Of a stretch of DNA of 56,945 nt, positions 1 through 56,945 are shown piece by piece. The DNA comes from Macrostomum lignano. Its lineage: Eukaryota. How positions within the stretch are numbered: the stretch's first letter is position 1; the number at the start of each line of letters is the position of its first letter. The DNA is taken from the NCBI GenBank assembly GCA_002269645.1, contig NIVC01003314.1:1-56945 (forward strand), written 5' to 3'. A program made the translations under genes and the position numbers. The notes under the pieces were generated by a model that was not told the DNA's origin, ran no database searches, and saw only the letters and a program-made list of their open reading frames with translations.

Positions 1-1808
1 TATTTTCGCTGGCTGGCGGCAGATCTCAGAAAATTAGGAAGGTAAGAGACAGGGAATATTGGGAAAAATTTAAGTAAAACTGTCGAGGTAGTTGATGCCG
101 AAGCAGTACACCTACAGGTAGTCGATGCCTGACATTTTGCACCAGGCGGCTGGAGGCATGCTATTGTGGTGATCCAGCGTAGCTAGCATAGGCTGCTCCT
201 GGGATCCCCTCTTAGTCAGTTAGTGCTTGGGCTGCAGCAGTGGGAGCTGGGCATAGGGCTGTCCCTTCCTCCCCTTCCTTGTGCAGGCTCAGGTGTGCAG
301 CTGTCGCGGGACAGGGAGAAGAAACTCTCTCCCCCTCCCCTGGCGCAGTCTGCAATGGGCTAAAAATAGAAACATTAGTCAGTGGGATATTTCTCCCTTA
401 GTACAGCTTATTTAGTCAGCGGGAGTGAGAGCATAGCTCTCCGCCCGGGGTAGGATCTCGTGGGTCTTGGTTGCACTCCTTGCATGCGGCAACATGCAAG
501 CAGTGTACCAGCAGGCCATGCGGAGGCTGCATGATGAGGCAGATGTCTTATGGACATCTCCAAGATCGCTCCTGGCTCCGGGTAGTCCACGGAACTGCCA
601 TGGGATCTGCCACGGAACTGCCTCTGAGCTTCCCATTGGCCCTGAGACCCCGAATTTTAGTATAAATACAGAGTAGGTGAAGGCCCAAAGAGACCATCCT
701 TTCGGAGACCGCCTGCTTGGCTTCGAGCAAAGGCTAGTATTCCTAGATGCTTTTCCTAGACGAACTAGCTTAGGCAGATCGCTAGACGCTTTTCATAGGG
801 ATAACCTGCTAACAAATCCTTGTTGCAGCTGCCATTTGCTCATTAAGACTGCCGCAGGTCTTTGTGTCATCAGCTCGCCAGACCTTCAACACCGTCTGGA
901 CCTGGTCTCGTGGCCTACAACCTACGCGGTTGGGCAACATCAGTGACACCTAATAGGGTTAGGACTTGTTACTGCGACACCAGTTGAGCTATTAAACGAT
1001 ATTTTAGGATCGGCCTGTGACCGTTACTCACATTAATAAACGTTTAACTGACTTGTTTGTCTTATTTATTTTCTACTTATCAGTAGGCCTACCTAGGGGT
1101 AACCTGTCGAGGATATCACCTGTGGACCTACAAGGTGGCAGCAACCCAACTACCAATACTCGGTTATTATCTAACTGTACTCAGTGGAGACTAAGAGGGG
1201 TTAATTCGGACCATAGTGCTAGACCACTCAGGCCAGCTACGGCCGTGCTAGATAGCGAGGACAGACAGAGGAAGTAGTAGGCAACAGCAGTAATCACCAA
1301 AGAGACGGGGATCCACAAGGCCATTACATTGGCTACATTGGTGGGATCCGGCACCAGCATTACATTGGTGGCAGCGGAGAGCAATAGGCACAGCCATTAC
1401 ACTATTTTTCATTTTGTTTTCTTTTGAAGTATAAAACTTTTGTTAAACAATTCGGTTTTCCTGAGTCAATCCTTTGTCTCTACAATAATAGGACTAGGGA
1501 ACAGGAAGCCTGGTGGCCGCGATTCTACCAAATCTCAAATCAGTACAGCAGATAATAATCCACTAGTAAAATCCTTAGTAGCAAATAGAAAACCAGTAGC
1601 TTAGCCGCGAGGACACGCCCACCACACTTTCCACGCATCGTTGCCTCGTTTTTCCGCGGGGATATCGACTGGCTGAGGTCTCGCCACCCTGGCGGCCTGC
1701 CCTCCCAAGACACCTTTGTCAGAGCATTTAATCAGGTTCTCGATACTTTGGTTTCGAGGGGGGCCTGCCTACGGGAGGTGTTGGAGGCGGAGACGTTACA
1801 CCAGGATT

Positions 1809-2021
1809 GCATGCAATGGCGGGTACAGCACGCCTGTGTAGCATGAGACAGATTAGGCCTACGGGCTAAGGTCTGCGATCCTACACACCTGCACCCCCTC
1901 TATTCTGGTGCAGGAATGGCAGGAGAACTCTCTCCAAGCTGACTCGCAAGCCGACCCAGGGGTTCACGCCCCGCATGTGTTCAAGGCAGCTCTAGGGCTG
2001 CTGGACTGACTGGGCTCCGGC
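1809..2021 (+). ncRNA. HDV-like self-cleaving ribozyme at LINE 5' end (predicted)
   Basis: P1 GCATGC 1809-1814/GCATGT 1973-1978; P2 CCCAG 1955-1959/CTGGG 2010-2014; P3 GGG/CCC around L3 TTCACGC; J1/4 GT; P4 1981-2005; J4/2 CTGA. Confidence 0.75.
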
Positions 2022-2410
2022 GGCGGCAACCCATCCGTGGCCTTTTGGCCAAGTTGGGTACGGGCTCCGCCCGGAAGTGCACCTGTGCGTATCAGGTACC
2101 TCTGGCCACGGCTCTGAGGAACAGGTACCACCCTCTGACCTTAACAGGGTATGCGGCCAGCCCGCAGGCTCCGGAGGCAGTCCTCCTGCTTCCCTCAAGG
2201 GCCCAGTGTAGTACCGTGCTGTTGGTCCTTTGGTTCGGCCTCTGGTTTTTCCAAGCCGGGCTCTTAGCCGGGGAGTTTCTCGGTTGCTAGCGGTCGGGCC
2301 GGTACGGGCTTAAGCCACCCCCGGTCGCTACCTCTTGGCCTGGTTGTTGGGTTTGGGGTTACGGCCCAGCGGCTTCTCACCTTTAGTCCCCACTCGCCTT
2401 TCAGCGACTC

Positions 2411-3880
2411 ATGGAGTATTCACTTACCTCCGACACGTCCGAGGCTGCTGGAGCACCTACCGAGGTTGGCACCGCGGCCCAGCCGGACATTCGCAACACC
2501 GGAACCCCCGGTGCCTCTCAATCTGCCGCTGCCGCCGCTCAGGATAATACCGGAGTGGCTGGACAAGACAGCGGACCTCAGATTTCAAAAAAGAAGGCCC
2601 GTAGCATTGCTCGCTACAAAGCCTTTCTCCAGCGCAAAGCGGAGGAACGGAGGAATGCGAAAGCCGCCCCTCCGGCCACCTCTGAGGAGGGTGCCGGTAA
2701 CTCTGCGAACCCCGCGGAGGAGCCGACATCCGACAAGGGGGTGGACCCCGCGCGCCGGTCTGATGCGTCAGGTGCCGCCGAAGCTCCTGGTGCGGCTGGC
2801 CCCTCCCGTGACCGGACCTCTGCCCGTGTGGAAGCTTCCACGCCGTGGAGGGATCCAAAGCGGGGGGCGCTGGCCAAACCACAAAGCCGAAGCGAACCTA
2901 CGCGGCTATGGCCAAAAGGCAGCCGGCCCTGGTTATCCAAGGCCAGGAGACGCCTCTTACGGCCGAACAGCTCGATCTTATCTGGCGCAGGTTGGACTCC
3001 CACCTGGTCAAGATGGCCTTGAGCGGCACTACCATTCGAGTCCAAAATACGAAAGTCGAGGACCAAGCCCTCTATATCCAGCCCACCGACAGCCAGTCAG
3101 GACAGCAGCTCCTCGAGCTGCTGAAAACCTTCGACTGGGGTACGGAGCTGGAGAACCTGTTCATCTACAGGGAGGACGAGCGACCCCGGACACACCGGCA
3201 CCGTGCCTGGATCCCGGCTCGCAGCTGCATCACCAAGGCCGACGAGCTGCGTCACCTGCTAGTGGCTTCCAACCCGGAGCTACCGGCCAACGGTGTCGTA
3301 GTTCACGAGACCATCTCCAAGCCAGGCGGAGACGGTTTCACGGCTATTCTTGGACTGTCGGATAGCTGGATGCTCCGCTACCCGGACATGTCCATCATCT
3401 CTGTCGGGCTGTTGCAGATTCAGCTCTTTAGCTTTGAGTCTGACGCCACCCGCCCACCGCCCCCGGAGAAGCGTAAGCGGACAGTCGGGGGCTCTGCCGG
3501 GCGGAAACGCCCAGGAAAAGAAGCTCCCGGCCGTCACGACCCCTCCGAGGACGTGGACCCTGTCAGAGGGAAAGCCGCGAAAGCTGCAGCAACAGGCGGA
3601 CGTGGAAGGGCCGGAAACCCGCCCGGAACACTATCCGCTCTGGTCTGACTCAGCGCGCGAAACAGCTGCTGGACACCGCCAAGGCCCCCAACCGCAGCCA
3701 CCCCCAGCCCAGTGTCACCACTGCGGCCCCCCCCCGGAAAACCGGGCCGAGAGCGAGAATGCCGCCCAGGTAGCGACCCCGCCCTCGACCATGGAATCCA
3801 TCCGGGAGGAGCCCATGGAGCTGGAGCCTGGAGCTATCGGCGAGGCAGAAGAGGCAGCTCTCCTGCACAACTCGCCTTGA
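2411..3880 (+). pseudogene. LINE ORF1, left copy, frameshifted relative to the intact right copy
   Basis: Pieces 2411-3022, 2845-3648 and 3350-3880 together match the 490-aa ORF at 35375-36847. Three single-base deletions (about 2842, 3605, 3730). Confidence 0.85.
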
Positions 3881-6800
3881 GCCGGCAGGAAGCTGCGCGG
3901 ACCACTCGTGGAATTCCCGGAGTGGACATCCTGCAGCTAAACCTGCACCACTGCATCGCGGCCTCGACCAACCTGATGCGGGTGGCAAACTTTGCGAAAC
4001 CGGGCATCATCCTACTCCAGGAGCCCTGGACAAAGAAAGGTAAGATTCCGAATATTCCTGCTGGTTTTGACTGTTTTCAAGACCCCCAAAACCCCAGAGC
4101 AGCCATTTTCGTATCTACCCACCTCAAAGCTTGGCACAGACCGGACCTCTCTGACAGAGACCTCTGTGTCATTCAGTCCAACCACATTATCACCAACCGC
4201 ACGGTTATCATCGCCTCGATCTATATCCCTGGCGATGGCCCCGCGGTTCCACCTAACCTCACCTCCCTCGTGGACTACTGCTCTAACCGTAGGTTCGAGC
4301 TGCTGGTGGCGGGCGACATCAACGCTCACCACACCCACTGGGGCAGTAATACTTCCAATAGCAGAGGCGAGGAACTCCTTGCTTACATCTGCACCACCAA
4401 CACTGAGTTTTGCAACATTGGTGGAACCCCCACCTTTGACAACGGGCGATGGACGGAGGCCCTCGACGTTACCCTCGTCTCCCATGGCTTGGCTCCTTTA
4501 GTCAAGGACTGGGAGGTGTGGGACGAAGAGGAGTCTCTGTCTGACCATCGCTTCGTTCGTTTTCGTTTGCAATCCTCTTGCCCCAAGCCTCAATTCTGTG
4601 GAAAAGGAACGTCCGGAACACTGATTGGACGGCTTTCACGGAAACCCTGAAATGCCAGACAGATCAGCTGGCCACCGTCGCTCCAACCACCTGTCAGGAA
4701 GTGGATGACCTTGCAGACCTGCTCAGCAAGACCGTCCTGACAGCCCATGAGGCTTCCTGTCCTCTCAAAGCCTACAAAGGCAAGAAATCCGCCCCCTGGT
4801 GGCACCCGGCGCTCGGATCCCTCCGGCGCAAGGCAAAGTGCCTCCAACGGAAAGCTCGCAAGAGCAAGGACCCAGCTGACCTGGCCGCCTATCAAGAAGC
4901 GATCCGTGACTTTAAGCGTGAAACCAGGAAAGCCAAGTCCGACAAATGGCGCCAATACTGCGCGGAGTTAGAAGGCACCCGTCCTACTTCGCGCGTAGTT
5001 AAGGCTCTCACCCTCGACAAAATGTCAAAGCTCTCAGTCATTAAAAGACCGGACGGCCGGCTCGCTGAGAACCCTGGGGAATCGCTGGACATTATGCTCA
5101 CCAGCTCTTTCCCACGTGCCGCACCGCAGCTAGGCCCACCGGACCACTCTCCAGGCGGACAGATCCTGGCTTCGACCATCATTACTAGAGAGAGGACGGC
5201 TCGCGCCGCAAAATCCTTCTCTCCTTTCAAGTCTCCGGGTCCTGACAACATTTATCCTGCCTTCCTTCATGAGGCAGTTAAAAATGACAGGTTTCTCGGC
5301 CTCCTCTGCAACCTCTTCAAGGCCAGCATTACCCTCGGGTATGTGCCAAAAGCCTGGCAAGAGGCTACGGTAGTCTTCATACCCAAGCCAGGAAAGGGAG
5401 ACTATCACTCCGCCAAAGCTTACCGCCCTATCAGTCTGACGTCCTTCTTCCTCAAACTGATGGAACGGCTGGTGCTCTGGCGCCTTCTCCTTGTTGAGCT
5501 GAGGAACTCCCCGCTCTCCCCTAATCAGCACGCCTTTCGTCCTGGACGTTCCATCGAAAGTGCGTTGCACGCCATTGTCGACAAGCTGGAGCGCGCCGTG
5601 CTTGGCAGTGGATACGCGCTGTCGCTTTTTCTCGACATTGATGGTGCTTTTAACAATGTGCTCTTTGAAGCCTTTAAGCGAGCCCTGGAATCCCGGGGCA
5701 CGCACGAGCACCTCACCCGCTCGATCATGTACATGGTCTCCCATCGTACTGCCACCTCGCACCTCCTGGGACACTCACGCTCCGTGGAAGTCCAGAAAGG
5801 CGGACCGCAAGGTGGAGTCCTCAGCCCGATACTCTGGAATTTAGTCATGGACGAGCTACTTTGCAGCCCGCATCCGGACCCTGTTCAGAAGGTCGGCTAT
5901 GCGGACGATGTTACCGCCACTGTGGCTGGACCATCGCCCGCGGTCCTCAGGGACCTCCTTCAAGCCTTCATCCACCGTGCCGAGCGCTGGGCACATAGCT
6001 GCGGTCTCAGGTTCTCTGAGTCTAAAACCGTGGCTATCATGTTCACCAGCCGCCGAAACTGGAGGATCGAACCGCTCTCCCTCTATGGCAAACCTGTTGC
6101 CATGGAGAAACAAACTAGATGTCTGGGCGTCACCCTCGACCACAGGTTGAGCTGGACCCCGCACGTCCAAACTAAAGCCCGCAAAGCTCTCGCGACTCTC
6201 GCGCAGATCCGCAGAGCTTTCGGTGCTACCTGGGGCCTCACCCCCGCCGCCTCTGGTGGATTTACACTGCCATTGTTAGACCGACCATCTCCTTTGCCGG
6301 TCTCATTTGGAACAGTGCCCTAGAGGTGAAAGGGGTTCTTGAGGTTTTAAATAGGGTGCAAGGCCGCGCTTGTCGAGCTATCATGAGCGCGGCTCCCTCA
6401 ACGCCCTTCGCTGGCATGAACTCCTTCTTGGACATTCCCCCCTCGACCTCTTTGTTAGAGGGGAGGCTATGAAAACCACCCGTCGTCTGCTTGACGCGGG
6501 TGTCCAAATCCAGAAGCAGTTTGCCTTCAGAAAGCGGAACCTCCGGCCGCATGGCGACCTCAGCCTGCGAGACCTGGAAGCAGCGAGAGGCCTGCTGACC
6601 CTCTCGGACGGAATCCCGTCCACGCTCTGCCCTCCGCTCAAATTCAAAACCAGCATTCCACCACGTCATGAAGCGAGAGACAACTGGAAACCCCATGAAA
6701 TCCACTGCTTTACTGACGGGTCCCAAATCAACTCCGCCTCTGGATACGGCTACTGCATCGTGTCTGGAGGGAGAACTGTGGCGACCTTCTCCCAACACAC

Positions 6801-7621
6801 CGGCACCTGCTCCACCGTCTTCCAGAACGAAGTTCTCGCCATCAGCTCCTGCGCCATGGAGCTGTACAATCAGCACGTCTGGGGGAAGGAAATTACCCTC
6901 CACTCGGACAGTCAAGCGGCGATTCACGCCCTTGAGCGCACCACCACCTGCTCGCGTACAGTCCTCGACTGCATCGGGCAGCTCAACCGCTTAGGCGCCT
7001 CCAACAAGGTGTCCCTAAGGTGGATCCCCGGGCATTCGGGCCACCCCGGCAACGAGCTGGCCGATCGCCTGGCCAAGGCTGGCTCGACCGGTTCTTTTAC
7101 TGGTCCCCTGCCCGTGGCCCCCACCCCCATCGCCGTTGTCACCACTCGGATCAACCAGTGGGTGGCTTCTAAGCACAGGGAGAGGTGGGCTAACGCCCCG
7201 ACTGCCGGAAATCCCGCGCGGCTGTCCCCTGTCCCTCCTCCGCCCTACGCAGGGCCCTGCTTGGACTCAACCGCAGGGACATCAGGGCGGTTACCATGGC
7301 CCTCTCGGGTCATGGCTGCTTTGCCAGGCATCGTTACCTCCAGGAGAAAATCCGCAGTGAGGAATGCCCTTTTTGCCTCTCCGGTGTCGAGAATGCGGAG
7401 CACTTCATCTGTGAATGCCCCGCCTTTACTCAGGACAGGCTCACCTACCTCGGCCCAAACCCGGACCTCTCCGACGTTTTCAGGCCCGAGAATCTCTGCC
7501 AGCTCGTCCGCTACCTAGGGGTACCGGGCGAGCGACAATCCACCTCCTGGACTCTCCGGAGGGGGACCGCGCTGCGGACGCCGGCGCCACCGGAACTCCC
7601 TGCGCGACACCGCAGCACTAG
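3877..7621 (+). pseudogene. LINE ORF2 (APE endonuclease, RT, RNase H, CCHC), left copy with frameshifts
   Basis: APE motifs [23 protein letters not shown]; RT motifs [12 protein letters not shown]; RNase H motifs FTDGS, SDSQAA, WIPGH, GNELAD; C-terminal CPFC...EHFICEC. Confidence 0.9.
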
Positions 7622-8687
7622 CTGCCCGTGGTCGCCAGGGGTTAGCGAAATGGGCGGCAACGCCTCCTCGCTGTTTCCGGACGCACGGAGCCCCCTGCAG
7701 CTAAGTCAAGTAAGTCAAGTACACCAGGATTGGCTAATGGGGCGCAATTCGCATGCCCCCGACTCGGAGGCGTACCTGGCTGGCCCGGGAGCGCGCCCGA
7801 CTGCTTGGGATGAGCCTGCTGCAGCTATCTGGCCCTTTAACTGGGAGGAGCACCTTTCGCTGGTGCGCTATACAGCGTCTCTACGTCTGTGGCGGCTGGA
7901 GGACGATTTAGATTTGGTAAGATATTACAGTATATATACATTTCGTATAATCTGTACTTCATATATTTTTCTATATAGAATGTTATAATTTTCACATTGG
8001 CAGTCATCCGACTACTGCTTCGAGAGCGTGGAGGAAGAGGCCGCGTACGAGATAGCCCTGAGGGAGCGTATGGAGATTGACTGATAAGCTATTTCTCTTT
8101 GTACGCGGTTTGGGGAACCTGACACTGTACACTGGGTAGGTTAGAATGGGCGCTAACTGGGTTCTCTATGTGCGCATGCACAGGGTTAAAACACCAATTC
8201 TGATAGCTCGCCCCTAGGGAGGAAATTGCCAGAGGGGGCCGGTCCGAAAACTGTAATGGGCTGGCCCCGGGCTCGAGTCTGCCCACCCGAAATATAGGTG
8301 GGCCGGTCCTAAACAAATGGACCTTACAACCTAATGACTTGAAATACTTTCAACCCGATTGAACATGTGAGAGGGCTCGGGCGGTAAAAACCTCCCTTTT
8401 GCCCATCTATTTTTGACAATAATAAGGTGTAACCCTGGTGATTTAAAACAGGGTGACCCAGGATCGATTCCTGCGGGCTATAGACTTTTCCGCCCCCCGC
8501 GTCGCCATTCAATTTAATCGTGTTGAAAGTATATCGGGTCATTAGGCCGTGAACCTCCCTTTTGGGGTTTCCCTAAACCGCTGTGCGCCTGCTGGTTACA
8601 CAATCGCACCAATATTTACTCTTTAGTTGGTGAGACATTAATTATGCGTCTGTTGAAATTGCACCTGTGTGTTTGCCTGCTTTATAC

Positions 8688-9649
8688 ATTAATCTGATTT
8701 GTATAGAAAGTACACTTTGTAAACCTGCTTTATACATTAAACTGCTATGTATCGAAAGTAGACTTTTTAAACCTGCTTTATACATTAATCTGATATGTTC
8801 TTTACGCTTTATACACACATGTATTGAAAGTAAGTCTGCATTATACTTGTATCTACCTGTGTTTTATTAGCGCCTACTACACTAATATTGGTTTTGTCAG
8901 CCTAACTGAGAATAAAGCCATCCAAAGTGAGAATCCTGCCTACGCTGAATACGAAGGGCCTAGCTGCGTTCAGCCTAGTCTATGAGCCATAGACTATAAA
9001 GGACAAGCAAAGTTTTAAAAGACCAATGGATTCTCACATTGGATGGCTTTTTATCACTTTGCTTGTCCTTTATTGTCTATGGCCCATAGACTAAGGCTGC
9101 ACGCAGCCAGGCCCTTCGCAGTCAGCGTAGACAGGATTCTCACTTTGGATGGCTTTATTCTCAGTTAGGCTGACAAAACCAATACGTACCCGCTTTGTAT
9201 TTTGTCTGCTTTACCGTCTGTCAATATATCGATAATATGCACCTACATTGTGTGTTTTTTTGCTGCTCATATACCTATTATGCACCATTATTCACACCTA
9301 CCAATATGTTTTATCTACTTTTTTATGTAAATATACTCAATTTCGCCTACTATAAGTAGTTTTCACTAGCCTAATATCATTGACTACATATCGGTGTACA
9401 CATACATATCGGGAGAGTGTACTGGGGAGAGTGTACTGGGTAGAGTGTACTGGGGAGAGTGTACACTCGGGGTGCCTGCGGCATACATATCGGGGTACAT
9501 ATCGGGAGGGTCGCCTGCGGCATGGGCGCCTGCGGCATACATATCGGGGTACATATCGGGAGAGTGCGCATACATATCGGGAGGGTACCCCTGCGGCATG
9601 GGCGCCTGCGGCATACATGTCGGGAGGGTCGCCTGCGGCTGGACGGCGC
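8688..9649. repeat. Copy of the Polinton-like subterminal repeat (left-arm mirror)
   Basis: Direct match to 48112-48668: AT-rich block, 14-bp GGGGAGAGTGTACT x4, CCTGCGGCATACATATCGGG units. Carries an extra MITE and extra repeat units. Confidence 0.9.
8888..9182. mobile_element. 295-bp fold-back MITE with TA TSD
   Basis: TA|TTGGTTTTGTCAGCCTAACTGAG...CTCAGTTAGGCTGACAAAACCAA|TA; arms of about 130 bp are near-complementary; absent from the homologous 48310 site. Confidence 0.85.
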
Positions 9650-9682
9650 AGTTAGAGCCTTTCTATGGCTCTAACAGTCATA

Positions 9683-10654
9683 CTTCGGGTGTGTCATAAG
9701 TAATGTCACTGATGTGAAAACAGACGAACTTGCAATCGCAGATGAACAAAACTGTACCACTCAACAACATAGAGTCCCCCAATATCAATCACCATCTGGC
9801 AGTGCTCATACAGCTTGTCCACCTCAGCCTACAGGTGTTTTTCCTCCAAGTGCCATAGCCAGTGCAACGCAGCCTGTTTGACCTCTTCATGGTTTGCGAA
9901 ACTCTTCTTGGAAAAGTCAGCCTTCAGCCATTTGAACAGAAGTCTCTTGCACAAGTTGAAGTCCGGGCTGTATAGACTCTGTCAGAGCAGATTCATTCGC
10001 CGTGCAAGCAGAAAATTCGAAAAAGCCTTACAGGTGTGCGGCCGTGCGGTGTCCATCTGCCGCAGAACCTCGTCCAGGTGACATGGATTTGACCGGAGAG
10101 TGCGCCAGAGGTCTCCAGTGTGCCGGACAAAGTCGATAAAATACTGGCCATCGACCTTGGTGTTCGGTGGAGTTGTGCAGATAGAGACTCGTTCGTTTGG
10201 CGTGAAGGCTACCAGCAGCATGGTCTTCTTGTCCAAGATGGACTTCCTGGTCACAGTCGCCCTGGAGTCCCCAGCTCCCAGCCAGCAGCGATTGTCTGCC
10301 TTGCTGCCCTTGCAATCCAGGTGGAGCCAGCTTTCATCCTCAGCAACCAGGCAGTTTAGGACGTCATTCAAGCTCCGCCTGCTGATTACCTTGCGGATCT
10401 ACTTGGTGCAGGCGTCATGTCAAGATTCATGGTGATTTTTGTTCGCTGCATAGACGATTTTTCATCGCGTTGCACTTGCTAAATCTGCTTGGCGTATTCT
10501 TGCGATAGCTTGGGCCATAAACAACCTATGCACGTCTCAAATGCACTGCTATTGCTTCACTAAGTATACTTTGCAGCTAAACTACCCACAAGTCCATGTG
10601 CCTACATATTTTAGACAGAAGCCTGCAGTGAAATTACTTATGACACACCCGAAG
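9683..10654 (-). mobile_element. Internally deleted, inactive mariner element
   Basis: 22-bp perfect TIRs CTTCGGGTGTGTCATAAGTAAT with TA TSD. Transposase remnants DESW, MDTARPH (cf. HDNARPH), YSPDFNLC (cf. YSPDLAP), with stop codons. Confidence 0.9.
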
Positions 10655-11159
10655 TAGTTTTTTAAACTCAACAAAAACGTTTTGGCCATAATTTGATATC
10701 GCGTTGCGATGGGAAAGCGGGTAATTGAAATTTCGGAAATTTATTTTTTATGATCTAGATCAATACATTAGTGGAAAATGTTTACTAGGCATGAATTCCA
10801 TCCAAAGATTGATTAAAATGCAGAGGCATACGTAACTTCTGATGTGGTCGCAGCCTTCTGCTGCAAGCATAGGGCAGTCACATCTTAGGCATTGCTGTCC
10901 GCTGCTAGCATCTGGAACAGAAACTGTTCTGCAGCCTCTTTGTGCTATTGGCAGCCTTAATTGGCGCTAGTCAGTTGCACAAGATGGCGCAATCGAGTCG
11001 TCATAATGAGGCTCATTAACATAGGAAATTAGGAAGTTTTCTAGCTAAAGGTTAGTTAGTGGAAGCCGCCATATTTGGCGCTTGCCTGTACTGTTGTTGC
11101 CTGGCCTGCCGCGTACAATCGCTCATTGTACGCTAGTCTAGTTAAACGCACTCCTCCCC

Positions 11160-11996
11160 TTGTGCGCTCACTGGACCCTTGCGCCGCGCAGCGTGCCGCC
11201 GCATTTGCAGGAAAAGCTCGATGGCGTAATAGACGAGATGTTGGCAAAGAACATCATTAGGCCAGCATACTCCAGTTACAACTCGCCAGTGCTGTTAGTA
11301 CCTAAAAAGAATGGAACAGTTAGATTAGTGTTAGATTATCGCGAGTTGAATAAGAAATGTTTAAGGCACGTCTATCCTCTGCCTAAGATTCAAGATACCT
11401 TTGCTTGCTTAAAGGGCTCGAATTTCTATTCTTGCCTAGACTTAGCGCAATGTTTCTTTCAAATACCGCTTAGACAGGAAGATTAGCATAGAACAGCCTT
11501 CTCAATGATTAATCGTGGCCAATTTTGCTTTAATGTGTTACCAATGGGCTTGACTGATTCGCCCGGCTCATTCCAAAGGACCATTAATTTGCTCCTAGAA
11601 GGATTAAAGCCCCATATAGCGCTCGGGTATATGAATGACATCCTAGTTCATTCAGTGACCTTTGAGCAGCATCTTGCCCACTTAGAAATAGTGCTGCAAC
11701 GCGTAATTGACGCGAAATTGAAGCTGAAAGCGAAGAAATTTGCGCTATTCTCAGCTGAGTTGGCTTACTTAGGACATAAGCTAACTCCCGAAGGTGTCAA
11801 GACGGATGAGGCGAAGCTCGCCGCTATCCGCGATTGGCCAGTGCGTCGCACATCATCTCAGTTGCGCAGTTTTCTAGGCCTGGCCCAATACTATAAAAAG
11901 TACATTAAAAACTATTCTAGCATAGCATTGCCATTGCACGCTTTAACGTGCAAAACTATCACTAGCCTGTCAAAATTATGGACTGATGAGTTCTAA
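11160..11996 (+). pseudogene. Ty3/gypsy reverse transcriptase remnant
   Basis: SSYNSPVLLVPKKNG, RLVLDYRELN, LDLAQCFFQI, PMGL, YMND (replacing YxDD), LRSFLGLAQYY; in-frame TAG at 11484-11486. Confidence 0.9.
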
Positions 11997-12119
11997 ATAT
12001 GGTATTGATGCGCAAAACCTATTGTATTCTATTCAATTTTCGAGAGGTCAAAATTTCAAAACGCAAATGAGTCACCTTCCCTCAATAAATTTAGACTTAA
12101 ATTCGGCCTACGCCGCGGT

Positions 12120-12420
12120 ACTTCGCATGAAGCTGCCCAACTGCATCACCTATCGACAGCTTCAGCAACGACTAATAGAGAGATTTGCACGACTCTCAGG
12201 ACCTGACGAGTATCGAGAAGAATTCAGAGGCCGCAGCCAGCGCAAGAACGAGTCAACTGAAGATTACACAGATGCTCTGCAGGAGCTAGGAAAACAAGCC
12301 TTCCCTTGGCTCGAGCCTCACCATCTAGAGCAAGAACTGATCGACCAGTTTCTGCGCGGGAATCGCACGTCATCATGTAGAGATCTCCAAATACGATACA
12401 AAGTAAACTACTCTAAGTAG
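12120..12420 (+). pseudogene. Ty3/gypsy gag (capsid-like) fragment
   Basis: YRQLQQRLIERF...RSQRKNESTEDYTDALQELGKQAF...LIDQFLRG resembles retrotransposon gag. Confidence 0.7.
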
Positions 12421-14033
12421 TAACATAAAAAAGCGAAAAACTTAAATGTTATAAAAATTGCAAAATTGTCATACTCTATTTTAAGACCGTGAATACAACG
12501 TACGACGAAGCATGAGACAAGCTGCAACTATGGTGAAATATGTTGCAACTATGGTGAAATATGATGAAATAAGATGAAATCTGATGAAATATGATGAAAT
12601 ATGAGTCGCGCTACTAAGTACGAGTATTTACCAAAAATTCGACTATAAACACAAGCGTAAAATCCGAGCTGAAACCTCAGACTCGGAGCAGCCTCAAAAG
12701 ATCTTGTGGTTAGTTAGAGCAACAAATCGAGGCTATATCTCTGGGAGAGAAGCGTATCAATTGTGAAGTGTTGTTCAAGTCTTCGTTATTTTGATTAATC
12801 GCTCTCAGTAGTATAGGAAAAGTAGGTTTGAGCGCAACCCAATTTGAAAAATCACAAAAAAACAGATAAAAATCGACTAAAAACAGGTGAAAATTGTCTG
12901 AAAACAGTGATTTTAGTGATTTCAAAACTTTTGAAAAATTGCTTTTTGCGCGATTTCGTGACTAAAACCACAAGAAAGTTGTGATTCGTGGGTTAAAATA
13001 ACCTATTTTCAGGTTTAATCATTTCAAAACTAGCATCAAATTTAATAATAGTCATTTCTCCCATTGCATAACGCCCTTCAATAAGCCAATCTTACTAGCT
13101 TTGCTTTTAACGATCAGTCAGCTACCATCTATGCATAAAAATTGTCCACTCGAGGCAATACAATGCTTCTACAAAAGTCAATAATTTGCTCCACATTCGC
13201 TTTGTCCCGAGACTTTAAAATGGCTTTAATGCTGTTTTAGATTTTTACTTAAAGATAATAGAAGACATTCAAGAACATGGAGTGCTTATTTAAATTTTTC
13301 GTGGCATGCATACTCGACTACTAGAGCACTAACCGCAGCACTCAACATTTCTATTGGCTGCCTAAATTTCTGCCAAAACCAAAATGTTTGCCAAAATTTC
13401 TGCCAAAAAGTTTTGGTTTTGGCATCCAATAGGAGTGGCTCGTGCAAATCTTTTGTGTTCACCCTCTATCTAGCTGTAAAAAAGACATGAAGTGGGCCAC
13501 GCAAGTTACAAACGAACAATGCTCGCAACCCTACCTACGGACGATTTCACTAACCCTTTTCTAAATTATGTATCTTAAAAATGGAACAAAAAGTATGAGA
13601 AATTCTCCTCAAAGCAATTGTTATATTGTGACTCAGCTTTAACGTCGTGCGAAACCCACACTGAGTGGTCAAATAGTATGGTCAAATAGGCTCTCGCAGG
13701 AACTCTAACAATTGGTCAAGGACAGCTTCCATTACATAAAGTTAAATTTAATTCACGTAAATCAAAATTGCTTTAATGAAAATTAATTATAAAAATTTAA
13801 AAAAGATAACAGCGGAGATACTATTTTTTCACTCCTTAAAATCCGTTCTTAGGTTACACTTCGCATAACTTATGCAAATAATAATAATGGTTTTGTATTT
13901 TAAATATTAAAGTAGTGATTATTAAAACAGAAACAAAAAGTCCTCAAACGCCTATGAAGAACAAAATTAAAACATTAGAGCAATTTATTAATATTGACAA
14001 ATTAGTCCATGGTCACCACAAGTCATCAATCAT

Positions 14034-14567
14034 CTAGTTTTGGTTAGGTGATGAAGCAGCAGTGCCTCGGATGTCAGCAGTGCCTCGGTTGTCAGCAGTG
14101 CCACGGTTGTCAGCAGTGCCTCGGTTGTCAGCAGTGCCTCGGTTGTCAGCAGTGCCTCGGTTGTCAGCAGTGCCACGGTTGTCAGCAGTGCCTCGGTTGT
14201 CAGCAGTGCCTCGGTTGTCAGCAGTGCCTCGGTTGTCAGCAGCGATCTCATAGGGTGGTGGAAGGCTATCTTCTTCAGTATCCAAATCACCAATCGCTTG
14301 CATGGCTTGAGATTGGCTTTGATAGGATAGTGCAATAGCTTGCATGCTTTTTCTTTTTGACACATTTTCCTTCAGAAGCTTCAGGAGCTTATCCTCCTCC
14401 GTAAAGGACTTGAATGTATCTAAACCTTGTAGCTTATTGATTAGTCTCTCAGAATCTAGATCTGCAAATATAGTTAATGGCATGAGCCTTCGAATCTTTT
14501 GCTTTGTGAGTTCGAATTCCTTTCGATGATCCCTATATCTCTTGCGAAGTTCATTTTCGGATGGCAT
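14034..14567 (-). CDS. Orphan 177-aa ORF: coiled-coil-like N-terminus, PPPYE motif, (ADNRGT)x10 tail
   Basis: ATG-initiated open frame, identical in the mirror copy. The tail comes from an 18-bp tandem repeat; coding status is unproven. Confidence 0.45.
   Translation of the reverse strand: MPSENELRKRYRDHRKEFELTKQKIRRLMPLTIFADLDSERLINKLQGLDTFKSFTEEDKLLKLLKENVSKRKSMQAIALSYQSQSQAMQAIGDLDTEEDSLPPPYEIAADNRGTADNRGTADNRGTADNRGTADNRGTADNRGTADNRGTADNRGTADNRGTADIRGTAASSPNQN
14056..14242. repeat. 18-bp tandem repeat x10
   Basis: Unit GCAGTGCCTCGGTTGTCA; variant CCACGG at units 3 and 7 (four-unit spacing). Confidence 0.95.
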
Positions 14568-15375
14568 GTCTATTAAAGCTTTTTATTGTTGCAATGAATT
14601 TGGAGAGAATTATCAGCCATCTTTCCAAATTCATTCCTGTATTAATATTATGTTAAAATACAAAAGCAGCGCATAAACTCAATTCTCATTGGTGCCTCAT
14701 TGATGACAACCAATGAGAAAGCGACACCGGGTGAATGGAATGCAACTTTGCAGGCTCATGCCAGATGCAGAAAAAATTCTATCCACATGAGTCAGAATTG
14801 TAGTTACTTGAGATGCATGGCATTTTTTTCTGCATTTCTTCATTTCTAAGGCATTTTCTAGAAATAATGGTTTATTGAAGGCCATTTTTATAAAAAATAA
14901 ATTTAAGTAATCTACATTTAAGTGTCCTATGAAAGGAGGTAGATTTCTCTTTTACTAAGTTGGATGTGGCGCTTATCATATCAAAAGTTTCAAAAAGACC
15001 CTCTCCATTGTACAAGTCTAGTGGCTCACCTATCTTGCGTGAATCTATATTTAGTAACAAAAAACACAAAAGACTTTCAGACACAAAAGACCTCTCGTGA
15101 GCACAAAAGAGGCTAGTTTATTTGAACTGCACAAAATGTCTGCCAAAAAGTTTTTAATTTTAGCATCCAATAAAAATGACTCAGGCAAGTCGCTAGAAAA
15201 TGTACCACGTCAGATAGAATAGATAGGTATTAATGAATGATAATGTCTCCTTAGCATCCACCCCAAAAACAGATACTGCAGTTTTCAAATTTGAGGTTGC
15301 TGCCAATTATGCTCACATCTGTCTCATTTAACAAATAGCTCACAGCACCCACCCCAAAAACAGATACTGCAGTTT

Positions 15376-16011
15376 TCAAATTTGAGGTTGCTGCAACAAC
15401 TCATCCGCTGCCTCTTCATCCAGCTTCTTCATGACTTCCGGCAGATGTTGTATGCACGACCGAATCTGATACAGTGATAGCGTGCAGCCATGTAGGCGTG
15501 GATGTGCCTGTGCCAAACTCGCAAGCTTCATTAGAAAGTTGATCCACGCATTGCTGAAGCGGGTGGATTTCTTTAGTTCCTTGAACTGATTCTTCGAGAG
15601 ATGACGCTTCATATTGTTGTAAATTGCTCCTGCTTGGATGCCATACTTGACTCCATAGTTATTAAGACGCTTCAGCTTGTTGAATATCTGGATAAGTTGA
15701 TCCTTTACAACATGAATAGTAAATCTACCAGTACAGAATTCTTCATTCGATGGATCCCGAGCATCCACAGGTTCGCACGAGGTGCGGAAAATCTTCTTCA
15801 GTTCCTCGATTCGAGCTTCTTTTTCATTAGAGGTTTTAGGTAGGCTATCCGTGATAGTGGATAAAGGAAACCGTACTCTTGCAATAGCGTTGTAATTGCC
15901 AACCCACACCTTCCAGTTGCTCAAGTCGTCGCTCTTGAAAATTGACTCCAGCAGGTGCTCTAAACTCTTGCAGTACTCGTCCGCGTTGTCAACTTCCATT
16001 TGGTTTTCCAT
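15376..16011 (-). CDS. Orphan 211-aa helical protein
   Basis: ATG at 16011, uninterrupted frame with protein-like composition. Only the 3' part is duplicated in the right arm. Confidence 0.65.
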   Translation of the reverse strand: MENQMEVDNADEYCKSLEHLLESIFKSDDLSNWKVWVGNYNAIARVRFPLSTITDSLPKTSNEKEARIEELKKIFRTSCEPVDARDPSNEEFCTGRFTIHVVKDQLIQIFNKLKRLNNYGVKYGIQAGAIYNNMKRHLSKNQFKELKKSTRFSNAWINFLMKLASLAQAHPRLHGCTLSLYQIRSCIQHLPEVMKKLDEEAADELLQQPQI

Positions 16012-18799
16012 TTTTAGTATCCGAGTTGGCGCTAAGAGGATTGTCAAAAGAGAAAGTCTATATTATCCGTTCTACGAGTATATTATATATGTTATGTAGG
16101 TGATGGTTGAATTTACTTACCAGATACTCGTAAATTCTGAGCTTAAAGCAGAATGTCGCTGAGTGGCAATGGATTTTAAAATTTTAGAAAAAAAGCCAGC
16201 TGTCTTGATGCTCTGCCAGATTTTCAATTTTACTTAAACACGATACAATTGAGTTGGGGCAGGGTGGGCGTACAATTCCTGCTGCAGCAAGATTTTGCAA
16301 GCTAGCGGAAACTGCAAATTACTTCTTAAGCTACAGACAACAGTGTGTCATTCTGCTTTGACTATCACCTGTGTAGTGTGTGATGCTCAGCTTCTCAGCA
16401 AACTAGCTCGTATACTTCTGAATCACACGGCTAGCTTTTCTTCTACAGCCCCTGCACGTGAGTCAGTTTACGCTTTTTTTAAATTTATAAAGATTTGAGC
16501 TAGTTGAGTTGCTGCCTTTCTCTGTGAAAAATGAACAATAGAGTTGGGGTTTAAGAAGTGCTCAATTCCTGCTGCAGCATGCTGATATTCAAAACTTATT
16601 GACTCAACTGGTAAACTGTTAGGGTTAGGTACATGTAAGTTGCTTTGCTTCATTCTTGATGCAAAAAAGCTAGAAAGAATGTTGAGTCATTTGTGATTTG
16701 AATAAAAAGGGAACATAGTTTCTTTCAGTGTGCATTGTGCAGTGCGATGCCATGCATCTTAAGTACATTTGGCGCCCAAAAAATAAAAAAATTGCGAAAA
16801 ATTGCCATGCCAAATTGCGAAAATTGTGCAATTTTTTTATATTAAATTGCCGAAAATTATACTTAAATTTCAATTTTTTTATATTGTGAGACTTTGTTCT
16901 GAATTGCAATTTTCACAAGTAAAACAATTTTCTTGTATTTTCTTTAATTGAAGTTGTAATTAAATTACAATTTATTTGTGCAGCAAACAGAACAATTGCA
17001 ATTTTTACAAGTGAAACAATTTTCTTGTATTTTCTTCAATTGAAGTTGTAATCAAATTACAATTTATTTTTGAAGCATAGCCCCGGTTTGTAAAAATTGT
17101 GTGCCCAATTCTTCACCTGCCTTCATTTTAAGCAATTCAAACTGCATTTTATTAAAAAATGATTGATATTCAATCAGCGCCTTTTCGTTTGCTATTTATA
17201 CACAAATAGTATGGCGTCTCACATATCGATCTAGGGAAGGATAAAGAAAATAATAACTAAAACTGTTATAAATCTCATCCAGCATGCAATTTTTACTTTA
17301 TAACGAACAATGTCAATATGAATGTGACAGTGTGATTCGTAGAATCGCGTGTATCGTATTTCTGTATTTTCATATGCATACCGTATTCTTTCATTTATTT
17401 TAACAATATTCGTACGTATTATTATCGCGCTATTTTTACTGTTAGTTGCTTTGTTTTTTGTAGCCTCTTATGTATTTATTCTATTATTTGTATTTCATTC
17501 ATATCGTTATTATTTATCGTAAAGTAGTCCTACCTATGTACATGTACTGACGTATGTTATTCTTGTATGATATATTTATCGATTAATTTGTACATGTACA
17601 TTTCGCCTGAGTGGGGTTTGTCTGGTTTTTGGATTAAGCTTGTTGTTATCTTGTTTACTCACCAATTATAAAATACACTTGCAGTCAGCGGCCGCTCTCT
17701 CCTTTTGCTTCGTCGCTTCGCTTCTCGCTCTAAGCTTGCGGGTCCCTTAGCTGTCTGGCCTCTTTACCTTAACCCTCTACCGCCTGCCTCAGCCCACCCA
17801 CCAATCAACTGAATCCTGACCGGCCCTTGCTAGGCGCATCAAATTAAGTACCGATCCAAATATACTAAATCTGCAAATTCACGCTAAGGATAAAATCGGC
17901 TGCTGATCTGCTGGATCGTAGATTAATCCCAATTATCCGCTACACAAAGTCTTCCGCTTTATTCGTCACATGAAGATAAATTAAACTAAAAAAGTTAAAA
18001 TTATTCATGTTTATTTAAATATACGAGTATGTACCAAAGTTTAGCTTTACCTAAAAAGTTATTGTCAAAATTGACCATAAAAACTTCAGATTAAGACATT
18101 TGGTTAAAATGAATGTAGTTGTTTGTTGGCGCAAGAAAAGATTGAATAAATTTATTTATTACAATTATAAATATAATGATGCCATTTAAAGTACAGTATA
18201 ATAGCCCGCTAAAAATTCGTTTACGTCTTTGCCGCAACTAATTTGGCTGGAGTCAGCCCATAGCAGCCATATCTCGAAAATGTAAAAGAAGTAACCGAAT
18301 AATAAGCTACTGAAGTCCACTTAAATTGTGCGGAATCAGCGCAGAAAGCAGACAAAGACGACGCACCAAGAATTTTCCCTAAAGTTTTTTGTGCTGCTTC
18401 TTTGGTTTCTGAAAGCAGCGCTGAATCTGGCAAGTCGAATCAAACAAAGAAGCAGCAGAATTTTTAGCGGGAGTTTTAGCTACCATAACAATAATAATAG
18501 TATAATAAGACGTTTAGTATAGGTGGATGTAACGAAATGGCTATTGTAATACGAGTAGTATTTAACTGGGAGCAGACAAAATCAGACAAAAAGAAACAAA
18601 ATAATTATATTTAATAAAAACAATTGAAAAAATCAAACAATACAATTTTTATACTTTCTTATAGCCAAAAAAGTAGAAAAAATAGCTTAAATAAATTGCG
18701 TTTGATTTAAATTTACTATGTTAATGTTTTGTTGAGAGAAATGTTCAATTCACTAAAAACTTTACGCGTTAGCTTGGCATGCTTCCCAACATATTTCTG

Positions 18800-20003
18800 C
18801 TAGTCCTTGACTGGATCCTGATCGGATGAGCCAGCTTTTTTAGCTTTAGTTGTCATATCTCTAAACATCTGGTTGAGAGACGAGCGAACAGCGCTCCAAC
18901 TGAATGACTCGAACCAGTTGGAAAGAAGGTCCTTTATTTCCTGGACGTCTTCAGGACACATGACAACACGCTCGGATTTGGACTTAGGCTCGACAATAGC
19001 CTGTTTGCAATAGTCTTTGCCATACTTTTTTAAAACGAAGTCACGTGCAAAAGTCGTAGGTTGAGACGGTAGCTGCGATAGCCTGAAGTTGGAACCATCG
19101 TGGCTGATAAAAATTTTATCGACACGCTCCAGTTTCTCGCGTGGGGCTAGAATGTCTCTTATTAATAAACTGTTTTCTTCCGTCTTGTTGAGAATTTGCT
19201 TTAAAATGCTTGTTTGAACACGCGCTTCTAGCAGAAGAAGTTGTGTTGAAGATGTGGCCTGCTGATTGATCTCGGCTGTGGACTGCCTTTTTGGTGTTTC
19301 TTTAGTGGCATTTGGTGTTATGACACTAGAAGATGATGCCTTTCTTGAAGTGTTTTCATTTTCACAGGGAGGCGTTGAGATAGGCCCAGAACTTCTAGAT
19401 TGCAAATGACGTAACGAGTGCTCCTCGAGGTGAGGTCTTTTTGAAAAATTAGCAAGCAGATGTTGCTCTTTCTCAATTTCAGCAGCCATAGCTTTGTGCA
19501 CAGACGGCTCACGACACTCTGTCGCAGCAACCGCTGTTGCTGCGCTTCTTTCATGAATGCCAGCTGTCAGCTCAGTTCTGTCCTTGGGGGGGCGCCGGTA
19601 CGTAAGTCTCGTCATTAACCTCGTCATCGCTGTCGATTCTGTCAGCATCGCTGCTCTCACTTTCCACCTCATTGTCATTACCCAATGTCTCAATAATGGC
19701 GTCTGTAGCCATTCCTGACTCAGCATACTCTTCAACGCGTTCTTCAGCTTTTTTTATATCATTGTAGCTGCCTAGCTTAAGGATAATGGCCTCGTGATAA
19801 CCTTCGCTGTCGCGGATCTTGATAGTTTGTCCCTCTCGGAGCCTGGACTTCTCAGAAGAAGAGAGATGCCGAAATGGAGCAGAGTTAATATACATTGCAC
19901 CGCTATGGCGATTGGTTTTGCTAAACCATAGTAGCAAATGGTTGAATGTGGCGCTGGAAAATGCATCACCAATTTCCCTAGGAGCTCTTCGCAACCGGTT
20001 CAT
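18800..20003 (-). CDS. BEN-domain protein (coiled coil + C-terminal BEN), one frameshift at a G7 run near 19586
   Basis: ORFs 19572-20003 and 18800-19735 overlap. C-terminus TTFARDFVLKKYG...VQEIKDLL...WSAVRSSLNQMFR fits the BEN pattern by eye. Possible upstream mini-exon 20048-20060 with a 39-nt intron. Confidence 0.65.
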
Positions 20004-20899
20004 TGCAGCTGAAATGAAATTTTGGTTGAAAAAAAAATATAATTAACCTGTCTTAAACATTTACATTTAATATAAAGTGTAGTAGAATCAAAATAAGTTA
20101 CATTTCATTATTTCGATTATCATATATATTTGATATGCACAAATTAAAAAAATATTTATTATTTAAGAAATATATAACCAGTAGCACTACCACAAATTTT
20201 TCAAGGGGGTGGTGGACCCAGGAGTGAGGTGGAGGATGTGGCTCTGTATTTTGGCAAAAATTTGCTAGCCCCCTCTAGATTTTTTTCTAGTCTCTGCGAA
20301 AGGGGGAGGGCGCTCATTTATGTTTGCACATCCTTAATAGTGAGTAATTTTAATTTGACATACTTCACTCTATCTAATCTCCTTAAAAAGAAAACATGGA
20401 GAAAAAAGTAGAGGCAACTTGTAAACACAAGTTATTACCATATGCATCCACTTTATTAACAATTGCTTTCATGAATGGTTGTACAATATAGCAAATTTAA
20501 TTTAAAAAATTATGGTAGCATTTAAAGGAGTTTGAAACAGTTTCAGTTGCAAAGAATGTTAGAAAATGCTTTTGGACATTGTTCAAAAAAATTATAACCA
20601 ACTGGAGCACCAAAAGTGAAGCCAGATTATTTTTAAATTCACAAAACTGATATAGAGTTAGTGCAGAATTAGCCTTACTTTGCAGTTTTAAAATAGTCAA
20701 GTTTAGGCAACCAAAAACGATGCTAATGTGTTTAATTAAATAGTGAAATAAAATGGTTTCACCCATAGTCTGGCACTAAGTCATCAACTAGTAAAAGTGT
20801 TGACTGGGGATTCACATAGGCGACACAGGAACATTTTATTTCCGAAACAGGATACATGCATTCAGTTGTTGATGGCTTACCTATGAAAAAAAAAACTAT

Positions 20900-22999
20900 T
20901 TACAAAGAAATCAATGGCATTGGCAACAGATTCATCAATATGCTGGAAATTGAAAAATGGCTCATCAATAGGATCATACAGTTGAACAAGAGCATCAACT
21001 GAATCATTGTTAAAAAATTCAAAACCTTACCAAATGAATGATTGTGAAAAAAAGTAGTAGCATGACTTGTTTGAACTAGGACTAAATGCATACATTTTAT
21101 GACCATCAATGCTAATACACTTGCTTGAAATAAATGCTATTTGCTTGGTACCACCACAACTTCTTGGAAAGTCAAGCAATGATAAAAGTTTTTCTTTACC
21201 AGCAAAATTTGATTTTGAAACAACCAAAGAACACATTTTAGTTAAAATAGTTTTTTCACAAGTCTGCTTCAGATGGTAGCGTGTGCCTCGACAAAACTTT
21301 TTAATTGATAGAAAATTGTTTTCAAATGAAAACATAGAACACCTTCCTAATGGCCCAAACTTTTTAATCTGTGGAAAAATGTGAAAAAGAAGATGAAAAT
21401 TCATAGCATAAATGTTACTATCAAAAACATTTCCAATAGTTGATAGGAAAAAGTGTATTATTTTATCCAACTGATAAGAATAAGAAGAGGCATCAACATG
21501 ATTTGAAACTCGACAAATAATAGAAAAAAGCAGCAGAGAATTAGCATGATCATGCTTGTCTCTTTGCTTAAGGTTAAGAGCCAAAACTGGAAAAAATTAA
21601 TTGCAATAAATTTGTAGTCTCGAGCTTTCCAAAAAGCACGCTCCTCAATATTGTGAGGAAAAGTTAAATATGCAGGCACAATTGCACTATGCAGTAGTTT
21701 ATTAATAGGCTCATGACTTCGACCAAGGTAAAATGACTTTTGCCAGTTCTGAGTTTCAAATTGATACTTCAAAATTGTTTTTGTACAGTTTTCATACAAG
21801 AGATGAAGTGAATCAATCAACACATTTTCAGGAATCCTACAGAACTCTAAAAAGTATTGATACACCTTTAATACCAAAAAGTGATGATTTGCAGCCAGAT
21901 TGTACAATTGCTTGAAGACGTTGCTTATAAATTGAATTGGTGACAAAATTTCCCAAGACTGGAAACTTCATAGAATGACCTTTGCCAACTTTAACTCCAT
22001 GACCAGAAGCATCACAAAAAAGAGATCCAAATTGACCAGTGTAGCTTTTATGGTTGATTACACTTGCCATTGCAAATCAAAAACTGCTGCGAAAATTTCA
22101 AACTTGACAGGAACAATACAGTTGTGAATTAAAAATTTGTGCATCTGGCTAAAACCAATTTTTGCCAGATATTCATCAAGGAATTCGGACCACTTAGGCT
22201 TTTGTCCACCAATGAACACAGCTAACATGATTGTGTTCTCCACCTTTGACCGTAATGCTGGGGGCAGATTCAAAATTGGTGCTTGCACGGGCCAAATAGA
22301 TTGCGATGAATATGAATAGAGTTTTGCTCCATCTGTTGAGAAATGAAAATAAATCATAAGAGGTTCCATACTTTTAGGAACATCTTTTAGAATATCAGTC
22401 TTCATTTCTTTACTTGTTGAGTAATCCAAGATTGTTTGAAAGTGCTGTTCTAGAATCAGATGTAGTTGAAATTTGAAGTCAAGATAAGCATTTTTACTTG
22501 TCATGGTTCCACAGCATTTTTCAGAAGGAAACAATTTAGAACAACTAGCATTGGTGCAAACTTCCTTCATGGAGATCCACATCTCTGGTTTCAGAGCTTT
22601 GCGTACAATAGACTTAACTCGCCTTAATGTTAAAGGCTGGGTTAGCAAATTACCAGCAGCTAGGACTTGTAATATAGAATCAATGCTTAATTCTGTCAAG
22701 CCAAGATTAGCAATAATGTACATTATTGCCATGCACATTGTCAGATGGACACTACTCTCAAGTTGCAATACATTAGGCAATTGCAGAAAGCACGGTGCTG
22801 CTCCTTGTCTATCCAGACTAGTTGATTCATCACTTATGCCTAGTTCATGCACATCATGGGCCACTAGATAATGCTCTTCATTTTGACTTGGGCCAATATT
22901 AGCACTTGACAAACTTTCTTCATGGCATGGTACATTATGCTCATCAAGATCATTCAAACAATTGAAAGTGGCCAAAGCATCAAAAAACTCTTCTTCCAT
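20900..22999 (-). pseudogene. CACTA/EnSpm (CMC superfamily) transposase, multiple frameshifts
   Basis: STDGAKLY..SIWPV..ILNLPPALR..ENTIMLAV; FDL/ASVINHK; IDSLH; WKARDY; NFHLLFH..KFGPL..SMFSFEN, spread over four frames. Confidence 0.85.
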
Positions 23000-23368
23000 T
23001 TTAAAGAAAGGTTAGAAATGAAGTGACCAATAATTAGCTGAAAAAATAAAATAGCATTTATTTAATTTGGTTACAAGCATTAATATGATTAATGGCTAAT
23101 AGCATTAAAATACTTGATGATAAAACAATATAGAATAGGACTAAGTCTAGATATAAATAAAGAATAAAATAAAAGCCCAATAAAAATTATAAGATGATTT
23201 ATCAAGGCTTTAACTAGATTAGATAAATTAAACATACTAAATAAATTAATAAACTTAGGGAATTTCAATAGTATTAAATAGACATAAACGATAAACCTAG
23301 TACTACTAACTCAAAAAGTAAAAATATATTAAAATATTCAAATAAATATTTAGGTTTAATTAGGTTTA

Positions 23369-23875
23369 GCAAGAGTACGGTTTCCTTTATCCACTATCAC
23401 GGATAGCCTACCTAAAACCTCTAATGAAAAAGAAGCTCGAATCGAGGAACTGAAGAAGATTTTCCGCACATCGTGCGAACCTGTGGATGCTCGGGATCCA
23501 TCGAATGAAGAATTCTGTACTGGTAGATTTACTATTCATGTTGTAAAGGATCAACTTATCCAGATATTCAACAAGCTGAAGCGTCTTAATAACTATGGAG
23601 TCAAGTATGGCATCCAAGCAGGAGCAATTTACAACAATATGAAGCGTCATCTCTCGAAGAATCAGTTCAAGGAACTAAAGAAATCCACCCGCTTCAGCAA
23701 TGCGTGGATCAACTTTCTAATGAAGCTTGCGAGTTTGGCACAGGCACATCCACGCCTACATGGCTGCACGCTATCACTGTATCAGATTCGGTCGTGCATA
23801 CAACATCTGCCGGAAGTCATGAAGAAGCTGGATGAAGAGGCAGCGGATGAGTTGTTGCAGCAACCTCAAATTTGA
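23369..23875 (+). pseudogene. 5'-truncated duplicate of the 211-aa orphan ORF
   Basis: Matches the reverse complement of 15376-15882; lacks the first ~43 codons, which lie in the spacer. Confidence 0.85.
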
Positions 23876-24683
23876 AAACTGCAGTATCTGTTTTTGGGGT
23901 GGGTGCTGTGAGCTATTTGTTAAATGAGACAGATGTGAGCATAATTGGCAGCAACCTCAAATTTGAAAACTGCAGTATCTGTTTTTGGGGTGGATGCTAA
24001 GGAGACATTATCATTCATTAATACCTATCTATTCTATCTGACGTGGTACATTTTCTAGCGACTTGCCTGAGTCATTTTTATTGGATGCTAAAATTAAAAA
24101 CTTTTTGGCAGACATTTTGTGCAGTTCAAATAAACTAGCCTCTTTTGTGCTCACGAGAGGTCTTTTGTGTCTGAAAGTCTTTTGTGTTTTTTGTTACTAA
24201 ATATAGATTCACGCAAGATAGGTGAGCCACTAGACTTGTACAATGGAGAGGGTCTTTTTGAAACTTTTGATATGATAAGCGCCACATCCAACTTAGTAAA
24301 AGAGAAATCTACCTCCTTTCATAGGACACTTAAATGTAGATTACTTAAATTTATTTTTTATAAAAATGGCCTTCAATAAACCATTATTTCTAGAAAATGC
24401 CTTAGAAATGAAGAAATGCAGAAAAAAATGCCATGCATCTCAAGTAACTACAATTCTGACTCATGTGGATAGAATTTTTTCTGCATCTGGCATGAGCCTG
24501 CAAAGTTGCATTCCATTCACCCGGTGTCGCTTTCTCATTGGTTGTCATCAATGAGGCACCAATGAGAATTGAGTTTATGCGCTGCTTTTGTATTTTAACA
24601 TAATATTAATACAGGAATGAATTTGGAAAGATGGCTGATAATTCTCTCCAAATTCATTGCAACAATAAAAAGCTTTAATAGAC

Positions 24684-25217
24684 ATGCCATCCGAAAATGA
24701 ACTTCGCAAGAGATATAGGGATCATCGAAAGGAATTCGAACTCACAAAGCAAAAGATTCGAAGGCTCATGCCATTAACTATATTTGCAGATCTAGATTCT
24801 GAGAGACTAATCAATAAGCTACAAGGTTTAGATACATTCAAGTCCTTTACGGAGGAGGATAAGCTCCTGAAGCTTCTGAAGGAAAATGTGTCAAAAAGAA
24901 AAAGCATGCAAGCTATTGCACTATCCTATCAAAGCCAATCTCAAGCCATGCAAGCGATTGGTGATTTGGATACTGAAGAAGATAGCCTTCCACCACCCTA
25001 TGAGATCGCTGCTGACAACCGAGGCACTGCTGACAACCGAGGCACTGCTGACAACCGAGGCACTGCTGACAACCGTGGCACTGCTGACAACCGAGGCACT
25101 GCTGACAACCGAGGCACTGCTGACAACCGAGGCACTGCTGACAACCGTGGCACTGCTGACAACCGAGGCACTGCTGACATCCGAGGCACTGCTGCTTCAT
25201 CACCTAACCAAAACTAG
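24684..25217 (+). CDS. Mirror copy of the 177-aa ADNRGT-repeat ORF
   Basis: Translation identical to 14034-14567. Confidence 0.45.
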   Translation: MPSENELRKRYRDHRKEFELTKQKIRRLMPLTIFADLDSERLINKLQGLDTFKSFTEEDKLLKLLKENVSKRKSMQAIALSYQSQSQAMQAIGDLDTEEDSLPPPYEIAADNRGTADNRGTADNRGTADNRGTADNRGTADNRGTADNRGTADNRGTADNRGTADIRGTAASSPNQN

Positions 25218-26831
25218 ATGATTGATGACTTGTGGTGACCATGGACTAATTTGTCAATATTAATAAATTGCTCTAATGTTTTAATTTTGTTCTTCATAGG
25301 CGTTTGAGGACTTTTTGTTTCTGTTTTAATAATCACTACTTTAATATTTAAAATACAAAACCATTATTATTATTTGCATAAGTTATGCGAAGTGTAACCT
25401 AAGAACGGATTTTAAGGAGTGAAAAAATAGTATCTCCGCTGTTATCTTTTTTAAATTTTTATAATTAATTTTCATTAAAGCAATTTTGATTTACGTGAAT
25501 TAAATTTAACTTTATGTAATGGAAGCTGTCCTTGACCAATTGTTAGAGTTCCTGCGAGAGCCTATTTGACCATACTATTTGACCACTCAGTGTGGGTTTC
25601 GCACGACGTTAAAGCTGAGTCACAATATAACAATTGCTTTGAGGAGAATTTCTCATACTTTTTGTTCCATTTTTAAGATACATAATTTAGAAAAGGGTTA
25701 GTGAAATCGTCCGTAGGTAGGGTTGCGAGCATTGTTCGTTTGTAACTTGCGTGGCCCACTTCATGTCTTTTTTACAGCTAGATAGAGGGTGAACACAAAA
25801 GATTTGCACGAGCCACTCCTATTGGATGCCAAAACCAAACACTTTTTGGCAGAAATTTTGGCAAACATTTTGGTTTTGGCAGAAATTTAGGCAGCCAATA
25901 GAAATGTTGAGTGCTGCGGTTAGTGCTCTAGTAGTCGAGTATGCATGCCACGAAAAATTTAAATAAGCACTCCATGTTCTTGAATGTCTTCTATTATCTT
26001 TAAGTAAAAATCTAAAACAGCATTAAAGCCATTTTAAAGTCTCGGGACAAAGCGAATGTGGAGCAAATTATTGACTTTTGTAGAAGCATTGTATTGCCTC
26101 GAGTGGACAATTTTTATGCATAGATGGTAGCTGACTGATCGTTAAAAGCAAAGCTAGTAAGATTGGCTTATTGAAGGGCGTTATGCAATGGGAGAAATGA
26201 CTATTATTAAATTTGATGCTAGTTTTGAAATGATTAAACCTGAAAATAGGTTATTTTAACCCACGAATCACAACTTTCTTGTGGTTTTAGTCACGAAATC
26301 GCGCAAAAAGCAATTTTTCAAAAGTTTTGAAATCACTAAAATCACTGTTTTCAGACAATTTTCACCTGTTTTTAGTCGATTTTTATCTGTTTTTTTGTGA
26401 TTTTTCAAATTGGGTTGCGCTCAAACCTACTTTTCCTATACTACTGAGAGCGATTAATCAAAATAACGAAGACTTGAACAACACTTCACAATTGATACGC
26501 TTCTCTCCCAGAGATATAGCCTCGATTTGTTGCTCTAACTAACCACAAGATCTTTTGAGGCTGCTCCGAGTCTGAGGTTTCAGCTCGGATTTTACGCTTG
26601 TGTTTATAGTCGAATTTTTGGTAAATACTCGTACTTAGTAGCGCGACTCATATTTCATCATATTTCATCAGATTTCATCTTATTTCATCATATTTCACCA
26701 TAGTTGCAACATATTTCACCATAGTTGCAGCTTGTCTCATGCTTCGTCGTACGTTGTATTCACGGTCTTAAAATAGAGTATGACAATTTTGCAATTTTTA
26801 TAACATTTAAGTTTTTCGCTTTTTTATGTTA

Positions 26832-28092
26832 CTACTTAGAGTAGTTTACTTTGTATCGTATTTGGAGATCTCTACATGATGACGTGCGATTCCCGCGCAG
26901 AAACTGGTCGATCAGTTCTTGCTCTAGATGGTGAGGCTCGAGCCAAGGGAAGGCTTGTTTTCCTAGCTCCTGCAGAGCATCTGTGTAATCTTCAGTTGAC
27001 TCGTTCTTGCGCTGGCTGCGGCCTCTGAATTCTTCTCGATACTCGTCAGGTCCTGAGAGTCGTGCAAATCTCTCTATTAGTCGTTGCTGAAGCTGTCGAT
27101 AGGTGATGCAGTTGGGCAGCTTCATGCGAAGTACCGCGGCGTAGGCCGAATTTAAGTCTAAATTTATTGAGGGAAGGTGACTCATTTGCGTTTTGAAATT
27201 TTGACCTCTCGAAAATTGAATAGAATACAATAGGTTTTGCGCATCAATACCATATTTAGAACTCATCAGTCCATAATTTTGACAGGCTAGTGATAGTTTT
27301 GCACGTTAAAGCGTGCAATGGCAATGCTATGCTAGAATAGTTTTTAATGTACTTTTTATAGTATTGGGCCAGGCCTAGAAAACTGCGCAACTGAGATGAT
27401 GTGCGACGCACTGGCCAATCGCGGATAGCGGCGAGCTTCGCCTCATCCGTCTTGACACCTTCGGGAGTTAGCTTATGTCCTAAGTAAGCCAACTCAGCTG
27501 AGAATAGCGCAAATTTCTTCGCTTTCAGCTTCAATTTCGCGTCAATTACGCGTTGCAGCACTATTTCTAAGTGGGCAAGATGCTGCTCAAAGGTCACTGA
27601 ATGAACTAGGATGTCATTCATATACCCGAGCGCTATATGGGGCTTTAATCCTTCTAGGAGCAAATTAATGGTCCTTTGGAATGAGCCGGGCGAATCAGTC
27701 AAGCCCATTGGTAACACATTAAAGCAAAATTGGCCACGATTAATCATTGAGAAGGCTGTTCTATGCTAATCTTCCTGTCTAAGCGGTATTTGAAAGAAAC
27801 ATTGCGCTAAGTCTAGGCAAGAATAGAAATTCGAGCCCTTTAAGCAAGCAAAGGTATCTTGAATCTTAGGCAGAGGATAGACGTGCCTTAAACATTTCTT
27901 ATTCAACTCGCGATAATCTAACACTAATCTAACTGTTCCATTCTTTTTAGGTACTAACAGCACTGGCGAGTTGTAACTGGAGTATGCTGGCCTAATGATG
28001 TTCTTTGCCAACATCTCGTCTATTACGCCATCGAGCTTTTCCTGCAAATGCGGCGGCACGCTGCGCGGCGCAAGGGTCCAGTGAGCGCACAA
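26832..28092 (-). pseudogene. Mirror copy of gypsy RT + gag remnants
   Basis: Translations identical to those of 11160-12420. Confidence 0.88.
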
Positions 28093-28597
28093 GGGGAGGA
28101 GTGCGTTTAACTAGACTAGCGTACAATGAGCGATTGTACGCGGCAGGCCAGGCAACAACAGTACAGGCAAGCGCCAAATATGGCGGCTTCCACTAACTAA
28201 CCTTTAGCTAGAAAACTTCCTAATTTCCTATGTTAATGAGCCTCATTATGACGACTCGATTGCGCCATCTTGTGCAACTGACTAGCGCCAATTAAGGCTG
28301 CCAATAGCACAAAGAGGCTGCAGAACAGTTTCTGTTCCAGATGCTAGCAGCGGACAGCAATGCCTAAGATGTGACTGCCCTATGCTTGCAGCAGAAGGCT
28401 GCGACCACATCAGAAGTTACGTATGCCTCTGCATTTTAATCAATCTTTGGATGGAATTCATGCCTAGTAAACATTTTCCACTAATGTATTGATCTAGATC
28501 ATAAAAAATAAATTTCCGAAATTTCAATTACCCGCTTTCCCATCGCAACGCGATATCAAATTATGGCCAAAACGTTTTTGTTGAGTTTAAAAAACTA

Positions 28598-29569
28598 CTT
28601 CGGGTGTGTCATAAGTAATTTCACTGCAGGCTTCTGTCTAAAATATGTAGGCACATGGACTTGTGGGTAGTTTAGCTGCAAAGTATACTTAGTGAAGCAA
28701 TAGCAGTGCATTTGAGACGTGCATAGGTTGTTTATGGCCCAAGCTATCGCAAGAATACGCCAAGCAGATTTAGCAAGTGCAACGCGATGAAAAATCGTCT
28801 ATGCAGCGAACAAAAATCACCATGAATCTTGACATGACGCCTGCACCAAGTAGATCCGCAAGGTAATCAGCAGGCGGAGCTTGAATGACGTCCTAAACTG
28901 CCTGGTTGCTGAGGATGAAAGCTGGCTCCACCTGGATTGCAAGGGCAGCAAGGCAGACAATCGCTGCTGGCTGGGAGCTGGGGACTCCAGGGCGACTGTG
29001 ACCAGGAAGTCCATCTTGGACAAGAAGACCATGCTGCTGGTAGCCTTCACGCCAAACGAACGAGTCTCTATCTGCACAACTCCACCGAACACCAAGGTCG
29101 ATGGCCAGTATTTTATCGACTTTGTCCGGCACACTGGAGACCTCTGGCGCACTCTCCGGTCAAATCCATGTCACCTGGACGAGGTTCTGCGGCAGATGGA
29201 CACCGCACGGCCGCACACCTGTAAGGCTTTTTCGAATTTTCTGCTTGCACGGCGAATGAATCTGCTCTGACAGAGTCTATACAGCCCGGACTTCAACTTG
29301 TGCAAGAGACTTCTGTTCAAATGGCTGAAGGCTGACTTTTCCAAGAAGAGTTTCGCAAACCATGAAGAGGTCAAACAGGCTGCGTTGCACTGGCTATGGC
29401 ACTTGGAGGAAAAACACCTGTAGGCTGAGGTGGACAAGCTGTATGAGCACTGCCAGATGGTGATTGATATTGGGGGACTCTATGTTGTTGAGTGGTACAG
29501 TTTTGTTCATCTGCGATTGCAAGTTCGTCTGTTTTCACATCAGTGACATTACTTATGACACACCCGAAG
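28598..29569 (+). mobile_element. Mirror copy of the deleted mariner
   Basis: Same 22-bp TIRs and TA TSD. Confidence 0.9.
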
Positions 29570-29602
29570 TATGACTGTTAGAGCCATAGAAAGGCTCTAA
29601 CT

Positions 29603-30564
29603 GCGCCGTCCAGCCGCAGGCGACCCTCCCGACATGTATGCCGCAGGCGCCCATGCCGCAGGGGTACCCTCCCGATATGTATGCGCACTCTCCCGATATG
29701 TACCCCGATATGTATGCCGCAGGCGCCCATGCCGCAGGCGACCCTCCCGATATGTACCCCGATATGTATGCCGCAGGCACCCCGAGTGTACACTCTCCCC
29801 AGTACACTCTACCCAGTACACTCTCCCCAGTACACTCTCCCGATATGTATGTGTACACCGATATGTAGTCAATGATATTAGGCTAGTGAAAACTACTTAT
29901 AGTAGGCGAAATTGAGTATATTTACATAAAAAAGTAGATAAAACATATTGGTAGGTGTGAATAATGGTGCAAAATAGGTATATGAGCAGCAAAAAAACAC
30001 ACAATGTAGGTGCATATTATCGATATATTGACAGACGGTAAAGCAGACAAAATACAAAGCGGGTACGTATTGGTTTTGTCAGCCTAACTGAGAATAAAGC
30101 CATCCAAAGTGAGAATCCTGTCTACGCTGACTGCGAAGGGCCTGGCTGCGTGCAGCCTTAGTCTATGGGCCATAGACAATAAAGGACAAGCAAAGTGATA
30201 AAAAGCCATCCAATGTGAGAATCCATTGGTCTTTTAAAACTTTGCTTGTCCTTTATAGTCTATGGCTCATAGACTAGGCTGAACGCAGCTAGGCCCTTCG
30301 TATTCAGCGTAGGCAGGATTCTCACTTTGGATGGCTTTATTCTCAGTTAGGCTGACAAAACCAATATTAGTGTAGTAGGCGCTAATAAAACACAGGTAGA
30401 TACAAGTATAATGCAGACTTACTTTCAATACATGTGTGTATAAAGCGTAAAGAACATATCAGATTAATGTATAAAGCAGGTTTAAAAAGTCTACTTTCGA
30501 TACATAGCAGTTTAATGTATAAAGCAGGTTTACAAAGTGTACTTTCTATACAAATCAGATTAAT
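29603..30564. repeat. Left inverted subterminal repeat of the Polinton-like element
   Basis: Reverse complement of 48112-48668, plus a MITE and extra tandem units. Confidence 0.88.
30070..30364. mobile_element. Mirror copy of the 295-bp MITE
   Basis: Reverse complement of 8888-9182. Confidence 0.85.
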
Positions 30565-31630
30565 GTATAAAGCAGGCAAACACACAGGTGCAATTTCAAC
30601 AGACGCATAATTAATGTCTCACCAACTAAAGAGTAAATATTGGTGCGATTGTGTAACCAGCAGGCGCACAGCGGTTTAGGGAAACCCCAAAAGGGAGGTT
30701 CACGGCCTAATGACCCGATATACTTTCAACACGATTAAATTGAATGGCGACGCGGGGGGCGGAAAAGTCTATAGCCCGCAGGAATCGATCCTGGGTCACC
30801 CTGTTTTAAATCACCAGGGTTACACCTTATTATTGTCAAAAATAGATGGGCAAAAGGGAGGTTTTTACCGCCCGAGCCCTCTCACATGTTCAATCGGGTT
30901 GAAAGTATTTCAAGTCATTAGGTTGTAAGGTCCATTTGTTTAGGACCGGCCCACCTATATTTCGGGTGGGCAGACTCGAGCCCGGGGCCAGCCCATTACA
31001 GTTTTCGGACCGGCCCCCTCTGGCAATTTCCTCCCTAGGGGCGAGCTATCAGAATTGGTGTTTTAACCCTGTGCATGCGCACATAGAGAACCCAGTTAGC
31101 GCCCATTCTAACCTACCCAGTGTACAGTGTCAGGTTCCCCAAACCGCGTACAAAGAGAAATAGCTTATCAGTCAATCTCCATACGCTCCCTCAGGGCTAT
31201 CTCGTACGCGGCCTCTTCCTCCACGCTCTCGAAGCAGTAGTCGGATGACTGCCAATGTGAAAATTATAACATTCTATATAGAAAAATATATGAAGTACAG
31301 ATTATACGAAATGTATATATACTGTAATATCTTACCAAATCTAAATCGTCCTCCAGCCGCCACAGACGTAGAGACGCTGTATAGCGCACCAGCGAAAGGT
31401 GCTCCTCCCAGTTAAAGGGCCAGATAGCTGCAGCAGGCTCATCCCAAGCAGTCGGGCGCGCTCCCGGGCCAGCCAGGTACGCCTCCGAGTCGGGGGCATG
31501 CGAATTGCGCCCCATTAGCCAATCCTGGTGTACTTGACTTACTTGACTTAGCTGCAGGGGGCTCCGTGCGTCCGGAAACAGCGAGGAGGCGTTGCCGCCC
31601 ATTTCGCTAACCCCTGGCGACCACGGGCAG

Positions 31631-34600
31631 CTAGTGCTGCGGTGTCGCGCAGGGAGTTCCGGTGGCGCCGGCGTCCGCAGCGCGGTCCCCCTCCGGAGAG
31701 TCCAGGAGGTGGATTGTCGCTCGCCCGGTACCCCTAGGTAGCGGACGAGCTGGCAGAGATTCTCGGGCCTGAAAACGTCGGAGAGGTCCGGGTTTGGGCC
31801 GAGGTAGGTGAGCCTGTCCTGAGTAAAGGCGGGGCATTCACAGATGAAGTGCTCCGCATTCTCGACACCGGAGAGGCAAAAAGGGCATTCCTCACTGCGG
31901 ATTTTCTCCTGGAGGTAACGATGCCTGGCAAAGCAGCCATGACCCGAGAGGGCCATGGTAACCGCCCTGATGTCCCTGCGGTTGAGTCCAAGCAGGGCCC
32001 TGCGTAGGGCGGAGGAGGGACAGGGGACAGCCGCGCGGGATTTCCGGCAGTCGGGGGCGTTAGCCCACCTCTCCCTGTGCTTAGAAGCCACCCACTGGTT
32101 GATCCGAGTGGTGACAACGGCGATGGGGGTGGGGGCCACGGGCAGGGGACCAGTAAAAGAACCGGTCGAGCCAGCCTTGGCCAGGCGATCGGCCAGCTCG
32201 TTGCCGGGGTGGCCCGAATGCCCGGGGATCCACCTTAGGGACACCTTGTTGGAGGCGCCTAAGCGGTTGAGCTGCCCGATGCAGTCGAGGACTGTACGCG
32301 AGCAGGTGGTGGTGCGCTCAAGGGCGTGAATCGCCGCTTGACTGTCCGAGTGGAGGGTAATTTCCTTCCCCCAGACGTGCTGATTGTACAGCTCCATGGC
32401 GCAGGAGCTGATGGCGAGAACTTCGTTCTGGAAGACGGTGGAGCAGGTGCCGGTGTGTTGGGAGAAGGTCGCCACAGTTCTCCCTCCAGACACGATGCAG
32501 TAGCCGTATCCAGAGGCGGAGTTGATTTGGGACCCGTCAGTAAAGCAGTGGATTTCATGGGGTTTCCAGTTGTCTCTCGCTTCATGACGTGGTGGAATGC
32601 TGGTTTTGAATTTGAGCGGAGGGCAGAGCGTGGACGGGATTCCGTCCGAGAGGGTCAGCAGGCCTCTCGCTGCTTCCAGGTCTCGCAGGCTGAGGTCGCC
32701 ATGCGGCCGGAGGTTCCGCTTTCTGAAGGCAAACTGCTTCTGGATTTGGACACCCGCGTCAAGCAGACGACGGGTGGTTTTCATAGCCTCCCCTCTAACA
32801 AAGAGGTCGAGGGGGGAATGTCCAAGAAGGAGTTCATGCCAGCGAAGGGCGTTGAGGGAGCCGCGCTCATGATAGCTCGACAAGCGCGGCCTTGCACCCT
32901 ATTTAAAACCTCAAGAACCCCTTTCACCTCTAGGGCACTGTTCCAAATGAGACCGGCAAAGGAGATGGTCGGTCTAACAATGGCAGTGTAAATCCACCAG
33001 AGGCGGCGGGGGGTGAGGCCCCAGGTAGCACCGAAAGCTCTGCGGATCTGCGCGAGAGTCGCGAGAGCTTTGCGGGCTTTAGTTTGGACGTGCGGGGTCC
33101 AGCTCAACCTGTGGTCGAGGGTGACGCCCAGACATCTAGTTTGTTTCTCCATGGCAACAGGTTTGCCATAGAGGGAGAGCGGTTCGATCCTCCAGTTTCG
33201 GCGGCTGGTGAACATGATAGCCACGGTTTTAGACTCAGAGAACCTGAGACCGCAGCTATGTGCCCAGCGCTCGGCACGGTGGATGAAGGCTTGAAGGAGG
33301 TCCCTGAGGACCGCGGGCGATGGTCCAGCCACAGTGGCGGTAACATCGTCCGCATAGCCGACCTTCTGAACAGGGTCCGGATGCGGGCTGCAAAGTAGCT
33401 CGTCCATGACTAAATTCCAGAGTATCGGGCTGAGGACTCCACCTTGCGGTCCGCCTTTCTGGACTTCCACGGAGCGTGAGTGTCCCAGGAGGTGCGAGGT
33501 GGCAGTACGATGGGAGACCATGTACATGATCGAGCGGGTGAGGTGCTCGTGCGTGCCCCGGGATTCCAGGGCTCGCTTAAAGGCTTCAAAGAGCACATTG
33601 TTAAAAGCACCATCAATGTCGAGAAAAAGCGACAGCGCGTATCCACTGCCAAGCACGGCGCGCTCCAGCTTGTCGACAATGGCGTGCAACGCACTTTCGA
33701 TGGAACGTCCAGGACGAAAGGCGTGCTGATTAGGGGAGAGCGGGGAGTTCCTCAGCTCAACAAGGAGAAGGCGCCAGAGCACCAGCCGTTCCATCAGTTT
33801 GAGGAAGAAGGACGTCAGACTGATAGGGCGGTAAGCTTTGGCGGAGTGATAGTCTCCCTTTCCTGGCTTGGGTATGAAGACTACCGTAGCCTCTTGCCAG
33901 GCTTTTGGCACATACCCGAGGGTAATGCTGGCCTTGAAGAGGTTGCAGAGGAGGCCGAGAAACCTGTCATTTTTAACTGCCTCATGAAGGAAGGCAGGAT
34001 AAATGTTGTCAGGACCCGGAGACTTGAAAGGAGAGAAGGATTTTGCGGCGCGAGCCGTCCTCTCTCTAGTAATGATGGTCGAAGCCAGGATCTGTCCGCC
34101 TGGAGAGTGGTCCGGTGGGCCTAGCTGCGGTGCGGCACGTGGGAAAGAGCTGGTGAGCATAATGTCCAGCGATTCCCCAGGGTTCTCAGCGAGCCGGCCG
34201 TCCGGTCTTTTAATGACTGAGAGCTTTGACATTTTGTCGAGGGTGAGAGCCTTAACTACGCGCGAAGTAGGACGGGTGCCTTCTAACTCCGCGCAGTATT
34301 GGCGCCATTTGTCGGACTTGGCTTTCCTGGTTTCACGCTTAAAGTCACGGATCGCTTCTTGATAGGCGGCCAGGTCAGCTGGGTCCTTGCTCTTGCGAGC
34401 TTTCCGTTGGAGGCACTTTGCCTTGCGCCGGAGGGATCCGAGCGCCGGGTGCCACCAGGGGGCGGATTTCTTGCCTTTGTAGGCTTTGAGAGGACAGGAA
34501 GCCTCATGGGCTGTCAGGACGGTCTTGCTGAGCAGGTCTGCAAGGTCATCCACTTCCTGACAGGTGGTTGGAGCGACGGTGGCCAGCTGATCTGTCTGGC

Positions 34601-35378
34601 ATTTCAGGGTTTCCGTGAAAGCCGTCCAATCAGTGTTCCGGACGTTCCTTTTCCACAGAATTTGAGGCTTGGGGCAAGAGGATTGCAAACGAAAACGAAC
34701 GAAGCGATGGTCAGACAGAGACTCCTCTTCGTCCCACACCTCCCAGTCCTTGACTAAAGGAGCCAAGCCATGGGAGACGAGGGTAACGTCGAGGGCCTCC
34801 GTCCATCGCCCGTTGTCAAAGGTGGGGGTTCCACCAATGTTGCAAAACTCAGTGTTGGTGGAGCAGATGTAAGCAAGGAGTTCCTCGCCTCTGCTATTGG
34901 AAGTATTACTGCCCCAGTGGGTGTGGTGAGCGTTGATGTCGCCCGCCACCAGCAGCTCGAACCTACGGTTAGAGCAGTAGTCCACGAGGGAGGTGAGGTT
35001 AGGTGGAACCGCGGGGCCATCGCCAGGGATATAGATCGAGGCGATGATAACCGTGCGGTTGGTGATAATGTGGTTGGACTGAATGACACAGAGGTCTCTG
35101 TCAGAGAGGTCCGGTCTGTGCCAAGCTTTGAGGTGGGTAGATACGAAAATGGCTGCTCTGGGGTTTTGGGGGTCTTGAAAACAGTCAAAACCAGCAGGAA
35201 TATTCGGAATCTTACCTTTCTTTGTCCAGGGCTCCTGGAGTAGGATGATGCCCGGTTTCGCAAAGTTTGCCACCCGCATCAGGTTGGTCGAGGCCGCGAT
35301 GCAGTGGTGCAGGTTTAGCTGCAGGATGTCCACTCCGGGAATTCCACGAGTGGTCCGCGCAGCTTCCTGCCGGCTCAA
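31631..35378 (-). CDS. LINE ORF2 polyprotein (APE-RT-RNase H-CCHC) with two -1 homopolymer frameshifts
   Basis: 865-aa frame 32781-35378 shifts at a C6 run (about 32811-32816) into the RNase H frame, then at a G4 run (about 31731-31734) into the frame ending at the stop 31631-31633. The [18 protein letters not shown] motif plus RNase H point to the LOA clade. Confidence 0.88.
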
Positions 35379-36847
35379 GGCGAGTTGTGCAGGAGAGCTG
35401 CCTCTTCTGCCTCGCCGATAGCTCCAGGCTCCAGCTCCATGGGCTCCTCCCGGATGGATTCCATGGTCGAGGGCGGGGTCGCTACCTGGGCGGCATTCTC
35501 GCTCTCGGCCCGGTTTTCCGGGGGGGGGGCCGCAGTGGTGACACTGGGCTGGGGGTGGCTGCGGTTGGGGGCCTTGGCGGTGTCCAGCAGCTGTTTCGCG
35601 CGCTGAGTCAGACCAGAGCGGATAGTGTTCCGGGCGGGTTTCCGGCCCTTCCCACGTCCGCCTGTTGCTGCAGCTTTCGCGGCTTTCCCTCTGACAGGGT
35701 CCACGTCCTCGGAGGGGTCGTGACGGCCGGGAGCTTCTTTTCCTGGGCGTTTCCGCCCGGCAGAGCCCCCGACTGTCCGCTTACGCTTCTCCGGGGGCGG
35801 TGGGCGGGTGGCGTCAGACTCAAAGCTAAAGAGCTGAATCTGCAACAGCCCGACAGAGATGATGGACATGTCCGGGTAGCGGAGCATCCAGCTATCCGAC
35901 AGTCCAAGAATAGCCGTGAAACCGTCTCCGCCTGGCTTGGAGATGGTCTCGTGAACTACGACACCGTTGGCCGGTAGCTCCGGGTTGGAAGCCACTAGCA
36001 GGTGACGCAGCTCGTCGGCCTTGGTGATGCAGCTGCGAGCCGGGATCCAGGCACGGTGCCGGTGTGTCCGGGGTCGCTCGTCCTCCCTGTAGATGAACAG
36101 GTTCTCCAGCTCCGTACCCCAGTCGAAGGTTTTCAGCAGCTCGAGGAGCTGCTGTCCTGACTGGCTGTCGGTGGGCTGGATATAGAGGGCTTGGTCCTCG
36201 ACTTTCGTATTTTGGACTCGAATGGTAGTGCCGCTCAAGGCCATCTTGACCAGGTGGGAGTCCAACCTGCGCCAGATAAGATCGAGCTGTTCGGCCGTAA
36301 GAGGCGTCTCCTGGCCTTGGATAACCAGGGCCGGCTGCCTTTTGGCCATAGCCGCGTAGGTTCGCTTCGGCTTTGTGGTTTGGCCAGCGCCCCCCGCTTT
36401 GGATCCCTCCACGGCAGTGGAAGCTTCCACACGGGCAGAGGTCCGGTCACGGGAGGGGCCAGCCGCACCAGGAGCTTCGGCGGCACCTGACGCATCAGAC
36501 CGGCGCGCGGGGTCCACCCCCTTGTCGGATGTCGGCTCCTCCGCGGGGTTCGCAGAGTTACCGGCACCCTCCTCAGAGGTGGCCGGAGGGGCGGCTTTCG
36601 CATTCCTCCGTTCCTCCGCTTTGCGCTGGAGAAAGGCTTTGTAGCGAGCAATGCTACGGGCCTTCTTTTTTGAAATCTGAGGTCCGCTGTCTTGTCCAGC
36701 CACTCCGGTATTATCCTGAGCGGCGGCAGCGGCAGATTGAGAGGCACCGGGGGTTCCGGTGTTGCGAATGTCCGGCTGGGCCGCGGTGCCAACCTCGGTA
36801 GGTGCTCCAGCAGCCTCGGACGTGTCGGAGGTAAGTGAATACTCCAT
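35375..36847 (-). CDS. LINE ORF1 (490 aa; central DUF4780-like domain, no CCHC knuckle seen)
   Basis: ATG-initiated and intact. RAWIP...LRHLLVASNPEL...TAILGL...ISVGL resembles the ORF1 domain of LOA-clade elements (judged by eye). Confidence 0.8.
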   Translation of the reverse strand: MEYSLTSDTSEAAGAPTEVGTAAQPDIRNTGTPGASQSAAAAAQDNTGVAGQDSGPQISKKKARSIARYKAFLQRKAEERRNAKAAPPATSEEGAGNSANPAEEPTSDKGVDPARRSDASGAAEAPGAAGPSRDRTSARVEASTAVEGSKAGGAGQTTKPKRTYAAMAKRQPALVIQGQETPLTAEQLDLIWRRLDSHLVKMALSGTTIRVQNTKVEDQALYIQPTDSQSGQQLLELLKTFDWGTELENLFIYREDERPRTHRHRAWIPARSCITKADELRHLLVASNPELPANGVVVHETISKPGGDGFTAILGLSDSWMLRYPDMSIISVGLLQIQLFSFESDATRPPPPEKRKRTVGGSAGRKRPGKEAPGRHDPSEDVDPVRGKAAKAAATGGRGKGRKPARNTIRSGLTQRAKQLLDTAKAPNRSHPQPSVTTAAPPPENRAESENAAQVATPPSTMESIREEPMELEPGAIGEAEEAALLHNSP

Positions 36848-37237
36848 GAGTCGCTGAAAGGCGAGTGGGGACTAAAGGTGAGAAGCCGCTGGGCCGTAAC
36901 CCCAAACCCAACAACCAGGCCAAGAGGTAGCGACCGGGGGGTGGCTTAAGCCCGTACCGGCCCGACCGCTAGCAACCGAGAAACTCCCCGGCTAAGAGCC
37001 CGGCTTGGAAAAACCAGAGGCCGAACCAAAGGACCAACAGCACGGTACTACACTGGGCCCTTGAGGGAAGCAGGAGGACTGCCTCCGGAGCCTGCGGGCT
37101 GGCCGCATACCCTGTTAAGGTCAGAGGGTGGTACCTGTTCCTCAGAGCCGTGGCCAGAGGTACCTGATACGCACAGGTGCACTTCCGGGCGGAGCCCGTA
37201 CCCAACTTGGCCAAAAGGCCACGGATGGGTTGCCGCC

Positions 37238-37450
37238 GCCGGAGCCCAGTCAGTCCAGCAGCCCTAGAGCTGCCTTGAACACATGCGGGGCGTGAACCCC
37301 TGGGTCGGCTTGCGAGTCAGCTTGGAGAGAGTTCTCCTGCCATTCCTGCACCAGAATAGAGGGGGTGCAGGTGTGTAGGATCGCAGACCTTAGCCCGTAG
37401 GCCTAATCTGTCTCATGCTACACAGGCGTGCTGTACCCGCCATTGCATGC
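37238..37450 (-). ncRNA. HDV-like ribozyme, mirror copy
   Basis: Same sequence as 1809-2021; G1 = 37450. Confidence 0.75.
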
Positions 37451-40400
37451 AATCCTGGTGTAACGTCTCCGCCTCCAACACCTCCCGTAGGCAGGCCCCC
37501 CTCGAAACCAAAGTATCGAGAACCTGATTAAATGCTCTGACAAAGGTGTCTTGGGAGGGCAGGCCGCCAGGGTGGCGAGACCTCAGCCAGTCGATATCCC
37601 CGCGGAAAAACGAGGCAACGATGCGTGGAAAGTGTGGTGGGCGTGTCCTCGCGGCTAAGCTACTGGTTTTCTATTTGCTACTAAGGATTTTACTAGTGGA
37701 TTATTATCTGCTGTACTGATTTGAGATTTGGTAGAATCGCGGCCACCAGGCTTCCTGTTCCCTAGTCCTATTATTGTAGAGACAAAGGATTGACTCAGGA
37801 AAACCGAATTGTTTAACAAAAGTTTTATACTTCAAAAGAAAACAAAATGAAAAATAGTGTAATGGCTGTGCCTATTGCTCTCCGCTGCCACCAATGTAAT
37901 GCTGGTGCCGGATCCCACCAATGTAGCCAATGTAATGGCCTTGTGGATCCCCGTCTCTTTGGTGATTACTGCTGTTGCCTACTACTTCCTCTGTCTGTCC
38001 TCGCTATCTAGCACGGCCGGTAGCTGGCCTGAGTGGTCTAGCACTATGGTCCGAATTAACCCCTCTTAGTCTCCACTGAGTACAGTTAGATAATAACCGA
38101 GTATTGGTAGTTGGGTTGCTGCCACCTTGTAGGTCCACAGGTGATATCCTCGACAGGTTACCCCTAGGTAGGCCTACTGATAAGTAGAAAATAAATAAGA
38201 CAAACAAGTCAGTTAAACGTTTATTAATGTGAGTAACGGTCACAGGCCGATCCTAAAATATCGTTTAATAGCTCAACTGGTGTCGCAGTAACAAGTCCTA
38301 ACCCTATTAGGTGTCACTGATGTTGCCCAACCGCGTAGGTTGTAGGCCACGAGACCAGGTCCAGACGGTGTTGAAGGTCTGGCGAGCTGATGACACAAAG
38401 ACCTGCGGCAGTCTTAATGAGCAAATGGCAGCTGCAACAAGGATTTGTTAGCAGGTTATCCCTATGAAAAGCGTCTAGCGATCTGCCTAAGCTAGTTCGT
38501 CTAGGAAAAGCATCTAGGAATACTAGCCTTTGCTCGAAGCCAAGCAGGCGGTCTCCGAAAGGATGGTCTCTTTGGGCCTTCACCTACTCTGTATTTATAC
38601 TAAAATTCGGGGGTCTCAGGGCCAATGGGAAGCTCAGAGGCAGTTCCGTGGCAGATCCCATGGCAGTTCCGTGGACTACCCGGAGCCAGGAGCGATCTTG
38701 GAGATGTCCATAAGACATCTGCCTCATCATGCAGCCTCCGCATGGCCTGCTGGTACACTGCTTGCATGTTGCCGCATGCAAGGAGTGCAACCAAGACCCC
38801 ACGAGATCCTACCCCGGGCGGAGAGCTATGCTCTCACTCCCGCTGACTAAATAAGCCTGTACTAAGGGAGAAATATCCCACTGACTAATGTTTCTATTTT
38901 TAGCCCATTGCAGACTGCGCCAGGGGGAGAGGGGGAGAGAGTTTCTCTCCCTGTCCCGCGACAGCTGCACACCTGAGCCTGCACAAGGGAAGGGGAGGAA
39001 GGGACAGCCCTATGCCCAGCTCCCACTGCTGCAGCCCAAGCACTAACTGACTAAGAGGGGATCCCAGGAGCAGCCTATGCTAGCTACGCTGGATCACCAC
39101 AATAGCATGCCTCCAGCCGCCTGGTGCAAAATGTCAGGCATCGACTACCTGTAGGTGTACTGCTTCGGCATCAACTACCTCGACAGTTTTACTTAAATTT
39201 TTCCCAATATTCCCTGTCTCTTACCTTCCTAATTTCTGAGATCTGCCGCCAGCCAGCGAAAATAAAACTAACTAACAAGTCTGCTTTCCCAAGCCTTAAC
39301 TTAACTTAACTTGATAAGTGATTCCGGCGCCTCAGCCTAAGTAAAAAGGCTCTTACGCCACTAGAGATAATTTAGATTCCAGATTGGGAGTGTACTCATG
39401 TACACTAAAAGCCAAATTAGACTATAGAGGACTGTACAGGGCAGTATCAGAAAAACCAAACCTCCCCGGGGGACAGTGACAGCGGTTCGACGAACCAGTC
39501 AGGAAGCCCGTGCCCAAAAAACCAGGTTAGAAGGCCCCCAAAGCCTATTAGAGATGGCCCGAAGGCCTAGAGCCGTGGCAACCATGCTGGGGCCGACCGC
39601 CCACCACCCCGGGTACAAATCAAAAACCTCCCCGGGGCCAGAGGGGTTGAGTGAACCATTCAGGGAAGCCCGTGCCTACTCCTGGGTTAGTTAAGCCAAT
39701 GCCGGTCATTTGACCGCCCCCACACCGTGGCAACCCGAAGGAGCCTCCCCCCCAACTAGACCCCGGGTACTCTTGCCAACAGACAGTCTCTTATCTTTGA
39801 AGCGGCAGGAGGGCTAATCGCCGGGACTGTTTCACCCTTTGCTTCGCCAACCCGCCATTTCTATTGTGACCGTGCCAACGGTCTCGTCCTGCTCAGACTC
39901 AGTCCTGGTTCTGGCACACTCCAGCTTTAATAGGGTCGCTGGCTGTACGCTCAGAGGGCGCCTGAGGGATACCGTCAGAGCACCTTGGTACAGGTATAGG
40001 CCTGCCTTCCTATACAGCTACCCACAGCCCCTCCCGATCCACTATTACCCTCCAACCCAGCCTACTCACTCATTACAAGCTTTCAGCCAGGCAGAGACAA
40101 GTTTCACAGAAGTGACTGCGGTTAGGCGTCTCTATGCGAGACAAAACCAACCAAAAACCAAGCCCCAAACTGTTCTATACTTCTAGAGAATCCCGAAAAC
40201 TAGCGATTTTCCTTCTAGAGATAAGATAAAAAGATAAAAGTCTAATTACTTTCCCAAACCTAAACTACTGACAGTAGGCAAAAAGCATATCTGCTTCGCT
40301 ACTAACTCCCGTTCCTAAAATAATGCCCTACTACACCTCCCCCCTACTTTTAAAAGTTTGCAATCCCCATTGCATACTTTCCTTCTTATTAGTTCGTGTA

Positions 40401-40919
40401 TATTTGATAAATGTTATTATAATGGCGCGTGCAAGATGGCGTATTGAGCTGGATATAATTGATAAAATTGTACTAATAATAGGTACCATTACAGTTGTGA
40501 ACAAAAGAAAATATGTATGGCTATATAAGGAATAATGTCACGTTAGCGCTGGAGAGATTTAGGCACAGATCATAGCTAATAACAGAATTGATAAAAAAAT
40601 TGGTGATGACACACAGGTAATGCACGTATGAATTGGCAACAGTATAGAAAATAATTTTTATCAGGCACAATTAATAGGCATAATTGCACTTTCTAAACGA
40701 TAAGTGTAGCTAGTTAACATCATAAATGTAAAATGTAGATATTTATTAACGCAGAATAATAATAGGCCTAATTGGACTGTCCTGTAGAATAACTAGATAA
40801 ACTATTAATGTAAGCGTATTTATTTGTTTAGCATGCATAAAGAAAAGCATACCGGCTCAAATCCAAAATGTAATTGTTTATGCTAATCTCAGCGTAACTA
40901 CTTGGTTCAGTCATTACGT

Positions 40920-41680
40920 TCATCCTCTAGCCTCCTGCTTCTGGGGGTACCAATAGGGCCAGGGCCCTCCGGCGCGCCGCTCGGCCTCTTGCAGTACGTA
41001 GGTGGTGGCCACCTCGTAACTAGCCGTTGCTTCTTCTTCGGATGCCATCCCTAAGAACTCCTGGCAGGCCGTCGGTAGTTGATGGTTCCACTGCCCAGTC
41101 CTGCCGCTGGATAGAATGACCTTCTTTAAGGCTTTCGTGCTGGCCTTGAAAAGCTGCTTAAAGGCCTCCTCGTTCCGCTTCGGGGGCTCGGATTCTCGTG
41201 GCGCCGCAATCGGCCATTTTACTTGACCAAAGGGGTTCGGCAGCAGCTGGAATTTTGGCATCGGCGGTTCTGTTGCAGCTGCCACTGGCGCGCCTGAGCC
41301 AGCCGACCCTTCTTCGTGTTCTTCCTCCTGCGGCTTCGTCTCCTTTTCTTCATTAGACTGCTGTTCCGTCTCATCTTCTTCATCTTCTACCTTTCGTTCT
41401 ACATGTTGGACCAAGTCCTCCATAAACTGCTCCATCTCCCTTCTCAGCTCCTCTTCTCGCGTCGCCGTTCCTAATGCCTCGAAATCGATGTCGATTTGTA
41501 ACTCTCTGTGGACTTCTCCCTTCTCCTCCTGCTGCCGGTCCAATTTCTGCCTTTCATACGTTTCTCCACATTCTGCCAACTGCACTGCCCTAATTCGCGG
41601 GGCTCGTTCTCTTCTCGACTAGTTCTGCGCTGGCCGTAGATTCTCTTCCTAGGGTACACGCGCAATGGTGCGTCGGCCAT
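40920..41680 (-). CDS. Orphan acidic, coiled-coil-like protein (~253 aa) with one apparent -1 frameshift near 41590
   Basis: ATG at 41680. Adding one G to the GGG run (TTA GGG GCA GTG CAG) joins ORF 41471-41680 to 40920-41585. Confidence 0.6.
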
Positions 41681-41682
41681 AG

Positions 41683-42192
41683 TTATTCAGATTTGAGCTG
41701 CAAGAGGTTGAATGGGTTAAACAACGCCGCTATCCTCTGTACATAACTCTTCTGGTTCGGCCTGACAGTTAATCTATCCGGAGCATGACGCTCTCTGGCC
41801 TCAGGTGCCGGCTTGAAGAGCTTGTCCAAACGGGAGGCAAACATCCGGCGCCACAGTTCAGGCGTGAATTCGATCGTGTAGCGCCAATTAAACTTTGGGT
41901 CCACGTTGAGCCAATCGCGCAGCAAACGAATCCTTCCTTGCGAAGCCTCGACAGCCTTGAAATTGCCCAACACGACCCGCTTGTACACGTGAAGGCGGGC
42001 AGCAGCCTCCAGGTCAGGGCGTGCAGACTCGAGCTTCTTCCACTCTGGTTCGGTCAAGTAGATTGCAGGGAAGCCGTCCTTCCACACTCCAGCCTCGTTG
42101 GTGCAGAGACGCCGAATTTCAATCAAGTTGTGCTCAGTTTTAAATGTGGGCTTCCGCGCCACAAAGTTTTCGTATAGAGAGTTAGAAGACAT
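41683..42192 (-). CDS. Tandem PC4-like (ssDNA-binding fold) protein, 169 aa
   Basis: LIEIRR...G...GFPAIYLTEPEWKKL...L..A and a second unit VVLGNFK...IRLLRDW...IEFTPELWRRM resemble the PC4 pattern IDIR...GI.L...W..L. TATA box about 47 bp upstream. Confidence 0.6.
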   Translation of the reverse strand: MSSNSLYENFVARKPTFKTEHNLIEIRRLCTNEAGVWKDGFPAIYLTEPEWKKLESARPDLEAAARLHVYKRVVLGNFKAVEASQGRIRLLRDWLNVDPKFNWRYTIEFTPELWRRMFASRLDKLFKPAPEARERHAPDRLTVRPNQKSYVQRIAALFNPFNLLQLKSE

Positions 42193-42431
42193 GATTTAGC
42201 AGCAGCAGCAGAGAGCTCTCTGGCAGCCGTGCAGCGCCTTATATACCCCCGGATGGAGGGTGGGGTGGGTGGTGATTTTGGGGGTGATTTTTGATGATTT
42301 TGGTTGGTTTTTGGCGATTTGACCAATAACCAGCAAGCTGGGCAGATTTTTTAGTATATATACAGACCCCCAGAACAGGGATAGAGAGATAATGCTTCTC
42401 TCTCCGCTCTCTCACACTCTCTGTTTGCAAA
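42193..42431. promoter_or_regulatory. Divergent promoter between the PC4-like gene and pPolB
   Basis: TATATAA on the - strand (42239-42245); CCAAT (42323-42327) and TATATATA (42355-42362) on the + strand; ATGs at 42192 (-) and 42432 (+). Confidence 0.6.
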
Positions 42432-45400
42432 ATGTCAAAGCGCAGCGCAGCACCAACTGCTTTCCTGGCTGATAAGAGGCAGCGTCTTTATGGTAAGTTT
42501 TTAATTAATTTCTGGCCAGTTGTTTATCAGTCTAGACTAGAGTTGCTAGGGTGGGGTGCTGCGGCAGGAGGTGAGCTGCTGCGACAGCTGCAGGGGTTTA
42601 GCGCTGTCTAGACAAGTTTCAGCACGGTGAGCTGCGCGTGTAAACAAAGACTGGGGCTGCAGATAGGGTGCGTGTACGTAGCTGCCCAGACAAGCTGCAG
42701 CTGAGGTGCTGATAAGAAATTGCTGCAAAAACAGATAATCGTTGGGTGCGGTGACAGAGAGTTTCTGGGGAGGACTAGACATGATTTAGCAGCAACAGCT
42801 GCAGGATCCATGGGAATTGGAGGGGTGCAGCAGAGTAAACAACAAAGACTGGCGCTGCTGCGCTGGCTACACGGGTCTAGACTAGAGTCACTAGGCAGGG
42901 GGGTACGTTGCTGATAAGAAATTGGCAGAGGCTGTAACAGATAATCGTTGGGGTAAAATTGCAGACAAGTTTCAGCAGCGCGGTGGCAGAGAGTTGCTGG
43001 GTCTGATAATCGGTGTGCGGGGACAGCGTGATCTCTGATAAGAAATTGGTGCAGATAGGGCGCTGCCCAGACAGGCTGCAGCTGGGGTACAGATAAGAAA
43101 TTGGCAGGGGCTGTAACAGAGAGTTGCTGGGGCGGGCTAGACACGTTTCAGCAGCAACAGCTGCAGGGTCTGTGGGCAGCAGAGTAAACAAAGACTCTTG
43201 CAGAATAGAGTTGGTGAATTGCTGCTTGCTGCGACATAGGGCTGATAGGAACTTGCTAGGGCGGGGGAACACGCTGGGGCCGGGAAAATGACAGATTCTT
43301 CTGGTTTGTTATCTCCTTGTGTTTTTTCAGACGCGTTTGTCCCGCCTGTACAGCCAGAATCTGTTACCGGACCGGGTGAGTTATCTAGCCCCCATTCCCC
43401 AGACAGACCCGGGCTGACTCACACTCCCCTTCATTCCCTGCAGGTTTTACGGCCCGGCTAGATAATCAGCGCGAGCTGCCCAAGTTTAGGGCAAAGGGTG
43501 TTGAGTATGTGGTGCGTATTAGTAACACCGAAGATTTACGCTAGACATTCGCTAGTATGCTCGAAGTTTTCAAGCAGGATTTGGCGGGGGAAGACTTTAT
43601 GGCCGCGAAATTCGAGAGCGACAACATGCTCAAAGCCGCCCATACTCCCCCCAGTGCGTGCAGCCCGCATGACAGCCGAATTATTATTCAAGCACATTGA
43701 CAAGATTGTGCAGTCGGAGGCAACTGTCTTGACGGGCAACTTTTCTATCCGACTGCTAAAGGCCTGGGTGCCTCGAGGTGGCTGCTCCCTCGAGAACAAG
43801 CATCTGGAGGACCGCCTGCGAGCGCTTGTTGTCGCCTGCGCCTACCTGCAATTTGTGGCCAAGACAATCACCGAGCAACTGTGGCGCACGATCAAGGCTA
43901 ATTCACCCAAGCAGACTAAGCTGGTGGCTCAGCTGCAAATCAAAGCCGGTCTCTACACGGTAAGTTGGGCACTGATTTTCCTGATAAGAATTACTAAAAG
44001 AACCATTTTTCTGCTATTTTCATGGATTACTAAAATAATTTTTACATAGTATCATGGAATACTAAAAGAAACCATTTTCTGATAGGAATTTTTACATAGT
44101 ATCAGGGAATACTAAAATAAATATTTTACCCCCCACACAGACCGTCTCGCAGGCCGGTCCTTTCGGGGTGGATGTACTACCCGAGGCGATCCGTGCCCTG
44201 AACCGGCTGCATCCTGGCCACAACTTTGGTGTACGAGTGTACCGGGCAGAGGAGGCCAACAGGTGCATCTTCAACCTGCCTGGCACCGAGATTCTGCACC
44301 TCCACCTGATTGAGCAGCACTTCAATGTGGTTACCAAGCTGCCAGCGTTTTTCGGCAGCCACCACTACTGCTCCAAGTGCGAGATAGCCTATGACTGCAC
44401 CAACGCTGAGCACAAGTGTGCTGACGCCTGGAGTACATGCAAGACGCCGGGCTCCAACTGCAAGGTCAACCGCGCATATGTGAGATGCCATGATTGCGGG
44501 CTAAATTGTTATAATGCTCAGTGTCTAGAGAATCACAAGCGCAAGAATAAGGCGGGTAGATCTCGCTGTGATTCAGTCCACGTTTGCGGCACGTGTGGCT
44601 ATCTAGAAGAACTGAAAGTAGGCCAGGCCCCCGAGCATCAGTGCGGTCACTCCAAGTATCCAGTCTGCAAGCAGTACGACGAAACAGCCACCTACGAGTG
44701 CTTTGTCACCCCGCCCAAAGCCAAAGAGTCTAGCGCCCCGTACGTTTACTACGATTTCGAGACGTACGTTGACTCTGGCAAGCAGCACCGGGTACACTTG
44801 GTTACGGCAGCTACCTCCTGCGAGGCGTGTCCCAAACTCTTCCCCAGGCCCCGCTGCAGCGCGTGCGGGGGTTGCACCGCTCAGCCAATTGCATTGCGGG
44901 ACGCGATTTGGCGCGCGATTTTACGAGCTGTGTCTCCCACAGTGACTGTGCTTGCGGGATGCGAGAGTTTTTATCAGTCGGGCCTCACTCTATCGATGCA
45001 TTTTACTGCTGGCTGACTAGCGTGTTCAAGCAGGGGGCAATTGCTATTGCGCACAATGGCTCTGCGTATGACGCATTCCTCCTGCTCGGAGCCCTACTCA
45101 ATGGACTGGCCAAGAAAAAGCCCCAGGTAATCTTCTAGAACAGTCGCCTGATGTACATGAAGAGTGACAAGGTCACGTTCAAGGACAGCCTCAACTTTAT
45201 CCCTATTGGTCTGGCGCAATTCCCAAAGGCACTTGGTTTGGGCACCCAACTGACCAAAGGAGATTTCCCGCACGTGTTTAATCAGCCGCAAAACTGGGGC
45301 TACGTAGGACCCTACTGCTCGATTGATATGTACGGAGGGAAAAAGAATAAGCAACACGACTCCATCGCTGACTGGCTGGCCCAGCAGGAAGGCCGAGTGT

Positions 45401-47509
45401 TTAATTTCAACAAGGAGTACCTGGACTATTGCCTGCAGGACACGCTAATATTGCGGGAAGGCTGTCTAAAGTACGGCCGCCTGATTAAGGACATTTGCGG
45501 ACTGGACGCATTTGTCCAATCCGACACCATTGCGGGCTTGGCCATGGCAGTATTCACCATTAAGTTTATGGTGCCCAACACTCTTGGGGTGATTTCTCGC
45601 CGGTCAGATGTGCAGTCGCACAAGGCGCGGTGCTGGCTTGCACATTTGAATGCAACCGAGTTTGGCGGCCGGTTGCGGACAGCCGACTCTGGCGGCGAGG
45701 CTTTCGCCATAGGCCGAAAGGTGTATGGCTTCGACCCAGAGACTAGGACGGTGCTCCAGTTTCATGGCTGCTTCCACCATGGCTGTCCCAAGTGCTTCCC
45801 CAACGGCGACGTGCTGCACCCGCTCAAGAACCAGCCAATGCGGGCAATTTATGAGGAGACTGAGCGCTTCACCCGGCTGCTCTCTACAGCCTACAATGTA
45901 CGTGTTCTGTGGGAGCACGACTATCAGGGCGGGGGAGCGCCAGTCCAGCAGCCTATTCGTCTGGAGGAAGCCCTGTTTGGCGGCCGCACCGAGGCCTTTG
46001 TTCCGCACGCCGAGGCCACTGACACTGTGGAGCTGCGCTATAGGGATGTGGTAAGTTTTTTCAAAATTTCTCACACACACGCACACACACAGTTGACTTG
46101 CGTTTGAGTTTAGCCTACTCGACTAAGGTGTCGCTCTACCCGACTGTCAACAAGTTTGACAAGTACCCTGTCGGGCACCCGGTTCACCACCCCGAGCCTC
46201 ATCTACTGGATGAGCAGCAGCTGGCTCGGTATTTTGGCATCGCCGAGGTGTCGATTCTGCCGCCAACCAATCTTCACATCCCGCTACTGCCCGCCAAGAT
46301 TAGTAAGAAGCTTGTTTTTGGCCTCTGCCGCGTCTGCATGGAGACACAGTGCAGCAGCGAGTGTACACACACTGACGCTGAGAGAATGCTACGCGGCACG
46401 TGGTCGACCCCAGAGCTCCACAAAGCCCTGCAGTTGGGTTACAAGCTGCAGTTAGTTCATGCCCTGGCGTATTGGACCGAGACTCGGTCCGGGCTGTTTG
46501 CAGATTATGTAAACACCTTTTTGAAGCTCAACGCCGAGTCTAGCGGTTCGCCGGGGATGACTGAGGGCGCCAAGGCTGCCTACATGGCCAGCTTTTTCGA
46601 GCGCGAAGGTGTCCGGCTTGACAAGGTGGAAGAGAACCCTGGTCTGCGCTTTGTGGCCAAGATTTTTTTAAACTCGTAAGTTGGGGAGACCGTGTTTTTC
46701 TACTTACAGTAGCCAGATATACTAACTGCTAAAATTTATTTTTCCCTGCAGGCTCTGGGGCAAATTCTGCCAGCGCGACGACTTGACCTCCACAGAGATT
46801 GTGGACAGCTACGAGGCGTGGCTCCAGCGTCTGACAGACCCCTCCATCAAGTTCAAGTCGTGCGAGCCTGTTGGGGAGAGCTTCATGATGCTCGAGTATA
46901 AGCCCCGATTTGGCGGTGCCAGCGAGCGAGCATTTAAGTACGCCAATGTACCAATTGGCGTTTTCACCACCTCCCATGCCCCGCTGCGACTCTACGAGGC
47001 TCTGGAGGGGCTAGGACCAGAGTCATTTACGCCGATACCGATTCGTAAGTAATTTTTTCACTGTCTCTGTCTCTCTTTCTCCCCCAACACTTTTTTATCC
47101 TCCTCCTCCTCCCAGGGTCGTATACCGGTGCTCTCCGGGCGAGTACGAGCCTCCGGGCGGTTCGAGTTTGGGGCAGTGGACTGACGAGGTACCTGCCGGC
47201 TGCCGTATGGTACAGTTCACCACTGGGGGCCCCAAGCTCTACCGCTATGTGGTGGAGAAGCCCGACGGGTCGGTGTACTCGGTACTCAAGTGCAAGGGCA
47301 TCCGAGTCACACCCGAGATTTCCGAGCGCGAGGACGAGCTGCAGGAAATTCTGCGCCACGGCTGCTCTGTACGCCTGCCCCAGGTCCAGTTCAGGCGCGA
47401 TATGGCTAGCTGTACAATCAGGACCCTGGAGATGGACAAGACTTTCCAGCGAGTAATGACTAAGAGAGTGTATGGGGCCGCCAGCCGTCCGTATGGCTTT
47501 CGGGAGTGA
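42432..47509 (+). pseudogene. Protein-primed family B DNA polymerase (Polinton type), spliced, degenerate
   Basis: ExoI YYDFETY, ExoII AHNGSAYD, ExoIII YCLQD, GGRTE, motif A DV|VSLYP, motif B KIFLNS|LWGKF, motif C YADTDS|VVY. Introns 42493-43330, 43376-43443, 43960-44140, 46051-46127, 46676-46751, 47045-47115. Stops at 43542 and 45136; frameshifts near 43645, 44880 and 47015. Confidence 0.92.
42530..43260. repeat. Degenerate ~170-185-bp repeat with GATAAG motifs, inside predicted pPolB intron 1
   Basis: Recurring (C/T)AGAC(A)..TT.AGCA at about 42608, 42776, 42960 and 43138, and GATAAGAAATTG at about 42712, 42912, 43038 and 43093. Confidence 0.65.
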
Positions 47510-47604
47510 GTGATAACGATCTGTCTTAGGGGAGCGGTTTTCGTGAGTGATAAGGATCGGTCTTTGTACGTCTCCCAGCCTGGGATTCCCCTATGTGCAC
47601 ACTT

Positions 47605-47700
47605 GGGATCCCTTCAAGTGTTAAAACTCCCATTTGACACCTCCAACCCCCTGTACATTGAGCGGGATTCCTTCAAGTGTTAAAACTCCCATTTGACACC
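47605..47700. repeat. 37-bp direct repeat x2 downstream of pPolB
   Basis: GGGAT(C/T)CCTTCAAGTGTTAAAACTCCCATTTGACACC at 47605 and 47664. Confidence 0.85.
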
Positions 47701-48111
47701 TATTCCCCCGGGGCGGTTTGTAGCCCGTTGGTCCACCTCTTGGAGTAGAACTCCTGCAAAACGGACATAAACTGCTGCGCCGATTAGCGTCCCGATAGCG
47801 CAATCGAAATACGTTTCCGCTCCCGAGCCCTCTCACGGGTTCAATCGGGCTGAAAGATTTTGACGCGTTCAAAAGCGTCGTGATAATAATATATTGTGGG
47901 TTAGGGCGGCTAAAACCTCCCTTTTGTTTTTTGTTTAATGCACCTGTGGGCTAGACAATTGCAGCAATATTTACACCTGCAGCACCTACGTTTGTATAGC
48001 TTTATTAATCTGATATGTTTCAAAAGTGAATATTCTTTATACATATGAGTCTGTATTATACAACTATATATTTACGCCTGCTGATATTTGCACTCGCGCA
48101 TGCATACCATT

Positions 48112-48668
48112 ATTAATCCGATATGTATCGAAAGTACACTTTGTAAACCTGCTTTATACATTAAACTGCTATGTATCGAAAGTAGACTTTGTAAACCTGC
48201 TTTATACATTAATCTGATATGTTCTTTACGCTTTATACACACATGTATTGAAAGTAAGTCTGCATTATACTTGTATCTACCTGTGTTTTATTAGCGCCTA
48301 CTACACTAATATTGATTTTGTCTGCTTTACCGTCTGTCAATATATCGATAATATGCACCTACATTGTGTGTTTTTTTGCTGCTCATATACCTATTATGCG
48401 CCATTATTCACGCCTACCAATATGTTTTATCTACTTTTTTATGTAAATATACTCAATTTCGCCTACTATAAGTAGTTTTCACTAGCCTAATATCATTGAC
48501 TACATATCGGTGTACACATACATATCGGGAGAGTGTACTGGGGAGAGTGTACTGGGAAGAGTGTACTGGGGAGAGTGTACACTCGGGGTGCCTGCGGCAT
48601 ACATATCGGGGTACATATCGGGAGAGTGCGCATACATGTCGGGAGGGTCGCCTGCGGCTGGACGGCGC
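48112..48668. repeat. Right inverted subterminal repeat of the Polinton-like element
   Basis: Reverse complement of 29603-30564 without the MITE; weaker similarity extends inward to about 47900. Confidence 0.88.
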
Positions 48669-49459
48669 TTGGCGCCACGCGCCTGCGGCGCGCGCGCGCC
48701 GAGCGCCGATATCGATACGCGTATCGATCACCTAGTGATCGGGGCGCCAGCCAATGAGAGGCGAGGAGGGTTGACACCCACCTCACCTCCAAAATCAACG
48801 GAAACGGGGTTGTATAGTAGTGAGGTAGACCCAAAGTAGTGAGAGACCATATTTAAAATATTTCACTATGTACCCAAGGCCGGGCAATTTGAGGCCGCGG
48901 AGGCAATAGAGCTTGTGCATGTGGGAGAAATAATTTCTCTACACGGAGCCAGCGTGCCTGAGGCCGCCTGCTGGGGGAGAGATTTTCTCTCTCGAAGTCA
49001 GCGTGCTCGGGGGTCGCGTGCATGGGAGAGAGAAGTAGCTATTATTATTATTCCATAATTATGAAATCAGTGAGGTTTGAATACCAGATTTCATGTTTTC
49101 TAGTAGAAGTTAATCTCAGTTTTTCAGGGCATTTTTTTCTCGAATACTGTGTTGGGATAGCTATTTCAGCCATAAGAGCTTTGTACGTCAATCGATTTTA
49201 GTATATGTTGATCTAAGGGGGATTTGGTTGTCCCAGAAGCCCCATCATGACAACTACTATCCCGTTTAGATCAGTAGTTAAAATTATGACGATGAGGTAG
49301 TTGGTTTTTGGTATTAGGGCATGATGTTTAAATAGATTTTAGTACTCGTAGATAATGATTTTTTGTTGCACCAGAAAAGGGGTAGTGGTTTTTTTCCCGA
49401 AACTTTGCGGAGGGAATTTGCACCAGAACTCCCCTCATGACAACTTAGTGTCATAGTGG

Positions 49460-49645
49460 GTGTGTGTGTCTGAGTGAGTGAGTGAGTGAGTGTGTGTGTG
49501 TGTGTGTGTGTCAATCTTGTGTGTTTGCAAAGTGTCTGCCTGTCTATCTGTCTTTCTCTGTCTGTCTGTCTGTCTTTCTGTCTGTCTGTCTGTCTGTCTA
49601 TCTGTCTTTCTGTCTGTCTGTCTGCCTGTCTATCTGTCTTTCTCT

Positions 49646-49679
<34 letters not shown>

Positions 49680-49744
49680 CTGTCTGTCTGTCCGTCTGTC
49701 TGTCCGTCTGTCTGTCTGTCTGTCTGGGTGTCTGTCTGTCTGGG

Positions 49745-49775
<31 letters not shown>

Positions 49776-49818
49776 GTGTCTGTCTGTCTGTGTGTCTGTC
49801 CGTCTGTCTGTCTGTCTG

Positions 49819-49910
<92 letters not shown>

Positions 49911-49947
49911 GTCTGTCTGTCTGTCTGTCTGTCTGTCTGCCTGTCTT

Positions 49948-49979
<32 letters not shown>

Positions 49980-49997
49980 ACTGACTGTCTGTCTGAC

Positions 49998-50053
<56 letters not shown>

Positions 50054-50066
50054 CATCTATCTGTCT
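49460..50066. repeat. Compound microsatellite (TG)n/(TGAG)n then ~530 bp of (TCTG)n
   Basis: Read directly from the sequence. Confidence 0.98.
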
Positions 50067-50831
50067 GTGTGTTTAGTTAGCAAACGCACGCACTCGTTTC
50101 TCTTTTTTCCGGACGCGCGCCCAACGGCGGCCCGCCCGCTTTTTATCTCAATCGCCTTAATTGTGGCCTCAGTCGTCTCAAACGGACAGACATGGGTCGC
50201 CGTTGGTGGCGCCTCCGGCCTTGGGGCCGCCGTTGCTCCCGCTGCTTTTTTTCGCTCTGCTGTCATTTAGCTGCAAATGGTTACAGAAATTCTAGTGAGT
50301 GTTTTTATATAATACCCGTGATTTTTGGCCAACCGTGCTTTTGTAAACAGGGTTGTCTGTCTTCTGCACCACGTAGAGGTCATCACAACGCAGGAGTGGT
50401 GATCTGGATGTTTGCAAAGTGACCATAAATACCCCAGAAAATTATGCAAAAATGAACTGTTAAGTAGACAGAGTCACAGCAATGAACCAGATCTTCTGCC
50501 ACAGCATTTTCTGCAAAGCGGCCAGTCTTGCAAGAGACTGTAGGATTTCTTTACTTAGCATAAAATCGGTGATTTTAAGTTTAAAAAAGACTCCAAAAAG
50601 TTTTTTGTCGGCTCCAAGGACTAATTAACAACTACTTAACTACTTAACTTACTTAACGTGTTAAGTAGTCCTTGATTGGCTCTTAATTCGAATCAATACA
50701 CGCTTAAGTAGCAGTTGAGCGGCCGAATAAAGTGATACTCTGAGCATTCGGATTGGCTGTTGTCTCTAAAGCTGAATGAGACGTGCCTGTCAGATTACTG
50801 TTAGCACTTGCGCTGCTGGATGTTGCGTTAG

Positions 50832-51242
50832 TCAGTACAGCAGGAGCTCCCTGCGGCTGCGCTTCCACTGTTGCACTGCTTCCATCCAGTGACGGAGGAA
50901 AAAAAACGTGTCGATAAGCGCTGATTCCAGGTCCAAGCTCGATGTCGTCAGAAATGCTACTGTAGTTATCAATCTCATCAGATTTGTCTGCCGATATTTT
51001 CGTTTCAGCTCTCGTGGCAGGTGTAGCAGCGCTCGGTAATTGACAAATACCAACTCAGTATTTTCCAACTGTTCGGCCACCTGAACGCATTCTGCCCTGT
51101 TTAAATGATGGGGTGATTTAAAGTCGAGAGAATCTGCCGCATGCAAACCTGGTATTGTTTCGCTTGTCACTCTCCATTTGCTTCCAGGGAATGGGGCCTC
51201 TATTTCAAGCTCTCTTGAAAGCACTTCTGCCGCAGCTTCCAT
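50832..51242 (-). CDS. Possible orphan ORF or exon (136 aa)
   Basis: ATG-initiated open frame with protein-like composition; no recognisable motif. Confidence 0.3.
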   Translation of the reverse strand: MEAAAEVLSRELEIEAPFPGSKWRVTSETIPGLHAADSLDFKSPHHLNRAECVQVAEQLENTELVFVNYRALLHLPRELKRKYRQTNLMRLITTVAFLTTSSLDLESALIDTFFFLRHWMEAVQQWKRSRRELLLY

Positions 51243-51544
51243 TCAGGTTTGAGCAGCGATTTTATCTTCTTGATAATATTCCTCTCCTTTCTTGATTACT
51301 TTAGAAAGCTGTTTCACCGTTGCAGGTAATTCTCATCTCATCTGTTGGTATGGCTGGAGTGCTGGTGTCGTCTATTAATTTGTTTGCCCTGCTGAGCAGA
51401 GCCAGTCGTACATCGGTAAGACTGATCGACACAGGTGTGATCGACACCTGTACACTAGGATCGAGGAGCACCGCAAAAAGGCGAGAGCGATTCATGACCA
51501 GCTGCTAATGCGCTACGCGTGTGCCGACATCAAACATGATCAAA

Positions 51545-51682
51545 AGTTTAAAATTATTGATCGGATTTGACACCACCACAAACTAAATGTGTTGGAAGCC
51601 CTGTACATCAAACAGTTAAAGCCTACCCTGAATGTACAACTGACAGGAAGGGGGGCTAGCACTATCCTTAGAATTTTTTGAC
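51545..51682 (+). pseudogene. Penelope-like element GIY-YIG endonuclease C-terminal remnant
   Basis: FKIIDRI*HHHKLNVLEALYIKQLKPTLNVQ matches the F.I.......L...EAL.I....P.LN.Q end of PLE endonucleases. Confidence 0.75.
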
Positions 51683-51751
51683 TATCCTACGGCTACTTAA
51701 ACCTGGTTTTTAAACTCTTGGCCCGTACTTTCAAATTATTACAAAATATTG

Positions 51752-51792
51752 TCACCTGACCATGCTGACAGTTACAGCGAAACATGTTGTGA
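51752..51792 (+). ncRNA. Degenerate minimal type I hammerhead ribozyme (PLE-associated)
   Basis: TCAC-CTGACCA-T-GCTG(acagtta)CAGC-GAAACATGTT-GTGA; palindromic stem III ACATGT; core G8 replaced by C. Confidence 0.6.
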
Positions 51793-52190
51793 ATAAAATA
51801 AAATAAAATATTTTCGTCTTAATATTTGTCAACAATATCTATTGTTGTAAAGAATGCAAATGTTTACAATTATATTCTTGTTTTTGTGTATTTCTTAAGC
51901 GAAGCAGCATTCCTAAAATTTACTTTTAATAAAAGTTTACTCACTTGCAACGCTGTGCTCGCTCTTAAACTGTTGGACTGTCCTATCAACCGTATCTGAG
52001 GGGAAACAACAGGGAATTTTGCTGTTGTCAGTAAAAGAGTGAACGGTGTAATAAACAAAACTCAAATCAAATGACGCTCACTCAGATCAAATGTCACCTG
52101 ACAGTGTTGCCCCCGACTCTTGGCTCGCAACAATCGCATGGGCAATAAAAAATCGCAGCTACTTCGAAATAAAAAACATTGCTTTGAGCA

Positions 52191-55068
52191 TGATTCTTAC
52201 CCCGAGAATCTCACAATTCTAACCCCCAGAACCTCGCCATTCATACCCCCCAGAATCTCACGATTTTACACCCATAATCTCAAGATTCTTAACCCCAGAA
52301 TCTCACGATTCTTACCCCCAGAATCTCACGATTCTTACCCCCAGAATCTCACGATTCTTACCCTAGAATCTTATGATTCTTACCCCCAGAATCTCACGAT
52401 TCTTACCCTAGAATCTTATGATTCTTACCCCCAGAATCTCACGATTCTTACCCCCAGAATCTCACGATTCTTACCCCCAGAATCTCATGATACTTACCCC
52501 CAGAATCTCACGATTCTTACCCCCAGAATCTCACGATACTTACCCCGAAAATCTCACAATTCTAACCCCCAGAACCTCACCATTCATACCCCCCAGAATC
52601 TCACGATTTTACACCCATAATCTCACGATTCTTAACCCCAGAATCTCGGGATTCTTACCTTCAGAATCTCGGCATTCTTACCCCCATAATCTCACGATTC
52701 TTACCCCAAGAATCTCACGATTCTTACCCCCAGAATCTCACGATTCTTACCCCAATAATCTCACGATTCCTAGCTCCAGAACCTCATGATTCTTACCCCC
52801 TTGACTTACTTGACTTAGCTGCAGGGGGCGTCCGGCGGATGCAGCGAGGAGGTGGAGGAGACCGCCCATTCCGCTAGCCCCTGGCGACCAATGACTTCCA
52901 TCGAAGCGATGTCGCTCAGGGGGACCCGTCGGTCTCGCCTGCAGCGCGGTCCTCCTCACCGGCGGTGGGGAAGAACTCAGCTCGTCCCGTGTCCTTGAGG
53001 TACCGGGCGAGCAGCGGGATGCTCTCAAGCCTGCAAACGTCGGAGAGAACCGGATTTGGCCCGAGGTGAGTGAGCCTGGCCCTGGTGAAAACCGGGCACT
53101 GGCAGATAAAGTGCTCGGCGTTTTCACTGCCTGAGCGGCAGTAGGTGCACCGCTCCTCGGGTACTTGGCCCTGAAGGAAACAGTGGCGAGAGAAAGAGCC
53201 ATGCCCGGAGAGGGCCGCGGGAGTTGATCACCGAGGCGGGGATGGGGGCTCCCGGGCCCGGCCCCAGCAGCGCGCCGGCGGAGCCAGCCTTGGCCAGCAG
53301 GTCAGCGCGCTCGTTGCCGAGGAAGCCGGCGTGGCCCGGGATCCATCTCAGCTCCACCTGGTTGCCTAGCGCAAGCCCGTTGAGCTTGGTGTTGCAGTCC
53401 AGGACGGACCTGGAGCTGGCGGTGCTGCGGCGGAGGGCCCGAAGGGCTGCTTGGCTGTCAGAGTGAAAAATAAATTTCCGACCGCTAAGCTGCCTTCGGC
53501 GCAGCTCTGCCGCGCAGGAGCTGATGGCAAGCACCTCGCTCTGAAAAACACTGCAGTTAAGCCCAGTGTGCTGGGAGTAGCTCCACACCACTTCTCCCTT
53601 GAAGAAGACGCAAGCTCTGAAGCCTGAAAGACCATGCCTCATAGAGCCGTCAGTGTAACTGTGGACTTCAGAATCGCTCCAGCTGTCACTCACCTTTGGC
53701 TCAGGAGCAGGGTGGCTGGGATCGAGTCCGTGAGGATGTTGAGCCCGCCACACTCCTCGAGAGCCTTGAGGCAGAGGTCAGAGTGCGGGATAAGCAACCG
53801 CTTCTTAAAGGCCCGCACTTTCTTGAAGGCCACCCCAGCATCCAAAAGACGCCAATTCTTACCCCAAGAATCTCACGATTCTTACCCCCAGAATCTCACG
53901 ATTCTTACCCCCAGAATCTCACGATTTTACACCCATAATCTCAAGATTCTTAACCCCAGAATCTCACGATTCTTACCCCATAATCTCACGATTATTTTTT
54001 CCAGAATCTCGAGATTCTTACCTTCAGAATCTCACAATTCTTACCCCCAGAATCTCACGATACTTACCCCCAGAATCTCACGATTTTACCTTCATAATCT
54101 CACAATTCTTACCCCCAGAATCTCGGGATTCTTACCCCCATAATCTTACGATTCTTACCCCCAGAACCTCACGATTCTTACCCCCAGAATCTCACGATTC
54201 TTACCCCCAGAACCTCACCATTCTTACCCCCAGAATCTCACGATTCTTACCCCCAGAATCTCACGATTCTTACCCCATAATCTCACGATTATTTTTTCCA
54301 GAATCTCGAGATTCTTACCTTCAGAATCTCACAATTCTTACCCCAGAATCTCAAGATTCTTACCCCCAGAATCTCACGATTCTTACCCCCAGAATCCCAC
54401 GATTTTACCTTCATAATCTCACAATTCTTACCCCCAGAATCTCACGATTCTTACCCCAGAATCTCACGATTATTTTTCCCAGAATCCCGGGATTCTTACC
54501 TTCAGAATCTCACAATTCTTACCCCCAGAATCTCACGATACTTACCCCCAGAATCTCACGATTTTACCTTCATAATCTCACAATTCTTACCCCCAGAATC
54601 TCGGGATTCTTACCCCCATAATCTTACGATTCTTACCCCCAGAACCTCACGATTCTTACCCCCAGAATCTCACGATTCTTACCCCCAGAACCTCACCATT
54701 CTTACCCCCAGAATCTCACGATTCTTACCCCCAGAATCTCACGATTCTTACCCCATAATCTCACGATTATTTTTTCCAGAATCTCGAGATTCTTACCTTC
54801 AGAATCTCACAATTCTTACCCCCAGAATCTCAAGATTCTTACCCCCAGAATCTCACCATTCTTACCCCCAGAATCCCACGATTTTACCTTCATAATCTCA
54901 CAATTCTTACCCCCAGAATCTCACGATTCTTACCCCAGAATCTCACGATTATTTTTCCCAGAATCCCGGATTCTTACCTTCAGAATCTCACAATTCTTAC
55001 CTTCAGAATCTCGGGATTCTTACCTTCAGAATCTCACCATTCTTACCCCCAGAATCTCAGGATTCTAA
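52191..55068. repeat. ~23-bp satellite (GATTCTTACCCCCAGAATCTCAC) with ~478-bp higher-order repeat
   Basis: Variant marker ATTATTTTT at 53991, 54288, 54469, 54766 and 54948 (alternating ~297/~181 bp). Confidence 0.96.
52801..53854 (-). mobile_element. 5'-truncated related LOA-group LINE (RNase H + CCHC + 3' UTR) inserted in the satellite
   Basis: YTDGS, SDSQAA, WIPGH, GNERAD, CTYC..EHFICQC. Same GCTAAGTCAAGTAAGTCAA tail. Flanked by ATTCTTACCCC (satellite-derived TSD). About 50-codon internal deletion. Confidence 0.9.
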
Positions 55069-56031
55069 GGCCCAGAATAAAGAATCACTGCAAGATGCTG
55101 AATATGACAAACATAATCGCTCTGCTATTAAAAATCGATCAGCGATTAAAATTTGCAGGGTGGCAACAGTGCACCTGATGAGGCTTGATGAACTTTGGCG
55201 GTTTAAAATGAGTCGGTTTTGAAGAATCGCCGCATAATCACAATAGACGATCATCTGGACGACACTGCTAAATGGTTTGTAAAGCTGGACCTGGGGAAGA
55301 AAGTATGTTGAAACTCAAAGTAGTTGAAATGAAATATTACAAAATAATGCTAAGGATTTCATGGAAAGAGAACGATCTAAATGCCTGGGTTAGGAGAAAA
55401 GTGAATTCGGGTTTGGAAATAATATAATAAATAAGAATCCTTCCAATATTGCAAATAAAGTTAAGTTAAAAGTAAAACAGCTAGGGTATGGAAGTCAGTG
55501 TGTAATTCAGCTTCAAGGGGGGGGGGGAAACTGTCTGACAGGCACAGTCTGAAACTTGGAAATTAATGAGAGAATTGGGGGGGTTACGCTCGAATGTCAA
55601 GTGTTCAGTTAAATCAATTGAATACGCTCGCTTCGGATCAGGTTAGCGGTGTTCATATGTGCATTGAAAATGTTGAAAAAGATTGTTTCTTGCTATGACT
55701 GCTTCTATGTGGAGATATGGATGACGTAATCGTTCTAACTGCTTGGTGAAGAGGGTTCTTTCTGAGGGAGGCTGTGCGACCCGTCAGAATGTACACTGGA
55801 AATGAGGTGAGAGAACGAGTGTCAGAGAACGTGAACAGGGACGAGTGTTTGTCTCTATACATGTACATGTACAGGTATTTGATTTGCTCGTATATGGGGT
55901 TGCTTTGTGAAATCCTATAATTCTATAATTCTAAGATACTCGAATGGCCATGCAGTTTAATATGGCAGTTACATCAGATACTGGGGCATTTAATGTTTAG
56001 TATATTACACTGAAATTTGCGAGTAGTATTA

Positions 56032-56565
56032 TTAGCATTTTTCTTGACAAAGTTTCCCAAAATTAGCTGATAAATGCATCCTACAAGTTAGTGATGAGAA
56101 TAATGCTGCTGGCTGCGATGATGCACAAAGAATTTCTTGTGTTAGTGGGGCCGAGGGGAAGTTTGGGCAGTTTAGGCGTACAGAGCGTGAATAATGGTTT
56201 GAGCTAAATATATAGAAGCAACTCTCTCTGAGGCCTCTCGATCTCGTCAGTACTACTGAATAGACACTTTCTGCAAAAACTGCATGGCACCACTGAGAAT
56301 TCCCGCTGGGAGATGCTTGGGCCTCTTCATTGGTAACGAAACTCAAGTCATGCCTATTGAATCCTAGTTGGGCATGTGCCGACTGAAGACTGCAGCAGCC
56401 GATGCCAGCCATTGTCTCATCGCTGCATACGTAATTAACTGCCATGCACTGCTCTTGCGGAGTTTTAAGTCTGACTTGTGACTGCGGAGAGTGGTAAATG
56501 CCTAAGTTTAGCGATCGGCTGCTAAACATGTATCTAACAAGTGTTGATGAATAAATTTTCTTCAT
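56032..56565 (-). CDS. Possible Cys-rich ORF or exon of unknown function
   Basis: 177-aa open frame; CMAVNY...C-C-L is faintly PAN/apple-like. Weak support. Confidence 0.2.
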   Translation of the reverse strand: MKKIYSSTLVRYMFSSRSLNLGIYHSPQSQVRLKTPQEQCMAVNYVCSDETMAGIGCCSLQSAHAQLGFNRHDLSFVTNEEAQASPSGNSQWCHAVFAESVYSVVLTRSRGLRESCFYIFSSNHYSRSVRLNCPNFPSAPLTQEILCASSQPAALFSSLTCRMHLSANFGKLCQEKC

Positions 56566-56685
56566 TTCCGAAGCTGTTTATAGCATTATACCATTGATTT
56601 CGTACCCAGTCACAAATTACATGTTCTTATCCACTTAGCTAGCACAGCAGGCCATCAGAAAGCGATCTCAATCACAGTCAGAAAT

Positions 56686-56903
56686 TCGCCACACACATGT
56701 ACTTTAGTGATAGGGATTCTTAACTCTCACCGTCAGATACTCGCCACACACATGTACTTCAGTGATAGGGATTCTTAACTCTCACCGTCAGATACTCGCC
56801 ACACACATGTGCTTCAGTGATAGGGATTCTTAACTCTCACCGTCAGATACTCGCCACACACATGTGCTTCAGTGATAGGGATTCTTAACTCTCACCGTCA
56901 GAT
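56686..56903. repeat. 55-bp tandem repeat x4
   Basis: Unit starts at 56686, 56741, 56796 and 56851, with 1-2 differences between units. Confidence 0.95.
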
Positions 56904-56945
56904 TGAGCCTCTGGTGGTCAGCTCCTTCCTAAATACTTTCCAGCG

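Follow-up and report, generated by a model that had tools for sequence, protein, structure and literature searches.

The stretch of Macrostomum lignano DNA analyzed here (56,945 nt, hereafter the window) harbors a Polinton-type element of viral descent, present as a dead and rearranged copy. This element is a variant of Polinton not seen before, with a spliced polymerase gene (pPolB), and no integrase was found in it. Splicing of pPolB, as judged from sequence comparison, is well supported, while core-gene loss throughout the Macrostomum lignano family is probable, though unproven. Polintons generally count as endogenous viruses that lack introns and are recognized by polymerase plus integrase; old introns in all three catalytic motifs would mean that the lineage stayed functional while tied to nuclear splicing, and a working lineage with old introns would be an animal case of a virus observed on its way to becoming a transposon.

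Extent and state of the window copy

An earlier note had described a replicon of ~13 kb (without its LINE) bounded by inverted repeats at 29603 and 48668. The element is real, with a single pair of inverted repeats (95-100% identical) around pPolB, a PC4-fold gene and a LINE-split orphan gene (ORF-C), and its length without the LINE computes to 13,136 bp (Table 1). The repeats pair over 29603-29641/48630-48668 (100% over 39 nt), 29716-30053/48315-48658 (95% over 344 nt) and 30351-30564/48112-48325 (97% over 214 nt), the homology decaying inward to ~30700/47914 (71%) and 30851-30879/47898-47926 (86%). Because this homology is graded inward, and because models of other copies link the genes and the right repeat in the same order as in the window (orphan gene, PC4 gene, pPolB, right repeat), we are dealing with a single element, and the possibility raised in the note that the two repeats belong to unrelated neighbouring insertions fails. 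The right repeat measures 557 bp and the left ~665 bp excluding a MITE, within the 100-1500 bp of Polinton repeats; the left one contains tandem arrays with 14-bp and 48-bp units. The MITE, missing from the right repeat, is 88% self-complementary and folds as DNA with a z of -26.9, none of 100 shuffles being as stable.

The two positions do not hold as limits of the element. On the right, sequence matching model P0028 continues out to 48754 and that matching P0048 out to 48734; the left repeat is truncated, because this outer part of the right end has no counterpart there. Neither a 5-8-bp target duplication, as expected of Polintons, nor an AG/AGT-repeat terminus is found at 29603/48668, which are visible repeat ends only and not true termini. 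At a larger scale, 23369-39264 is an inverted copy of 1-15882 (99.87% identity) whose arms differ by 3 mismatches and 18 gap bases, a pattern typical of sequencing error; this palindrome was absent from the earlier account. Rfam gave no match in 23369-56945.

Table 1. Coordinates of the features in the window.
Feature	Positions	Strand	Remarks
Mirror copy of 29603-39264	1..9650	-	large palindrome running off window's left edge
Left inverted repeat	29603..30564		95-100% to 48112-48668; outer end truncated
Hairpin MITE, 299 nt	30068..30366		left repeat only; TA at each end
Left repeat, degenerate inner continuation	30633..30879		71% to 47914-47974, 86% to 47898-47926
ORF-C 3' part	31168..31532	-	exon 31336-31532, GT-AG intron 31249-31335, last exon 31168-31248
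LINE in ORF-C (endonuclease, RT, RNase H)	31533..37449	-	Pfam domains, target duplication
ORF-C middle part	37450..37631	-	84% to P0051/P0056/P0057
Unmatched 4.2-kb stretch	37633..41797		no match among the fetched models of other copies
Acidic orphan ORF, 232 open codons	40920..41618	-	inside unmatched stretch
Tandem PC4/Pur/Whirly-fold protein (predicted)	41683..42192	-	structure model, Foldseek, Pfam on homologue
Spacer, 239 nt, between divergent starts	42193..42431		TATA-like box per strand
pPolB pseudogene, protein-primed, seven exons	42432..47509	+	Pfam DNA_pol_B_2, family homology
Intron 1 of pPolB, 838 nt	42493..43330	+	GTAAGT..TTCAG; same join in P0028
Intron 2 of pPolB	43376..43443	+	GTGAGT..TGCAG; after micro-exon
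Intron 3 of pPolB	43960..44152	+	alternative acceptor 44140; P0005 joins gaplessly at 44152
Intron 4 of pPolB	46051..46127	+	within motif A; gapless junction to distant pPolBs, 4/4
Intron 5 of pPolB	46676..46751	+	within motif B; gapless junction to distant pPolBs, 4/4
Intron 6 of pPolB	47045..47115	+	within motif C; gapless junction to distant pPolBs, 4/4
Right inverted repeat	48112..48668		95-100% to left repeat
Right end, outer extension	48669..48757	+	common to other copies; 18-bp palindrome 48711-48728

Concerning the middle of the element, the window copy lost family sequence at breakpoints 37632 and 41797, and the stretch between them yields no core-gene match; the longest open frame within 37633-40920 reaches 122 aa. 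From the gene set originally proposed, spliced pPolB, the PC4-like gene and ORF-C stand. The acidic orphan is indeed open over its whole length but does not count as a family gene, as it lies in this unmatched stretch, and none of 1109 candidates of 127-406 aa was homologous to it at E<=0.001. A codon-phase model of the middle did not discriminate, with held-out known exons scoring -0.014 to 0.054 bits/nt. Two candidate assignments were rejected, namely 40300-40900 as a diverged terminal repeat and 38000-39200 as a solo LTR: alignments to repeats and spacers did not clearly exceed those of shuffled sequence, and none of the inverted pairs was accompanied by a target duplication.

Genes and introns

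The reading of a spliced Polinton-type pPolB is borne out by Pfam DNA_pol_B_2 (PF03175) matches in two pieces (E 3e-12 and 1e-12) and six GT-AG introns. The gene is, as a correction to the earlier note, a broken pseudogene: stop codons interrupt its frame at 43542 and 45136, the frame itself breaks near 43650, 44870 and 47016, and ~18 codons, those of the putative vOTU cysteine motif, are absent at 43816. Family member P0005 aligns to a canonical Polinton pPolB (control L001) over residues 103-1202 (28%, E 8e-140), consistent with the TP-vOTU-exonuclease-palm architecture of Polinton polymerases. The domain names are those we take to apply, partly from characteristic motifs and partly from passages of 10.1101/2024.03.18.585575, not from fold.

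In place of the intronless ORFs of Polintons there are six introns in pPolB and one in ORF-C, all seven with GT(A/G)AG donors and AG acceptors and mutually unrelated (pairwise local scores 12-24); pPolB intron 1 contains internal degenerate repeats. A five-intron reading of pPolB was dropped, as a 45-nt micro-exon (43331-43375), joined to the next exon in other-copy models, gives six. Deleting introns 4-6 restores a gapless alignment of motifs A, B and C to all four distant Polinton polymerases tested. Of 42 models, 21 make precisely the join at motif A, and 19 leave at precisely this point and resume downstream, among the latter P0004 and P0006 of a 61%-identical subfamily; at the motif C intron, P0005 resumes at the acceptor and P0006 ends at the donor. 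Splice positions appear common to this subfamily, which would make the introns old. Introns of the spliceosomal kind suggest that an integrated element is transcribed in the nucleus, and the spacer upstream of pPolB is a putative bidirectional promoter.

The divergent gene on the other side of the spacer had been assigned a PC4-like single-strand-binding fold, and predicted structure agrees. For the modelled product (pLDDT 76) the best Foldseek match is human PC4 in the PDB (E 0.004, TM(target) 0.84) and adintovirus MOSUB in BFVD (E 3e-4), while Pur-alpha superposes with Z 9.2 and rmsd 3.9 over 118 aligned residues, and homologue P0052 matches Pfam PC4 (E 2e-4). Two repeats of beta-sheet plus helix lie within one chain, as in Pur-alpha, suggesting a putative single-stranded DNA-binding protein; the gene's tail below 41797 is unlike other copies. 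The PC4 fold is also present in an adintovirus. One control ORF of L001 (n=1) was unrelated to the PC4 alignment, and literature searches combining pPolB, PC4 and polinton, or on adintovirus MoSub, returned nothing.

ORF-C is, as first read, a spliced orphan gene, with an 87-nt intron and split by the LINE. Its 3' part matches the C-termini of models P0050/P0051, and the N-terminal ~165 residues found in other copies are missing from the window copy. The LINE (RVT_1, E 2e-30, Exo_endo_phos_2 and RNase_H) is flanked by a 13-bp target duplication (31520-31532 and 37450-37462), and other-copy models continue uninterrupted over the insertion site. ORF-C has no substantial Pfam domain, no PHROG or NCBIfam match, a best E of 0.83 against PDB sequences and no usable Atlas match; its homologues, 5 among 952 candidates with lengths of 192-613 aa, are Macrostomum lignano models only. 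Its structure model (pLDDT 34) was unusable.

Core genes and the family in Macrostomum lignano

In line with the earlier note, the window copy gives no integrase, ATPase, protease or capsid match in Pfam, BLAST and profile searches, the tests for the last three being weaker. The rve integrase typical of Polintons was not found in the window copy: there were no Pfam rve matches in 140 frames, no tblastn matches from 5 control integrases, and a profile of 5 control proteins matched, with a threshold of E<=1, none of the 1245 six-frame pieces, six of which were matched by a pPolB profile as positive control. The control integrases detect one another at E<=3e-12, and the absence of integrase from the window copy rests on a well-controlled test. 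None of 49 scanned proteins, mostly other-copy models, has an integrase, ATPase or adenain domain. An A32/FtsK packaging ATPase gave no Pfam, profile or Walker A match, although short exons could escape; Pfam finds the control ATPases (E 5e-6 and 6e-8), yet BLAST gives no mutual detection across loci. For protease and capsid, with low sensitivity, only a polymerase fragment among 49 control ORFs matched the window, the control capsid ORFs being candidates, not positively identified, and without mutual detection across loci.

The element belongs to a family and is not a one-off, 41 of 48 pPolB matches being named Macrostomum lignano gene models (56-98% identical). The 42 model clusters are not a copy number, given differing models and possible assembly duplicates, and the evidence on other copies consists of automatic gene models only, not genomic DNA. 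In the tree, 7 placed Macrostomum lignano proteins and the window piece form one clade (100/100); with 3 of 22 rows dropped (<200 residues covered), a taxon set that includes no named references, and long branches meeting at the root, it shows only this single clade. ADAM domains flank pPolB in P0016 and C2H2 fingers flank it in P0018, on both sides, and the long flanks of family models are mostly unrelated to one another; copies of the family sit inside unrelated host genes. On either strand there are models that connect ORF-C with the PC4 gene and pPolB. Between the PC4 gene and the start of ORF-C, models of other copies leave out a stretch of indefinite length (P0051 vs P0056/P0057), where core genes could be hidden. 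The skipped stretch is exactly where the window copy is rearranged.

Origin and relation to known systems

We favor, with a little better than even confidence, the view that this is a reduced subfamily, within a Polinton lineage specific to Macrostomum and with a long-spliced pPolB, which carries the replication module only and uses an integrase in trans. The module kept would comprise pPolB, the tandem PC4-fold ssDNA-binding protein, ORF-C and the terminal repeats, the polymerase gene having presumably acquired its spliceosomal introns long ago. Transcription of both divergent genes from the 239-nt spacer would be the work of host RNA polymerase II, and the pPolB mRNA would be made by the spliceosome of the host. 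The N-terminal terminal-protein domain would then prime strand-displacement synthesis from the repeats, the vOTU domain would release the terminal protein and the PC4-fold protein would coat the displaced strand (roles of the pPolB domains as in the accessible passages of 10.1101/2024.03.18.585575). The linear product would re-enter chromosomes, most likely via an integrase supplied by a fuller Polinton of the same genome. The window copy is dead; at a later time the LINE and the MITE inserted into it, its left end was lost, other sequence took the place of its middle, and it became part of an inverted duplication.

It is unlikely, though it deserves serious weighing, that the family is a complete Polinton or adintovirus with all genes spliced, the window copy being a deletion or replacement derivative and the core genes lying in the gap between PC4 gene and ORF-C or in the 61% subfamily. 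The family sequence lost at both breakpoints, the gap that the models do not show, the fact that the fullest pPolB models (1158-1250 aa) belong to that subfamily, the adintovirus accessory type of the PC4 fold and the capsid gene kept in >80% of 72 Polintons (accessible text of PMC4028283) would all fit; however, plus-strand models P0017, P0023, P0030 and P0045 and minus-strand models P0050 and P0051 cross the gap without a core-gene exon, and P0028 and P0048 join pPolB directly to right-repeat sequence. An autonomous, integrase-free nuclear replicon of linear-plasmid type, replicating itself by means of pPolB and the PC4-fold protein and entering chromosomes by host break repair or recombination, we regard as improbable. 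It would agree with the failure to find an integrase, with visible repeat ends without target duplication and a ragged left end, with the morphogenetic module having once been lost, yielding cytoplasmic linear plasmids (accessible passages of 10.1101/2024.03.18.585575) and with integrase-less relatives, without OTU domain, in Hydra and a spider (PMC8502044), but the ragged end may be later damage, and integrase is the simpler explanation for several independent insertions. That a dead element received the 'introns' as introner-like or random insertions, or that its repeats and genes come from unrelated neighbouring insertions or an assembly chimera, is very improbable and already largely refuted: a pseudogene copy within a palindrome whose arms differ in a sequencing-error pattern, and introners invading maverick-like elements post-integration in dinoflagellates (PMC11957031), speak for it, and against it stand the uniform splice signals of seven mutually unrelated introns and the recurrence of splice points in the 61% subfamily and of gene order in other copies.

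A nuclear replicon of Polinton descent that has shed capsid and integrase, has its polymerase spliced by the host and spreads in the genome by self-synthesis is a tentative and rather unlikely proposition; if true, it would be the counterpart, in an animal nucleus, of the linear plasmids of fungi, and surveys requiring intronless ORFs or a linked integrase would not see it. No Pfam domain of a linear-plasmid RNA polymerase or capping enzyme occurs in 140 frames of the window, and introns are present. Cytoplasmic linear plasmids are copied and expressed in the cytoplasm, bring an RNA polymerase and a capping enzyme of their own, and are not known to have spliceosomal introns. The fungal pGKL-type plasmids resemble the element in TP-vOTU-pPolB, terminal inverted repeats and lack of a capsid (accessible passages of 10.1101/2024.03.18.585575), whereas the element is chromosomal and needs nuclear splicing.

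With Polintons/Mavericks (Alpha adintoviruses, whose PF03175-type pPolB has an N-terminal OTU) the element shares full-length pPolB homology to L001, a locus with INT, ATPase and PRO, long terminal inverted repeats, multi-copy insertion in an animal genome and a PC4-fold accessory gene (adintovirus MOSUB). Unlike them, it has six pPolB introns, intact vertebrate Mavericks being intronless (PMC8097293), it has no integrase, with ATPase, protease and capsid genes not found, and the family-common part of the window copy spans ~8.7 kb vs 13-25 kb (PMC10748475). Polintons without a capsid have been known before, MCP, PRO and ATPase being missing from 9 of 72, and are alike in this concerted absence of morphogenesis genes; the accessible text of PMC4028283 describes neither integrase loss nor introns in them. 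Dinoflagellate maverick-polinton-like elements (PMC11957031) also contain spliceosomal introns, but these are repetitive transposon copies, mostly gained post-integration, and the elements around them retain integrase and capsid genes, while the introns of Macrostomum lignano are mutually unrelated and appear common to diverged subfamilies. In Hydra oligactis and Anelosimus, MELD viruses (PMC8502044) are likewise animal-dataset pPolB elements without integrase; they have no OTU domain and are described as apparently complete viruses, whereas the Macrostomum lignano family keeps vOTU motifs and is integrated.

One large Polinton survey required a linked integrase (PMC10748475) and one ignored introns (10.1101/2025.04.19.649669), and a spliced, integrase-less family would therefore be systematically missed. 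Among the matches listed in a literature search on introns in such elements, with subscription papers and Repbase outside its scope, the family is unreported; a search on Macrostomum with Polinton or Maverick gave unrelated papers only, and the supplements of PMC12801592 mention neither term. As Macrostomum lignano is a laboratory model (accessible text of PMC8717057), splicing, termini and free DNA are directly checkable. A flatworm insertion features in Fig. 5e of 10.1101/2025.04.19.649669 and is possibly shown in the bioRxiv supplements.

Introns in the catalytic motifs of the polymerase

The earlier note had claimed a spliced gene for the protein-primed DNA polymerase B (pPolB), which is borne out by its six GT-AG introns and by alignment with distant relatives. 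Introns 4, 5 and 6 lie within motifs A, B and C, respectively. Across these three junctions, the 15 residues on each side (with X at the junction) align without gaps to all four distant pPolBs tested, and in control Polintons from genome bins pPolB is a single long ORF. Among solved structures, the sequence search turned up a single relative, the 575-aa DNA polymerase of phi29 (1xhx, E 3e-7). The same pPolB motifs are also listed in PMC10748475. The pPolB of L001, a canonical control Polinton that also carries inverted repeats, an integrase, an A32 ATPase and adenain, aligns with residues 103-1202 of P0005, a member of the diverged 61%-identical subfamily (28%, E 8e-140). This alignment spans the N-terminal region plus a Cys/His pair, which probably represent the terminal-protein and vOTU domains that 10.1101/2024.03.18.585575 describes for such polymerases.

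The window copy is dead: two stops interrupt it (43542, 45136), its frame breaks near 43650, 44870 and 47016, in part perhaps through sequencing error, and about 18 codons are lacking at 43816. Many models of other copies skip 45588-45930, a putative Vsr-like nuclease insert by its motifs (a Pfam match being absent), either through a genuine deletion or as an artefact of modelling. Intron 1 contains, at 42777-42799, a 23-nt duplicate of the region where PC4 starts (42187-42209), along with further degenerate repeats.

Other copies are known from protein models alone, and intron sharing is read from where these models join or jump, a clean join being no proof of an intron in that copy and a jump being a sign of a splice site. 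Of the 42 models, 21 join exactly at motif A, 19 break off at precisely this point and pick up again further downstream, and 2 fit neither pattern cleanly; motif B is joined in 33/42 and motif C in 21/42. Jumps are seen in the 61%-identical subfamily at motif A (P0004 and P0006) and at intron 3 (P0006); at motif C, P0005 picks up again at the acceptor, and the donor is where P0006 ends. The earlier note had called for a phylogenetic placement of the spliced pPolB; in a tree of 19 rows, the two subfamilies group as sisters within a single clade, with support 100/100. Comparison of intron against intron gives short matches at most (scores 12-24). Together, we infer that the introns are probably older than the subfamily split and were carried along as the family spread. 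The solid new finding is that the polymerase of an animal Polinton present in multiple copies has introns in its catalytic motifs that are old and not repetitive.

Among the matches listed, there is no published description of a spliced Polinton family in M. lignano. In vertebrates, intact Mavericks have no introns and show 6-bp duplications (PMC8097293), and dinoflagellate maverick-like elements host introners (PMC11957031). A Polinton-related insertion is described for a rhabditophoran flatworm, introns being left aside in the available text (10.1101/2025.04.19.649669), and the introns mentioned in the available parts of PMC12220804 and 10.64898/2026.10.13.758929 are self-splicing only.

Companion genes, ends and the unmatched middle

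The predicted structure bears out the PC4-like gene proposed earlier: it is most similar to human PC4 (E 0.004), to MOSUB from an adintovirus of a lancelet (E 3e-4) and to Pur-alpha (Z 9.2, rmsd 3.9, 118 residues aligned). Of its 7 sequence matches among 1.84 billion representatives, three were distant (30-36%) and another was an unrelated repeat protein. The model supports a PC4 fold, and the protein would bind DNA; the gene is of a Polinton accessory type, not new. It starts on the strand opposite to pPolB, 239 nt away, and the spacer has a TATA-like box in either direction. The spliced orphan gene, ORF-C, likewise stands, with an intron of 87 nt and a LINE splitting it. The LINE is missing from other copies, which encode an ORF-C protein of about 310 aa, acidic and of low complexity in its first half. 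The homologues found all come from M. lignano, and for ORF-C neither family nor fold was obtained. In its last exon, 31168-31248(-), a Cys-x-Glu followed by an acidic run is loosely like the retinoblastoma-binding motifs of small DNA viruses, the leading Leu being absent.

The inverted repeats thought to bound the element are indeed one pair (29603-30564 and 48112-48668, 95-100% match), and their homology dwindles inward to about 30700/47914, as expected of a single element's ends. The left one contains a 299-nt hairpin MITE. Two models of other copies run from pPolB past the right repeat, to 48734 and 48754, and this outer part is absent on the left, so 29603 and 48668 are not the true termini. 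Downstream of the ORF-C and pPolB 3' ends there is a 40-nt direct (not inverted) repeat (30871-30910 / 47822-47860, 90%).

Likeness to other copies breaks off sharply at 37632 and 41797. There, the PC4 gene ends in another tail and ORF-C has an N-terminal part; the window copy lacks both. The 4,165 bp in between, acidic ORF included, match none of the sequences compared. The proposed size of about 13 kb thus holds for this copy (13.1 kb), but only about 8.7 kb of it is common to the family, as the middle matches no other copy. The acidic orphan is similarly present as an ORF, but inside this stretch; from its position just downstream of the PC4 stop, it could be part of another element variant. 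The middle also contains a weak RING-finger-like piece at 38714-38851(+), below cut-off (Pfam zf-C3HC4_3, E 0.004) and possibly a decayed exon, and a direct repeat (39458-39514 / 39624-39676, 58 columns, 78%).

Features of the element and its surroundings
Feature	Position	Strand	Remarks
CACTA/EnSpm-like remains	18800-23011	minus	palindrome spacer; weak Pfam Transposase_21, DUF1258, DUF4218
182-aa ORF	24669-25217	plus	about 10 copies of an 18-bp unit in array
LTR retrotransposon gag and reverse transcriptase fragments	26832-28110	minus	
Decayed mariner-like element	28596-29571		31-bp terminal repeats; adjoins left end; no Pfam match
LINE	31533-37449		inserted in minus-strand ORF-C; 13-bp duplication
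PC4-fold ORF	41683-42192	minus	model pLDDT 76; two sheet-helix repeats
pPolB gene	42432-47509		seven exons, six introns; donors GT(A/G)AGT, acceptors AG in all six
Satellites	49456-56903		(TGTC)n; 23-bp array; 55-bp array

Core genes and spread of the family

The description of the element as integrase-less and capsid-less is well supported for the integrase in this copy: none turned up in a Pfam scan of 140 frames of the window, in tblastn searches with 5 control integrases (detecting one another at E<=3e-12), or in a profile search of 1245 six-frame pieces, six of which matched a pPolB control profile. For the ATPase there was neither a profile nor a Walker A match, a weak test, as control ATPases failed to find each other across loci. 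Nor did 49 control ORFs match the window, except for a polymerase fragment, a test equally weak for capsids, whose candidate ORFs went undetected by one another across loci. As to the suspicion that 37650-40900 could hide core genes, no open frame in 37633-40920 exceeds 122 aa, and at typical gene sizes this stretch of 3.3 kb is too short for a full core set. In models of other copies bridging ORF-C, the PC4 gene and pPolB (both strands), core domains occur in 0/49 proteins, although these models skip a stretch of unspecified length, the main weakness of reading the absence as loss. Family-wide loss of the integrase and capsid genes is, on this evidence, probable.

The element works like a Polinton replication module, and the window copy departs from Polintons in two features, integrase and intronless ORFs; hence it is filed as a Polinton-derived variant and not as a canonical member. 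Capsid-less Polintons are known (9/72, PMC4028283), as are OTU-bearing Alpha PolB and MELD viruses without integrase (PMC8502044); Polinton size and repeat ranges, with an integrase-linked survey, are given in PMC10748475.

Named M. lignano models make up 41 of the 48 pPolB matches (56-98% identity); one more is unnamed (94%), and the other 6 lie at 25-30%. The host is accordingly taken to be M. lignano. In two models pPolB sits between ADAM domains (P0016) or C2H2 fingers (P0018), and most of the long flanks are mutually unrelated, which argues for insertion at several loci. The favoured route would be integration by an integrase supplied in trans, with insertion through host repair as the alternative.

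Surroundings of the element

The window is repeat-rich, and 23369-39264 is a 99.87% inverted copy of 1-15882, extending past the window's left edge. The arms of this palindrome measure at least 15.9 kb and flank a unique 7.5-kb spacer; the left half of the element is thus present twice. Between the arms there are 3 mismatches and 18 gap bases, the gaps being mostly single-base homopolymer losses in the left arm, a pattern that suggests either long-read errors in a duplication of very recent date or a mis-assembly. One breakpoint cuts a 228-aa orphan ORF (15376-16062). Catalytic motifs of mariner type are recognisable at 28596-29571. The 23-bp satellite array is interrupted by a truncated LINE, 69% like that of the element.

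Among the control loci, L001 (3576-23137) and L007 carry what appears to be a complete Polinton, with inverted repeats, pPolB, ATPase, integrase and adenain. Their contigs were assigned to a spirochaete genome bin but are probably contaminants of eukaryotic origin; further contigs with pPolB and integrase occur in L003, L004 and L008.
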